A stretch of 64,000 nucleotides of DNA from an uncultured candidatus Porisulfidus sp. (GCA_965214545.1 OZ243950.1:1478440-1542439), one strand, 5' to 3'; numbered from the stretch's first letter, positions 1 through 64,000 are shown. The notes: a model not told the origin generated them from the letters alone. Numbers and translations are program-made.

Positions 1-1304
1 TCGCTGATGAACAGGATGACGTGGTCGTCGGGGTGGATTGTGGTGAGCGTGTTCGGCAGGATCATTTCGCCCTTGCGGACCAGTGCGGCGATGTCGACAC
101 TCGCGGGCAGCTTGAGTCGGCCGATCGGCTGTCCAATCGCCGCGGCCGTGGGGTGGGCCTTGGCTTCCAGCGCTTCGGCGCGCCCGCGCCGCAACGAATG
201 CACGGCCAGGACGTCGCCGCGGCGAATGTGCGTCAACAGTTCGCTCAGCGTGGCCTGCTGGGGGGATACCGCGATGTCGATGGAACGCTCGATCAGGTCG
301 ATGTAGGCCGGGCGGTTGATCAGGGCGATCGTGGTGGAGACCCCGATGCGCTTGGCCTGCATGGCCGACAGGATGTTGGCCTCCTCGTTGTTGGTCACCG
401 CGCAGAACACGTCCATGTCCCGGATGTTCTCGTCGAGCAGCAGCTTGTCGTCGGTCGCGTCGCCCTGGAGCACGGTCGCCCGGGCCAGCTGCTCCGACAG
501 GTAGCGGGCGCGGTACTCGCTGTGCTCGATGATCTTGACGTGGCAGTCCGATTCCAGTTGCGCCGCAATGCCGTGGCCGACATTTCCCCCGCCCGCGATC
601 ATGATGTGGCGGCTCCGGCCGGGCTGGGCCCTCAGTTTTTCCACGACCGTGTTGAACTGGTCCGTGCGCGTGAGCACGACGATCTCGTCATGCGCCTTGA
701 GGCGCAGCTCGGGCTCCGGCTTCAGGACCTGCTGGTCGCGGTAGACCGCGGCGACATGCAACTGGACGTCGGGGACGCTGTGTTGCAGGTCGAGCAGGTT
801 CCGGCCGGCCGCCGGGGCGCCGGGCGAGATGCGCACCACGGCGAGTTGCGCCAGGCCGTCCGCGAACTCCAGCACCTGCAAGGCGCCGGGACGGCGAATC
901 AGCCGCTCGATGTTGCGGGCGGCAATTTGCTCCGGGCTGATCAGGACATCGATCGGCAGGGCCTCCGTCATAAACAGGTTGCCCTGCGTCAGGTATTCCG
1001 CGGCCCGCACCCGGGCGATCCGCTGCGGCGTGTTGAACAGGCTGTAGGCCACCTGGCAGGCGATCATGTTGACTTCGTCGCTCCGGGTCAGCGCCACCAG
1101 CATGTCGGCATCTTCGGCGCCGGCCTGCTGCAGGATGTTGGGGTGTGCGCCGTTGCCGCACAGGGTGCGCAGGTCGACGCGGTTGCCGATGGTCCTCAGG
1201 CTCTGCTCTTCCAGGTCGACCAGCGTGATCTCGTTGTTTTCCTGCGCCAGCCCGATGGCCAGCGAACTGCCGATCCGGCCCGCTCCGAGGATGATGATCT
1301 TCAT
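1..1304 (-). CDS. trkA: Trk K+ uptake NAD-binding protein TrkA; gene continues past window start (C-terminal part missing)
   Basis: Reverse-strand translation from ATG (cat ~1302-1304) reads MKIIILGAGRIGSSLA (Rossmann GxGxxG). The frame stays open to position 1 (...ALVRKGEMILPNTLTTIHPDDHVILFIS). It is absent from the ORF track because it runs off the window edge. Confidence 0.8.
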   Translation of the reverse strand, partial: MKIIILGAGRIGSSLAIGLAQENNEITLVDLEEQSLRTIGNRVDLRTLCGNGAHPNILQQAGAEDADMLVALTRSDEVNMIACQVAYSLFNTPQRIARVRAAEYLTQGNLFMTEALPIDVLISPEQIAARNIERLIRRPGALQVLEFADGLAQLAVVRISPGAPAAGRNLLDLQHSVPDVQLHVAAVYRDQQVLKPEPELRLKAHDEIVVLTRTDQFNTVVEKLRAQPGRSRHIMIAGGGNVGHGIAAQLESDCHVKIIEHSEYRARYLSEQLARATVLQGDATDDKLLLDENIRDMDVFCAVTNNEEANILSAMQAKRIGVSTTIALINRPAYIDLIERSIDIAVSPQQATLSELLTHIRRGDVLAVHSLRRGRAEALEAKAHPTAAAIGQPIGRLKLPASVDIAALVRKGEMILPNTLTTIHPDDHVILFIS

Positions 1305-1329
1305 GGGTCAGGGAAAATCCGGGAGGCGC

Positions 1330-2679
1330 TCAGGAGGAGGAGTCCTGCGGGCGTTCGATGCCCAGGTCGCGCAGCTTCCGGTACAGGTAGGTCCGCTCCA
1401 TGTGGGTGCTGTCGGACAGCTGCTTCATGCTGCCCCCGCTCTGCTCGATCTGGAACTGGTAGTACATCTGCTCGAACCGGGTGCGGGCCTCCCGGTAGGG
1501 CAAGGCCATCAGGTGCTCCAAGCCCCCGGGGGGAGAATCGGCCTGTTCTACCGGGTAGAGCAGGTGATTGATTTCCGCCAGCCCGACCACATCGCCGTCC
1601 CCACCGATCAGCAGCTGGTAGACCAGGCGGCGCAACTCGTTTACGTTGTCCGGCCAGTCGTATTTCCGCAGTGCTTCCATCACATTGGACGGGAATCGGC
1701 GCATCGGCAGGTTTTCGCGCGTGCAGTAGCGGGCGGCATAGTGCTCGACCAGTTCCGGGATATCCTGGGCCCGGTCGCGCAAAGGCGGGAGATGCAAGGT
1801 GTAGGGGGCCAGCTGGGCATACAGCGAGGGTTCCAGGATATTCGAGGCCAGCGCGGCCTCGGGCCTCTGGTGCAGGGTGGCGATGAGCTGCACGTCGATC
1901 GGCGTGGCGGTCCCGTTCGCCTGCAGGAGGTGGTGATTTTCAAGCACCGACAGCAAGCGCTTCTGCGTTTTGCGGGTCAACTGGTCCAGGGGGTTCATGA
2001 ACAGCGTGCCCCCGTGCGCTTCGAGCAGCAGGCAGGCGTCGTTGCCGGTGGTCTCTTCCAGCAGGCGCTGGTTCAGGTTCTGGCCGCTGCCGATCACCAG
2101 CTGCCAGTGGTGGCGGGTGCCGTTGTAATGGATGTGGTTGGCGAGCGCCAGGAACTCGCAGCCCGGTTCGCCGAGGATCAGGACCGGGTTGCCGTCATCG
2201 CCGAACGCCTGCGCCTGTTCCCGAAGCCGGCGGATTTCCGGGCTGTCGCCGACCAGTTGCTCGGTGGCGGCGGCGTCCTGGGACAGAGCCCGGTTTTGCT
2301 GGCGCAGGCGGTAGGTTTCCAAGGCCCGCGACACGCTCAGCAGCAGCTTGTCCATCGCGAACGGCTTCTCCAGGTAGTGCCAGGCCCCGAGCCGGGTAGC
2401 CTCCAGCGCGGTCTCGATGTTGCCGTGCCCGGACATCATCAGGATGGGGAATTCCGGGCTGTCGTCGTGGCGCCACGAGCGCAGCAGGCTCATCCCGTCT
2501 TCGCCCGGCATCCAGATGTCCAGCAGGGCCAGGTCGACGGCTTGCTGGCGCACGAGCTTTCGGGCGGCCGACGCAGAATCGGCCTGCAGGACCCGGTACC
2601 CCTGGTCGGACAGGATATCCCGGATCTGGGCCCGGATGTCGGACTCGTCGTCGATGATCAGGATGGTTTCACGACTCAT
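1330..2679 (-). CDS. ntrX: Sigma-54-dependent response regulator (NtrX/NtrC family): REC + AAA+ sigma54-interaction domain + Fis-type HTH
   Basis: Internal start MSRETILIIDDE gives a REC domain. GEPGCEF Walker-like and GAFTGA-region homology are present, and a C-terminal HTH. The ATG overlaps the ntrY stop as ATGA. Confidence 0.8.
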   Translation of the reverse strand: MSRETILIIDDESDIRAQIRDILSDQGYRVLQADSASAARKLVRQQAVDLALLDIWMPGEDGMSLLRSWRHDDSPEFPILMMSGHGNIETALEATRLGAWHYLEKPFAMDKLLLSVSRALETYRLRQQNRALSQDAAATEQLVGDSPEIRRLREQAQAFGDDGNPVLILGEPGCEFLALANHIHYNGTRHHWQLVIGSGQNLNQRLLEETTGNDACLLLEAHGGTLFMNPLDQLTRKTQKRLLSVLENHHLLQANGTATPIDVQLIATLHQRPEAALASNILEPSLYAQLAPYTLHLPPLRDRAQDIPELVEHYAARYCTRENLPMRRFPSNVMEALRKYDWPDNVNELRRLVYQLLIGGDGDVVGLAEINHLLYPVEQADSPPGGLEHLMALPYREARTRFEQMYYQFQIEQSGGSMKQLSDSTHMERTYLYRKLRDLGIERPQDSSS

Positions 2680-4943
2680 GCCACGGCTGCCGGATTCTGA
2701 ACCTCTTGCGGAGGCTGCGGGGATGCATTGAACTCGATGGAGACGCATCCGCCTCCCATGGGGTCATTGTATACGCGAATCCGCCCCTGGTGATCTTCCG
2801 TGATCTGATAGACCACAGCCAGCCCGAGCCCGTTCCCGTTGGGCTTGGTGGTGACATACGGCTCGAATGCCCGGGCGATGATCTCCGGGGCGAAGCCCGG
2901 CCCCGCATCCCGCACTTCCAGGGCCACCGTGTGCCCCTGTATCCCGGTGCTCAGGATGACGGCGCCTTCGTCCTGTCCCTCTTGCGCTTCCAGCGCATTC
3001 TTGATGAGGTTGTGAAGCAGTTGGCGCATGCGTCCCGGATCGCCCTGGATCCAGGCCGGCGTGTCGCTCAGCTCAGTGCGAATGGAAATTTCCGATCGGT
3101 CGGTCTTGTACAGGTCGAGCAGCTCCGTGCTCAAGGCATTCAGGTCCAGCAGTTCCGGCGTGAAGCGGTCGGACGAATATTCGCTGAATTCGTCGATCAT
3201 GGTTTTCATGGATTCCACCTGCCGCACGATGGTCTGCGTGGCGCGCTGCAGGATCTCGGCATCTTCCTCGGCGAGGCTCGGCTGGATGCGGTGCTGCATG
3301 CGCTCCGCCGACAGGCGGATCGGCGTCAGCGGGTTCTTGATCTCATGGGCCAGCCGCCGAGCCACTTCGCCCCAGGCGGCCTGGCGCTGCGCTTGCTGCA
3401 GATCCGTAATGTCCTCGAACACCACGACACAACCGGCGCCTTTCGGCAACTGCGCGCCATGGCAGTGGAGCGCCTTCAGTTCGTTGTTGATCTGGAATTG
3501 CTGGCGGAGATCGGTCACGCTGTGTTGCTGGTGATCCATCAGGTCCCACAAGGGTTCCAGTTGGGGGTGTTCCTGGCGCAGGACGGAAATCGGCTGCTGG
3601 ACGTAGCGCTCGATGTCCAGGTCCAGGATGGAGCTGGCGGCGTGGTTGGCGGTGATCACCTGGTTGCGGTCGTCGACGCTGATGACCCCGGAGGACAAGT
3701 GTTCCAGGACCGTGTGCAGGTAGGTGTGCTGCTGCTTGATGGTCAGGCGGTGGGTCTCTGCCACGTATCGGGCATCGGCCAGGCGCTCGATCATGTCATT
3801 GTAGGAACGCACGAGTTGCCCCAGTTCATCGCGCCGCCCGATCGGCAGGCGCTGGCTGTATTCCCCGTCCGCCACGGCTTCGAGGCCCCGGGCCAGTTCC
3901 GAGATCGGCGACAGGATCCGCTGGGCCGAATACAGGGCGGCCCAGATCGCGAACAGGAGCCCGAGCAGGACCGCCAGGGCCATCACGAACGTGAGGTTGT
4001 ATTTAAGGGGACGGCGAAGTTCCAGCAGGAGCTGGTAGGTGACCGAGGCCTTCTCGACGCTATCGGTCAGGCCCAGCATGTACTCGGACACCGGGTACAG
4101 GATCTGCAGGGTCAGGGACATCTCCCGGGTGGTCAGGGGCATCTCCCGGTCCAGGGTCAGCGGCAATTCCTGGTTTAGGGCCAGTGGCAGTTCCGGGTCG
4201 GTCAGGGCCAACTCCCGCTGAAACGCCGGCACCTGCATCAGGATGCGGACGATGGTGCCGTGCTCCGGGTGCTCTTCCTGGGCCATGTAGAAGCCGCCCC
4301 CCTCGTTTTCCTGCAGCAGCTGGAGCTGGGCTTCGCCGGGCAGGTCCGGCAGGATGTCCGGCACCTCTCCCTGGGAGGCGATGATCTTGTTGCTGGAGTC
4401 CAGCAAGGTCGCTTCCAGTGCGCCCGTCTGGATCATCAGGTTATGCATGCGCACGACCATGGATTCGGGGTCGCCGACATCAATGGGGTCCTGCAACAGG
4501 CGCTCCACCTGCGAGCGTCGCTCCCGCATTTGCATGTCGACCGAGGTCCGGCTCAGTTCCATCGCCTTGCCCAGGGTGTCGTCGACTCCCACGTCGAACC
4601 AGCTGTCGATGCCGCTGGAGATCAGCCATACCGAGAATACGAATACCATGGCGGTCGGGACCAGCGTGAGGCTGGCGAACATGCCCGTCATGCGCAGCGA
4701 CAAGCGCGACCCGGCCTCGCGGCGGCGCAATCTCCGGACCAGGTGGGAGAGGCTGAGGCCGATTAACCCCAGCAAGGCCAAGGCCAGCAGGCCGTTGAAA
4801 CTGGCCGCCCACCACTGCCAGCGGTGGAAATGTCCGGAACTCTGCGTGGCCTCGGCCATGATGGCCAGCGAAGCCGCCAGCAGGAGGAACAGGCCGATGA
4901 CCGGCCAGGGGCCGGCCAGGAAACGTCTCAGGGCAGGAGCCAT
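2676..4943 (-). CDS. ntrY: Sensor histidine kinase NtrY-like (N-terminal TM, HAMP, PAS, HisKA, HATPase)
   Basis: 755 aa with hydrophobic N-terminal helices. H-box RLAHEIKNPLTPIRLSAERM is typical of NtrY. C-terminal HATPase_c G-boxes (GLGLAVV). Located directly upstream of ntrX. Confidence 0.8.
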   Translation of the reverse strand: MAPALRRFLAGPWPVIGLFLLLAASLAIMAEATQSSGHFHRWQWWAASFNGLLALALLGLIGLSLSHLVRRLRRREAGSRLSLRMTGMFASLTLVPTAMVFVFSVWLISSGIDSWFDVGVDDTLGKAMELSRTSVDMQMRERRSQVERLLQDPIDVGDPESMVVRMHNLMIQTGALEATLLDSSNKIIASQGEVPDILPDLPGEAQLQLLQENEGGGFYMAQEEHPEHGTIVRILMQVPAFQRELALTDPELPLALNQELPLTLDREMPLTTREMSLTLQILYPVSEYMLGLTDSVEKASVTYQLLLELRRPLKYNLTFVMALAVLLGLLFAIWAALYSAQRILSPISELARGLEAVADGEYSQRLPIGRRDELGQLVRSYNDMIERLADARYVAETHRLTIKQQHTYLHTVLEHLSSGVISVDDRNQVITANHAASSILDLDIERYVQQPISVLRQEHPQLEPLWDLMDHQQHSVTDLRQQFQINNELKALHCHGAQLPKGAGCVVVFEDITDLQQAQRQAAWGEVARRLAHEIKNPLTPIRLSAERMQHRIQPSLAEEDAEILQRATQTIVRQVESMKTMIDEFSEYSSDRFTPELLDLNALSTELLDLYKTDRSEISIRTELSDTPAWIQGDPGRMRQLLHNLIKNALEAQEGQDEGAVILSTGIQGHTVALEVRDAGPGFAPEIIARAFEPYVTTKPNGNGLGLAVVYQITEDHQGRIRVYNDPMGGGCVSIEFNASPQPPQEVQNPAAVA

Positions 4944-5479
4944 GGAACCGTTCCGCTGTGCCAGTCCAGGGGCTCGCTTCGCGCCGGCCCGACCGAAGGC
5001 GCCATCGGCATCGGGTTGGCGTACAGGCGCGCGCGCGCTTCGCCCCGGTACTGCTCAAGCTCCGGCAGCAGCCAGTCGAGGCGCGTGACCGGGATGGCGT
5101 CCAGTACCCGCAGCCGGGCCAGGGCATCCGCCAGACTGGGGAAGGCCTGCTGCTCTTGCTGGTTGACGCGGGTGACCTGGTAGACGTTGTGCAGGGGGTC
5201 GTAGGCGAGGCGTTGCAGGAGGTGCAGGCGGCCGACCGGCTGATCGCCGAACAGGTGGCGTTCCCGCATCAGGGTGATGTCGACCGCCAGCCAGACCTCG
5301 CCGCGCAACAGCGCGCGCGGGATTTCGGAATCGGCATCGTCGATGTCCAGTTTCAGGTCGAGCAGCACGGTCTGTGCGGCCGGGCGGCTCTGGACGGAAG
5401 CCAGGCTCAGCTCCGCCTGCGCGGGGCCGAGGCACAGCAGCGCGCCGAAGAGTGGCAGCGAAAGCCAGGGTGCGCGCAT
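4928..5479 (-). CDS. DUF4390-family secreted protein (conserved partner upstream of ntrY)
   Basis: 183 aa with signal peptide MRAPWLSLPLFGALLCLGPAQA. Synteny fmt-(rsmB)-DUF4390-ntrY-ntrX-trkA is conserved in gammaproteobacteria. Confidence 0.6.
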   Translation of the reverse strand: MRAPWLSLPLFGALLCLGPAQAELSLASVQSRPAAQTVLLDLKLDIDDADSEIPRALLRGEVWLAVDITLMRERHLFGDQPVGRLHLLQRLAYDPLHNVYQVTRVNQQEQQAFPSLADALARLRVLDAIPVTRLDWLLPELEQYRGEARARLYANPMPMAPSVGPARSEPLDWHSGTVPWLLP

Positions 5480-5529
5480 AAGGGGATTCGTCGAGATCCA
5501 GGTTTCAGTAGTTTAACCGCGGGATTCCG

Positions 5530-6465
5530 TCATGCAAGTTGCACGCCGGCCAAGGGGCGGGCGTTGCAGAAATCCTGCGCGGACATTCGCCGGCCGCCGG
5601 CCCGTTGCAGTTCGGTGACCTGCACCTGTCCGTCGCCACAGGCCACCCACAGGCCGCTGCGGTCGCAATGCAGCACCGTGCCGGGCGGTTCGGCCGTTTC
5701 ACGGGCATGCGCCCGGGCCTGCCACAGGCGAAGGATGTCGCCGCCGTAGCGGGTGGTGGCGACCGGGCGGGGGTTGAAGGCGCGGATCTTGGCGGCGATC
5801 CGCCCGGCCTCATCGTGCCAGGCGACGGCGGCTTCGTCCTTGCGCAGCATCGGCGCGCAGCAGGCCTGCGCCTCGTCCTGCGGCCGTCGTGACGGGTGTT
5901 TCGGATCGAAATCGGACAGGTACCGCAACAGCAGGTCGGCGCCCAGCGGGGCCAGACGGTCCTGGGCCGAGGCCGCAGTCTCATCGGCTGCGAAAGCGAG
6001 GGATTCCTGGTCCAGGATGTCGCCGGTATCCAGACCCGCATCCATCAGCATGAGGGTACAGCCGCCGGTCCGGTCGCCGGCTTCGATGGCGCGCGCCATC
6101 GGGGCGGCGCCGCGCCAGCGCGGCAACAGCGACGCATGGATGTTGAGGCTGCCGCCCGGGCACAGCCCGAGCCAGGACTCGGGGATCAATCGCCCGAAAT
6201 CCGCCACCACCAGGGCATCGGCCTGGTGCGCAGCTAGTTCGCCGCGTACCGAAGCGTCCAGCGTGTCGGGGCGCAACAGCGGCAGCTGCCCGGCCAAGGC
6301 GATGTCCGCGACGGCCGTGGGGCGCAACTTCAGGCGCCGGCCGGCCGGGCGGTCCGGTTGCGACAGGACCGCGCACAGGGCGTGGTCGCTGGCTTGCAGA
6401 CGTTCGAGTACGACGGCGGCGAACGATCCGCTGCCGGCGAAAATCAGCCGCAGGGCCCCTGCGGC
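5530..6465 (-). CDS. fmt: Methionyl-tRNA formyltransferase; start codon uncertain
   Basis: LRLIFAGSGSFAAVVLERL... HASLLPRWRGAAPMARAIEAGD ... C-terminal domain matches Fmt throughout. No ATG/GTG/TTG in frame between the def stop (~6473) and the LRLIF motif. Confidence 0.8.
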   Translation of the reverse strand, partial: AAGALRLIFAGSGSFAAVVLERLQASDHALCAVLSQPDRPAGRRLKLRPTAVADIALAGQLPLLRPDTLDASVRGELAAHQADALVVADFGRLIPESWLGLCPGGSLNIHASLLPRWRGAAPMARAIEAGDRTGGCTLMLMDAGLDTGDILDQESLAFAADETAASAQDRLAPLGADLLLRYLSDFDPKHPSRRPQDEAQACCAPMLRKDEAAVAWHDEAGRIAAKIRAFNPRPVATTRYGGDILRLWQARAHARETAEPPGTVLHCDRSGLWVACGDGQVQVTELQRAGGRRMSAQDFCNARPLAGVQLA

Positions 6466-6472
6466 GGAGGAA

Positions 6473-7018
6473 TTAGGCGTGAACGTAGGACTCTGGGCGC
6501 CGGGTCCGTCTCGGGACCTGCCCGGCGCGCGCCATTTTGCGCAGTTTTTCGGCGACGCGTTCCCGCTTGAGCGGCGAAAGATAATCGACGAACAGTGTTC
6601 CGTTGAGGTGGTCGATTTCGTGCTGGATGCACACGGCCAGCAGGCCGTCGGTCTCAATCTCGAAGGCTTCGCCGTGCTCGTTCAGGGCACGGCAGCGGAT
6701 TCTCTCGGCGCGTTGCACCGGGGCCCGGAATTCCGGGACCGACAGGCAGCCTTCTTCCATCTCTTCCGTGCCTCCGGCTTCGACAATTTCCGGGTTGATC
6801 AGGCACATCGGTTCGCTGCCGTCCTCGCTGAGGTCGATCACCACGATGCGCTGGGGGATGTTGACCTGCACGGCGGCCAAGCCGATCCCGAATTCGTCGT
6901 ACATGGTCTCCAGCATGTCGGAGACGATGCGCCGGGTCTCGTCGGTGACTTCGGCAACCGGCTTCGCCACCGTGCGCAGGCGCGGATCCGGGAAATGGAG
7001 GACTTCAAGTTGTGCCAT
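6473..7018 (-). CDS. def: Peptide deformylase
   Basis: [21 protein letters not shown]... GLAAVQV ... EGCLSVP ... QHEIDHLNG are the three conserved Def motifs. Start is the internal Met of ORF 6473..7045. Confidence 0.85.
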
Positions 7019-7125
7019 GGTTTCTTCTGGTGCGATCCTGTTCAATAATTATAGGGGATTTGCTCTGTGTGTGTCGCCTGGCAGTCTGGCTCCGCTTCAT
7101 GTTCATGTGTCATTGGAAGAGACTT

Positions 7126-7141
7126 ACGATTTTCGTGTTTT
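7126..7141 (+). promoter_or_regulatory. Direct repeat TTTTCGTG/TTTTCGTA next to a TACAAT -10-like box, immediately upstream of the RHH gene start
   Basis: cgaTTTTCGTGTTTTCGTACAATcgtgctcATG. The -10-like hexamer ends ~9 nt before the ATG, so the mRNA may be leaderless. Confidence 0.3.
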
Positions 7142-7157
7142 CGTACAATCGTGCTCA

Positions 7158-7369
7158 TGAAGAAGATCGCCGTAGCCCTGCCGGAAGATGTTGCCCGCTG
7201 GCTGAGGGTGCGGGCTGCCGAGAGCGACCGCAGCGTCTCAAAATGGCTCGCAGGCTTGCTGGAAGGAATGAAACGTCAGGAAGACGAATACGACACGGCC
7301 ATGAGGGATCTTCTAGCCAGGAAACCTCGAAAGTTGAAATGGGTGGATGGTCGGAAACCGACGCGGTAA
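7158..7369 (+). CDS. Ribbon-helix-helix (CopG/Arc/MetJ-like) DNA-binding protein, antitoxin-like, with no adjacent toxin
   Basis: MKKIAVALPEDVARWLRVRAAESDRSVSKWLAGLLE has the beta-strand then two helices of an RHH. ~70 aa. The downstream region overlaps the 3' end of ctaB on the opposite strand and no toxin ORF is evident. Confidence 0.55.
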
Positions 7370-7457
7370 GAACTGCATGATCGAGCGGGTTTGCGTAATC
7401 CAGTGTGATTTGCATAGGAGGCTTCAGCCTCCCCGAAATGCCGGTTTTGGCTCGCCG

Positions 7458-8342
7458 TTAAAACATCTGGAACAACCCCAGATATCGATCCAGAAGCAGC
7501 AGCGTGAACAGCCCCATCAGGTAGATGATCGAGTAGGTGAAGGTCGGCATGGCGAGCCGGTTGCTGGCTTCTTTCTGCATCCGGATCGCGTAGGCCAGAA
7601 AAATCCCGTTCAGTACCAGGGCGCCGGCCAGGTAGACCCGGCCGGACAACTGGATGACGAATGGCAGCATGCTCGTGGCTGCCAGCAACACCGTGTACAG
7701 CGTAATCTGCAACCGGGTGTAGCGGTCTCCGTGCGTCACCGGCAGCATCGGGATATCGGCCTTCGCGTAGTCTTCCTTGCGGTGCAGGGCCAAGGCCCAG
7801 AAATGCGGCGGCGTCCACACGAAAATGATTAAAAACAGGGCCAGGGCTCCCGCCTCGACCTGGCCGGTGACCGTGGCCCAGCCGAGCAGGGGCGGCGTGG
7901 CGCCGGCCGCCCCGCCGATGACGATGTTCTGGGGCGTCGCGCGCTTGAGGTAGAGGGTGTAGACCAGCGCGTACCCGATCAGGGACCCCAGGGTCAGCCA
8001 GGCTGTCAAGGCGTTGACCCGGACAAACAGCAGGACAAACCCGCCCGCCCCCAGCAAGGCCGCGAATCCGAGCACCTGAGGCGTGCGCAGGGCGCCGCGC
8101 GGCAGGGGTCGCGCCTGCGTGCGGTCCATCTGGGCATCCACGTGCCGGTCGGCGATCTGGTTGATGGCCGCGGCTGCCCCCGCCATGAGGGTGATGCCGG
8201 CCGCACCGGCCAGCATGGTCATCGGCAGGTGCATCAGGGGGTCGGCCAGGACCATGCCGATCAGCGCGGTGAACGTCATCAGCGCGACCACGCGCGGCTT
8301 GGTTACCTCCCAGTAATCGCGCCAGGAGGAGGTCTGGCTCAC
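7458..8342 (-). CDS. ctaB: Protoheme IX farnesyltransferase (heme O synthase)
   Basis: WRDYWEVTKPRVV..., multiple TM segments, UbiA-family motifs. The GTG start overlaps the ctaA TGA stop (GTGA). Confidence 0.85.
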   Translation of the reverse strand: MSQTSSWRDYWEVTKPRVVALMTFTALIGMVLADPLMHLPMTMLAGAAGITLMAGAAAAINQIADRHVDAQMDRTQARPLPRGALRTPQVLGFAALLGAGGFVLLFVRVNALTAWLTLGSLIGYALVYTLYLKRATPQNIVIGGAAGATPPLLGWATVTGQVEAGALALFLIIFVWTPPHFWALALHRKEDYAKADIPMLPVTHGDRYTRLQITLYTVLLAATSMLPFVIQLSGRVYLAGALVLNGIFLAYAIRMQKEASNRLAMPTFTYSIIYLMGLFTLLLLDRYLGLFQMF

Positions 8343-9340
8343 GGGCCGGCCCCGCGGTGGAACAGGAGCCGCCCCTGGGTGAGCAGGGCCAGCAGCAGGA
8401 TGGCCGCGAACGCATTGTGCGCGACGGCGACGGCCAGCGGGAGTTGCAGGACGACGTTGCCAACCCCGAGGGAGACCTGGACGGCCAGAAGCGCGATCAG
8501 AACCCAACCGCCGATGCGCCATGCGCCGAGCCGGCTGCGGATGTTAGCGATCGCCAAAGCCAGGATCAGGGCCGCCGCCACGACGGCACCGAGTCGGTGG
8601 GCCATATGGATGGCGGTGCGCGCCGGGCTGTCCAGGACCCCGTATTCGTAGTCGATGCCGAGCCCTCGCCACAGCACGAAAGCCTCGGAGAACGCCATGC
8701 CGGCGGGCCACCATTGTTCCCGGCAGGTGGGGAAGTCAGGGCAGGCCAGGGCGGCGTAGTTGGTGCTGGTCCATCCGCCCAGGGTGATCTGCACGAGCAG
8801 TCCGGCGAACGCGCCGGCGTACAGGCCGCGCAGGGGGCGCGAGGGTGTCTGGGCGGTCGGGCGGGGCCAGTCGTGCTCACGCAGCAGCAGCCACCAGGCC
8901 AGGCCCAGGGTGGCGAAGCCGCCCAGCAGGTGCAGGGTGACGATCAGGGGTTTCAGTTGCAGGGTGACCGTCCACATGCCGAGCAGGGCTTGCAGCACGA
9001 CCAACGCGAGCAGCGCCGTCGTGCCGCGGACCAGGGGCGCGCGGCCCAGCCGGGTCCGGCACAACCCGGCCAGGGCCAGGATCAGCAGGCCGAGCGCCCC
9101 GGCCAGGTAGCGGTGCAGCATTTCACGAAACGCCTTTCCGGCATCGTACGTCCCGCGCGGGTCCTGCGCCTCGGCCGCCGCGATCTCCTGCGCGGTTTCT
9201 GGCAGGGACGTCAAATGTCCGTAACAGCCCGGCCAGTCCGGGCAGCCGAGCCCGGCATCGGTCAGCCGCACGAAGGCGCCAATTACCACCACCAGGAAGG
9301 TCAGCGCCACGGTCAGCGACAGAAGGCGGCGGAACAGCAT
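8339..9340 (-). CDS. ctaA: Heme A synthase (COX15/CtaA)
   Basis: Internal start MLFRRLLSLTVALTFLVVVIGAFVRLTDAGLGCPDWPGCYGH. Eight TM helices with conserved His. The long ORF upstream of the Met is a GC artefact. Confidence 0.8.
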   Translation of the reverse strand: MLFRRLLSLTVALTFLVVVIGAFVRLTDAGLGCPDWPGCYGHLTSLPETAQEIAAAEAQDPRGTYDAGKAFREMLHRYLAGALGLLILALAGLCRTRLGRAPLVRGTTALLALVVLQALLGMWTVTLQLKPLIVTLHLLGGFATLGLAWWLLLREHDWPRPTAQTPSRPLRGLYAGAFAGLLVQITLGGWTSTNYAALACPDFPTCREQWWPAGMAFSEAFVLWRGLGIDYEYGVLDSPARTAIHMAHRLGAVVAAALILALAIANIRSRLGAWRIGGWVLIALLAVQVSLGVGNVVLQLPLAVAVAHNAFAAILLLALLTQGRLLFHRGAGP

Positions 9341-9345
9341 GGCCG

Positions 9346-9933
9346 TCAGCCGATCCGGGAGGCGGCGAGCAGGCGTTTCAGGTCGCGCAGGACCCCGCGG
9401 GAGGTGGAGTGACCGTCGTAATGCATCAGCAGGTTCCCCAGCGGGTCGACGATGAAGAGGGTGTCGCCGGGCTGGTCGTCCAGTGCGGCGATGCCGGGGT
9501 TTTGGGGGGAAACCCGGACCTGGTCCGCCCGGAAGCGCGCCAGCACGTCCGCGTAGGGGGCCCGCAGTTCCGCGCGATCGAGCAGCACCTGGATCTGCAC
9601 CCGGCTGCGTCGGGAACCCAGGGACTGGTGGACTTGGCGCATCATGAACAGGGCCGCTTCGCAGTCCAGGCCGCAGCTTGAGGCGCGGGCATGGTAGAGC
9701 AGGGTCCAGCGCGGGGGCTGGTCGGGAAGCCGGAACAGGTCGCGCCCGAGCGGTGCAGGCGGCAGGATCAGGGAGCCGTGGCTGTGGCCACCGACTTCTC
9801 CGCGCCATTGCGGGTTGTGGTACAGCACGACCGAAGCGATCAAGGGCCCCGCGAACGCCAGCACCAGGCCGATCAGGTAGAGGCGCGAGCGAAGCAGGCG
9901 CCGGGCTTCCGGGTGCGAACCGAGATGGAACAT
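9346..9933 (-). CDS. SCO1/SenC-like thioredoxin-fold copper chaperone (putative), membrane anchored
   Basis: Internal start MFHLGSHPEARRLLRSRLYLIGLVLAFAGPLIASVVL (TM anchor). CxxxC motif SSCGLDCEA and a C-terminal His (MHYDGH). Located in the cox assembly cluster between SURF1 and ctaA. Confidence 0.45.
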   Translation of the reverse strand: MFHLGSHPEARRLLRSRLYLIGLVLAFAGPLIASVVLYHNPQWRGEVGGHSHGSLILPPAPLGRDLFRLPDQPPRWTLLYHARASSCGLDCEAALFMMRQVHQSLGSRRSRVQIQVLLDRAELRAPYADVLARFRADQVRVSPQNPGIAALDDQPGDTLFIVDPLGNLLMHYDGHSTSRGVLRDLKRLLAASRIG

Positions 9934-10655
9934 CAGTCCGGGCGCACGGGCCGCATGGCGACCAGCAGGAACAGGAGCACCGCGGCGGCGGCCATGGCGA
10001 ACCATTGGACCGCGTACGCGGTATGTTTCTCTGCGCTCATGGGCGGGCCCGGCCAGGCCCGCAGATACCCGTGTGGCTGGTCGTCGGCAAGCCGGATCGT
10101 GGCCGGGACTAAGGACAGCTCGGACAGGCGTTCGGCCAGGCGGGGGTAATCAATGCCCTGGACCACCTGCGGCCAGCCGTGGCCTTCCAGCAGGTGGTCC
10201 GGGTCGGTGAAGGGGTTGGGCTGGGGCAGGGTGACGGTCCCCTCGACCTGAATTTCGGTCTCGCCGGGGACCGGGACGGAGGGCAGCCGGGAGCGGTCCG
10301 CCTCGCCCGGCACCCAGCCCCGGTTGACCAGGACGACCTGCTCGTACGTGGACAACTCGAAGGGGCTCAACACGTGGTAGCCGGGCTGCTTGTCGTGGAC
10401 CTGGTTGTCGAGCAGGAATTGCCGGGGCCGGTACTGCCCGCGCAGGCGGACCCGGCGGCCGGCCAGCTCCTCAATGGAGCCCTCGGGGAAGGATGTGATA
10501 TAAACGGGGGACAATTGTGCCCGTTCCTGTTTCAACGCGTCCTGTGCGCGGCGGAGCTCGGCCCGTTCGAGTTGCCAGAACCCCAGGGACAGGAGAATGG
10601 CGGTCAACGCGACGGCCGTGAAACCGAGCAGGAGCGGGGGACGAAATCGACGCAT
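9933..10655 (-). CDS. SURF1 family cytochrome oxidase assembly protein
   Basis: N- and C-terminal TM helices. GFWQLERAELRRAQ and VLVNRGWVP are SURF1 hallmarks. Confidence 0.8.
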   Translation of the reverse strand: MRRFRPPLLLGFTAVALTAILLSLGFWQLERAELRRAQDALKQERAQLSPVYITSFPEGSIEELAGRRVRLRGQYRPRQFLLDNQVHDKQPGYHVLSPFELSTYEQVVLVNRGWVPGEADRSRLPSVPVPGETEIQVEGTVTLPQPNPFTDPDHLLEGHGWPQVVQGIDYPRLAERLSELSLVPATIRLADDQPHGYLRAWPGPPMSAEKHTAYAVQWFAMAAAAVLLFLLVAMRPVRPD

Positions 10656-10667
10656 GAGGATCAGGCT

Positions 10668-10886
10668 GGGCCCACGATGAAGTCTCTGGTGGTTATTTTA
10701 TTGCTGGTCATTCTGGCAAGCCTGTTCTCGGCCCTGGTGTTCCTGGTCCGGGACCAGGGTTCGACCGACCGCACCGTGCGGGCGCTGACCTGGCGGATCG
10801 GTCTGTCGATCGGCCTGTTTCTGCTGTTGCTAGGGGCCGGCTGGATGGGTTGGATCGAGCCGCATGGACTGCACCCCCGGCCCTGA
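10668..10886 (+). CDS. Twin transmembrane helix small protein (DUF2909), in cox cluster but on the opposite strand
   Basis: MKSLVVILLLVILASLFSALVFLVRDQGSTDRTVRALTWRIGLSIGLFLLLLGAGWMGWIEPHG matches the DUF2909 consensus. Start lies 12 bp from the divergent SURF1 start. Confidence 0.75.
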   Translation, partial: GPTMKSLVVILLLVILASLFSALVFLVRDQGSTDRTVRALTWRIGLSIGLFLLLLGAGWMGWIEPHGLHPRP

Positions 10887-10895
10887 CGCGCGCGC

Positions 10896-11765
10896 TTACA
10901 GCCAGTAGACGAAGACGAACAGGCCGAGCCAGACCACGTCGACGAAGTGCCAGTACCAGGCCGCCGCCTCGAATGCGAAGTGCCGGTCCGAAGTGAAGTG
11001 CCCGGCAATACAGCGGAACAGGATGACCGTCAGGAGGATGGCCCCGATCGTGACGTGCAGGCCGTGGAAGCCGGTCAGCATGAAGAAGGTCGAACCGTAG
11101 ACGCCCGACTCCAGGGTCAGGTTGAGCTCCGTGAAGGCATGCATGTACTCGACCGCCTGCAGGGCGATGAAGAGGAAGCCGAGCACCACGGTCAGGAACA
11201 GCCCGGCGATCAGTTGCCCCCGGTGCCCGGCCCTGAGGGCGTGGTGCGCCCAGGTGACCGTGCCGCCGCTGGTCAGCAGGATCAGCGTGTTGATCGCGGG
11301 CAGGCCCCAGGCCGCCATATGCTGGAAGCCACCGCCGACTTGGCCGGGGCCGTCTGCGGTGTAGGGCCAGAGCGCTTCGTAGCCGTCCCACAGGTAGGTG
11401 TTGGTCAGGATGCCGGTGCCTTCGCCCCCGAGCCACGGCAGCGAGTACTGGCGAGCGTAGTACAGGGCGCCGAAGAACGCGGCGAAGAACATCACTTCCG
11501 AGAAAATGAACCAGAACATTCCCCAACGGAACGACAGGTCGACCTGTGCGTTGTAGGTTTCGCTCTCACTCTCGCTGATCACGGCGCCAAACCAGCCGAA
11601 CATCATGAGCAACACGGTCAGGGCACCGGCCGCCAGCAGCCAGGCGCCGAGCGCGGAGTCCAGCATCATCAGCGCCGCGCCGACCAAGGTGGTGCACAGG
11701 CCGACGGAGCCGACGATCGGCCAGTGGCTGGGTTCGGGGATGTAGTAAAGCGTGGAGTTCGACAT
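10896..11765 (-). CDS. coxC: Cytochrome c oxidase subunit III
   Basis: 289 aa with 7 TM. ...GFHGLHVTIGAILLTV...HFVDVVWLGLFVFVYWL is typical of CoxC/CtaE. Confidence 0.9.
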   Translation of the reverse strand: MSNSTLYYIPEPSHWPIVGSVGLCTTLVGAALMMLDSALGAWLLAAGALTVLLMMFGWFGAVISESESETYNAQVDLSFRWGMFWFIFSEVMFFAAFFGALYYARQYSLPWLGGEGTGILTNTYLWDGYEALWPYTADGPGQVGGGFQHMAAWGLPAINTLILLTSGGTVTWAHHALRAGHRGQLIAGLFLTVVLGFLFIALQAVEYMHAFTELNLTLESGVYGSTFFMLTGFHGLHVTIGAILLTVILFRCIAGHFTSDRHFAFEAAAWYWHFVDVVWLGLFVFVYWL

Positions 11766-11770
11766 GGGGG

Positions 11771-12319
11771 TCAGCCTGATTGGGTCCCGGAGCTCCGGGA
11801 GACGTCAAAAAAAGTGTACGACAGGGTCAGGGTTCCGATGCTGTCGGGCAGGCGTTCGCTGATCTTGAAGATTAAAGGCATTTCAACGCTTTCGCCGGCA
11901 TCGAGCGGCTGGCTTGTGAAGCAGAAGCATTCCTGCTTGATCAAGTGCGGCGCCGCCATTTGCGGGGCGACGCTGGGGACCGCCTGGCCGGTCATGGGCT
12001 GGGCGGTCCGGTTGCGCGCATGGAAGACGGTCTGGTAGGTCTGGCCGGGACGGACGGCCATCTCGAACTGGTCGGGGCGGATGTCCCAGGGCATGGAATG
12101 ATCGACGTTGGCGACGAACTGCAGGGTGACCTCGCGTTCGGCGGCGGGCGGGGCTTCAGGGGCGGTGGACACCGCCCGGGTCAGGTTGCTGGTCGAGCCG
12201 GACAAGCCGGTGATGTCGCACAGGATGTCGTACAGCGGGACCAGCGCATAGGAGAAGCCGAGCATCAGCACGCAGGCCGCGGCCAGCCGGGTCGCCGTCC
12301 GGCGGTTCGGGCGGTTCAT
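11771..12319 (-). CDS. ctaG: Cytochrome c oxidase assembly protein CtaG/Cox11
   Basis: N-terminal TM, then VPLYDILCDITGLSG and CFCF copper-binding motif. Confidence 0.85.
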   Translation of the reverse strand: MNRPNRRTATRLAAACVLMLGFSYALVPLYDILCDITGLSGSTSNLTRAVSTAPEAPPAAEREVTLQFVANVDHSMPWDIRPDQFEMAVRPGQTYQTVFHARNRTAQPMTGQAVPSVAPQMAAPHLIKQECFCFTSQPLDAGESVEMPLIFKISERLPDSIGTLTLSYTFFDVSRSSGTQSG

Positions 12320-12428
12320 CCTGCGGTCCCGACCAGGAAGTAGAAGCCGATGTAGATCGTCAGGGCGATGATCCCGACGATCCAGGCGGTGCGCAGCGCG
12401 GCGCGGCGTTCGGGCGGCCGGGCGGGGC

Positions 12429-14006
12429 TCATCGAACCACCGGCGGGGTGGTGAAGCTGTGATAGGGGGGCGGTGACGGCAGGGTCCATTCCAGCCCTTC
12501 CGCGCCTTCCCAGACCTGGTCCGTGGCTTTCTTGCCGCCGCGGATGGTCACCATCAGGATGTACAGGAACAGCAACTGCGCGAAGCCGAAGCCGAACGCA
12601 CCGACCGAGGCCAGCATGTTGTAGTCGGCGAATTGCAGCGCGTAGTCGGGGATGCGCCGCGGCATGCCGGCGAGGCCGACGAAGTGCATCGGGAAGAAGG
12701 TCAGGTTGACGAAGATGGTGGAGAGCCAGAAGTGCCACTGGCCGAGGCGTTCCGGGTAGTGGTTGCCGGTCCACTTGGGCAGCCAGTAGTAGACCGCCGC
12801 CATGATCGCGAAGATTGATCCGGGGACCAGGACGTAGTGGAAGTGGGCGACCACGAAATAGGAATCGTGGTACTGGAAGTCCGCCGGCACGATCGCCAGC
12901 ATCAGCCCGGAGAACCCGCCGATGGTGAACATGACGATGAAGCCGATGGAGAACAGCATCGGGGTCTCGAAGGTCATCGAGCCGCGCCACATGGTGGCGA
13001 CCCAGTTGAAGACCTTGACCCCGGTCGGCACGGCGATCAGCATGGTGGCGAACATGAAGAACAGTTCACCGGCCAGCGGCATGCCGACCGTGAACATGTG
13101 GTGCGCCCACACGACGAACGACAGGAACGCGATCGAGGCGGTGGCGTAGACCATCGAGCTGTAGCCGAACAAGGGCTTGCGGGAGAAGGTCGGCAGAATG
13201 CTGGAGACCACCCCGAACGACGGCAGGATCAGGATGTAGACTTCCGGATGGCCGAAGAACCAGAAGATATGCTGGAACATGACCGGGTCGCCGCCGCCGG
13301 CCGCGTTGAAGAAGCTGGTGCCGAAGAACTTGTCGGTCAGCAGCATGGTGACGCCGCCCGCCAGTACCGGCATCACGGCGATCAGCAGGAAGGCGGTAAT
13401 CAGCCAGGTCCAGACGAACAGGGGCATCTTCATCATGTGCATGCCGGGCGCGCGCATGTTGAGGATGGTGGCGATGACGTTGATCGCGCCCATGATGGAG
13501 GACATGCCCATGAAGTGGATCGCGAAGATGACGAACGGCAGGGCATTGCCGGTTTGCAGGGTGAGCGGGGGGTACAGGGTCCAGCCGCCGGCCGGGCCGC
13601 CGCCGTCCATGAACAGGGTCGACAACAGCATTGCGAACGCGAACGGCAGGATCCAGAAACTCCAGTTGTTGAGGCGCGGCAGGGCCATGTCGGTGGCGCC
13701 GACCATCAGCGGGATCTGCCAGTTGGCCAGCCCGGTGAAGGCGGGCATCACCACGCCGAAGATCATCACCAGCGCGTGCATCGTGGTCATCGAGTTGAAG
13801 AACTGGGGATCGACGAATTGCAGGCCCGGGGAGAACAGTTCGGTGCGGATCACCAGCGCCATCGCGCCGCCGATGAAGAACATGGCCAGGGCCAGCCACA
13901 GGTACAGCGTGCCGATGTCCTTGTGGTTGGTGGTGGTGACCCAGCGCCACAGGCCGCTGGGGCGGTAGTCGTGATGGTCGTCGTGCGCGGCGGCGGTTTC
14001 GCTCAT
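12429..14006 (-). CDS. coxA: Cytochrome c oxidase subunit I
   Basis: Internal start MSETAAAHDDHHDYRPSGLWRWVTTTNHKDIGTLYLW.... 12 TM with conserved His ligands (HPEVYILILP, HHMFTVGM). Confidence 0.9.
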   Translation of the reverse strand: MSETAAAHDDHHDYRPSGLWRWVTTTNHKDIGTLYLWLALAMFFIGGAMALVIRTELFSPGLQFVDPQFFNSMTTMHALVMIFGVVMPAFTGLANWQIPLMVGATDMALPRLNNWSFWILPFAFAMLLSTLFMDGGGPAGGWTLYPPLTLQTGNALPFVIFAIHFMGMSSIMGAINVIATILNMRAPGMHMMKMPLFVWTWLITAFLLIAVMPVLAGGVTMLLTDKFFGTSFFNAAGGGDPVMFQHIFWFFGHPEVYILILPSFGVVSSILPTFSRKPLFGYSSMVYATASIAFLSFVVWAHHMFTVGMPLAGELFFMFATMLIAVPTGVKVFNWVATMWRGSMTFETPMLFSIGFIVMFTIGGFSGLMLAIVPADFQYHDSYFVVAHFHYVLVPGSIFAIMAAVYYWLPKWTGNHYPERLGQWHFWLSTIFVNLTFFPMHFVGLAGMPRRIPDYALQFADYNMLASVGAFGFGFAQLLFLYILMVTIRGGKKATDQVWEGAEGLEWTLPSPPPYHSFTTPPVVR

Positions 14007-14020
14007 GTCGGCTCCGTAGC

Positions 14021-14845
14021 TTATTCGGCCGCGCCGGCGGCCTGTTTCTCGGCCCAGGCGCGGTATTCGTCGGGGGGCACGGCGTGGACTTCGATCGGCA
14101 TGAAGCCGTGGTCCCGGCCGCACAGTTCGGCGCATTGGCCGCGGTAGACGCCGGGCTCATCGATCTGGGTCCACAGCTCGTTGATGAAGCCCGGGATGGC
14201 GTCCCGCTTGAGGGCCAGGTCCGGCATCCACCAGGCATGAATGACGTCGTTGGCGGTGATCAGCATGCGGATCTTGGTGTCGGTCGGGAGGACCAGGGGC
14301 CGGTCGACCTCCAGCAGGTAGTGCTCGCCTTTTTCCGCCCGGTCGCGAATCTCATCGCGCGACGTCGACAGGAACGAATAGAAGCCGAAGTCGTGATCCA
14401 GGTAATCGTAGCGCCACAGCCATTGGTAGCCGGTGATCTTGATCGTCATTTCGGAGCCGCCGGAGTCTTCCATCTTGATCAGGGTGGCGGTGGCCGGGAC
14501 CGCCATGGCCACCAGGATGATGAACGGGATCACCGTCCAGATCACCTCCACGGTGGTGCTTTCGTGGAACGTTGCGGCTGTCGCGCCGCGGGATTTCCGG
14601 TGCATCAGGATGGAGTAGAACATGGCGCCGAACACGACGACGCCGATGACCACGCAGATCCAGAAGATCAGCATGTGCAAGTCGTAGACGATGCGGCTGA
14701 TTTCGGTGACGCCAACCGGCATGTTGAGGGTGTCCCAGCCGGCCAGCGCAGTGCCGGCGACAGGCAACAGGATCGCCCCGGCCGCGAGGCGGCAGAGGTT
14801 CAGGAGGGATGGGATCGGCAGCAACCGACGGATTCTTTCCGGCAT
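14021..14845 (-). CDS. coxB: Cytochrome c oxidase subunit II (CuA)
   Basis: Two TM helices, then the CuA site HAWWMPDLALKRDAIPG...CAELCGRDHGFM. Start is the internal Met MPERIRRLL, or the upstream Met at 14884. Confidence 0.85.
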   Translation of the reverse strand: MPERIRRLLPIPSLLNLCRLAAGAILLPVAGTALAGWDTLNMPVGVTEISRIVYDLHMLIFWICVVIGVVVFGAMFYSILMHRKSRGATAATFHESTTVEVIWTVIPFIILVAMAVPATATLIKMEDSGGSEMTIKITGYQWLWRYDYLDHDFGFYSFLSTSRDEIRDRAEKGEHYLLEVDRPLVLPTDTKIRMLITANDVIHAWWMPDLALKRDAIPGFINELWTQIDEPGVYRGQCAELCGRDHGFMPIEVHAVPPDEYRAWAEKQAAGAAE

Positions 14846-15082
14846 GGGTAGAGATCGGGCGTGTTTCGTCTGGAGTGGAGGCAATCAGGCGCCCATTATA
14901 TATGGTGGGGGTGGGGCTGCCGGGCGCGGGGGGTCGGTGCGTGGCACCGGGCCTGCCGCACCTCCCGGCCGACTTCGGCCCGGCGCATTTCTGGCAAGCT
15001 CTATGACTATACTGGGGGATGCGGAATTTTTCCTGGCCCGCTGAAACCCCTCGCCGGCGCGATGCCAGCCCGGAGGCTCCCG

Positions 15083-16018
15083 ATGCCTGCTGATGCCAAG
15101 ACCGAGAGACCCGCCCCCCGCGGGCACGAGGACGATGCCCGCCGTATTTTCTGGGCGTTCCTGCTGATCGGAAGTTTCATGATCGCCGAGGTCGTCGGCG
15201 GCGTCATTTCGGGATCCCTGGCGTTGCTGGCCGACGCCGCACACATGCTGATCGACACGGTGTCCCTGCTGTTTGCATGGATCGCCTTCAGGCTGAGCCA
15301 GCGCCCGGAGGATGCGGCCCGGACTTACGGCTACGCCCGTTTCCCGGTGCTGGCCGCTTTCACCAACGGCGTCAGTTTGGTGTTCATCGTCGGCTGGATC
15401 TTTTTCGAGGCGGTCGGCCGGCTCTTCGATCCGACCGAAGTTCTGGCCGGGCCGATGCTGGCGGTTGCATCGCTGGGCCTGATCGTCAACATCGCCGCAT
15501 TCGCACTGTTTCACGGGGCGAACCGCGACAACCTGAATGTCCGGGGCGCCCTGATCCACGTGGTGGGAGACCTGCTCGGCTCGGTTGCAGCGGTCAGCGC
15601 GGCCCTGGTCATCATGGCAACCGGCTGGATGATGATCGACCCGCTGCTGTCCTTCCTGGTCGGGCTGCTGGTGTTGCGCAGCGCCTGGTTTGTGCTCAAG
15701 AAATCGGCGCACGTGTTGCTCGAGGGAGTCCCCGAGCAGTTGCACGTGGAGGAAATCGGCCCGGACCTGGTGGCGCACATTCCAGGCATCGAGGATGTTC
15801 ATCACGTGCATGCCTGGTCCCTGTCCCAGGAAACCTCGCTGTTGACTCTGCACGCGCGCGTGACCGAAGAGACCCCGCTGGACCCGACGATCGTCGCCAT
15901 TCGCGCCCGTTTGGCGGAGCGTTTCGGCATCAATCACGTCACCGTGCAGATCGAAGTGGAAGACTGCACCGATAATCCGGCGGCCGTGCCCGGGCGCCCC
16001 GACCCAGAAATGTTATAA
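15083..16018 (+). CDS. czcD: Cation diffusion facilitator family Zn/Co/Cd efflux protein
   Basis: 6 TM. HMLIDTVS...HVVGDLLGS are CDF metal-site motifs. Cytoplasmic C-terminal domain with HHVHAWSL. GGAGG RBS 8 nt upstream of ATG 15083. Confidence 0.8.
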   Translation: MPADAKTERPAPRGHEDDARRIFWAFLLIGSFMIAEVVGGVISGSLALLADAAHMLIDTVSLLFAWIAFRLSQRPEDAARTYGYARFPVLAAFTNGVSLVFIVGWIFFEAVGRLFDPTEVLAGPMLAVASLGLIVNIAAFALFHGANRDNLNVRGALIHVVGDLLGSVAAVSAALVIMATGWMMIDPLLSFLVGLLVLRSAWFVLKKSAHVLLEGVPEQLHVEEIGPDLVAHIPGIEDVHHVHAWSLSQETSLLTLHARVTEETPLDPTIVAIRARLAERFGINHVTVQIEVEDCTDNPAAVPGRPDPEML

Positions 16019-16030
16019 TGTTACACTTTG
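16007..16030 (+). promoter_or_regulatory. Zur box (zinc uptake regulator operator) overlapping the czcD stop codon, upstream of znuA
   Basis: GAAATGTTATAATGTTACACTTTG versus the E. coli-type Zur consensus GAAATGTTATAATATAACATTTC. It contains a TATAAT -10 hexamer and lies ~65 bp upstream of the znuA ATG. Confidence 0.6.
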
Positions 16031-16094
16031 AACGCTTGGCGTGCCGGCCGGATCATCCCGCCGTTGCCCAAGCCGCTTTTGACGGAGATCGAAG

Positions 16095-17096
16095 ATGAAT
16101 TCGGCATGCGTTCTCAACGTGAAGCCCCTGCGCGGCCTGTGGGTTGCGGTAATGCTGCTCGGCGGCATCGTCCCCGGCACGGGGGCGGCCGGTGTTGCCG
16201 ATCAGGTCGTTACTTCGATCCGGCCGGTGCACGCGCTGGTCAGCGGCGTCATGGCAGGGGTTGGCGAGCCCGACCTGATCGTGCGCGGCACCGTGTCGCC
16301 GCACGCCTTCAGCCTGCGTCCCTCCGATGCGGCGAACCTTGAGGCCGCCCGGGTGGTGTTCCTGGTCGGCGAGTCGGTGGAGACGTCCCTGTTCGGTTCG
16401 GTTGGCACACTGGCGCACCGCGCCCGCATCGTTCTGCTGTCCGAGGCTCCCGGCCTGGTTCACCGGCCGCTCCGGGAAGGGGGAAATTTTGATACGCATG
16501 CCCACGGCGCCGATGACCCCCATGCCCACCCCGCGCACCCAGACCATGGCGGGTTCGATTTGCATCTTTGGCTCGACCCGGTGAATGCCGGGGCGATGGT
16601 GCGCATGATCGCGGACACCCTGTCCGAGGCCGATCCGAAGAATGCCGGGACCTACGCGGCCAATGCCGGAATACTTCTGCGTCGCCTGCAGGACCTGACC
16701 CTGGAAATTGCGGAAGAGCTTGCTCCGGCGCGCGACCGGCCCTTTATCGTGTTTCACGACGCCTACCAGCATTTCGAGGATCGCTTCGGTCTGAAAGCGG
16801 TCGGTTCGGTGATGGTCAGCCCGGACCAGGCCCCGAGCGTCCGGCGCATCGCGGAACTTCGTGACAAGGTTCGCCGGCTGGGTGCGGTTTGCGTGTTCGA
16901 CGAAGCCCAGTTCGAATCGGGCCTCATCGACACGATCATCGAAGGGACCTCGGCCCAGACCGGCATGTTGGACCCTCTTGGTGGCGCCGACTCGAAGGGC
17001 TCCGAAGCGTATTTCGACCTGATCCGCAACATGGCGGCCTCGTTCAAGGACTGCTTGGCACCGGCGGGTGCGGGACAAAATAGACAGGTTGATTGA
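16095..17096 (+). CDS. znuA: Zinc ABC transporter periplasmic substrate-binding protein ZnuA (TroA-like) with His-rich loop; no znuBC adjacent
   Basis: Signal peptide, TroA-fold motifs, and His-rich insert HAHGADDPHAHPAHPDHGGFDLHLWLDP typical of Zn-specific ZnuA. Confidence 0.8.
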   Translation: MNSACVLNVKPLRGLWVAVMLLGGIVPGTGAAGVADQVVTSIRPVHALVSGVMAGVGEPDLIVRGTVSPHAFSLRPSDAANLEAARVVFLVGESVETSLFGSVGTLAHRARIVLLSEAPGLVHRPLREGGNFDTHAHGADDPHAHPAHPDHGGFDLHLWLDPVNAGAMVRMIADTLSEADPKNAGTYAANAGILLRRLQDLTLEIAEELAPARDRPFIVFHDAYQHFEDRFGLKAVGSVMVSPDQAPSVRRIAELRDKVRRLGAVCVFDEAQFESGLIDTIIEGTSAQTGMLDPLGGADSKGSEAYFDLIRNMAASFKDCLAPAGAGQNRQVD

Positions 17097-17108
17097 TCCG
17101 ATAATTTC

Positions 17109-17149
17109 TTGCCATATGGCATAATTAATATATAATTTGCCATATGGCA
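17109..17149 (+). promoter_or_regulatory. Putative autoregulated TA promoter/operator: two perfect 12-bp palindromes TGCCATATGGCA flanking a -10
   Basis: cTTGCCATATGGCAtaattaataTATAATtTGCCATATGGCAtatattc. The -35-like TTGCCA lies inside palindrome 1, then a 16-nt spacer, then TATAAT. Palindrome 2 overlaps the predicted transcription start. Confidence 0.55.
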
Positions 17150-17563
17150 TATATTCACCCGGTTTTGCCGGACAGGGCTCCTGTTTCTGCCAGCATCAAT
17201 GATGCAGAGACGGGTGCCATGCTTCGAGCCTTCTTCAACCTGGTGAAGCGTTGGCAGCTGAACGACCGGCAGGGGCGTATCCTGCTGGGCGAGCCGGCTA
17301 TGCGAACCTATGCCCGCTGGAAAACGGGGAAGGTTGAACCGTCGCGCATTTCACGAGATGTTCGCGAGCGCCTGTCCATAGTGATGGGCATCCACAAGGG
17401 TTTGCGCTACATGTTTCCCGAACCGTCGCGGGCCTACGATTGGCTGCACAAACCGAACCCGGTATTCGGGGGCGATTCCGCACTGAACCGTTTACTGGCA
17501 GGCTCCATTTCCGACCTGATGGCGGTCCGCGCCTATCTGGATGCAGAGCGGGGAGGATGGTAG
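17144..17563 (+). CDS. Xre/MbcA/ParS-like antitoxin (DUF2384 toxin-binding domain + HTH)
   Basis: ...AMLRAFFNLVKRWQLNDRQGRILLGEPAMRTYARWKTGKVEPSRISRDVRERLSIVMGIHKGLRYMF matches the DUF2384 antitoxin architecture. An alternative start at 17219 (MLRAFF) is likely because ATG 17144 sits inside the operator. Confidence 0.65.
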   Translation: MAYIHPVLPDRAPVSASINDAETGAMLRAFFNLVKRWQLNDRQGRILLGEPAMRTYARWKTGKVEPSRISRDVRERLSIVMGIHKGLRYMFPEPSRAYDWLHKPNPVFGGDSALNRLLAGSISDLMAVRAYLDAERGGW

Positions 17564-18273
17564 TCCCTCCCCTCAGCCGAGTGCGCTGGCGCCAGACCTA
17601 TCGCCTCGCCCGGTCAATCTATCCACCGGTCGACTTGTTCGAAGACATTGCGGATCCCGCCGATTGGGAATTAATTTCCCATGCGGAGGCCAAGACCAAT
17701 CCGCGGGTGCGCGACAAAATGGGAGCCATCCATTTGGTTCCTCCGGAGCGGCGCGTCTCGGGACCGGGTGCCAGTTGGGCGATGGCACCTTTCTGCCATG
17801 CTTCAGGTGCCCGGCCCAGTCGTTTCAGCGATGGGAGCTATGGCGTGTGTTACGTCGGTGACCGTTTCGAGGTGGCGTTGGCAGAATCGGTATTCCATTT
17901 CGAGCGTTTTATGTCCGCAACCGAAGAAGATCCGTCTACGGCGGATTACCGGGAATTGGTCGGGAGCCTGGATGCGGAGTTGCATGACCTGCGCGGCGGT
18001 GTTGCCTTCCGCCCTGCCCTGGATGCTGACGATTACACGGCCGCGCAATCATGGGCGCACGAATTGCGGGAGAAACACGGCAGTGATGGCGTGGTCTACC
18101 CCAGCGTGCGCCATCCGGTCGGTGATGCCGTTGCAGCATTTTGGCCCGATGTCGTCGGCATCCCTGTTCAAGGCAGGCACGTATGCTACCGGTGGGATGG
18201 CAGTCGGGCCGACGCTTGGCTGGTGTACGGCGAGGCACATTGGCGGTCTTTCCGGCGACAAGCAGCGCGGTGA
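17557..18273 (+). CDS. RES-domain toxin (ParT/MbcT-like NAD+-targeting toxin family)
   Basis: Start MVVPPLSRVRWRQTYRLARSIYPPVDLFEDI overlaps the antitoxin stop by 8 nt. RFSDGSYGVCYVGDRFEVALAES gives the R...E...S RES signature. Confidence 0.65.
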   Translation: MVVPPLSRVRWRQTYRLARSIYPPVDLFEDIADPADWELISHAEAKTNPRVRDKMGAIHLVPPERRVSGPGASWAMAPFCHASGARPSRFSDGSYGVCYVGDRFEVALAESVFHFERFMSATEEDPSTADYRELVGSLDAELHDLRGGVAFRPALDADDYTAAQSWAHELREKHGSDGVVYPSVRHPVGDAVAAFWPDVVGIPVQGRHVCYRWDGSRADAWLVYGEAHWRSFRRQAAR

Positions 18274-18303
18274 GAATCAAAGGGGCCGCCTTCGGTTCGG
18301 GCT

Positions 18304-19548
18304 TCAATCAGGATCTGCGGCCTCTTCCCTGATATCCAGTTTTTTTCGCCTCCAGAACTCCAGCAGAGGGGCCTGGACCAGGACGGAGAACAACACGACT
18401 CCGAAACCGATGGACTCGATGGTCCACCAGTAATCGAGCGTGATCGGCACGCTCAGTGCCAATCCCACGGCGACGGCGCCACGGGCGTTGCTGAAGTAGA
18501 GAATGTTGCGCCCGGGCAGGTTTTTCAGCGCCTTGTTCGACCGGGTCAGCAAGGGCATGACGAGGGTGAGCCCGGCAATGCGGGCCAGGAGTACCGCACC
18601 GATGGCGATCAGAATGGCCAGCCAGCGTTCGGAGAACATGGTCATCGAGATGCTCAACCCGAGCATCAGGAACAGCATGGATTCGGTCAGGGTGGCCATG
18701 AGGCGCCAGAACTCGTCCACGAAGTGATCCTGTGGCGCGTCCAGATCCTGGTGCATGGTGCGGCCCATGATCAGCGCCGTCGCCAGCACGGACAAGACGC
18801 CGGAGGCATGGAGCACATGGTCCGCGACCAGGTAGGCCATGTAGGCGGTGACCAGGGTGAACAGGGCCACTTCGTGGGGGGAAGGCTGGCGCACCCGCAG
18901 AAAGATCAGGGCGAAAAAGCCGATCGCCACGCCGATGATGGCGCCGCCGAACACTTGCCAGAGGATATACAGCGCGATCTCTCCCGGCGCGAGGGCCAGG
19001 TCGGGTTCCAGGGCGAACGCCAGCAGGAGGGTGAACAGCACGATGGCGAATGCGTTGTTGAGCAGGCCCTCGCCGCGGATCAGCGTCCGCAGGTCTGCAG
19101 GAAGATTCAGATGCGCGAAGACCTGCTGAAGCGCCTGGCTGGTGGTGGCGGTCAGCAGGGTGCCGGCCAGCAGCGCCGCGATCCACGGGAATCCGTCCGG
19201 ATGGCCCATGCCGTAATAGATCAGCACGGTGCTGAACACCAGGGAGATCAGCGCCAAGGGCAGCGCCAACAGGATGATGCCCAGGAGGTTTCGCCCGAAT
19301 CGCGGCACATCCATGCTGTAGGCGGCGGAAAAGACCAGGACCGGCAGGAACACGTAGAAGACCAGGTCGCGCAAGATGCCGCCGTGCAGGCCCACTTCGC
19401 CGGCATCCACGACCCAATTGCTGAAGGCGAAGCCCAACAGGAGCAACAGCGCCTCGAACGGGAATTTCAGGCGGCTGGCCAGAGGCTTCAGCACCAGGCC
19501 CAGCAGCAGCAGGCCGGCGAGGCTCGAAATCGGGACGACCAGGTCCAT
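18304..19548 (-). CDS. nhaP: Na+(K+)/H+ antiporter, CPA1 family (NhaP-type)
   Basis: 414 aa, ~12 TM, typical CPA1 exchanger helices. Confidence 0.7.
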   Translation of the reverse strand: MDLVVPISSLAGLLLLGLVLKPLASRLKFPFEALLLLLGFAFSNWVVDAGEVGLHGGILRDLVFYVFLPVLVFSAAYSMDVPRFGRNLLGIILLALPLALISLVFSTVLIYYGMGHPDGFPWIAALLAGTLLTATTSQALQQVFAHLNLPADLRTLIRGEGLLNNAFAIVLFTLLLAFALEPDLALAPGEIALYILWQVFGGAIIGVAIGFFALIFLRVRQPSPHEVALFTLVTAYMAYLVADHVLHASGVLSVLATALIMGRTMHQDLDAPQDHFVDEFWRLMATLTESMLFLMLGLSISMTMFSERWLAILIAIGAVLLARIAGLTLVMPLLTRSNKALKNLPGRNILYFSNARGAVAVGLALSVPITLDYWWTIESIGFGVVLFSVLVQAPLLEFWRRKKLDIREEAADPD

Positions 19549-19555
19549 GGGGGAT

Positions 19556-21067
19556 TCAGGCCATGCGCCCCGGCACCGGATACAGCTCGTGCAACGAGAC
19601 GCTCAGGCCGTCCGGCTGCACGATGCGCGCGTGGGTCCGGTCCAGCGCGCGCGGGTGGGCCACGCCGCAGGAATGCGCGATCATGGCGACTTCCGCCTCC
19701 ATGTTTCGGGCCAGGTGGGCGACCCGGACGGACTTGTCCGCCGGGTTCAGGCCTTGTTGCAGCCGCGGGTTGTGGGTGGTGACGCCGGTGGGGCAGGTGT
19801 TGCGGTTGCACTGCATGGCCTGGATGCAGCCGAGCGCGAACATGAACGCGCGCGCCGAGCAGATGAAGTCTGCACCCAGGCACAGCGCCCAGGCCACGTC
19901 GGAGGGATTGACCTGCTTGCCGGACGCGATGACGCGCACGCGTTCGCGCAGGCCGCCCTGTTGCAGGCGGTCGACCGCCATCGGCAGGCTTTCGCGCAGC
20001 GGCAGCCCGACCGCGTCGAGCAACGGCATGGGGGCGGCGCCACTGCCGCCGTCGCAGCCGTCGACCGTGATGAAGTCGGGTGCGGAGGCCGGTCCCCGCC
20101 GCAGGATTTCCTCGATCCAGTCATCCAGGAGCCGCTCGGAGCCGATCACGGTCTTGAAGCCGACCGGCTTTCCGGTCAGGTCGCGGATGCGGGCCACCAT
20201 GTCGAGCAGTTCCGAGGGATTGCCGATGTCCGGGTGCCGACGGGGACTGTACGAGGCTTGGCCTTGCGGAATGCCGCGAGCGCGGGCGATGTCCGCCGTG
20301 ACCTTGACGCGCGGAAGGATGCCCCCGATGCCGGGTTTTGCCCCCTGGGAGAGTTTGATCTCGAACATGCGCACCTGCGGGGTTTCGGCCAGTTCCCGCA
20401 GCCGTGCATCCGACAGGTTGCCGTGCTCGTCGCGCACGCCGTACTTGGCGGTGCCGATTTGAAAGACCAGGTCGCAATCGCCCTCCAGGTGGTACGGAGA
20501 CAGCCCGCCCTCGCCGGTGTTGAGCCAGCACCCCGCCCGGCCGGCGCCGCGCGACAGCGCCTGGACGGCGACGTTCGAGATGGCCCCGTAGCTCATGCCC
20601 GAGATGTGGAAGAAGTGTTCGCTGGAATAGGGTTCGGCGGTGTCCGGGCCGATAGTCAGCGGCGGCGCGTCGGTGTCGGATTTCCCGAGGTCCGGATAGG
20701 GGGCGTTGACGAACAGGACGGTGCCGGGGCGCGTCAGGTCTCGGGTCGAGCCGAAGGGCAGGGTGTTGGCGATGTTCTTGCTGGCGCGGTAGATCCAGGA
20801 CCGCTGCGCCCGGTTGAACGGCATCTCTTCGCGGTCCATGGCGAAGAAGTACTGGCGGAAGAATTCGCCGAGATGCTCGAACCAGTACCGGAAGCGGCCG
20901 ATGACGGGGTAGTTGCGGCGTACCGCGTGGCGGGTCTGCGTGACGTCGATGATGAACAGCACCATCGCGGCCAGGATGAGCAAGCCGATGCCGAACAGCA
21001 GGACCGAGGCCAGCACGTCCACGGCACCGAGCAGTAGATCCATGGAAACTGGTGTTATGTCTCGCAT
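19556..21067 (-). CDS. FMN-binding glutamate-synthase-domain family protein (GltS central domain homolog), N-terminal membrane anchor
   Basis: Glu_synthase (GltB domain 2) motifs: ISGMSYGAIS, GEGG, VDGCDGGSGAAP. N-terminal TM helix. Confidence 0.65.
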   Translation of the reverse strand: MRDITPVSMDLLLGAVDVLASVLLFGIGLLILAAMVLFIIDVTQTRHAVRRNYPVIGRFRYWFEHLGEFFRQYFFAMDREEMPFNRAQRSWIYRASKNIANTLPFGSTRDLTRPGTVLFVNAPYPDLGKSDTDAPPLTIGPDTAEPYSSEHFFHISGMSYGAISNVAVQALSRGAGRAGCWLNTGEGGLSPYHLEGDCDLVFQIGTAKYGVRDEHGNLSDARLRELAETPQVRMFEIKLSQGAKPGIGGILPRVKVTADIARARGIPQGQASYSPRRHPDIGNPSELLDMVARIRDLTGKPVGFKTVIGSERLLDDWIEEILRRGPASAPDFITVDGCDGGSGAAPMPLLDAVGLPLRESLPMAVDRLQQGGLRERVRVIASGKQVNPSDVAWALCLGADFICSARAFMFALGCIQAMQCNRNTCPTGVTTHNPRLQQGLNPADKSVRVAHLARNMEAEVAMIAHSCGVAHPRALDRTHARIVQPDGLSVSLHELYPVPGRMA

Positions 21068-21125
21068 CCGTACCTCCCGATGGATTCCCCAAAGGAGTGG
21101 GTATTCACGGTTGGTCTCTGGATCC

Positions 21126-24100
21126 TCAGTGTAGCACCGAGCCGGCCAGTTCCTGCGCCCGGCGCAGGTCCGGCTTGCCGCTGCCGAGCAGCGGCAGGGC
21201 CTCGACCGGTAGGATCAGCCGCGGCCGCGCCAGCTCGCCCACGCCCCGCTCTCCCAGGGCCTGCCGCAACCGGCCGCGGTCCGGTTCGGGGTGCTCGGTA
21301 ATCAGGACCAGTTGCTCGCCGCGGGTGGGGTGGGCGATCGCGCAGACGATGTGGCGGGATTCCGGCCAGACCTCGCTGACCTGCTGTTCCACGTAGGCGA
21401 GCGAAACCATCTCGCCGCCGATCTTGGCGAAGCGCTTGGCTCGGCCGCGCAGGCTCAGGAATCCGTCCGCGTCGAACTCGGCGACGTCGCCGGTGTCGTG
21501 CCAGCCGTCCTCCGGAGGGGTCAGCAGCCGGTCCTCCCCCGGCATCCAGTAGCCGGACATCACGTTCGGGCCGCGCAGGAACAACCGGCCGCGGGCTGCC
21601 GGGCCGTCGGTCTCCCCGGGGGCGTCCAGCGCCTCGAAGCGCGCCTCGATGCCTGGCATCAGGCGGCCGACCGAGCCGGGCCGGTTGCACGGGACCGTGT
21701 TGACGCTGACGGCGGGCGAGGTTTCGGTCACGCCGTAGCCTTCGTGGACGGTCAGGCCGAAACGCTCCTGCCAGAATTTCCGGGTGCCCGGCTTGAGGGG
21801 TTCGGCGCCCGCCACGACCAGGCGCAGACTGCGCAGGTCGTCCGGGCGTGCCGCTTGCCCGTAGCCGTTCAGGAAGGTGTCCGTGGAGAAGAATACGGTC
21901 ATACCGTGCTTGCGGATCAGTTCGGGAATCTGTTTGTAGTGCAGCGGGCTGGGGTACAAGGTGCAGCGCAACCCGGCCATCAGCGGCAGCAGCAGGCCGA
22001 CGCCCAGGGCGAACGAGTGGAACGTGGGCAGACACAGCAGCAGGTGGTCCCGGGGGCTGAGGCTCAGCACCGCGCGGACCTGGCACCGGTTGCGTTGCAG
22101 GTTCCGGTGGCTCAGCACGACCCCCTTGGGTTCGCCCTCCGACCCGGAGGTAAACAGTACGACGGCGGGATCCGACGGGTCACCGGCCGGCGGCGGGCGC
22201 TGGGCCCGCCAGGCGGCCTTGAGTTTCATGCCGAGGGTCAGTTGCGGCCTGAGGTCTTCCAACCACAGCAGGGTGCGGTGTTCGGCCAGGGCGTCGGTCA
22301 GGCCTCCGAGTTCGGCCTTCTCGATGAACCGGCGGGAGGTCACGATGTGGGTCAGCCCGGCCGTGCGGCAGGCACTGGCGACATTGGCCGGCCCGGCGGT
22401 GTAGTTGAGCATGACCGGGATGCGGCGAAGCGTGTGCAGGGCGAAAAAAGTGATCGGGGTGGCCGCCGCGTTCGGCAGCAGGATGCCGACCGTGTCCTGA
22501 CCCTTCGGCAGGGCGCGCCCCAGCAGTTGGGCGACGGCGTGAATCGCCTGGAGCAGCTGACGGTAGGTCAGGGTCCGTTCCAGGTCGGCCAGGATCGGGC
22601 GGCCGCCCCCGAATCTTCGGGCTGCATCGTACAGGGACTGCAAGGTCGTGCATTCCTGGCAGTGCATCCGGTATTCCAGTTCACACAGCAGGTCGTAGAT
22701 CTTGAGGGCATCGCTGCGCAGGGTCTCCGGCTCGTCGGCCGCGCGGGGCGGCAGCGGACAGCTTTCGAAGCCGACCCGGATGCGCGGATACGGGCGGGGC
22801 ATGTAAAGTTCCGGGTCGCTGACGGATGCGACCGCGACGGGGCGGCCGGACCGGCCCCGGGCGGCCTGCATTAATCCCAGCAGCGCCGCTTCGCCCTCGG
22901 CGCCGTCGGGGGGCAGGACCAGCACGGTCCGGGCCGGCTCGTTCGGATGACCGGGCCCTGCGTCGCCCAGAGCGGCCGGGTCCAGCGGTTTCAGGCGGAC
23001 CCAGCAGGCAAGCAGCCGCAGGCTCGCGCGGCGCCGCAGCGCGGGAGCCACGTGGATTTCGAGTTTTCCGGGGATGGTGGCGGCCAATGCCCAGGCGATC
23101 CAGGCGCTTCCACGCCGGACGAAGACCAGCGAGCCCGGTGGCGGCGTCTCCGTGGTCAAGGCCACGGACGCGACCGGCCACAGCAGGACATGGCGGAAGC
23201 TGCCCTGCGTGAAATGCAGCAGCAGCAGCGCCGCCGCGAACGCGGTGGCGGCCATCGCCCCCCACACGGTGACGATCGTGCCACCGGACTGAAAAATGAC
23301 GATGGACGTCACCGAGGCCAGCGCCATGAAGATGGAATTGAGGATGTTGTTGCAGGCGATGGTCCGCGCGCGCCGGTCCTCCGGTGCCCGCTGTTGCACC
23401 AGGGTGTACAGGGGCGTGACGTAGAACCCGCCCGCCACGGCCAGGGCCAGCAGGAGGCCGAGGGCGGTGACGGCCTGCGGGTCCTCCAGCAGGGCGGCGA
23501 ATCCGCGAAGCGGGACCTCGGCCGGGGGGACAAGGCCGAGCAGCACGAAGCCGATTCCCAGGACCGCGGCCGAGATCGGCGCCAGGGTCGCCCGCGCCGT
23601 GCCGCCGAGCCAGCGGTTGCACAGCAGGGCGCCGAGCCCGATGCCGACGGTGAAGATCGCCAGTGCGCCCGCCAGGGCCTGCGCGTTGCCGGCCAGCACG
23701 TCCCGCACGAACAACGGCAGCTGGATCAGCATGCCGACCCCGATCATCCAGAACCAGCTGATGGCCAGCATCAGCCAGGTCAGCCGGGGCTGGGCCAGGC
23801 CTTCGCGCACGATCTGCGCGGTTTCGCTGAACGGCTCGAACGAGAGTTGCAAGCCGGTGCTGACAGGGGCTTGCGCGGGAATCCGGTGACTGGCCAGGGT
23901 GCCGGCGACGGCACTGATCACCAGGATGCCGGGAACCCACAGGGCGGCGTCGGGGATGCCCATGACGAGCGTCCCGGTCAGGCTCCCGGCGAGGATGGAA
24001 ATGAATGTGCCGACCGCGACCCAGGCGTTGCCGGCCAGCAATTCGGCGCGGGGCAGCAGGCTCGGCAGGATGGCGTACTTCACCGGCCCGAACAGGGCGG

Positions 24101-24464
24101 ATTGCAGTCCGGTCAGGAACAGCACGACGAACAGGAAGCCGACGGACCCGGTGGCAAAACCGATCCAGGTCAGCGCCATCAGGGCGCATTCCGCCAGCTT
24201 GATGTGCTGGATCAGGCGGTGCCGCGGGAAATGATCCGCCAGTTTTCCGCCCAGGGCGGAGAACAGCAGGAACGGAAGCAGGAAGATCCCGGCGGAGGCG
24301 GCGACCAGCTCTTCACTGCCGAACCCGGCCAGTTCGGTGATGCGGTAGGTGATCAGGACGACCAGCGCGTTGCGGAAGACGTTGTCGTTGTAGGCCCCGG
24401 TCAGTTGGGTGAAGAAAAAGGGCCCCAGCCGCCGTGTCAGTAACAGACGGAAGGTCGAAGGCAT
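21126..24464 (-). CDS. aas: Fused lysophospholipid transporter LplT (MFS) + 2-acylglycerophosphoethanolamine acyltransferase / acyl-ACP synthetase Aas
   Basis: 1112 aa. N-terminal ~400 aa MFS (12 TM), central PlsC-type acyltransferase region, C-terminal AMP-binding domain (TSGSEGEPKGVVLSHRNL, GYGVTET). In E. coli these are separate adjacent genes, lplT-aas. Confidence 0.7.
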   Translation of the reverse strand: MPSTFRLLLTRRLGPFFFTQLTGAYNDNVFRNALVVLITYRITELAGFGSEELVAASAGIFLLPFLLFSALGGKLADHFPRHRLIQHIKLAECALMALTWIGFATGSVGFLFVVLFLTGLQSALFGPVKYAILPSLLPRAELLAGNAWVAVGTFISILAGSLTGTLVMGIPDAALWVPGILVISAVAGTLASHRIPAQAPVSTGLQLSFEPFSETAQIVREGLAQPRLTWLMLAISWFWMIGVGMLIQLPLFVRDVLAGNAQALAGALAIFTVGIGLGALLCNRWLGGTARATLAPISAAVLGIGFVLLGLVPPAEVPLRGFAALLEDPQAVTALGLLLALAVAGGFYVTPLYTLVQQRAPEDRRARTIACNNILNSIFMALASVTSIVIFQSGGTIVTVWGAMAATAFAAALLLLHFTQGSFRHVLLWPVASVALTTETPPPGSLVFVRRGSAWIAWALAATIPGKLEIHVAPALRRRASLRLLACWVRLKPLDPAALGDAGPGHPNEPARTVLVLPPDGAEGEAALLGLMQAARGRSGRPVAVASVSDPELYMPRPYPRIRVGFESCPLPPRAADEPETLRSDALKIYDLLCELEYRMHCQECTTLQSLYDAARRFGGGRPILADLERTLTYRQLLQAIHAVAQLLGRALPKGQDTVGILLPNAAATPITFFALHTLRRIPVMLNYTAGPANVASACRTAGLTHIVTSRRFIEKAELGGLTDALAEHRTLLWLEDLRPQLTLGMKLKAAWRAQRPPPAGDPSDPAVVLFTSGSEGEPKGVVLSHRNLQRNRCQVRAVLSLSPRDHLLLCLPTFHSFALGVGLLLPLMAGLRCTLYPSPLHYKQIPELIRKHGMTVFFSTDTFLNGYGQAARPDDLRSLRLVVAGAEPLKPGTRKFWQERFGLTVHEGYGVTETSPAVSVNTVPCNRPGSVGRLMPGIEARFEALDAPGETDGPAARGRLFLRGPNVMSGYWMPGEDRLLTPPEDGWHDTGDVAEFDADGFLSLRGRAKRFAKIGGEMVSLAYVEQQVSEVWPESRHIVCAIAHPTRGEQLVLITEHPEPDRGRLRQALGERGVGELARPRLILPVEALPLLGSGKPDLRRAQELAGSVLH

Positions 24465-24479
24465 TGGCGGGGTCGGGGT

Positions 24480-24950
24480 TTACAGGCGGGTCGGATTTTC
24501 AGCGTCGCCGTAGACCTCTTCGGGGTCGAAGGTTTTTTCACGCTCCAGGTATTCCAGCGCTTCGCCGGCAGACTCCCCGGTGGGCACCCTGCGGTAGAAA
24601 CAGGAGCGGTAGCCGACGTGGCAGCTGGCCCCGGAGCCTTCCACCGTGACGCGCATCCAGACCGTGTCCTGATCGTCGTCGATGCGCAGTTCGCGCACGT
24701 TCTGCACCAGCCCGCTGGTGGCGCCCTTGTGCCACAGGCATTTGCGGCTGCGGCTGTAGTACCAGGCCTCGCCGCTTTGGATGGTCCGTTCCAGCGCCTC
24801 GGCGTTCTGGTAGGCCACCATCAGCACTTCGCCGGACTCGTAGTCGGTGGTGACCACGGGAATCAAGCCGTCGGCATCGAATTTCGGGGCCAGCTGGTCC
24901 CCTTCTTCGACCTGCGCGATGCTCTCCCGGGGAGAAAATAACGATGGCAT
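24480..24950 (-). CDS. hisI: Phosphoribosyl-AMP cyclohydrolase (monofunctional HisI)
   Basis: Internal start MPSLFSP of ORF 24480..25616. [58 protein letters not shown]...DTVWMRV...[11 protein letters not shown] matches HisI. Confidence 0.8.
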
Positions 24951-24981
24951 TTTGTCACGAAAAACGTTTGGTTTGCACAGT

Positions 24982-26355
24982 CTACCGTACCCGCCGCCAG
25001 TGGCTGCCGTCGGCCAGGTCCTCCACCGCGATTCCGGACTCCAGCAAGCGGTCGCGGATGCGGTCGGCCGCCGCGTAATCCCCGCGTTTCCGGACGGCTT
25101 GCCGCTCGGCCAGCAAGGCCTCGATTTCGGCGTCGTCCAGGCTGCCGGCGGGCGCGCCGGCGTGGAACCAGTCCTCGGCCGCGGACCCGAACAGGCCGAG
25201 CAGGCGGGCCCCGGCGCACAGCCGCCGGGCGGCGTCCGTGCGTGGCGCGCCCTGCAGGTGGGCCAGGGCTGCCGCCTCGTGGCGCAGGCGCTGCAGGGCC
25301 AGCGGGGTATTGAGGTCGTCGAGCAGGGCCTGCAGGAATTCTGAATCCGGCTCGGTCCCGTCGGGCTCTGGGCTGCCCGCATCCTGCCAGGCCCGGTACA
25401 GGCGGTCCAGGGTCTGGCGCGCCTGGACGAGCAGCTCATCCGTCCAGTCCAGCGGCTTGCGGTAATGCGCGTGCAGCAGGGCGAGGCGCAGCAGTTCGCC
25501 TGGATGGCGCTCAAGAAGATCCCGGACTTGGCGCACATTGCCGACAGACTTGGCCATTTTTTCGCCGTCGACCGTGACGTAGCCGTTGTGCATCCAGTGC
25601 CGGACGAACGATTCACCGGGATACGCGCAACAACTCTGCGCCCGCTCGTTTTCGTGATGCGGGAAGACCAGGTCCTGGCCGCCGCCGTGGATGTCGATGG
25701 TCGGGCCGAGGTGATGCGCGATCATGCACGAGCATTCCAGGTGCCAGCCCGGCCGGCCTCGCCCGAACGGGCTGTCCCAGCCCGGCTGTTGCGGCGTCGA
25801 GGGTTTCCACAACACGAAATCCGCCGGATTGCGCTTGTAGTCGGCCACCTCCACCCGGGCTCCGGCCTGCAGGTCTTCCACCCGCCGCCCGGACAGTTTG
25901 CCGTAGCCGTCGAAGCGGTCCACCGCGAACAGGATATGCCCGTCCGATTCATAGGCGTGCCCCGAATCCAACAGGGTCCGGATCATCTCCAGCATGGCCG
26001 GGAGGGTCTCGGTGGCGCGCGGTTCCAGGTCGACCTCCAGCCCCCCGAGGGCCGCGCACACCTCGTGAAACGCCTCGATGTAGCGGGCGGTCAGCTCGTC
26101 GTACCGGCACTGCTCCTGTTCGGCCCGATCCAGGATCTTGTCATCGATGTCGGTCAGGTTGCGGGCATAGACCACCTGGGGGTAGAGGCGACGCAGCACG
26201 CGGACCAGGACGTCGAACACGACCAGCGGGCGGGCGTTGCCGATGTGGATGTGGTCGTAGACGGTGGGGCCGCAGACGTACAGGGTGATGCGCTGCGGGT
26301 CCAGCGGCGTGAACGCCACTTTCTTTCGGCTTGCCGTGTCGTGCAGGTGGAGCAT
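24982..26355 (-). CDS. cysS: Cysteine--tRNA ligase
   Basis: HIGN and KMAKS class I motifs. CxxC...C zinc site. Confidence 0.9.
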
Positions 26356-26357
26356 GC

Positions 26358-26681
26358 TCAGTCGCTCAAGCTGCGTTCCTGCAGGTCAATCTCGCGTTGC
26401 TGTTCGCCGACATGCCCGGCCAGGTACAGGGCAATGGTGAGCGCGGCGGCCGTGCCGACCGCCATCGACTGCTGCCAGGCCGAGGCCCCGCCGCTGAGTA
26501 GCCTCAGCAGCCAGAGCAGGCTCAGGTAGGCCAGGTAGAAAAACCAGAAGGCCACCGGCACCAGCGCCGGGTAGGGCGGGTCGCTGAACTGGATCAGGTA
26601 CAGGGCCGCCAGCGCCACGCCTGCGGCCAGCAGGATGACCTGGGACAGGTAATTCGAAATAAGGGAGCGGAAACGGGACAT
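26358..26681 (-). CDS. Small integral membrane protein (3 TM), translationally coupled to cysS
   Basis: 107 aa hydrophobic. Its stop is 2 nt from the cysS ATG. Confidence 0.5.
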   Translation of the reverse strand: MSRFRSLISNYLSQVILLAAGVALAALYLIQFSDPPYPALVPVAFWFFYLAYLSLLWLLRLLSGGASAWQQSMAVGTAAALTIALYLAGHVGEQQREIDLQERSLSD

Positions 26682-26838
26682 CGGGTTGCGGGGCCTGCGG
26701 GCGTCGGACGGTTAATTTTAGAACAGGCCCAGCTTCTCCCCGAGTTTGAAGCCCCGCCTCACGAAGAAGAGGCCGCAGGCCGTGCCCGAATCGGGGCAGT
26801 GTTAAAATGGGGCTTTCTCCAAAAACTGGGCACGACTA

Positions 26839-27030
26839 ATGGATCAAACCTATCGAGACGCGGTCAGCCGCATGGAAGAACTGGGGGTCGACCCCGAGTA
26901 CATTCTCGGCTGGCAGGGTGGTTATCTAGGCCACCCGACACGAGAGGAGCAACGCCTTACCGAAGCCTATCAGGCCGGATTTGAGGATGGCCAGGAAAAG
27001 GAAACCGGTAATTTCGAGAACTGGGCGTAA
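26839..27030 (+). CDS. Small hypothetical protein (63 aa), first gene of the low-GC islet
   Basis: MDQTYRDAVSRMEELGVDPEYILGWQGGYLGHPTREEQRLTEAYQAGFEDGQEKETGNFENWA. GC ~50% against a ~67% background. No recognisable domain. Confidence 0.4.
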   Translation: MDQTYRDAVSRMEELGVDPEYILGWQGGYLGHPTREEQRLTEAYQAGFEDGQEKETGNFENWA

Positions 27031-27056
27031 GCGAAATCCATCATGATCTCGCTGAT

Positions 27057-27389
27057 GTGGTTGTACAGCCAAAAAGCAAAATCAATGGCATCCGTTTAAA
27101 AGAGATGATTCTTTCCACTTTGGATTTGTATCTAAGTGAAGATCGGGTTTCAGCAGAGGTTCTCCAGGGTGAAGCCAAGCGGAGACATGGCGACTATTAC
27201 CAAAGTTTCGGGTACTACCTACGCTTGTACCGTCAACGTGCTGACCTGACGCAGGTAGAACCGGCCGATCGAACGGGTATCCTCCAGCATCATTTGTCTG
27301 AAATGGAGAACAACAAGCGGGTGCTGGGGAAATCGAACGCCATGAAACTGGCGAAAATACTGGATTGTGACTATCGAAGGCTCTTGTAG
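27057..27389 (+). CDS. XRE-family HTH transcriptional regulator with unknown N-terminal extension
   Basis: C-terminal Cro/C1-type HTH: LRLYRQRADLTQVEPADRTGILQHHLSEMENNKRVLGKSNAMKLAKILDCDYRRLL. Confidence 0.6.
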   Translation: MVVQPKSKINGIRLKEMILSTLDLYLSEDRVSAEVLQGEAKRRHGDYYQSFGYYLRLYRQRADLTQVEPADRTGILQHHLSEMENNKRVLGKSNAMKLAKILDCDYRRLL

Positions 27390-27513
27390 GTCTGGTGAGA
27401 AATCCGGGCTAGAGGTGATCCCAGATAGCGACGGGGCAGAATCCTATAACTGGGTGGAAGCCCGGCATTCAGGGATATGGCGGTAATCCGGTCTCGTGCG
27501 TAGACCGGGTGAT

Positions 27514-28077
27514 TCATGTATAGGTTGTGCCGAAGCCCGGTGCCGCAGCTAAAACTTCTTCAACCTGACCGGTGGCCAGTTTCTCCAGAGGTGTCACGGT
27601 TTCTTCAGCAAATGGCCATTCCTGGGAAAGGAAAGCCCAAGCGAGTACAGGGTCATCAATGATTCCCAAGACTTGGGCAAGGCCCGGAACAACCTTGCCC
27701 GGGGCCACAATCTGCGCGGCAGGAATGTTCAGGCCGCGCTTGGTAGATTTCCAGGCAAGCAGCGTTTTTTTTGAGACCCAATCATAGATAGTTGGGCGTG
27801 ATACCTGTAGACGCGCCGCAGCTTTAGAGACTCCGATAGTTTCTTGATCTGCCGGTCGACGGATGACGAACGGCTTGAGTGCTGTGACGATTTCATCGAA
27901 AGCATCATTGGCACGCGCCTCGGATTTGGCAGCGGCTGCCTCCAAAGCAACGGCAACAGCCATAATCGCATCCCGAGGGTGCTGGTGAAGAAAGTTTTCG
28001 GCACTACGTGACAGGACCGGAATTTCGTCTTTAAGAAAACCTGTGACCTGTTTTTCCAGTGCGGTCGCTTCGTCCAT
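27514..28077 (-). CDS. Hypothetical protein with central AlpA/excisionase-type HTH (HTH_17)
   Basis: IGVSKAAARLQVSRPTIYDWVSKKTLLAWKSTKRGLNIPAAQI resembles MerR/AlpA-like HTH. Flanking domains are unknown. Confidence 0.5.
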   Translation of the reverse strand: MDEATALEKQVTGFLKDEIPVLSRSAENFLHQHPRDAIMAVAVALEAAAAKSEARANDAFDEIVTALKPFVIRRPADQETIGVSKAAARLQVSRPTIYDWVSKKTLLAWKSTKRGLNIPAAQIVAPGKVVPGLAQVLGIIDDPVLAWAFLSQEWPFAEETVTPLEKLATGQVEEVLAAAPGFGTTYT

Positions 28078-28130
28078 GGGCTAAATTCCATCATTGCTCC
28101 ACGGGCAAATCATATAAAAAATTCCAATAT

Positions 28131-28157
28131 ATGTAAAGTTTGTAAATAATGTAAACC
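28131..28157 (+). promoter_or_regulatory. Triple direct repeat TGTAAA in the divergent promoter region of the islet
   Basis: aTGTAAAgttTGTAAAtaaTGTAAAcc, between the divergent starts at 28077 and 28260. TATAAT at 28201-28206 and an AGGAG RBS precede ATG 28260. Confidence 0.35.
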
Positions 28158-28259
28158 TATTCATGGGCACTTGGGCTTTCGGCGCACAGGAAAAATGTCT
28201 ATAATGATGCGCCCAAATTAAGCTACAGACTTATTTGGATTTTTATAGGAGAAAAACAA

Positions 28260-28697
28260 ATGGGTGTACAGGCGTTTGATGTGGCTTCTTATATCCTTAA
28301 AAAGTGTGGCACGATGCCCGCCATGAAACTACATAAACTCGTCTATTATTCTCAGGCATGGTCCCTTGTGTGGGATGACAAGCCTATTTTCCATGATCGG
28401 ATTGAAGCATGGGCAAATGGCCCAGTTATTAGGAATTTGTATAACGAACACAAGGGAAGGTTTCGGGTTGGTAGCATAAAGAGCGGCGATTGGAAATTGC
28501 TGGACGTTGATCAACGTGAAACTATTGATGCTGTTCTTGACCATTATGGGGATAAATCTTCACAGTGGCTCAGTGACTTGACCCACATGGAGGCTCCGTG
28601 GAAAGAAGCACGGGCAAAGGCGGGGCTTGCCAGTGGGCAACGTGGAAGCGCATGTATTACCCATGCGTCTATGGCTGAATATTACTCTGGTTTATGA
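28260..28697 (+). CDS. Panacea-domain (DUF4065, SocA/GepA-like) protein, putative antitoxin
   Basis: MKLHKLVYYSQAWSLVWDDKPIFHDRIEAWANGPVIRNLY matches the DUF4065/Panacea core. Confidence 0.6.
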   Translation: MGVQAFDVASYILKKCGTMPAMKLHKLVYYSQAWSLVWDDKPIFHDRIEAWANGPVIRNLYNEHKGRFRVGSIKSGDWKLLDVDQRETIDAVLDHYGDKSSQWLSDLTHMEAPWKEARAKAGLASGQRGSACITHASMAEYYSGL

Positions 28698-29143
28698 AAA
28701 GAAACTTGGGTAAAAAACCAACCACAAAATTATCCAAATCAGTCGAAAGCCCCCGCCCCACCAAAAAAGCGAAGAGTGGCGAGGGTCCGAGCAAAGATGA
28801 TCATTTGTCTTGGAGATTCAGTTCGTGTGATAGGAATGGCCCTTGGCCTTGGCCGAACTTATCAGATCCAGAAAAATACCGGCGTGTGATAGAGAAACTA
28901 TCTGGTCTTGAGCAAATGAATCAAGAGCAAATTAAAAACACAGGGAGTCATCCCATTGCTGTTGATGCTCTTGTGAAAGATGCCAGAGACCGTCTCCAAC
29001 AGCTCCATAAAGATGATGTTGATGAGCTTTACTCGTTCCGCATTTCTGGCAGAGAAAGAGTATGGTGCATAAGGAAACAGAATGTTATGGAGGTTTTGTG
29101 GTGGGATCCCAATCACGAGGTATGCCCCTCGACACCTAAGTGA
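28694..29143 (+). CDS. Putative toxin partner of the Panacea protein: Lys-rich N-terminus and a C-terminal RelE/ParE-like motif (tentative)
   Basis: Overlaps the upstream stop (ATGA). The C-terminus ELYSFRISGRERVWCIRKQNVMEVLWWDPNHEV resembles the ...YRI.Y....V.ILRI.HR... toxin signature. No confident family assignment. Confidence 0.3.
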   Translation: MKRNLGKKPTTKLSKSVESPRPTKKAKSGEGPSKDDHLSWRFSSCDRNGPWPWPNLSDPEKYRRVIEKLSGLEQMNQEQIKNTGSHPIAVDALVKDARDRLQQLHKDDVDELYSFRISGRERVWCIRKQNVMEVLWWDPNHEVCPSTPK

Positions 29144-29151
29144 TATCCAAG

Positions 29152-29712
29152 TCACGCTCCGCCTGAAACCAGGCTGCGAAGGACCCGCCGCAGCGCCGTC
29201 GCAAACTTCGGCGCCTCGCGGTCGATGACGTAAGTGGCGATCCACTCCTGCTCCTTTTCCCCCATGCTGCCGGCCACCGCATCGCCGAGCTCCCGGCGCA
29301 GCGCGAACCCCGGGCCCTTTTCCTCGGACCATTGACCGCCCGCGTAGGTTTCAGTCTGCGCATTGAGTTGTTCGATAAAGCGGGCCGCATGCTCTCCCGG
29401 ACCGTCGCATTCCAGCCGGTTGTCCTGCATCAGCGCGGCCAGGTGCCGGGCCAGCGAGGAGATCAACGGGGCCCGGGCCTCATCGGGCAGTCGCGACTGG
29501 GTTTCACGGTCGGTCAGGTGCACGCCGAAGATTGCGAACTGCCCGATAACGTCCAGCCGCTGTGACCAGTCGGCCGTTTCAAACCCTTCGTTCTCGAGCG
29601 CCAGCAGGGCGTCGCCAGCGAGCCGCCAGATATTGACGGACAGGGCGCTGGCCGTCTGGTCCGCGCTGCGCGGCGTTTCGCGCTGGTTCCAGTGTCGGGA
29701 AAGGCGGGGCAT
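29152..29712 (-). CDS. Hypothetical protein (186 aa), divergent from the downstream operon
   Basis: Clean ORF with background GC and no recognisable motifs. Confidence 0.45.
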   Translation of the reverse strand: MPRLSRHWNQRETPRSADQTASALSVNIWRLAGDALLALENEGFETADWSQRLDVIGQFAIFGVHLTDRETQSRLPDEARAPLISSLARHLAALMQDNRLECDGPGEHAARFIEQLNAQTETYAGGQWSEEKGPGFALRRELGDAVAGSMGEKEQEWIATYVIDREAPKFATALRRVLRSLVSGGA

Positions 29713-29748
29713 GGCGGGACTCCGATCGTGATGCTAACACGCTTTGCC

Positions 29749-29780
29749 TTGACGATTTCGCGTTTTTCGCCACTATAGTT
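29749..29780 (+). promoter_or_regulatory. Sigma70-like promoter for the operon starting at ~29802
   Basis: cTTGACGatttcgcgtttttcgccacTATAGTtagc: -35 TTGACG, ~17-bp spacer, -10 TATAGT. Confidence 0.4.
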
Positions 29781-29801
29781 AGCAGGAACCATCTTATTCT
29801 G

Positions 29802-30854
29802 TTGCCGAGACTGGAAATGCCGCCGATCGAACCCTTGTGCCGGCGCGTCCAGACAAACTGCGACATCGCCGATGCCCGCCATGCGGGGGCCCTGACCCTA
29901 TGCGTATATCTTCTGAAGATGCGCGAATACTTCCGCTGGGAGATGGGCCTGGATTTCACCGCGCCCCTGCCGAACGAGGCGGTGGGCCGTTGGATCCAGG
30001 AACGGGAGGAACGCTGGGAGGAACTGGGCGAGGAATCGTACCGGCCGGTGTCCATCCAGGGGCGGGCCTACGATCCGTTCGACACCGAAGGCATCAACCG
30101 GGCGCTGTTGCCGGAAGGCTACGTGTACAGCGCGGGCCTCGGGCTGCACAAGGCGCCGCATTTTTTCCTGGGCCGGTTGCTGGGCGAGCAGGGCCGGGGC
30201 GATTACCGGATCTATGAGGCCCGGGAAGAATGTGCGCGGGATCTGGCGGCTCCGCCGGCGATGGCCCTGGGCCGGACCATTTTCGTGCGCCGGGAGTCCT
30301 TGCGCCGCATGCTGTGGGAGCGCCTGCAGGAGTGGCGCTGGAGCCGGCAGGACAATGCGCTGGGCGAGGCCCTGCGCTGCTATCCGTTCGACGACGACCT
30401 GGAATCGGCGCTGGATGCGATGACGGACTGCGAGGCGAAGACCGTGATCCTGCATGAAATCGGCGAGGTCGAGGTCGGCCGGGAGTTGGGCGAGGACTGG
30501 CACGACCTGCTGCACGCCCTGCCTCGCGGGGCGGCGGAACTCGGCCTGCGCGCGGTGCGCGACCACTGGGCCGATTGCCAGGTGACGCTGCCGGCCTTGC
30601 TGGAGGAGGGCAACCGGGCCGCGCTGCTGTTCTACCGGGCGGGCCTGACGGCGATGCGCCGGCAGTTGTTCCCGGACCTGGTGGAGGCCCTGGACCATTG
30701 GCGGGAGGCGCACGATGAACGCGGCCTGCTGCAGGCAGTCGACCGGGGCCGCGCCCACTGGGAGAAGACGGCCCGGCAGTTGCTGCGCGCCGGCAGCCGG
30801 GCCCGGACTCCGGCCCCCAAGCTGGCGACCTTGCTCGACGCGTCGATATTGTGA
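29802..30854 (+). CDS. Hypothetical protein (350 aa), first gene of a tightly coupled operon leading into fadE
   Basis: MPRLEMPPIEPLCRRVQTNCDIADARHAGALTLCVYLLKMREYFRWEMG.... No domain recognised. An alternative ATG is at 29817. Confidence 0.5.
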   Translation: MPRLEMPPIEPLCRRVQTNCDIADARHAGALTLCVYLLKMREYFRWEMGLDFTAPLPNEAVGRWIQEREERWEELGEESYRPVSIQGRAYDPFDTEGINRALLPEGYVYSAGLGLHKAPHFFLGRLLGEQGRGDYRIYEAREECARDLAAPPAMALGRTIFVRRESLRRMLWERLQEWRWSRQDNALGEALRCYPFDDDLESALDAMTDCEAKTVILHEIGEVEVGRELGEDWHDLLHALPRGAAELGLRAVRDHWADCQVTLPALLEEGNRAALLFYRAGLTAMRRQLFPDLVEALDHWREAHDERGLLQAVDRGRAHWEKTARQLLRAGSRARTPAPKLATLLDASIL

Positions 30855-31456
30855 GCGCCTCCCGGTCCGAACTGCGCGAGGTGCTTCCTGGCAGTTTCAT
30901 CTGGCAGCAGGACGGCGCCTTGGGGGCGGCCCAGTGCCAGGCCATCGTCGAGCGGTTCGAGGCGGATCCGGGAAAACGGCCCGGGCGCACCGGCGCTGAT
31001 GCCGGCGAGCGGCCCGAACTGAAACGTTCGACCGACCTGGCCCTGGCCGGGCCGCAGTGGCAGGATGTCGACCGCTGGCTGTTCACGTCCCTGTCTGCCG
31101 TGCTGCGCGAGTTGCAGCGGCACTACCCGTATTTTCGCGGACGGTTCAAGGACCAGGGCTATGCCGTGCAGCGCACCGACGCGGGCGAGTACTACCACTG
31201 GCACGTGGACGCGGACAGCCCGGACCTGGCCGATCGGCAACTGGTCGCGATCTGGTACCTCAACGACGTGGCGGGCCCGGGCGGTGAGACCGAGTTCCTG
31301 CACCAGGGCATCAAGATCCAGCCGGCGGCCGGGCGGCTGGTCCTGTTCCCGCCCTTCTGGACCCATCAGCACCGGGGCGTCACCCTGGCGCAGGGCGTCA
31401 AGTACCTGGCCACCACCTGGATTGTGTTTGCCGAGCGAGGGGACCATGCCCGTTAG
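30851..31456 (+). CDS. 2OG-Fe(II) oxygenase superfamily protein (prolyl-4-hydroxylase-like)
   Basis: GTG start overlaps the upstream TGA. HxD...H facial triad candidates YYHWHVDAD and FWTHQHRG, plus a downstream Arg. Confidence 0.55.
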   Translation: MSASRSELREVLPGSFIWQQDGALGAAQCQAIVERFEADPGKRPGRTGADAGERPELKRSTDLALAGPQWQDVDRWLFTSLSAVLRELQRHYPYFRGRFKDQGYAVQRTDAGEYYHWHVDADSPDLADRQLVAIWYLNDVAGPGGETEFLHQGIKIQPAAGRLVLFPPFWTHQHRGVTLAQGVKYLATTWIVFAERGDHAR

Positions 31457-31467
31457 AATGGCCGGGT

Positions 31468-32424
31468 ATGCGCTGGACTGCACCCTGGTTTCTCCCGGAC
31501 CCGTCGGTTTGGCGGCGGCTTTGGCAGAAAACGGTGGAATGGCTGGAACAGCGCGCCACCGCCTGGTTGCTGGTCGAAAAGAAGAGGGGCGCCGCCCTCT
31601 CACCGATCAACTTCGACCACCTCATGGCCGAGGCGCGCCTGGGCGATGTCCTGCTGGTCGAAGGGCGGACCCGGGTGGCGCGTGCGGTGCGGGCCATCAC
31701 ACAGAGCGTCTGGACGCATTCGGCCCTGGTCATCGGCAGCCTGGACAGGGTTCGGGATCCGGCTCTGCGCGCGGTCGTGCGCAGCCAGCTCCGGGACGAC
31801 GAGTTGGGTGCACCGCTGATCGTGGAATCGGAACTCGGCCGCGGCACCATCGTCTCTTCCCTCCTGCGCTACCGCGACCACCATCTCCGCTTGTGCCGGC
31901 CGCAAGGCTTGAGCCATACCGACGCCCGGCGCGTCACGACCTACGCGCTGTTGCACCTGGGGGCGGGCTACAACGTCCGGCAGATCCTGGACCTTGCGCG
32001 CTTCCTGGTGCCGTGGTGGGCGGTGGTCCCGCGGCGCTGGCACTCATCCCTGTTCGAACACAACACCCAGGACCCGACCCGACAGATCTGTTCAACCCTG
32101 ATCGCCCGGGCGTTCAACCGGGTCCGTTTCCCGGTCGTCCCGCTGGTCGTCGAGAGCGGGGGGCGAATCCGCATGGTGCAGCGCAACCCGCGCTTGGTCA
32201 CGCCGCGCGATTTCGATCATTCGCCGTATTTCTCGGTGATCAAGTACCCGCTGCTCGGCCGGGACGACATCGGGTTCTACCAGACGCTGCCGTGGTCGGA
32301 GGAAGGTCTCGCCGAGGAGGCCCGGGACATGCTTGAGGATTGCAGCGTCATGCACGTGAACCTGGACTCCCCGGGATCCGGAGCCCCGCCGGAGCCGTCC
32401 GCGGACGGCCGCAAGGAGGCCTGA
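31468..32424 (+). CDS. YiiX/YebB-like permuted papain-fold (C92 family) protein, putative amidase or thioesterase
   Basis: His-before-Cys permuted order: SVWTHSALVIG ... ICSTLIARAF. Confidence 0.4.
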   Translation: MRWTAPWFLPDPSVWRRLWQKTVEWLEQRATAWLLVEKKRGAALSPINFDHLMAEARLGDVLLVEGRTRVARAVRAITQSVWTHSALVIGSLDRVRDPALRAVVRSQLRDDELGAPLIVESELGRGTIVSSLLRYRDHHLRLCRPQGLSHTDARRVTTYALLHLGAGYNVRQILDLARFLVPWWAVVPRRWHSSLFEHNTQDPTRQICSTLIARAFNRVRFPVVPLVVESGGRIRMVQRNPRLVTPRDFDHSPYFSVIKYPLLGRDDIGFYQTLPWSEEGLAEEARDMLEDCSVMHVNLDSPGSGAPPEPSADGRKEA

Positions 32425-34914
32425 ATGGGCGGGTTCCTGGGCGCGGTGTTCTTCCAGCTGGCCGGGCTCGTCCTGCTGATCGTCGGCTGGGCCCTGATTA
32501 CGGTCCATGCCACGAATTTCTGGACCGGGCTGGCCGCGGCGGGATTGGCGCTGCTGCTGTGGATGCTGACGTTCGTGCCGCCGCTGTGGTGGGCGATCCT
32601 GGTGGCGGCGGCATGGGCGGTGCCGGTGCTGATGTGGACCCATCGGGGCTGGCGGCAAGCCGTCATCGTGCAGCCGGCCTGGCAGTGGCTGCGCCGGGCT
32701 CTGCCGCCCCTGTCCGACACCGAGCGCGACGCCCTGCAGGCCGGCGTCGCAGGCTGGGAGGAGGCACTGTTCACCGGTGCGCCCGACTGGGAGAAGGTCC
32801 TGCAAGGCGAGCCGGTAAAACTGACCAAGAAAGAACAGGCGTTTCTCGACGGCCCGGTGGAGCGGCTGTGCGGGTTGCTGGACGATTGGCGCATCACGAC
32901 GGCCGACTACGACCTCTCGCCGGAAGCCTGGCAGTTGATCCGCGAGGAGAAGATGTTCGGCCTGGTGCTGCCGGAGCAGTACGGGGGCCTGGGGTTTTCG
33001 GCCCTTGCGCATTCCGAGGTGGTCATGAAAATCGCCAGCCGCAGCGTCGCGGCCGCCGTGACGGTCATGGTCCCCAATTCGCTGGGGCCGGGCAAGTTGC
33101 TGCTGCGCTACGGCACGCCGGAGCAGAAGGACCATTACCTTCCCCGGCTGGCCCGGGGGGCGGAGACGCCCTGCTTCGGCCTGACCGGTCCGCGGGCCGG
33201 GTCGGACGCGGCTTCCTTGCAGGATACCGGCGTGGTTTGCCAGTGGGAGGAGAATGGCGAGAATGTCCTGGGCATTCGCCTCAACTGGGAGAAACGCTAC
33301 ATCACCCTGGCGCCGGTCGCGACATTGATCGGCCTGGCGTTCCGCCTGCACGACCCGGACGGCCTGCTGGGCGGCCCGCCGGACCGGGGGATCACGCTGG
33401 CGCTGGTTCCGGCGGACGCACCGGGCGTCGAGATCGGGCGGCGGCACCTGCCCCTGCAGGTCCCGTTCATGAACGGGCCGATCCTTGGGCACGACGTGCT
33501 CATCCCGTTGGACCAGGTCATCGGCGGGCGGGAGGGAGTCGGGCGTGGCTGGCAGATGCTGATGGAATGCCTGGGCGAAGGCCGGGGCATTTCGCTCCCC
33601 GCCCTGGCCGTGTCGGCCGGCAAGCTCGCGACCCGCAATGCGGGCGCTTACGCGGCCGTGCGCCACCAGTTCTCGCAGCCGATTGCGCGTTTTGAGGGGG
33701 TCGGGGAGGCGCTCGGGAGAATCGGCGGCAACACGTACCTGATGAACGCCGTGCGGACCGAGATCGCGCACCAGGAGGACCGTGGGGAATGTTCCTCGGT
33801 CGCCTCGGCCATCGCCAAGCAGCAACTGACCGAGCGCATGCGCCAGGTCGTCAGCGATGCCATGGACATCCATGCCGGTGCCGCCATCTGCGTGGGCCCG
33901 CGCAACCAGATGGCCCGCCTCTACCAGGCGGTGCCGATCGCGATCACGGTGGAAGGCGCCAACCTGCTGACGCGCAACATGATTATTTTCGGGCAGGGCC
34001 TGATGCGTTGCCATCCCTATCTGCTGCAGGAGATGGAGTGCCTGCAGATGGAAGAGGGGGACGAGACACTGGAGGAGTTCGACCGGGTCCTGCGCCGGCA
34101 TGCGGGCACCACCCTGCGCAGTGCCGCCCGCGCCTTCGTGCTGGGGCTCAGCGGCGGGCGTTATTCCCCGCCGGACGCGCCCTTGGCCCCGTACCGGTTC
34201 CTGGCCTGGCAGAGCGCGTGCTTTGCCTGGGTGGTCGATGTGCTGCTGCTGCGCTACGGAGGCACGCTCAAGCGCCGCGAACGCCTGTCGGCGCGCCTGG
34301 CAGACATGTTTTCCGCGCAGTACATGGCGGTGTGCGTGATTCGCCGTTTCCGGGCCGGGGGCAGCCGCCCGGAAGAAGGGTTGCTGCGTGACTGGGCGCT
34401 GATGGAATGCCGGCAGCATTTCCTGACGGCGCTGGACGCATTGATTCGCAACCTCGACGAGGTCTGGCTGCGCGCCCTGCTGCGCGCCTCTACCCTTCCG
34501 CTGGGGCGGGCGGGTCAGTTCCGGAGCGACCGGGCCGACCGGGCGGTCGCCGACCTGGTTTCGGCACCGGCCCCGGAACGCGATCGTCTGTGCGGGGGAA
34601 TTTTCCTCGGCGGCGGGCCGAACGACCCCTCGATCCGGCTGGAGCAGGGCCTGATCGAGGCGAAGGAAGTGGAACCGATCCGCAGCGCGCTGCGGCGTGC
34701 GATGAAGGAAGGGCGGGTGGCCGCCGGCGACCATGGGGCCGACCTGGGCCAGGCGATCAAAGCCGGGGTCGTGACGATGGAACAGGCAGAACAGTTGCGC
34801 GCGGTCGAACGCCGGGTGGATGAGATCATCGCGGTGGATGCGTTCGCGCCGGGGGATTGGGCGCGGGCCGAGCCGGTGCTGCCGAAGGCGCCGCGGGACG
34901 GCACCGCGCGATGA
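32425..34914 (+). CDS. fadE: Acyl-CoA dehydrogenase, FadE type (N-terminal TM + ACAD domains)
   Basis: 829 aa. N-terminal TM helices, then ACAD N/M/C domains, about the same size as E. coli FadE (814 aa). Confidence 0.8.
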   Translation: MGGFLGAVFFQLAGLVLLIVGWALITVHATNFWTGLAAAGLALLLWMLTFVPPLWWAILVAAAWAVPVLMWTHRGWRQAVIVQPAWQWLRRALPPLSDTERDALQAGVAGWEEALFTGAPDWEKVLQGEPVKLTKKEQAFLDGPVERLCGLLDDWRITTADYDLSPEAWQLIREEKMFGLVLPEQYGGLGFSALAHSEVVMKIASRSVAAAVTVMVPNSLGPGKLLLRYGTPEQKDHYLPRLARGAETPCFGLTGPRAGSDAASLQDTGVVCQWEENGENVLGIRLNWEKRYITLAPVATLIGLAFRLHDPDGLLGGPPDRGITLALVPADAPGVEIGRRHLPLQVPFMNGPILGHDVLIPLDQVIGGREGVGRGWQMLMECLGEGRGISLPALAVSAGKLATRNAGAYAAVRHQFSQPIARFEGVGEALGRIGGNTYLMNAVRTEIAHQEDRGECSSVASAIAKQQLTERMRQVVSDAMDIHAGAAICVGPRNQMARLYQAVPIAITVEGANLLTRNMIIFGQGLMRCHPYLLQEMECLQMEEGDETLEEFDRVLRRHAGTTLRSAARAFVLGLSGGRYSPPDAPLAPYRFLAWQSACFAWVVDVLLLRYGGTLKRRERLSARLADMFSAQYMAVCVIRRFRAGGSRPEEGLLRDWALMECRQHFLTALDALIRNLDEVWLRALLRASTLPLGRAGQFRSDRADRAVADLVSAPAPERDRLCGGIFLGGGPNDPSIRLEQGLIEAKEVEPIRSALRRAMKEGRVAAGDHGADLGQAIKAGVVTMEQAEQLRAVERRVDEIIAVDAFAPGDWARAEPVLPKAPRDGTAR

Positions 34915-36245
34915 ACGTCCCGGATTCGCCGCACCCTGCGGCGACACCGCCGGGCAAGGGGCGCACGGTCTACGTCGTGGATGGCCGGCGCACGCCGATT
35001 CTCAAGGCGTCGGGTTCCCCGGGGCCGTTTTCCGCCAGCGACCTGGCAGTGGCGTGCAGCCGAGACCTGGTCTTGCGCCATCCGGCGGCGGGCGCAGGCA
35101 TACAGGAGTTGGTCTGGGGCTGCGTGATGCCCAGCGAATCCGAGGCCAACATCTCCCGGATCATCGGCCTTCGCCTGGGGCTGGCCCCGGGAGTGCCGGC
35201 GCATACCGTCCAGCGCAACTGTGCGTCCGGGATGCAGGCGCTGGATGCGGCGGCACAGCGCATCGCGCAAGGCGCTTCGGACCTGGTCCTGGCCGGGGGG
35301 GCCGAGGCGATGAGCCGCGCCCCTGTGCTGCTCGGACCGGAAGCCGTATCCTGGCTTGGCCGGCTCAGCCGGGCGAGAGGGCGTTGGGCTCGGGCGCGCG
35401 CGGTGCTGGAGTTCCGGCCCCGCATGCTGAACCTGGTCAGCGCCCTGCGCTGCGGTTTGACCGACCCGGTCGTGGGTCTCAACATGGGCCAGACCGCGGA
35501 AGAACTGGCGCACCGCTTCCGGATTCCCCGGCGGGCCATGGACGCCTTTGCACTGGAAAGCCACGAGTTGGCCGCGCGGGCGCAGGATGCGGGAGTGTTC
35601 GATGACGAGATCACCCCCCTGTACGACGGGGCGACCGGCGAAGCCTATGTGCAGGACACGGGCGTACGCCGCGACTCTTCCCTGGACCAGCTGGGCCGGC
35701 TGCGACCGGTATTCGACTCTCCGAATGGCAACGTGACGGCCGGAAACAGTGCGCAGATCAGTGATGGCGCGGCCGCGTTGCTGCTGGCCTCGGAAGACGC
35801 GATCGAGACCTACCGGCTCCCGGTGCTTGGCATTCTGCGCCACGTCAGCTGGGCCGCACTGGACCCGGTCATGATGGGGCTGGGGCCGGTGCACGCGATG
35901 CGGGACCTGTTCGACCAGGCCGGGGTGACGGTCGACGAGATCGACTGCTTCGAGATCAACGAAGCCTTCGCGGTACAGGTCCTGGCGTGCCTGGCGGCCT
36001 GGCAGGACGAGTCCTACATGCGCGACGCGCTGGGCCGGACCGACTGCCTCGCGCCGATCGACAAGGAGCGGCTCAATCCGCATGGCGGGGCGGTCGCGAT
36101 GGGCCATCCGGTGGGAATGACGGGCGCGCGGATCGTGCTGCACGTCCTCAAGCAGCTGCAACGCATGAAGGGACGGTACGGCGTCGCAAGCCTGTGCATC
36201 GGCGGCGGGCAGGGCGGCGCTGCGTTGCTGGAGCGCGCCTCGTGA
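34908..36245 (+). CDS. fadA: 3-ketoacyl-CoA thiolase (acetyl-CoA C-acyltransferase)
   Basis: Start MNVPDSPHP...RTVYVVDGRRTP. Thiolase active-site Cys (NCASGMQA), His (NPHGGAVAMGHPVG) and C-terminal CIGGGQG. Confidence 0.8.
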   Translation, partial: AMNVPDSPHPAATPPGKGRTVYVVDGRRTPILKASGSPGPFSASDLAVACSRDLVLRHPAAGAGIQELVWGCVMPSESEANISRIIGLRLGLAPGVPAHTVQRNCASGMQALDAAAQRIAQGASDLVLAGGAEAMSRAPVLLGPEAVSWLGRLSRARGRWARARAVLEFRPRMLNLVSALRCGLTDPVVGLNMGQTAEELAHRFRIPRRAMDAFALESHELAARAQDAGVFDDEITPLYDGATGEAYVQDTGVRRDSSLDQLGRLRPVFDSPNGNVTAGNSAQISDGAAALLLASEDAIETYRLPVLGILRHVSWAALDPVMMGLGPVHAMRDLFDQAGVTVDEIDCFEINEAFAVQVLACLAAWQDESYMRDALGRTDCLAPIDKERLNPHGGAVAMGHPVGMTGARIVLHVLKQLQRMKGRYGVASLCIGGGQGGAALLERAS

Positions 36246-38266
36246 ACGCATGGCGGCATTGGCGGCTCGTGCCGGGGGAGGGCGGCAACCTGGAGTTGTT
36301 CCTGGCGGTGGCCGACCGTTCGGTGAATGTGCTGCACCGCGCGGTGCTGGACGAGTTGGAAGAAGTGCTGGAACATCTGCATACCGAGTCCCCTCCGGGC
36401 GTTATTCTCGGCTCGGATCCCGGGTGCGCCTTTGCGATGGGTGCGGACGTGACGGAGTTTGCGACACTGGAAGACCGGGCCCAGGCGCTGGCGATGTTGC
36501 ACCGGGGGCAGAAGCTGTTCGAGGACTGGGCGAGCCTCGACTGCCCGACCGTCGCGGCGATCCGCGGCCACTGCCTGGGGGGTGGGCTGGAGCTGGCCCT
36601 GGCCTGCGACTACCGGGTCGCGGAGAGCGGCCCCGAGGTCCGGATCGGGCTGCCCGAGGTGCGCCTGGGCATTCATCCGGGTTACGGGGGATCCGTGCGC
36701 TTGCCGGCCCGGGTCGACGGCATGGAAGCGCTGCGGATGATGATCACCGGAAAGGCCGTGTCCGGCGCAGAGGCCCTGCGGCTGAACTTGGTGGATGCGG
36801 TGGTGCCGCGACGGCAGCTGTATCCGGCCGCACGCGCCATACTCCGGAACCGTCCGGGCGGGTCTTCCCGGTCATGGCGGGACTGGCTGCTGCGCCTGGC
36901 GATGGTTCGCGAAGCCGTGGCCTGGGTCTACGCCCGCGGCATGCGGGCGACTGTGCCCGAGGATCATTACCCGGCTCCCTACCGGCTGCTCAAGCACTGG
37001 CAGGGCCTGGGCCGGGATTCCGCGGAGGCGTTCGAGTCCGAGGCGCAATCGGTGGCGGACCTGTTCGAGACGCCGCAGGCGCGCCAGTTGACACGGATCT
37101 TCCTGCTTCGCCAGGAACTCAATGGCCAGGGCCCGGACCGCAAGGGCATCTCCCGCGTGCATGTCGTCGGCGCCGGGGTGATGGGGGGAGATATTGCCAC
37201 CTGGTGCGCCCTGAACGGCTTGCGGGTGACGCTTGAAGACATGGGGCCGGAACGGATCGCCCCGGCCATCCGGCGGGCCCGCCAACTGCTGGATCGACGA
37301 CCGGAAGACGCGCGGGCCGTGCTGGATCGCCTGATTCCGGACCCGGAAGGGCACGGGGCCGGGGAGGCGGACCTCGTGATCGAGGCGATCTTCGAGAACC
37401 TTGAAGCCAAGCAGGAACTGTACCGCCGGTTGCAATCCCGGATGCGCCCGGATGCCGTGCTTGCGAGCAACACGTCGAGCCTGCCTATCGAACAACTGGC
37501 GCAGACCCTGGACGAGCCTTCCCGGCTGGTCGGCATTCACTTCTTCAACCCGGTCTCCAAGATGCCGCTGGTGGAGGTGATCACCCATGACTCCGGGCAA
37601 CAGTCCCGGATCGACCAGGCGGCGGGGTTTGTCCGGCGCATCCGGCGGGTGCCGCTGGTCGTGAAATCCTCGCCCGGGTTCCTGGTCAACCGGGTGCTCA
37701 TGCCGTATCTCCTGGAGGCGGTCCGCCTGCGAGAAGAGGGGGTGCCGGTGGCGGCCATTGATCGTGCGGCAACGGCGTTCGGCATGCCCATGGGTCCGCT
37801 GAAGCTGGCGGACACGGTAGGGCTCGATATCTGCCTTGCGGCGGGTTCGATCCTGGCTGAGGCCCAGGGAGGGGAGATGCCGAAGACCTTGGCCGAAATG
37901 GTCGAGGCGGGTCACTTGGGGCGCAAGACCGGGCGGGGCTTCTACCGTTGGAAGAGCGGGAAGGCGGAACGCCTGCGTGGCAGGAAGCCGTCGCGGGATT
38001 GCGAGGACCGGCTCATTCTCAGCATGGTGCGCGAAGCCGTGCATTGCTTGCATGAAGGCTTGGTGGAACGCGCGGATTGGATCGATGCGGGACTGGTCCT
38101 GGGGACCGGCTTCGCGCCGTTCACCGGGGGGCCACTCGCCCTGGTGCGCCGGAGGGGGACAGAAGCGGTCTGCCGGCGCCTGGAAGAACTTGAGGCTCGC
38201 CACGGACCGAGATTCGCCCCCGGGCCGGGGTGGAATTCGGAATTCCTGCATAAAACCGTTTCATGA
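36242..38266 (+). CDS. fadB: Fatty acid oxidation complex alpha subunit (enoyl-CoA hydratase + 3-hydroxyacyl-CoA dehydrogenase), FadB/FadJ
   Basis: GTG start overlaps the fadA TGA. Crotonase fold, then NAD-binding VVGAGVMGGDIA and 3HCDH domains. Confidence 0.8.
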   Translation: MNAWRHWRLVPGEGGNLELFLAVADRSVNVLHRAVLDELEEVLEHLHTESPPGVILGSDPGCAFAMGADVTEFATLEDRAQALAMLHRGQKLFEDWASLDCPTVAAIRGHCLGGGLELALACDYRVAESGPEVRIGLPEVRLGIHPGYGGSVRLPARVDGMEALRMMITGKAVSGAEALRLNLVDAVVPRRQLYPAARAILRNRPGGSSRSWRDWLLRLAMVREAVAWVYARGMRATVPEDHYPAPYRLLKHWQGLGRDSAEAFESEAQSVADLFETPQARQLTRIFLLRQELNGQGPDRKGISRVHVVGAGVMGGDIATWCALNGLRVTLEDMGPERIAPAIRRARQLLDRRPEDARAVLDRLIPDPEGHGAGEADLVIEAIFENLEAKQELYRRLQSRMRPDAVLASNTSSLPIEQLAQTLDEPSRLVGIHFFNPVSKMPLVEVITHDSGQQSRIDQAAGFVRRIRRVPLVVKSSPGFLVNRVLMPYLLEAVRLREEGVPVAAIDRAATAFGMPMGPLKLADTVGLDICLAAGSILAEAQGGEMPKTLAEMVEAGHLGRKTGRGFYRWKSGKAERLRGRKPSRDCEDRLILSMVREAVHCLHEGLVERADWIDAGLVLGTGFAPFTGGPLALVRRRGTEAVCRRLEELEARHGPRFAPGPGWNSEFLHKTVS

Positions 38267-39951
38267 ACGGCCTGGGCCCGGTGTTGCACGGGAACACCCT
38301 GGGGCAACTGTTCGAGGCGCGGGTCGCGGCCACGCCGGACGCGGTGGCCTACGTCGAGTACAGCCCGGTGCTCGGCAAATGGTTCCGGCACAGCTGGGCA
38401 TCGATGCATGAACAGGCCGGCCGGGCCCAGTCCCTGCTTGAGGCGCTCGGCCTCGAAGCGGGCGACCGAATCGGCATCATGGCGCACGGCGGCGCCTACT
38501 GGGTGACTCTGGACCTGGCGGCGGCCGGCCTCGGGATCGTGACCGTGCCGCTGTACCACCGGGACCGAGGCGGCAATGTGGCCTATGTGGCCGGCCGCAG
38601 CCGTCTGCGCGCGTTGTTCATCGGCGGGCCTGCGCAGTGGCAGGAACTCGCCGGCGAGCGCGCCCGCATGCCCGGGGTCGAACATCTGTTCAGCGCGATC
38701 CGGATCCCGGACACGGAAGTCCGGCCGTTTTTCCTGGAGCTTGCCGACGCCGCCGCGTCGCGGTACCGGGTGGTGCAGAACGACCCCGAGTCCATCGCGA
38801 CGATTGTATTTACCTCGGGGACCACGAGCCGGCCCAAGGGCGTGCTGCTGACGCATGCCAACATCCTGAGCAACGCCCGCGCTGCGACGGCTGCGGTCCC
38901 GATTGGGCCGGCAGACCGGCTGCTGTCTTTTCTCCCGCTGTCGCACATGTTCGAGCGGACGGTCGGGTACTACTCGCCCCTGTTGTGTGGTGCCACGGTG
39001 GCGTTCGCCCGTTCGGTCGCCAGTCTGCGGGAGGACCTTCGCCTGCAACCGCCCACCATCCTGGTGTCGGTGCCGCGCGTCTACGAAAAAATCTATCGTG
39101 CCATGACTTCGAGGCGTCCGTTGAACAGCCCGGTCGGGCGGCTGCTGGTGTCGCTGGGCCGGCGAGCCGGCCGGGCCGGGCCTTCGTCCTGGGGGTGGGT
39201 CCTGGGCGGGCTGCCGCGGCAGTTGATCGGCAAGAAAGTCCTCCAGGGCCTGGGCGGGCACCTGCGGCTTGCCATTACCGGCGGCGCGGCGATGAATGCG
39301 TCGGTGGCGGACTTCTTTGCGGGAATGGGCCTGAAAGTGCTGCAGGGCTACGGCCTGACGGAGACCGCCCCGGTGGTCAGCGTCAACCGGGAGGACGACA
39401 TCCGGCGCGGTTCGGTCGGCCCACCGATCGAGGGGGTGGAGGTGAAGCTGGCCGACGATCAGGAATTGCTGGTGAGAGGGGAGGGGGTCATGCAGGGCTA
39501 CCTGGACAATCCCAAGGCGACGGAAGCGGCCATCGACCGCGAGGGGTGGTTTCATACGGGCGACCTGGCGCGCATTGAAGACGGCCACATCCATATCGTC
39601 GGGCGGGCCAAGGAGATCATTGTGCTGTCCAACGGCGAGAAGGTCCCCCCGGAGGACCTGGAAAGCGCCTTGTGCAATGACCCCCGGATCAGCCAGGCTT
39701 GGGTCACCGGAGAGGGGCGGCCCTTCCTGTCGGCGGTCGTGGTGGTCGATGAACCGGAGGACGAGGCTCAATTACTGGATGCCGTGGACGACCTGCTGCG
39801 CGACTTCCCGGGCTACGCGCGGATCCGGCGCCTGCACGTCGAGACCGAACCGTGGGGAGAGCGGGACGGCTTGATGACCGCGACGCTGAAGTTGCGGCGC
39901 CGGGCTCTTCATGAGAAGTACGACGCGATCCTCGCTGCGTTCTACGAGTGA
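38263..39951 (+). CDS. Long-chain fatty acid--CoA ligase (FadD-like AMP-binding enzyme)
   Basis: TSGTTSRPKGVLLTH (AMP-binding box), GYGLTETAP, C-terminal GWFHTGDLA. Confidence 0.75.
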   Translation: MNGLGPVLHGNTLGQLFEARVAATPDAVAYVEYSPVLGKWFRHSWASMHEQAGRAQSLLEALGLEAGDRIGIMAHGGAYWVTLDLAAAGLGIVTVPLYHRDRGGNVAYVAGRSRLRALFIGGPAQWQELAGERARMPGVEHLFSAIRIPDTEVRPFFLELADAAASRYRVVQNDPESIATIVFTSGTTSRPKGVLLTHANILSNARAATAAVPIGPADRLLSFLPLSHMFERTVGYYSPLLCGATVAFARSVASLREDLRLQPPTILVSVPRVYEKIYRAMTSRRPLNSPVGRLLVSLGRRAGRAGPSSWGWVLGGLPRQLIGKKVLQGLGGHLRLAITGGAAMNASVADFFAGMGLKVLQGYGLTETAPVVSVNREDDIRRGSVGPPIEGVEVKLADDQELLVRGEGVMQGYLDNPKATEAAIDREGWFHTGDLARIEDGHIHIVGRAKEIIVLSNGEKVPPEDLESALCNDPRISQAWVTGEGRPFLSAVVVVDEPEDEAQLLDAVDDLLRDFPGYARIRRLHVETEPWGERDGLMTATLKLRRRALHEKYDAILAAFYE

Positions 39952-40083
39952 GCGCGACGGAGATAGGGACCCATTCTCAAATTAGGACAAGTCAACTTTC
40001 CTTATCTGGGAAAATTATAAAATACCCTTATATTTCATATAAATATATCTGCAAAAAATCCTGAAAAGGTGGAAATCCTGACG

Positions 40084-40416
40084 TTAAGGCGGGGTTCCGC
40101 GTTCAATCTGGGTCTGCGTCATGTCGCCGCTGGTGTCGATGATGACTTCCCGGATGTCCGGTATCCGTGCCACGATGTAGGCGGCCATCATCGTGGCCAG
40201 TTCCTGGTTGTGGTTTTCCATCGCCGTCAGCAGCCGGTCGGCGACGATCTGGCAGCGCTGATGGGAATCCGGGCGGTCGACCCAGGTCCGGGACATCTGC
40301 CAGCCCCGGTCCATGTCGGCGTCCATGCGGGCGAACATGTCGGCGGCCTCCCCGGGCATTCCGTCCGGAATTCGGATCGGGTGGGACTGTTCGTTGATGG
40401 TGATCTTCAGGATCAT
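40084..40416 (-). CDS. Hypothetical small acidic protein
   Basis: MILKITINEQSHPIRIPDGMPGEAADMFARMDADMDRGW.... No confident family. Lies next to an AT-rich intergenic region. Confidence 0.4.
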   Translation of the reverse strand: MILKITINEQSHPIRIPDGMPGEAADMFARMDADMDRGWQMSRTWVDRPDSHQRCQIVADRLLTAMENHNQELATMMAAYIVARIPDIREVIIDTSGDMTQTQIERGTPP

Positions 40417-40516
40417 GGAGCTCCATCCTAGCACCGCGGATGCGCCGCCCGCCGCGCCGGGTTAAGATAGAACCCCACAACAGGCGCCTTTCAGGTTTTT
40501 TTAAGCAACCCCGTTC

Positions 40517-42484
40517 ATGCCACGCCGCAGATCCTCCCGGCGACGCACTCGTCAGTCTCCTTCTTCCGAGCCGGTCCACGGGCGCCTCAGTGCGCACCGC
40601 GACGGCTACGGCTTCGTCACGCCGGACAGCGGGGGGGAAGACATCTTCCTGCCGCAGGCGCAGATGCACACCGCGATGCATGGCGACTACGTTTCGGTCT
40701 GGCCCGGCCAGCCGGGCTGGCGCGGCAAGACCAGTGGACTGTTCCACGAAGTCCTGGAGCGCAGCCACGAGACCGTGGTCGGGCGGGTGCAGGCGACCGG
40801 TGGGCGCAAATCAGTCATCGTCCCGGAAGACCCGCGCATCCAGCACGCGTTCGAGTCTGTGAAACACGTGAGCGCGAAGAACGGGGACATCGTGGTGGCC
40901 GACATCACGGTCTTCCCGCAGCAGGGCCATCCGGGCAAGGCCGAGATCAACCGCGTGCTGGGGGACTCGGAACAACACATGGACGTCGATCTCGCGATCG
41001 CCAAATTCAGTCTCCCGAATACCTGGTCGCGCCCGGTCCGCGAGGAGCTGCCCGGTCTGGCGGAGCTTGAGGACGAGTTGCCGCGGCGGGACCTGACGGA
41101 CCTGCCATTCGTGACCATCGACGGCGCGGACGCCAAGGATTTCGACGATGCCGTCTGCGCGCGCCAGACCCGTTCCGGCTGGACGCTGTGGGTGGCGATC
41201 GCGGATGTCGCCCACTACATCCGCCCGGGCGGCGCTCTGGATGCCGAGGCGAAGAAGCGGGGGACCTCGGTGTATTTCCCGAACCGGGTCATCCCGATGC
41301 TGCCGCCGGAACTGTCGGAAGACCTGTGCTCCCTGCGCCCGGACGTGGAACGCAAGACCCTGGCCTGCGAGATGCAGCTGGACGACAGCGGGGCGTTGCA
41401 GTCGTCCCGGTTCTACCCGGCACAGATCCGTTCCCGGGCGCGGCTGACCTATTCGGCCGTGGAGCAGGCCATCTTCAAGGGCGAGCCTGAGGCCCGCAAG
41501 CGCCTGGAACCGCATCGACCTGCGCTGGAGAAGTTAGTGGCCCTGTACCGGCTCCTTCACGCCCGGCGCCTGCAGCGAGGGGCGCTGGATTTCAACAGCA
41601 CCGAATGTCGCTTCAAGTTCGACGGCCAGGGGCGGGTCAAGGGCATCTACCCCGTCGTCCGGCTCGACGCCCACCGGCTGATCGAGGAGTGCATGATCCT
41701 GGCCAATGTCGCGGCGGCCGAACAGTTGCACCGGCACAAGCAGCACGGACTGTACCGCGTCCACGACCAGCCGCAGCAGGAGAAAATCAACACCCTGCGT
41801 GCCCTGGTGGCTGGCCTCGGCCTCAATTTCCCGCCCGGCGACCCCGTCACGCCCCGCGATTGCGCCGACCTGCTGGAGCAGGTCCAGGGCGCCGAGCACC
41901 AGCCCCTGGTCGAGCGCGCCCTGTTGCGCTGCCAGAGCCTGTCCGTCTATTCGCCCGACAACATCGGGCATTTCGGCCTGGCGCTGGAGCGCTATACCCA
42001 TTTCACCTCGCCGATCCGGCGCTATCCGGACCTGGCCGTGCACCGGGCGCTCCGCCGGACGCTGAAAGGCGGGAAGCAGGCCGGGCCGCCCCCGTCCCAT
42101 GCCGACATGACGGCGCTTGGAGAACATTGTTCCATGGCAGAGCGGCGGGCCGACGAGGCCGTGTGGGACGTCGAGGGGGCGTACAAGTGTCGCCTCGCGG
42201 AGAAGCATCTGGGGAAGCATTTTGGCGGGACCGTCAGCACGGTCACACAGTTCGGGTTATTCGTGGAACTGGACGGCTTGTATACGGACGGCCTGCTCCA
42301 CATCAAGCAGATGGGGCGGGATTACTATCACTACGACCCTGATGCGCAGCAGCTGAAAGGGGAACGCAGCGGCGAGGTCTGGCAGGCCGGCGACCGCGTC
42401 GAGGTAACGCTTCAGGAGGTCAACCTGCGGGAACGCCGGATCGTGCTGGTGCCGCATGGCGGCCACGGTCGAGGCCGGGCGTGA
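40517..42484 (+). CDS. rnr: Ribonuclease R / exoribonuclease II family 3'-5' exoribonuclease (short form)
   Basis: Arg-rich N-terminus, cold-shock domain HRDGYGFVTPDSGGEDIFLP, RNB catalytic motif FVTIDGADAKDFDDAV, C-terminal S1. Followed by rlmB as in the conserved rnr-rlmB pair. Confidence 0.8.
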   Translation: MPRRRSSRRRTRQSPSSEPVHGRLSAHRDGYGFVTPDSGGEDIFLPQAQMHTAMHGDYVSVWPGQPGWRGKTSGLFHEVLERSHETVVGRVQATGGRKSVIVPEDPRIQHAFESVKHVSAKNGDIVVADITVFPQQGHPGKAEINRVLGDSEQHMDVDLAIAKFSLPNTWSRPVREELPGLAELEDELPRRDLTDLPFVTIDGADAKDFDDAVCARQTRSGWTLWVAIADVAHYIRPGGALDAEAKKRGTSVYFPNRVIPMLPPELSEDLCSLRPDVERKTLACEMQLDDSGALQSSRFYPAQIRSRARLTYSAVEQAIFKGEPEARKRLEPHRPALEKLVALYRLLHARRLQRGALDFNSTECRFKFDGQGRVKGIYPVVRLDAHRLIEECMILANVAAAEQLHRHKQHGLYRVHDQPQQEKINTLRALVAGLGLNFPPGDPVTPRDCADLLEQVQGAEHQPLVERALLRCQSLSVYSPDNIGHFGLALERYTHFTSPIRRYPDLAVHRALRRTLKGGKQAGPPPSHADMTALGEHCSMAERRADEAVWDVEGAYKCRLAEKHLGKHFGGTVSTVTQFGLFVELDGLYTDGLLHIKQMGRDYYHYDPDAQQLKGERSGEVWQAGDRVEVTLQEVNLRERRIVLVPHGGHGRGRA

Positions 42485-43236
42485 GGCCTCCGGAACTGAT
42501 CTACGGCCGCCACGCCGTGCTGGCCGCCCTGCAGGCGCGCCCTGGGGACATCCACGAACTCTGGTTGCAGAACGAGGGGCACATCCCGCAGACCGACCCG
42601 CTGGTGGTCCGCGCCAGGGAATTGCGCATTCCGGTCCAGCGCGTCAATGCGGCCACCTTGCGCCGCCACACCCGGGATGCGGTGCACCAGGGCGTGGTCG
42701 CCCGGGTCCGGCCCCAGGAACCCGTCCCGGAGCAAGAATTATCCGCCCTGCTGAAAGACCCGTGCGACACCGCGCGCTTCCTGGTGCTGGACGGCGTGAC
42801 CGACCCGCACAACCTGGGTGCCTGCCTGCGCGTCGCGGAAGCGGCCGGCGTTCGCGCCGTCATCGTGCCGGCCCGCCACCAGGCCCGCCTGACGGGCAGC
42901 GTGTTCAAGTCGGCGTCGGGGTCGGCTGAGCGGCTGCCCCTGGTCCGGGTGTCGAACCTGGCGCGCAGCCTGGAGCAACTCAAGCAGGCCGGGGTCTGGC
43001 TCTATGCGGCGGCCGCGGATTCGGGCCCGAATCTCTGGGAGACCACGTTCCGCCTGCCTTGGGCGATGGTCGTGGGCGGTGAGGGCGGGGGCCTCCGTGC
43101 CCGCACGCGCGGCCTGTGTGATTTTTGCGTCGGGATCCCGATGCGCGGGGATGTCGAAAGCCTCAACGTGGCCACCGCCGCCAGCGTGCTGCTGTTCGAG
43201 GCCGACCGGCAATCGCGGGGGCGGCCGGAATCATGA
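42481..43236 (+). CDS. rlmB: 23S rRNA (guanosine2251-2'-O)-methyltransferase
   Basis: SpoU/TrmH fold with VLDGVTDPHNLGACLRVAEAAGV. Confidence 0.85.
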   Translation: MRPPELIYGRHAVLAALQARPGDIHELWLQNEGHIPQTDPLVVRARELRIPVQRVNAATLRRHTRDAVHQGVVARVRPQEPVPEQELSALLKDPCDTARFLVLDGVTDPHNLGACLRVAEAAGVRAVIVPARHQARLTGSVFKSASGSAERLPLVRVSNLARSLEQLKQAGVWLYAAAADSGPNLWETTFRLPWAMVVGGEGGGLRARTRGLCDFCVGIPMRGDVESLNVATAASVLLFEADRQSRGRPES

Positions 43237-44525
43237 AGGTCCTGGTGGTCGGGGGCGGGGGCCGGGAACATGCGCTGGCCTGGAAGCTCGCGCAGTCGAA
43301 AGACGCCGAACAGGTCTTCGTCGCGCCGGGCAACGCGGGCACGGCGCGGGAGTCGGGGGTCCGGAACGTGGCGATCGCCGCCACGGACACCGAGGCCCTG
43401 CTGGAGTTCGCGCAGTCGGAGGACATCGGCCTGACCGTGGTCGGACCCGAGGACCCGTTGGCAGGCGGCCTGGTCGACCGGTTCGAGGCGGCGGGCCGCC
43501 GGGTGCTGGGCCCCCGCAGGGAGGCGGCCCGGCTGGAAAGTTCCAAGGGATTCAGCAAGGATTTCATGGCGCGTCACGACATCCCTACGGCCCGCTACGA
43601 ACGCTTCACCGATTTCGACCGGGCCCGGCGCTACCTGGCCGGCCAGCGCGCCCCGATCGTGGTCAAGGCCGATGGCCTGGCCGCCGGCAAGGGCGTCGTG
43701 GTGGCGGCCTCCATTGCCGAGGCGGAGCAGGCGGCCTCGGCGATGCTGCGGGACGCGCAGTTTCAGGAGGCCGGGCGCGCAATCGTAATCGAGGAATACC
43801 TGGAAGGACGGGAGGCCAGTTTCATCTGCCTGGTGGATGGGACGGACGTCATTCCCTTGGCCACGTCGCAGGATCACAAGGCACGCGACGACGGCGGTCG
43901 CGGGCCCAATACGGGCGGCATGGGTGCGTACTCGCCGACGCCGCTGATCACGCCGGAATTGCACTGCCGCGTATTGGAGGAAATCATCCAGCCCACGGTC
44001 CGGGGCCTGGATGCGGAAGGGATGCGATACCGGGGATTTCTGTACGCCGGACTCATGCTGGATCCGAAGGGCCAGCCGAGCGTGCTCGAATACAACTGCC
44101 GGTTCGGCGACCCCGAGACCCAGCCCATCCTGTTTCGGTTGGATTCAGACCTGTTGGAGTTGTGCCTGGCCGCGACCGGGGGGCGTCTGGGCGACTGCGC
44201 CCCAAAATGGGATTCGCGTCCTGCGTTGGGCGTTGTGCTGGCGATCCGGGATTATCCAGGGAGCTATCCGAAAGGCGTTCCCATCACCGGCCTCGACGAA
44301 CGGGAAGGGGGCACCGGGGTGAAAGTCTTCCATGCCGGGACGGCTCTGGATGACGCGCAGGTGGTGACGAATGGCGGGCGGGTGCTGTGCGTGTGCGCGA
44401 AGGAGAAGACCTTGGCCCAGGCCCGGGAGCAGGCCTACCGGGTAGCCGAGAAGATCCGGTTCGAGGGAAAATTCTGCCGGCGCGACATTGGTGCGGCGGC
44501 ACTGGATTCGGGAGGGCCCGGGTGA
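43233..44525 (+). CDS. purD: Phosphoribosylamine--glycine ligase
   Basis: MKVLVVGGGGREHALAWKLAQS... ATP-grasp. Confidence 0.9.
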   Translation: MKVLVVGGGGREHALAWKLAQSKDAEQVFVAPGNAGTARESGVRNVAIAATDTEALLEFAQSEDIGLTVVGPEDPLAGGLVDRFEAAGRRVLGPRREAARLESSKGFSKDFMARHDIPTARYERFTDFDRARRYLAGQRAPIVVKADGLAAGKGVVVAASIAEAEQAASAMLRDAQFQEAGRAIVIEEYLEGREASFICLVDGTDVIPLATSQDHKARDDGGRGPNTGGMGAYSPTPLITPELHCRVLEEIIQPTVRGLDAEGMRYRGFLYAGLMLDPKGQPSVLEYNCRFGDPETQPILFRLDSDLLELCLAATGGRLGDCAPKWDSRPALGVVLAIRDYPGSYPKGVPITGLDEREGGTGVKVFHAGTALDDAQVVTNGGRVLCVCAKEKTLAQAREQAYRVAEKIRFEGKFCRRDIGAAALDSGGPG

Positions 44526-44543
44526 CAGGCCGCCCGGGCGCGC

Positions 44544-45800
44544 TCAGCGCTTCATGGCCTCGAAGAACTCGTCGTTGGTCTTGGTCGCCTGGAGCTTGCC
44601 GAGCAGGAACTCCATGGCCGCGATTTCGTCCATGGAATGGATGAACTTGCGCAACACCCAGATTTTCTGCAATTCGGCCGGGTCCATCAGCAACTCTTCT
44701 CGGCGGGTCCCGGACCGGTTGATGTTGATCGCCGGGTAGACCCGTTTCTCGGCGATGCGCCGGTCCAAGTGGATTTCCATATTGCCGGTTCCCTTGAACT
44801 CCTCGTAGATCACCTCGTCCATCTTCGACCCGGTGTCGATCAGGGCGGTGGCGATGATGGTCAGGCTGCCGCCTTCCTCAATGTTGCGGGCGGCACCGAA
44901 GAAGCGTTTCGGCCGCTGCAGGGCGTTCGCGTCGACGCCTCCGGTCAGCACCTTGCCGGAAGAGGGGGCGACCGTGTTGTAGGCGCGGGCCAGGCGCGTG
45001 ATCGAGTCCAGCAGGATGACGACATCGCGCCGATGCTCCACGAGGCGGCGTGCTTTCTCGATGGCCATGTCGGACACCTGGACGTGCCGGTTCGCGGCTT
45101 CATCGAAGGTGCTTGAAATCACGTCGCCCTGGACCATCCGTTCCATCTCGGTGACTTCCTCCGGGCGCTCGTCGATCAGCAGCACGATCAGGTAGCACTC
45201 CGGCGAATTGGCGGTGATGCTCTGCGCGATGTTCTGCAGCAGGATGGTTTTCCCGGCCTTGGGCGGCGAGACGATCAAGCCGCGCTGGCCCCGGCCGATC
45301 GGTGCCGTCAGGTCGATGATTCGGGCGGTGATGTCTTCGGTGCTGCCGTTGCCGCGCTCAAGCTTCAGGCACTGGTCCGGATGCAGCGGGGTGAGGTTCT
45401 CGAACAGCGTCCGGTTGCGAGATTTTTCAGGGGGATCGTAGTTGATCTCCGAGACCTTCAGGAGCGCGAAGTAGCGCTCGCTTTCCTTGGGCGGGCGGAT
45501 CTTCCCGGAGACGGTGTCGCCGGAGCGCAGACCGAAGCGGCGGATCTGGTTGGGGGAGACGTAGATGTCGTCGACGCCGGCCTGGTAGGACACGTCCGGA
45601 GAGCGCAGGAAGCCGAACCCCTCCTGCAGGATTTCCAGCACGCCTTCCCCGAAGATGTCCTCTCCGTTTCGGGCATGGGACTTGAGCAGTTGGAAGATAA
45701 GGTCTTGCTTGCGTGCGCGGGAGGCATTTTCTAGCCCCGCCTGCTCGGCCATTTCAAGCAGTTTCGTGATGGGGGTACGTTTGAGTTCCGTGAGGTTCAT
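44544..45800 (-). CDS. rho: Transcription termination factor Rho
   Basis: [20 protein letters not shown] start. Walker [13 protein letters not shown] and RNA-binding OB fold. A ~200-nt leader follows, as for rhoL. Confidence 0.9.
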
Positions 45801-46004
45801 ATTGGTGTGGGAGGGTCGGTGAATGGATGAGGGGGGTGATGGAAACTGATGCAGCGATCGCTGCACCGGTAAGGGGAAAACGCCGCATGCGGCAGGGTTC
45901 CCTGGATGGGTCAGTGTGTGCAGGGCGAATGCCCTGCCGGAAAGGTGTCCTAGTCTAGCATACGCGGGTTTCGGCGGTGCTCAGTTTCCTGCGGGGGAAA
46001 GAGC

Positions 46005-46331
46005 CTACAGGTGCTCTTCGATGAAGGCGGTCAGCTGCGATTTGGATAGCGCGCCGACGCGTTGCCCGGCCACTTCCCCGTTCTTGAACAGGATCAGGGT
46101 CGGGATTCCCCGGATGCCGTATTTTGGCGGGGTCTTCGGGTTCTCGTCCACGTTCAGTTTCGCCACCTTGAGGCGGTCCTGGTATACCCCGGCAAGCTCG
46201 TCGAGGATTGGCGCGACTATCCGGCAGGGCCCGCACCACTCCGCCCAAAAATCCACCAGTACCGGCTCATCGCCGGAGAGAACTTCGCTGCCGAAATTGT
46301 CATCGCCGACAGCCGTAATGTTGGCGCTCAT
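46005..46331 (-). CDS. trxA: Thioredoxin 1
   Basis: WCGPC active site, 108 aa. Confidence 0.9.
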
Positions 46332-46629
46332 AAAGCCTCCTGGTGTGGGTGGTTGGTAACGAAAGCCCTGTGAGTGGGTCAGGTGGCAGCCGCTTGCCCC
46401 CATTGTATCATCGGATAGGCCGTGGGATATATTCGGTGGCCTCGTGGACTTGCGCACCGGCGCCACTCAGCCCCGGGCTCGACCTTCAGTTGCAGGGGCG
46501 CTGGTAGAAGGCCGGGCATTTCCTGCCTGTTTCCTGTCCGGTCCTCGCGCCTGTCAGGCTGAACGCAAAAATGGCTGGCAAGGGCATCTCGGGTATAATC
46601 GTCTCCCCGTTTTTCAAGGTTTGCAGGAT

Positions 46630-47079
46630 ATGGCGCGGATTACCGTCGAAGATTGTCTGGAACGGATTGACAACCGTTTTGACCTGGTGCTGATTGCAGC
46701 CCGCCGGGCTCATATGCTCAAGAAAGGGGCATCCGAATTTCTCCCTTGGGACAACGACAAACCCGCCGTGCTTGCCTTGCGGGAAATCGCCGCCGGGAAA
46801 GTGACGCCCGACATCTTGGACCAGCCGATCCAGGAGCCGGATGACGAGATCGAGCCTTCGGACCTGGAAGCCATCCACCAGCAGGCGGCGGAAATGGTGG
46901 TCGAGGACGTTTCTGCGGCGCATGACGACGACGAGGATTTCGACGACGATTTCGATGCGAATGAGGACGAAGACACGGAGTTGTCTGCCGGTGCCAAATC
47001 ATCGGGCGATCCGGGCGCCAAGGACGTGAAAACCCCCGATGCCCCGAGCCCGGTCGAAGCACCTGAGAAGGGAGCCTGA
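46630..47079 (+). CDS. rpoZ: DNA-directed RNA polymerase subunit omega with extended acidic C-terminal tail
   Basis: [30 protein letters not shown]..., then a ~60-aa D/E-rich tail. Confidence 0.8.
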
Positions 47080-47096
47080 CCCCGCTTTTCCGAACC

Positions 47097-49286
47097 ATGT
47101 CTGCGGCGATCGAATCGGTGACCTCGCCGATTGACAGCTCCCCGCCGAACCCGGTTCGCTTCCACACTCTCTGCGATCAGCTCGACCAGTACCTGGATCT
47201 GGAGCAGGTCCGGCGCGTCTACCGCGCATATATTTTCGGCGCTGGACGGCACGCCGAGCAATACCGGTTGTCCGGTGAGCCCTACATTACCCATCCGTTG
47301 TCGGTCGCCTGTACGCTGGCCGACCTGAATCTGGACGCGGACACTATCGTGGCGGCCCTGTTGCACGATGTCATCGAGGATACGCCGACTGCCCGCGACC
47401 AGATCCGGGAAGAATTCGGCGAGGATGTGGCCCATCTGGTTGACGGGGTCAGCAAGCTGACGCACCTGGACGGCGTCTCGCGCAGCGAGGCGCAGGCGGC
47501 CAATTTCAGCAAGATGATGCTGGCGACGGTGCGCGACATCCGGGTGATGCTGGTCAAGCTGGCGGATCGCCTGCACAACATGCGCACGCTGGATGTGCTG
47601 CCGGCAGAAAAGCAGCAGCGGATTGCCCGCGAGACCCTTGAGGTCTATGTGCCGATCACGCGCCGCCTGGGGATGAATGCGCTCTGCCTGGAACTGGAGG
47701 AGCGCGCCTTCAAGGCCCTCTATCCGGTGCGCAGCCGCGTCCTTGATGAAGCCATCCGGGCGCATCGGGGGCGTCAGTCCGACCGGGTCGAGAAAATCCG
47801 TGCAAACCTGATCCGGCATATTGAGGAACGCGGCATTCAGGCGCAGATCGAAGGGCGTGAGAAAAGTGTCTACAGCGTTTACTGCAAGATGCGGGACAAG
47901 AACCTGTCATTCGACGAAGTTTTTGATGTCTACGGGTTCCGGGTCATCGTGGATACGGCAGATCAGTGCTATCGGGTGTTGGGGGTCGTCCATAGCCTGT
48001 ACAAGCCGCTGCCGGGCAAGTTCAAGGATTACATCGCGATCCCGAAGGCCAACGGATACCAGTCGCTGCACACCGCCTTGCAGGGCCCGGATGCGGTGCC
48101 GCTGGAAATCCAGGTCCGAACGCAGGAAATGGAGCAGGTGGCCGAGGGAGGGGTCGCGGCCCACTGGAACTACAAATCCGGCACGAACCTCTACCTGCCG
48201 GCGCACGCCAAGACCTGGATGCAGAACATTCTCGACATCCGCCGCCTTGCGCCGGATTCCGTAGAGTTCCTGGAGCACGTCAAGGTGGACCTCTTCCCGC
48301 ACGAAGCCTACGTGTTTACGCCGGCGGGGGACATTCTGCGCTTGCCGCAGGGGGCCACCGCGCTGGATTTCGCGTATGCGATTCATTCCGGTGTCGGCAA
48401 TGCCTGCGTCGGGGCCAAGATCGACCGCATCGCGTCTCCCTTGAGCACGGAACTGAGCAGCGGCCAGACGGTCGAGATCCTGACGGCTGCGCACGGCAAA
48501 CCCTCTCCGGCCTGGCTGGATTTCGTGGTGACCGTCAAGGCCCGTTCGTCGATCCGCCAGTACCTGAAAGGCCTGAAGGAAGAACAGGCAGAGGAACTGG
48601 GCATGCGCTTGCTGGACAAGGCGTTGGCCCGGTCCGGAAAGACTTTTACGGATCTGCCGGCCGAGGAGGTGTCGAAGACCCTGGAGGTCATGAAGGTGGA
48701 GAATGCGCAGCAACTGTTCCAGGACATCGGGCTCGGCCGTCTGATGGCCCCGATCGTGGCGCATCAATTGATGGGGACGGAGGCCGCACCTCGCAGTTCG
48801 ACCCGCTGGCTGGATCGCGTGTTGAGGCGGAAGCAGGATCAGCCGGTCGCATTGCAGGGCACGGAAGGGATGGCCGTGACGTTCGCCAAGTGCTGCCGGC
48901 CGATTCCAGGCGACCCGGTCACCGGTATCGCGTCGGCCGGACATGGGCTGGTCATCCACCGGAGCAACTGCCCCAACCTGAAGCGGTTCCGCAAGTCTCC
49001 GGAGCAGTGGATTCCCTGTGAATGGGCGGACACGGTGGCCGGCGAATACCCGGTCTCGATTCGGGTGTCGACCAAGAACCGTCGCGGGCTTCTGGCCCGC
49101 ATTGCCGCTGCCATTGCCGAGGAAGGCTGCAACATCGAGGGAGTCGACCTGGAAGAGGCGAAGGGTTCCGCCCATATCAACATGGGCTTCATCCTAACTG
49201 TTCGCGACCGGATTCACCTGGCTGCGATCATCAAGGCAGTTCGGCGGTTGCCGAACGTGCACAAGGTCGTGCGCCTGTCGGGCTGA
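47097..49286 (+). CDS. spoT: Bifunctional (p)ppGpp synthetase/hydrolase SpoT
   Basis: HD hydrolase motif HDVIEDT, synthetase domain, TGS and ACT domains, 729 aa. Confidence 0.85.
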   Translation: MSAAIESVTSPIDSSPPNPVRFHTLCDQLDQYLDLEQVRRVYRAYIFGAGRHAEQYRLSGEPYITHPLSVACTLADLNLDADTIVAALLHDVIEDTPTARDQIREEFGEDVAHLVDGVSKLTHLDGVSRSEAQAANFSKMMLATVRDIRVMLVKLADRLHNMRTLDVLPAEKQQRIARETLEVYVPITRRLGMNALCLELEERAFKALYPVRSRVLDEAIRAHRGRQSDRVEKIRANLIRHIEERGIQAQIEGREKSVYSVYCKMRDKNLSFDEVFDVYGFRVIVDTADQCYRVLGVVHSLYKPLPGKFKDYIAIPKANGYQSLHTALQGPDAVPLEIQVRTQEMEQVAEGGVAAHWNYKSGTNLYLPAHAKTWMQNILDIRRLAPDSVEFLEHVKVDLFPHEAYVFTPAGDILRLPQGATALDFAYAIHSGVGNACVGAKIDRIASPLSTELSSGQTVEILTAAHGKPSPAWLDFVVTVKARSSIRQYLKGLKEEQAEELGMRLLDKALARSGKTFTDLPAEEVSKTLEVMKVENAQQLFQDIGLGRLMAPIVAHQLMGTEAAPRSSTRWLDRVLRRKQDQPVALQGTEGMAVTFAKCCRPIPGDPVTGIASAGHGLVIHRSNCPNLKRFRKSPEQWIPCEWADTVAGEYPVSIRVSTKNRRGLLARIAAAIAEEGCNIEGVDLEEAKGSAHINMGFILTVRDRIHLAAIIKAVRRLPNVHKVVRLSG

Positions 49287-49344
49287 GGGAAGGCAAGAGC
49301 CGCAGGCCCTCGCAGCCAGCAGGGGCAGGCGCGAGGGCACCAAA

Positions 49345-64000: not shown

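Follow-up and report, generated by a model that had tools for sequence, protein, structure and literature searches.

The window analysed here is a stretch of 64,000 nucleotides from an uncultured candidatus Porisulfidus sp., and all positions are counted from its first letter. The DNA at ~26.8-29.15 kb has a GC content of 0.40-0.55 compared to 0.61-0.77 in the flanks, confirming the low-GC region described in an earlier note on this DNA, and the five small open reading frames (ORFs) listed there are all present at the positions claimed. They encode: a 63-aa acidic protein; an XRE-type protein; a 187-aa helix-turn-helix (HTH) protein on the minus strand; a standalone Panacea (DUF4065) protein, PanA; and the 149-aa partner of the latter, PanT. 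The GC3 of the islet genes ranged from 0.43 to 0.61 (0.43-0.44 in panAT), compared to 0.80-0.87 in the cysS, 107-aa, 186-aa and DUF6866 genes.

Sharp borders had been proposed at ~26.7 and 29.15 kb. The right one stands: the stop codons of the toxin gene (29143) and of the convergent 186-aa gene (29152) are followed by the return of the relatives' homology at 29158-29159. The left one does not, since the 63-aa gene is native and the DNA looks foreign only from ~27034. In a blastn comparison with the closest syntenic relative (L089), the aligned blocks were 27034-27390 and 29159-29722, and the gap between them measured ~41 nt in L089 versus 1768 nt in the window. The segment missing in the nearest relatives (27391-29158) comprises a RES toxin stump, the 187-aa gene and the panAT cassette. 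There were no recombinases among the ORFs, no tRNA or tmRNA genes in 20-36 kb, no Rfam matches around the islet, and no flanking att-like direct repeats longer than chance; an integrase-borne genomic island was consequently rejected.

A native gene and the remnants of two toxin-antitoxin pairs

The 63-aa gene (26839-27030, plus strand) encodes a member of the Alvin_2107 sulfur-globule oxidation family (NCBIfam NF049856, E 3.4e-29, 101 bits, cut-off 60). All four relatives (L088-L091) have it in the same position, next to cysS and the 107-aa gene in three of them (L088, L089 and L091), and its DNA is 80-88% identical to theirs, the same as the flanks (GC3 0.61). The gene is therefore native, not an islet member as had been supposed, and it forms the left edge of a variable hotspot without being part of the acquired DNA.

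The XRE gene (27057-27389, plus strand) encodes a HigA-type antitoxin whose HTH identity, suggested previously, was upheld by a match to HTH_3 (E 3e-07). Two relatives without panAT (L088 and L089) carry the intact pair: an 88-aa ORF matching PF05016 ParE_toxin (E 1.6e-05, 25.8 bits, cut-off 23) overlaps the XRE start by ATGA, in a HigBA-like order. In contrast to these ATGA-coupled antitoxins, the window copy is an orphan; the 360 nt holding the ParE-family toxin are missing (the alignment blocks abut at 27036/27034), and the XRE DNA is 96% identical to that of L089 compared to 84-88% in the flanks. This gene is all that is left of a ParE-family toxin/XRE pair, the toxin gene having been lost along with ~5 codons at the start of the XRE gene.

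The 187-aa gene (27514-28077, minus strand) had been labelled AlpA-like. Residues 80-112 of its product gave only weak HTH_17 and excisionase-type HTH matches, all below cut-off, and five metagenome homologs were found (50-65% identity). In two of them (L094 and L095) a RES ORF lies downstream on the same strand, matching PF08808 in L094 (E 7.8e-15). The homologs being partnered with RES toxins, the AlpA/excisionase identity was dropped: the protein belongs, as antitoxin, to an HTH/RES pair with a truncated toxin. In the window that toxin gene survives as a 5' stump of ~37-42 codons (27392-27517, minus strand), broken off where it meets the XRE segment. Its ATG shares an ATGA with the stop codon of the 187-aa gene, and its residues 6-37 align to the N-terminus of the L094 RES ORF (BLASTP 44% identity, E 2e-07). 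The intact RES toxin being missing, the HTH/RES pair of the window is a remnant. The ATGA-coupled toxin partner with the RES domain is common to the relatives of the 187-aa gene and to Xre-type/RES pairs, but unlike the usual antitoxins of such pairs the 187-aa protein has no Pfam match to the Xre/MbcA/ParS toxin-binding domain.

The AT-rich divergent spacer upstream of the 187-aa gene (182 nt, GC 0.35) and its three TGTAAA repeats (28132-28137, 28141-28146 and 28150-28155, spaced by 9 nt) are as described earlier; a role of the repeats in the control of panAT, also proposed, did not hold. On the minus strand they read as three TTTACA hexamers within the promoter of the 187-aa gene (28109-28155), probably also its operator. 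A promoter scan of 26650-29350 returned only TTTACA-18-TATATT and TTTACA-17-TATGAT, both sigma-70-like and on the minus strand; the motif ACAAACTnnACA is also found upstream of the 187-aa homologs in L092-L095; and the stretch that the window has in common with the panAT cassette of another locus, L241, does not include the repeats. They belong to the promoter of the 187-aa gene and not to panAT.

The patch is thus a swap-prone chromosomal hotspot, spanning from the native 63-aa sulfur-globule gene to the 186-aa gene, which contains one intact acquired toxin-antitoxin cassette and what is left of two older pairs of this kind. The view of the five genes as a single 2.4-kb islet had to be abandoned, the 63-aa gene being native and the XRE and 187-aa genes deriving from other pairs; the XRE and HTH/RES neighbours stand outside the PanAT module.

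The panAT cassette

The sole intact module of the patch is a horizontally acquired two-gene cassette of ~0.95 kb (28199-29150). Its leader (28199-28259, plus strand), conserved with L241, contains a TATAAT at 28200-28205, with a poor -35 and missed by the promoter scan, and an AGGAG 8 nt before the ATG. The leader is followed by panA (28260-28697, plus strand; 145 aa, predicted antitoxin) and panT (28694-29143, plus strand; 149 aa, predicted toxin), which overlap by the 4 nt of an ATGA (28694-28697). The cassette is 83% identical to L241 over 911 nt, beginning at 28199, at CTATAATGA. Acquisition of the pair, proposed from its composition, was borne out by comparison with relatives, as the cassette is missing at this locus in all four (L088-L091).

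The Panacea identity of PanA was clear (SocA_Panacea PF13274, residues 24-115, E 2.5e-18, 67.5 bits, cut-off 25.7; phrog_1281, E 6.6e-34). Panacea is known as a hyperpromiscuous antitoxin domain. It is also the domain of the antitoxin in SocAB, the type VI system of Caulobacter, but membership in this system was rejected: PanA scored 39.5 bits against NCBIfam SocA_antitoxin NF047745, far under the cut-off of 190, and is not a SocA equivalog; its partner is RelE-fold and not SocB; and there was no sign of a ClpXP-adaptor mechanism.

The pairing of a Panacea protein with a partner toxin, likewise anticipated, is supported by the PF13274 match, the ATGA overlap and the gene order in other genomes. 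Starting from the toxin, 82 of 87 loci from many phyla had a PanA homolog (phmmer E <= 1e-38) as the immediate upstream neighbour, with gaps between the two genes of -86 to +24 nt plus one of 247 nt, and tblastn recovered both genes in 86 of the 87. On viral contigs panA and panT were adjacent in 51 of 53 informative loci and, starting from PanA, a toxin of the family was downstream in 75 of 80 viral loci. The flanking genes were unrelated between independent loci and mostly housekeeping; the module was often seen on (pro)phage contigs, and in the closest relative it adjoins an EcoRI-type methylase and a GmrSD/HNH gene. No operator motif upstream of panA was common to 21 panAT loci.

The dN/dS values against L241 (0.067 for PanA, 0.10 for the toxin) showed purifying selection on both genes. 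In all 86 loci compared, PanA was the more conserved of the two proteins (median identity 58.7% versus 40.7%), a pattern unusual for a classical antitoxin and counting against this role.

Fold of the PanT partner and homology to PanT cluster T1

PanT begins with a basic Lys/Pro-rich disordered tail (residues 1-35), followed by a WRF..D..GPW.W motif (38-53). For its core (~57-145), the structural analysis of ORF 28694-29143, as suggested in the earlier note, gave a predicted RelE/ParE fold, with a helical hairpin on an antiparallel sheet. The Foldseek E-values were weak (0.07 to 1), and RNase-type members headed both fold searches with ParE below them. Matches to known sequence families were scarce: Pfam returned no family for the window toxin and only scattered matches for 148 members (two to ParE_like, at 0.048, and one to YoeB_toxin, at 0.006); curated RelE/ParE models (PF05016, PF06769, PF05015, PF15738 and similar) were not matched; NCBIfam gave MAG6450_fam only, under cut-off; PHROGs gave only sub-threshold matches or families without known function; HMMER family profiles found no RelE/ParE match among PDB sequences; and an exact look-up of the window's own proteins returned no record.

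PanT has its fold in common with RelE, YoeB, YafQ and HigB, type II toxins that cut mRNA in a ribosome-dependent manner, but differs from them in several respects: the missing Pfam or PDB profile match; ~55 more N-terminal residues, forming the tail (KxP...PxxxKxPR) and the WRF..D..GPW.W motif; an additional short strand and a helix, placed between hairpin and sheet; and a Panacea antitoxin in place of RelB, YefM, DinJ or HigA. Among 148 representatives R122, W136 and H141 were invariant, H86, R100, D138, E73 and D46 were at least 90% conserved, and R116 was highly conserved. Aligned by hhalign to YoeB and RelE, the family profile placed R122 opposite YoeB R65 and RelE R61; these alignments, to single E. 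coli sequences, were non-significant (probability <= 0.5%) and were used for register only. In this weak register, the conserved Arg of the central strand and the conserved His just after the last strand of PanT may sit at the RelE R61/YoeB R65 and YoeB H83 sites. The C-terminus of the window toxin (...CPSTPK) differs from the family consensus (...CPSxKKHT), and the penultimate His of the latter was rejected as a catalytic candidate, its position varying between H, N and R within the family.

The toxin had been called unclassified. This no longer applies, the partner having been shown by profile comparison to be homologous to members of PanT cluster T1: hhalign of the toxin-family alignment gave a probability of 96.9% (E 1.4e-10, 149 columns) against YP_006560566.1 of Salmonella phage Emek, listed as T1 (Kurata et al. 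2022, PNAS, PMC8832971), and of 96.7% against the protein beside panA in Escherichia phage E212. The tie to T1 denotes homology to these two proteins. T1 accounts for at least 217 rows of Dataset S1 compared to at least 218 for pT2, among the highest of the rows listed, and one of its members is labelled 'mRNase' in SI Table S1 (PMC8832971). As in the window, T1 has a standalone PanA without an N-terminal domain upstream, the order is antitoxin then toxin with a small gap or overlap, and the partner is annotated as 'hypothetical protein'. The taxa in common with the window family are Legionella, Bradyrhizobium, cyanobacteria and phages; species names and accessions of the best 80 genome loci showed no coincidence with the T1 species listed.

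The subfamily of the window toxin, recognisable by the motif LWWDPxH, comprises 2381 clusters at 50% identity from many phyla and (pro)phages. It holds both R122 and H141; in contrast, these positions are occupied by A and F in the Emek protein of T1, and by P and F in the homolog from E212, an E. coli phage closely related to Emek. Only two T1 members have been assayed, from E. coli MOD1 and Salmonella phage Emek, and both were non-toxic in E. coli (PMC8832971). As the Arg and His that are invariant in the window subfamily are missing from the Emek and E212 proteins, this non-toxicity may not transfer to the subfamily. The literature contains no experimentally validated case of a RelE-fold PanT.

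Function of the module

The best reading is a type II module of the PanAT kind, whose toxin probably cleaves mRNA. Specifically, we propose, with a probability of about 0.6, that 28199-29150 is an acquired PanAT cassette whose RelE/ParE-fold partner is a probable mRNase of the RelE/YoeB/HigB type neutralised by PanA. The two genes would be translationally coupled through the ATGA overlap. PanT would be a growth-arresting toxin, most probably cutting mRNA as a RelE/YoeB/HigB-type endoribonuclease, probably on the ribosome; conservation and the non-significant alignments suggest R122 and H141 as its catalytic residues, aided by H86, R100 and R116. PanA would neutralise it by binding to it directly, the mode reported for other standalone Panacea antitoxins (PMC10440598).

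The pair may, as a rather unlikely alternative, be a trigger-dependent sensor and effector, for example in phage defence or as a phage-borne counter-measure. The effector would be harmless until activated, so that simple overexpression would be non-toxic, as found for the two T1 members; the higher conservation of PanA compared to its partner, the frequency of the module on (pro)phage contigs and the EcoRI-type methylase and GmrSD/HNH gene beside it in the closest relative also fit. Under this reading, which covers both cluster T1 and the Arg/His-bearing subfamily of the window, PanA might conceivably hold a catalytically competent RelE-fold nuclease via its conserved basic N-terminal tail, sense a specific cue such as phage infection, and only then free or activate the nuclease; if this were true, it would explain the lack of toxicity of T1 members on overexpression, and the Panacea domain would have a definite function as a sensor. 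Against it, the genes around the module are largely housekeeping and vary from locus to locus; the non-toxicity argument is weakened by the missing Arg and His of the Emek and E212 proteins; and the defence role also entertained in the earlier note found no matching known system in PADLOC-DB v2, which contained no family for PanA (0) and matched the toxin only at chance level (NsnC, E 0.005; Cas11f, E 0.03).

A RelE/ParE-fold toxin acting without RNA cleavage, as a ParE-like DNA gyrase poison or on another non-ribosomal target, seems decidedly unlikely. ParE is among the PanT domains listed by Kurata et al., and two family members gave the weak ParE_like matches mentioned above. However, the RNase-type members ranked above the ParE gyrase poisons in both fold searches, and the N-terminal tail, being basic, fits a protein that binds nucleic acids or the ribosome. 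In addition, Arg and His residues are invariant in the family, with His, Arg, Glu and Asp nearly so, a polar set suggesting catalysis; to our knowledge, ParE toxins have no conserved catalytic set.

Finally, it is hardly credible that the five genes form one islet, with panAT controlled by the XRE and 'AlpA-like' regulators from the TGTAAA promoter, as their adjacency, common low GC and divergent layout around the AT-rich spacer might suggest, given that the 63-aa gene is native, that XRE occurs with a ParE-family toxin in relatives without panAT, that the 187-aa homologs pair with RES toxins and occur in 0 of 87 panAT loci, that the TGTAAA motif is conserved upstream of these homologs and lies outside the panAT DNA shared with L241, and that the 21 panAT loci have no conserved upstream motif.

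For the host genome the finding is fairly ordinary, one more accessory toxin-antitoxin cassette, with a toxin of a family listed earlier and never shown to work; the locus documents a small chromosomal hotspot which gathers and erodes toxin-antitoxin modules. T1 is among the two largest predicted Panacea partner clusters of the rows listed, with no validated member among them. The analysis supplies a predicted RelE/ParE fold for the T1-type partner family, and defines a widespread subfamily which keeps the Arg/His pair absent from the tested Emek member and from its E212 homolog.

Low-GC patch and the hotspot in relatives

The window scan gave a GC content of 0.40-0.55 from ~26.8 to 29.15 kb against 0.61-0.77 around it, and GC3 was 0.43-0.61 in the five small ORFs compared to 0.80-0.87 in the cysS, 107-aa (a membrane-protein gene), 186-aa and DUF6866 genes; this contrast bears out the compositional anomaly described in the earlier note, and the five ORFs lie where it placed them. 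The right boundary it set at 29.15 kb is sharp, as confirmed by the stops of the toxin gene (29143, + strand) and of the convergent 186-aa gene (29152, opposite strand), and by homology to relatives starting again at 29158-29159 (blastn). The left boundary at 26.7 kb was misplaced: the gene of the 63-aa acidic protein (26839-27030, + strand) encodes a sulfur-globule oxidation protein of the Alvin_2107 family (NCBIfam equivalog, E 3.4e-29, 101 bits versus a cut-off of 60), and is native, its lower GC3 notwithstanding, because it is kept in all four relatives, in three of them adjoining the 107-aa gene and cysS. Its GC3 is 0.61 versus 0.87 in the native neighbours, synteny being nonetheless conserved.

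The relatives' syntenic loci (L088-L091) were found via homologs of the flanking 186-aa protein (90, 89, 84 and 74% identity); exact look-up of the window's own proteins in public collections returned no entry. The content between the 63-aa and 186-aa genes is different in each relative: a ParE-family toxin plus XRE (L089); that pair with a T5orf172 gene in addition (L088); an autotransporter with RhuM and methylase genes, the latter two as fragments (L090); and an N6_N4 methylase (L091). The comparison with related genomes proposed in the earlier note showed the Panacea, 149-aa and 187-aa genes to be absent from this locus in 4/4 relatives, and the window-specific DNA spans 27391-29158 (1768 nt, versus ~41 nt in L089; blastn). 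Searches for a tRNA, an integrase, a flanking repeat or an Rfam element at the site were negative. The gap between the two genes (27031-29151) is a cargo hotspot, and the locus a recombination-prone one rather than an integrase-borne island. Between cysS and the 107-aa gene, L088 further carries an IS605-type TnpB/Cas12f-like gene; a 71-aa ParD-like gene adjoins its DUF6866 gene.

Relics of two other toxin-antitoxin pairs

The 110-aa XRE gene (27057-27389, + strand; XRE/HTH_3 match) is preceded in L089 (reverse complement 6331-6965) and L088 by an 88-aa ORF which overlaps the XRE start by ATGA and matches ParE_toxin (PF05016) with a score above the cut-off. The window lacks the 360-nt stretch carrying this toxin, together with the first XRE codons, leaving a GTG start only and no evident ribosome-binding site; the gene is an orphan, the relic of another toxin-antitoxin pair. 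Its DNA (window 27034-27390) is 96% identical to L089, compared to 84-88% for the flanking native genes, and this higher identity suggests that the piece was recently exchanged.

The 187-aa gene (27514-28077, - strand) gave sub-threshold HTH_17 and excisionase-type HTH matches at about residues 80-112, and homologs 50-65% identical were found on five short metagenome contigs. On one of them (L094) the next same-strand ORF encodes a RES-domain protein (PF08808, E 7.8e-15), and on another (L095) the start of a RES ORF is seen. The window retains a RES-toxin stump of ~40 codons (27392-27517, - strand), a 48-codon ORF whose start overlaps the 187-aa stop codon by ATGA; stump residues 6-37 align with the N-terminal part of RES at 44% identity (E 2e-07), after which the XRE segment is entered. 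It follows that the 187-aa protein is an HTH/RES-pair antitoxin, with its toxin truncated in the window, and the AlpA-like (excisionase) identity previously given to it was rejected on account of these RES partners. Pfam has no dedicated model for this antitoxin family, and intact HTH/RES pairs are present on the metagenome contigs. The three TGTAAA copies (28132-37, 28141-46 and 28150-55; TTTACA on the - strand) are seen in the sequence, but the role of divergent promoter attributed to them fails: the TTTACA hexamers form the region's only two sigma-70-like sites, both directed at the 187-aa gene (promoter scan). A related motif, ACAAACTnnACA, lies upstream of 4/4 187-aa homologs having upstream sequence. 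No 187-aa homolog was found in 87 panAT loci.

The panAT cassette

PanA (145 aa, 28260-28697, + strand) is a standalone Panacea protein (PF13274, E 2.5e-18), whose gene overlaps that of the 149-aa toxin (28694-29143, + strand) by ATGA, as reported before. A word-indexed search returned 21 close toxin homologs, and an exhaustive profile search 2381 clusters (50% identity level), 1755 of them with E <= 1e-10; the family is large and has no Pfam model. Four independent long contigs carry a 145-148-aa Panacea gene directly upstream of the toxin, all other neighbours being different (smpB, rpsF-rpsR-rplI with mipZ, a two-component system and IS66/RHS genes among them). When one genome per species was scanned, 181 toxin-family loci turned up in very diverse phyla, including Poribacteria, Arenicellales, Chlamydiota, Magnetococcales, Thiomargarita, cyanobacteria, Dehalococcoidia, Desulfosarcina, Salinarimonas and Bradyrhizobium. 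In 82 of 87 loci the same-strand gene just upstream encodes a PanA homolog (phmmer E <= 1e-38), and both genes were detected in 86/87 (tblastn). In IMG/VR the toxin occurs on 61 viral contigs, with PanA adjacent in 51 of the 53 where upstream DNA is present; with PanA as query, the family toxin is downstream in 75 of the best 80 viral loci. The Panacea match and this recurrent adjacency confirm the proposed pairing. On two viral contigs (L116, L117) inserted DNA separates the genes by ~1.9 kb, versus the usual ~70 nt.

PanA is better conserved than the toxin in 86/86 loci (58.7% versus 40.7% as medians of identity to the window pair), the reverse of the usual pattern of type II toxin-antitoxin systems, and the two identities co-vary (Spearman 0.65). 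In 72 of 81 loci panAT has a lower GC content than its flanks. The closest relative, a gammaproteobacterial MAG (L241), shares 83% DNA identity from window position 28199 to its contig end (window 29109). The common DNA begins exactly at a TATAAT box 60 nt 5' of panA; different genes lie 5' of it (IS1595, an EcoRI-type methylase and a GmrSD/HNH gene; L241 1458-5000), so that the cassette measures ~0.95 kb and is distinct from the 187-aa gene. Judged by dN/dS against L241 (PanA 0.067; toxin 0.10, with 0.06 in the core and 0.36 in the tail), both genes are under purifying selection; in the window they are intact. Another panAT copy (L001; 3482-3961, 8971-9562) lies just 3' of smpB, with a BrnT/HTH pair nearby; its context and that of L241 look like a defence island or a toxin-antitoxin cluster. 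One family member (HAT1802334.1, 42% identity) belongs to Legionella pneumophila, which would be a handy cultured host for tests of the module.

The toxin family and its likely action

The RelE/ParE hunch for the 149-aa protein held at the fold level and not at that of sequence families, as no Pfam family was matched. Weak matches were to NCBIfam MAG6450_fam (E 8e-4, below cut-off), phrog_8366 (E 1.6e-9, a PHROG of unknown function) and the C-terminus of PADLOC NsnC (E 0.005). The AlphaFold2 model (22-sequence alignment; mean pLDDT 74, 85-93 at residues 61-140 and <50 at 4-33) orders a short strand (39-42), helices (59-73 and 77-82), a strand (86-89), a helix (95-103) and three strands (111-138). 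In a fold comparison of this model, ParE structures score 7.2-6.3. Foldseek ranked HP0894, YoeB, YafQ and HigB at the top (weak E values of 0.07-1; TM 0.5-0.64 on target length), and in the predicted model the RelE/ParE fold is confirmed at fold level. R122, W136 and H141 are invariant among 148 family representatives; W40, D46, G49, E73, H86, A97, R100, L101, L135, W137, D138 and P139 are at least 90% conserved, and R116 85%. In hhalign alignments with E. coli YoeB and RelE, neither of them significant, R122 falls opposite YoeB R65 and RelE R61. H141 lies just past the last strand, which we take to be the site of YoeB H83, and may be read as its match by position.

A K7-x-P9 ... P20-x-x-x-K24-x-P26-R27 pattern is retained in the disordered tail of ~75-85% of the representatives, and may be a motif by which PanA or the ribosome docks. 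In the window this tail (residues 1-35, 28694-28800) is Lys/Pro-rich, with Ala for the pattern's second Pro. The window toxin ends in ...CPSTPK (29126-29143) versus the consensus ...CPSxKKHT, a shorter basic C-terminal tail; the right recombination junction is only 15 nt beyond. One 642-aa member (P0130) has the toxin domain at its C-terminus (526-642) and no Pfam match in its N-terminal 525 residues, and may represent a fusion or polymorphic-toxin-like architecture.

Kurata et al. 2022 (PMC8832971) predicted 1268 PanAT loci with 88 toxin clusters, the validated toxins being membrane, cyclase, MazF-like, toxSAS and Doc; among the clusters they left untested, pT15, pT31, pT59 and pT70 have HHpred or CDD matches of RelE/ParE type (Dataset S1). 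Cluster T1 comprises at least 217 rows, with the antitoxin first and PanA lacking an N-terminal domain (Dataset S1), and has members in Legionella, Bradyrhizobium, cyanobacteria, Bacteroides, Spiroplasma and phages; the member of E. coli MOD1 is labelled 'mRNase' (SI Table S1), and this member and that of Salmonella phage Emek were 'not toxic' in E. coli (PMC8832971). Our toxin-family profile matched the Emek T1 protein (hhalign probability 96.9%, E 1.4e-10) and the protein beside panA in Escherichia phage E212 (96.7%, E 3.5e-10); by these profile matches the window family shares homology with T1 and is probably included in it. Both phage proteins keep H86, R116, W136 and D138, as the window family does, but have A or P for R122 and F for H141, whereas the window subfamily retains this candidate catalytic pair.

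We favour, with a probability of about 0.6, a type II PanAT module in which PanA would bind and silence a toxic RelE-fold partner by direct neutralisation, the toxin most likely acting as an RNase that cleaves mRNA on the ribosome. In Ernits et al. 2023 (PMC10440598), standalone Panacea is reported to neutralise through direct contact, once via the toxin's unstructured N-terminus, and Panacea is suggested to act as a sensor. A trigger-dependent sensor-effector pair, for which the strong conservation of PanA, the non-toxic T1 members tested and the phage and defence-gene neighbourhoods speak, is a possible though clearly less probable reading. A ParE-like, non-RNase toxin seems doubtful. The single five-gene islet of the earlier note, and with it a five-gene unit, is contradicted by the comparative data (native 63-aa gene, two relic antitoxins, separate cassette) and is very improbable. 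The finding gives a large, so far unvalidated family of Panacea partners its fold and signature, along with a concrete experiment.

What the first reader, a model, noticed from the sequence alone, without database searches (positions are those of the whole stretch)
29802..34914. Uncharacterised trio (350-aa hypothetical, 2OG-Fe(II) oxygenase, YiiX-like permuted papain-fold protein) translationally coupled to fadE-fadA-fadB-fadD
All seven genes are on one strand with overlaps or 0-12 nt gaps (GTGA overlaps at 30851 and 36242; fadE starts 1 nt after the YiiX-like stop). That implies a single operon with a TTGACG/TATAGT promoter at ~29750. A dioxygenase plus a cysteine-hydrolase-fold enzyme wired into a beta-oxidation operon suggests an unrecognised lipid or acyl modification or catabolic step, for example hydroxylation and amide or ester cleavage of a substituted acyl substrate ahead of beta-oxidation. 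A divergent 186-aa hypothetical at 29152-29712 may be its regulator or partner.
Basis: partly seen in the sequence, partly recalled or inferred. Interest (0 to 1): 0.55.

Follow-up and report, generated by a model that had tools for sequence, protein, structure and literature searches.

The report
Two gene modules joined into one operon
The seven tightly packed genes are real, but they are two separately conserved units that abut only in a few lineages: a pair of unknown enzymes specific to sulfur-oxidising bacteria, and a fatty-acid breakdown set led by a lipid-hydrolase-like gene.

Summary
The gene layout is confirmed. Seven same-strand genes run from 29817 to 39951 with -4, 11, 0, -4, -4 and -4 nt junctions and no terminator between them. 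The "trio" is not one unit.

(1) DUF6866 (Sfum_1244 family) and the P4H-like Fe(II)/2OG oxygenase are a fixed pair, adjacent in 69/72 species loci. A divergent 186-aa partner is adjacent in 69/77, and a convergent ~110-aa gene lies downstream. In most sulfur-oxidising Gammaproteobacteria this set has no fad genes (42/56). It sits just upstream of dsrAB (35/56).

(2) The YiiX-like permuted NlpC/P60 hydrolase belongs to the fad genes. In 54/56 environmental contigs it is followed by fadE, usually then thiolase, fadB/J and the acyl-CoA ligase. Only 1/45 of these contigs also carries DUF6866/2OG.

The two modules abut in two separate clades, Ca. Porisulfidus and a marine clade. In both, the fad block lies in the same variable slot. 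The seam between modules varies from 9 to 359 nt.

DUF6866 models confidently (pLDDT 93) as a DPP III/PolE-like fold with an invariant HExGE-x23-E motif.

Verdict: partly supported. A lipid-conjugate hydrolase feeding beta-oxidation is plausible. A role for the dioxygenase and DUF6866 in beta-oxidation is not supported.

The parts
29152..29712 (-). 186-aa conserved hypothetical, divergent partner of DUF6866 (module 1)
29749..29779 (+). promoter-like element TTGACG-19 nt-TATAGT upstream of DUF6866
   Evidence: Read from the sequence. Conserved in L001, L004, L005 and L008, and partly in L013. Not reported by the consensus scan because the spacer is 19 nt. Function untested.
29817..30854 (+). 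DUF6866 / Sfum_1244-family protein, 345 aa (module 1)
30851..31456 (+). P4H-like Fe(II)/2-oxoglutarate oxygenase, 201 aa (module 1)
   Evidence: PF13640 scores 51 bits against a cutoff of 27. Best PDB sequence hits are prolyl 4-hydroxylases 5c5t and 3itq, E about 1e-4. H118-x-D120, H174 and K184 are invariant in 61 orthologues. Overlaps DUF6866 by 4 nt in every Porisulfidus-clade locus. Adjacent to DUF6866 in 69/72 loci.
31468..32424 (+). YiiX/YebB-like permuted NlpC/P60 cysteine hydrolase, 318 aa; first gene of the fad module (module 2)
   Evidence: PF05708 scores 24.2 bits, below the cutoff of 27. Most homologues carry PF05708 and NCBI names them YiiX/YebB-like N1pC/P60 cysteine hydrolases. 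The profile hits 3kw0 at E 3.6e-4 across the His and Cys segments. H84, E120 and C208 are invariant. Followed by fadE in 54/56 contigs.
32425..34914 (+). long FadE-type acyl-CoA dehydrogenase, 829 aa
   Evidence: NF007000 scores 963 bits against a cutoff of 600. ACDH_C, Acyl-CoA_dh_N, _M and _1 domains present. The Shine-Dalgarno AAGGAGG lies inside the end of the YiiX-like gene.
34911..36245 (+). 3-ketoacyl-CoA thiolase, 444 aa
   Evidence: Thiolase_N and Thiolase_C present. TIGR01930 scores 414 bits against a cutoff of 240. ATGA overlap with fadE.
36242..38266 (+). FadB/FadJ-like enoyl-CoA hydratase/3-hydroxyacyl-CoA dehydrogenase, 674 aa
   Evidence: ECH_1, 3HCDH_N and 3HCDH domains. The FadJ and FadB models score below their equivalog cutoffs.
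38263..39951 (+). long-chain acyl-CoA ligase (FadD-like), 562 aa
   Evidence: AMP-binding and AMP-binding_C_3 domains. Best NCBIfam hits are long-chain fatty-acid-CoA ligase models, below their cutoffs.
40084..40416 (-). ~110-aa conserved hypothetical, convergent end-piece of module 1
   Evidence: No family hit. Invariant MDxDMxxGWQMSRxW...QRCQIxAD core. Present downstream of DUF6866-2OG in 44/56 loci. The fad block lies between it and the 2OG or GNAT gene in every locus where both were recovered.

Best explanation
The region is a composite of two independently conserved gene modules that have become abutted.

Module 1 is specific to sulfur-oxidising Gammaproteobacteria. It consists of a DUF6866 (Sfum_1244-family) protein translationally coupled to a P4H-like Fe(II)/2OG oxygenase, a divergent 186-aa helical partner, and a convergent ~110-aa protein. 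In most genomes this set, usually with a GNAT acetyltransferase, lies just upstream of the dsrAB sulfur-oxidation operon and has no link to fad genes.

Module 2 is a five-gene fatty-acid catabolic unit: YiiX-like permuted NlpC/P60 cysteine hydrolase, FadE, thiolase, FadB/J, acyl-CoA ligase. It travels as a block in many environmental bacteria.

In the Ca. Porisulfidus lineage, and separately in one marine clade, module 2 occupies the variable slot between the convergent ends of module 1. In this window the seam is only 11 nt and has no terminator. So all seven genes are probably read from the promoter upstream of DUF6866 (inferred, not shown).

Inferred mechanism for module 2: the YiiX-like enzyme (Cys208/His84/Glu120) cleaves a fatty-acyl amide, ester or thioester conjugate. 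The released fatty acid is activated by the ligase and degraded by FadE, FadB/J and the thiolase.

Inferred for module 1: DUF6866 is a metal-dependent enzyme of the DPP III/PolE fold. It works with the 2OG oxygenase on a substrate unrelated to acyl-CoA oxidation.
For: Layout and junctions.

Synteny of 80 species-level loci. The 2OG gene is adjacent in 69/72 and the 186-aa gene in 69/77. Among 56 loci with at least 6 kb downstream, fadE is present in only 14, against hyp116 in 44, GNAT in 34 and DsrA/B in 35.

Precomputed Pfam gene maps show DUF6866-2OG next to dsr genes.

The YiiX-fad block is conserved without module 1. FadE lies downstream in 54/56 contigs, and DUF6866/2OG lies upstream in 1/45.

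The seam varies from 9 to 359 nt, or holds a GNAT gene plus 136-179 nt. Junctions within each module stay tight: -4 for DUF6866->2OG, and 0/-1/-4 for YiiX->fadE.

Fad-bearing loci form two separate clades in the DUF6866 tree.

The YiiX family has invariant His, Glu and Cys residues and matches 3kw0. E. coli YiiX crystallised with a fatty acid in its hydrophobic S1 pocket and was proposed to be a fatty-acyl amidase (PMC3142127).

The 2OG facial triad and the 2OG-binding lysine are invariant.

DUF6866 fold.
Against: Tight packing in this genome, and the recurrence of the same juxtaposition in two separated clades, could reflect a functional link rather than a permissive insertion slot.

No transcript data were available, so co-transcription is inferred.

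The substrate of the YiiX-like enzyme is unknown. One Porisulfidus relative (L009) keeps the fad genes without it, so it is dispensable there.

The 80 species loci are the closest relatives among at least 583 hits, so the frequencies may not hold for the whole family.

Confidence: 0.65

Rival explanations
1. DUF6866, the dioxygenase and the YiiX-like hydrolase act together as a pre-processing pathway: hydroxylation, then amide or ester cleavage of a substituted acyl substrate. The product is fed into beta-oxidation.
For: All seven genes are packed with -4 to 11 nt junctions and no terminator. The same order, DUF6866-2OG-(GNAT)-YiiX-fadE-thiolase-fadB/J-ligase, recurs in two clades that are not sisters in the DUF6866 tree.
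Against: 42 of 56 species loci carry DUF6866-2OG with no fad genes nearby. 44 of 45 YiiX-fad contigs have no DUF6866/2OG upstream. The 2OG|YiiX junction is the one loose joint, at 9-359 nt or with an intervening GNAT gene. In fad-less genomes the same slot holds DsrC or DsrL instead.
Confidence: 0.12
2. Module 1 (the 186-aa protein, DUF6866, the 2OG oxygenase and the ~110-aa protein) is an oxygen-dependent accessory set of the reverse-Dsr sulfur-oxidation pathway. It might modify or mature a Dsr component, or sense O2. In this genome it is simply a neighbour of the fad genes.
For: The order hyp186 | DUF6866-2OG-GNAT-[DsrC, DsrL]-hyp116 | PKHD | DsrC-Cas6-family-TauD | DsrAB is conserved across many lineages. 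DsrA/B lies within 10 kb in 35/56 loci. All 80 fetched loci come from Gammaproteobacteria or unclassified Pseudomonadota MAGs, and those with finer labels carry names of sulfur-oxidising groups such as Thiogranum, Thiohalobacter, Thiohalocapsa and Porisulfidus.
Against: In this window no dsr, GNAT, PKHD or TauD gene lies within 64 kb, so the pair persists without dsr adjacency. Long-range synteny among related genomes can be inherited without any functional coupling. DUF6866 does not match any named Dsr model in NCBIfam.
Confidence: 0.3
3. The YiiX-like protein is not a lipid hydrolase for beta-oxidation. It is a cell-wall or protein-directed peptidase, or a regulator, that is merely syntenic with fadE.
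For: The window protein scores below the Pfam cutoff for Peptidase_C92 (24.2 against 27). L009 lacks it while keeping the fad genes. In Inmirania it is not followed by fad genes; the only acyl-CoA dehydrogenase gene in that locus lies about 6.6 kb upstream, behind a mercury-resistance cluster. An aminotransferase class V gene precedes it in 21/51 contigs.
Against: Same-strand adjacency to fadE holds in 54/56 contigs at only 42-53% identity. Junctions to fadE are 0 to -4 nt in the Porisulfidus clade. The catalytic residues are invariant. The family's solved member binds a fatty acid in a narrow hydrophobic pocket judged unsuitable for peptides (PMC3142127).
Confidence: 0.15

Closest known systems
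Bacterial beta-oxidation gene sets (fadE, fadBA/fadIJ, fadD of E. coli and relatives)
   Same: All four activities are encoded: a long FadE-type acyl-CoA dehydrogenase, a thiolase, a bifunctional hydratase/dehydrogenase and an acyl-CoA ligase.
   Different: Here all four lie in one overlapping gene string led by a YiiX-like hydrolase gene. From my own knowledge, the E. coli genes are scattered, and I know of no description of a YiiX-like gene in a fad operon. The FadB/J and FadD equivalog cutoffs are not reached.
YaeF/YiiX permuted NlpC/P60 enzymes (Peptidase_C92; PDB 2if6 YiiX, 3kw0 BcPPNE)
   Same: Permuted order with His before Cys. His, Glu and Cys are invariant. The profile matches 3kw0. 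The family is linked to fatty-acyl ligands (PMC3142127). A search hit also reports a two-component lipoprotein N-acyl transferase system in S. aureus (PMC7387801; title and abstract only, not read).
   Different: The chain is about 90-130 residues longer than the 214-residue 3kw0 chain. It has an extra N-terminal segment and an invariant C-terminal block, RNxRLxTPRDFDxSPYFxxIKYP...LPW. The window protein is under the Pfam threshold. No member of this subfamily has been assayed.
DUF6866 / NCBIfam NF045620 'Sfum_1244 family protein'
   Same: Full-length match far above cutoff.
   Different: This is a catalogued family with no known function. No paper in the held library mentions it.
Dipeptidyl-peptidase III (M49) and DUF6421/PolE Fe/pterin-dependent oxidase
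   Different: The second His of both motifs is a Glu in DUF6866. There is no sequence-level similarity and no Foldseek match. The protein is far shorter than DPP III. The residue correspondence was not verified.
Prolyl 4-hydroxylase-like Fe(II)/2OG oxygenases (PBCV-1 P4H 5c5t, Bacillus anthracis P4H 3itq)
   Same: PF13640 domain. HxD...H triad and 2OG-binding Lys conserved.
   Different: Similarity is only about E 1e-4. No NCBIfam model matches. The substrate is unknown.

Membership tests
NCBIfam NF045620 Sfum_1244 family / Pfam DUF6866 | Full-length HMM score above the curated cutoff | tested here: met
   441 bits against a cutoff of 150. PF21739 scores 204 bits and PF21740 scores 209 bits, both against a cutoff of 27.
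Fe(II)/2OG oxygenase, P4H-like (PF13640) | Domain score above cutoff | tested here: met
   51.4 bits against a cutoff of 27.
Fe(II)/2OG oxygenase, P4H-like (PF13640) | HxD...H iron triad and a basic residue for 2-oxoglutarate | tested here: met
   H118, D120, H174 and K184 are invariant in 61 orthologues. They align with P4H 5c5t.
Peptidase_C92 (YaeF/YiiX permuted NlpC/P60) | Pfam score above the gathering cutoff | tested here: not met
   The window protein scores 24.2 bits against a cutoff of 27. Most homologues at 45-70% identity carry a precomputed PF05708 hit.
Peptidase_C92 (YaeF/YiiX permuted NlpC/P60) | Permuted catalytic residues: His, then an acidic residue, then Cys near the C-terminus | tested here: met
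   H84, E120 and C208 are invariant in 20 sequences. The profile aligns the His and Cys segments to 3kw0 at E 3.6e-4. The triad definition comes from PMC3142127.
Peptidase_C92 (YaeF/YiiX permuted NlpC/P60) | Hydrophobic fatty-acyl binding pocket | not tested
   No structure model was made for this protein.
FadE-type acyl-CoA dehydrogenase | Subfamily HMM above cutoff and the bacterial ACDH_C domain | tested here: met
   NF007000 scores 963 bits against a cutoff of 600. PF09317 at E 1e-72. The stricter E. coli FadE model scores 823 against a cutoff of 1300, so it is not met.
FadB/FadJ multifunctional enzyme | Equivalog HMM above cutoff | tested here: not met
   FadJ scores 486 against a cutoff of 869 and FadB scores 464 against 870. 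The domain architecture ECH_1 + 3HCDH_N + 3HCDH is present.
Single operon (seven genes) | Same strand, short or overlapping junctions, no internal terminator | tested here: met
Single operon (seven genes) | One transcript | not testable with these tools
   No expression data were available.
Functionally coupled gene set (trio + fad) | Co-conservation across genomes | tested here: not met
   FadE lies near DUF6866-2OG in 14/56 loci. DUF6866/2OG lies near YiiX-fad in 1/45 contigs.
Functionally coupled gene set (YiiX-like + fad) | Co-conservation across genomes | tested here: met
   54/56 contigs.
DPP III (M49 metallopeptidase) | HExxGH and EExR(K)AE(D) zinc motifs | tested here: not met
   DUF6866 has HEIGE, with no second His, and ECARD lying N-terminal to it. 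The similarity is at fold level only.
DUF6421 / PolE Fe-pterin oxidases | HE/DxxH-x(21-23)-E motif | tested here: inconclusive
DsrS (last gene of the A. vinosum dsr operon) | Match to a DsrS model | tested here: inconclusive
   NF045620 is the only NCBIfam hit for DUF6866 at E <= 0.01. In L082 the gene is not positioned after dsrR on the same strand. I did not confirm that the library holds a DsrS model, and I did not compare against an A. vinosum DsrS sequence.

The most novel reading that the evidence does not exclude
Module 1 is an undescribed O2-dependent accessory system of reverse-Dsr sulfur oxidation. It comprises the 186-aa Cbp3-like protein, DUF6866, the P4H-like oxygenase and the ~110-aa protein. 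Elsewhere it is joined by GNAT, a PKHD-type oxygenase, a TauD-like oxygenase and extra DsrC copies. Within it, DUF6866 would be a new non-haem metal enzyme of the DPP III/PolE fold with an HExxE-x23-E site. A more speculative extension: the YiiX-like amidase splits fatty-acyl-aminosulfonate conjugates such as N-acyl taurines. The acyl chain would go to beta-oxidation and the sulfonate to the neighbouring TauD/Dsr route. That would explain why the fad block settled twice in this locus.
Probability: 0.2. Interest if true: 0.7.

Novelty: new variant of a known kind. Interest (0 to 1): 0.45.

Why it matters
Two things follow.

First, the YiiX/YaeF branch of the NlpC/P60 superfamily has a structure with a bound fatty acid but no assigned physiological role. 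A subfamily that sits in front of fadE in dozens of unrelated contigs gives it a concrete, testable role: releasing fatty acids from a lipid conjugate for beta-oxidation. It also adds a candidate entry step to bacterial lipid catabolism in marine and symbiotic bacteria.

Second, the analysis removes a misleading guilt-by-association inference. It relocates DUF6866 and its dioxygenase to the neighbourhood of the dsr sulfur-oxidation genes. There they form part of a strongly conserved, wholly uncharacterised gene set that includes three Fe(II)/2OG-type oxygenases.

Tried and rejected
(1) DUF6866 = DsrS. I considered this because the module lies next to dsrN-dsrR in L082. I dropped it. Only NF045620 matches in NCBIfam, the strand and position do not fit, and ORFs near DUF6866 in a Thiohalocapsa locus gave no DsrS hit. 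This is not a strict exclusion, because no DsrS sequence was compared.

(3) Sequence-profile searches of DUF6866, the 186-aa protein and the ~110-aa protein against PDB gave only chance-level hits.

(4) Foldseek of the DUF6866 model against PDB found nothing at E <= 0.001.

(5) Literature searches for DUF6866/Sfum_1244, for YiiX-type proteins with fad genes and for Porisulfidus found no description of either module. Two searches failed on term syntax.

It was redone with database homologues.

(7) A single ancestral fad insertion is not supported by the DUF6866 tree, which shows two clades. I could not separate two insertions from an ancestral presence followed by many losses.

Full report
OBSERVATION. 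The ORF list and direct reading of the junctions confirm seven same-strand genes:
- DUF6866, 29817-30854
- 2OG oxygenase, 30851-31456
- YiiX-like, 31468-32424
- FadE, 32425-34914
- thiolase, 34911-36245
- FadB/J-like, 36242-38266
- acyl-CoA ligase, 38263-39951

The junctions are -4, +11, 0, -4, -4 and -4 nt. An AAGGAGG Shine-Dalgarno sits inside the end of the YiiX-like gene, just before the fadE ATG.

The first gene is more likely 345 aa, starting at ATG 29817. The identical database protein is 345 aa. The proposed promoter is TTGACG (29749-29754) and TATAGT (29774-29779) with a 19-nt spacer. The consensus scan allows only 16-18 nt and so did not list it. That scan found no promoter-like site at the seam or ahead of fadE. 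Its only + strand match (33237-33264, 9 of 12) lies inside fadE. The terminator-like matches all lie inside coding sequence, and both counts are at the level of shuffled sequence. The promoter element is conserved in the closest relatives.

The nearest relatives are metagenome-assembled genomes named Candidatus Porisulfidus, a sponge-associated sulfur oxidiser.

IS THE TRIO ONE UNIT? I fetched 80 species-level genome loci around DUF6866 homologues and mapped the window's proteins onto them.
- The 2OG oxygenase follows DUF6866 in 69/72 loci.
- The 186-aa gene is divergent and adjacent in 69/77 loci.
- Of the 56 loci with at least 6 kb downstream, 14 have fadE and 13 have the YiiX-like gene.
- Of the same 56, 44 have the ~110-aa gene (window 40084-40416), 34 a GNAT acetyltransferase, 38 DsrC, 38 a PKHD-type oxygenase, 37 a TauD-like gene and 35 DsrA/B.

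The canonical order is hyp186(-) | DUF6866 2OG GNAT [DsrC, DsrL] hyp116(-) | PKHD | DsrC, Cas6-family, TauD (all -) | DsrA DsrB. Two precomputed Pfam gene maps confirm it.

I then ran the reverse test. Using an alignment of YiiX-like homologues, I fetched 80 metagenome contigs. Of the 56 with at least 1.5 kb downstream, 54 have fadE next on the same strand. Thiolase, fadB/J and often the ligase usually follow. Of the 45 with at least 3 kb upstream, only one has DUF6866/2OG.

So the YiiX-like gene belongs to the fad genes, and DUF6866 with the dioxygenase belongs to a different, dsr-neighbouring set.

THE SEAM. Within each module the junctions are tight everywhere. DUF6866->2OG is -4 in all Porisulfidus-clade loci and +2 to +5 in the other clade. 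YiiX->fadE is 0, -1, -4 or +5 nt in the Porisulfidus clade and 33-51 nt elsewhere.

The 2OG->YiiX junction behaves differently. It is 9-35 nt in the nearest relatives. It is 43, 90, 92 and 359 nt in L013, L012, L011 and L008. In L054 and L084-L086 it is interrupted by GNAT plus 136-179 nt. L009 has lost the YiiX-like gene altogether.

In a neighbour-joining tree of DUF6866, the fad-bearing loci form two clades: Porisulfidus, and L054+L084+L085. Many fad-less lineages separate them. In both clades the block lies in the same slot, between the convergent ends of 2OG/GNAT and the ~110-aa gene. In other genomes that slot holds DsrC and DsrL. A permissive convergent intergenic slot is the simplest explanation. 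A functional reason for the recurrence is not excluded.

WHAT THE PROTEINS ARE.

The YiiX-like protein scores just under the Pfam cutoff (24.2 against 27). Its homologues carry PF05708 and the NCBI name 'YiiX/YebB-like N1pC/P60 family cysteine hydrolase'. A profile of 20 members matches the solved permuted enzyme 3kw0 over the His and Cys segments. H84, E120 and C208 are invariant. Xu et al. 2011 (PMC3142127) found a fatty acid in the hydrophobic S1 pocket of E. coli YiiX. [quoted passage not shown] Combined with the 54/56 linkage to fadE and the presence of an acyl-CoA ligase that needs free fatty acid, this leads me to infer that the enzyme releases fatty acids from an acyl conjugate ahead of beta-oxidation. 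This step is inference.

The dioxygenase is a P4H-like PF13640 enzyme. Its HxD...H triad and Lys are invariant in 61 orthologues.

MECHANISM AND RIVALS. My best reading (confidence 0.65) is a composite operon. Two modules with separate histories and, probably, separate substrates are read together here because the seam has shrunk to 11 nt.

It fails its own co-conservation test.

For module 1 alone, a role linked to the dsr system is plausible (0.3) on synteny. It is unproven, and in this window no dsr gene lies within 64 kb.

A speculative bridge, not tested: N-acyl-aminosulfonate lipids could be split by the YiiX-like enzyme, with the acyl chain going to beta-oxidation and the sulfonate to TauD and Dsr.

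NOVELTY. The beta-oxidation genes, the 2OG fold, the YiiX family and the DUF6866 family are all catalogued. Three things appear to be undescribed in the library searched: the near-obligate placement of a distinct, longer YiiX-like subfamily in front of fadE; the assignment of DUF6866 to the DPP III/PolE fold; and its fixed place in a conserved gene set upstream of dsrAB.

I rate the finding a new variant of a known kind, with moderate interest (0.45).

Noticed in passing
window 27000-29150: A low-GC island (44-52% GC against about 68% around it) carries an HTH_3 protein, an HTH_17-like protein, a SocA/Panacea antitoxin-domain protein (28260-28697) and an overlapping 149-aa ORF with no family. 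In relative L001 the 107-aa gene and the 186-aa gene that flank this island are only about 460 nt apart. So this looks like an inserted toxin-antitoxin-type element.
   Followed up: partly
L081 11048-20633; L082 11001-21056; same order in about 35 loci of L014-L080: A strongly conserved, uncharacterised gene set lies upstream of dsrAB in sulfur-oxidising Gammaproteobacteria: GNAT, extra DsrC copies, a PKHD/YbiX-type oxygenase, a TauD-like oxygenase and a protein matching Pfam Cas6 (PF09559, E 8e-61). With the P4H-like enzyme that makes three Fe(II)/2OG-type oxygenases beside an anaerobic-type sulfite reductase operon.
   Followed up: partly
L086-L165 (e.g. L127 3016-4275), L083 6788-7921: A class-V aminotransferase gene lies directly upstream of the YiiX-like gene on the same strand in 21 of 51 metagenome contigs and in Inmirania thermothiophila. 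A 4HBT thioesterase follows the ligase in about 10 contigs.
   Followed up: partly
L009 11604-11747: One Porisulfidus-clade genome has no YiiX-like gene. Its 2OG oxygenase is followed after 142 nt by fadE.
   Followed up: no
window 39952-40083: A 132-nt AT-rich spacer separates the convergent ligase and ~110-aa genes. It contains a strong promoter-like match on the minus strand (TTTATA-18-TATAAT, 40043-40014) that points into the end of the ligase gene. No terminator-like hairpin was found in the spacer.
   Followed up: no
window 21126-24464 (-): A 1112-aa ORF has an AMP-binding-type segment 30% identical to the FadD-like ligase. The size suggests an Aas-type acyltransferase/acyl-ACP synthetase, but no family search was run. 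It would be a second lipid-handling gene 5 kb upstream of the locus.
   Followed up: no
window 49515-50048 and 50379-50813 (+): Two neighbouring ORFs of 177 and 144 aa have nearly identical N-termini (MIMTEA[H/R]R[T/I][14 protein letters not shown]...). They lie in a lower-GC stretch and look like a local tandem duplication.
   Followed up: no
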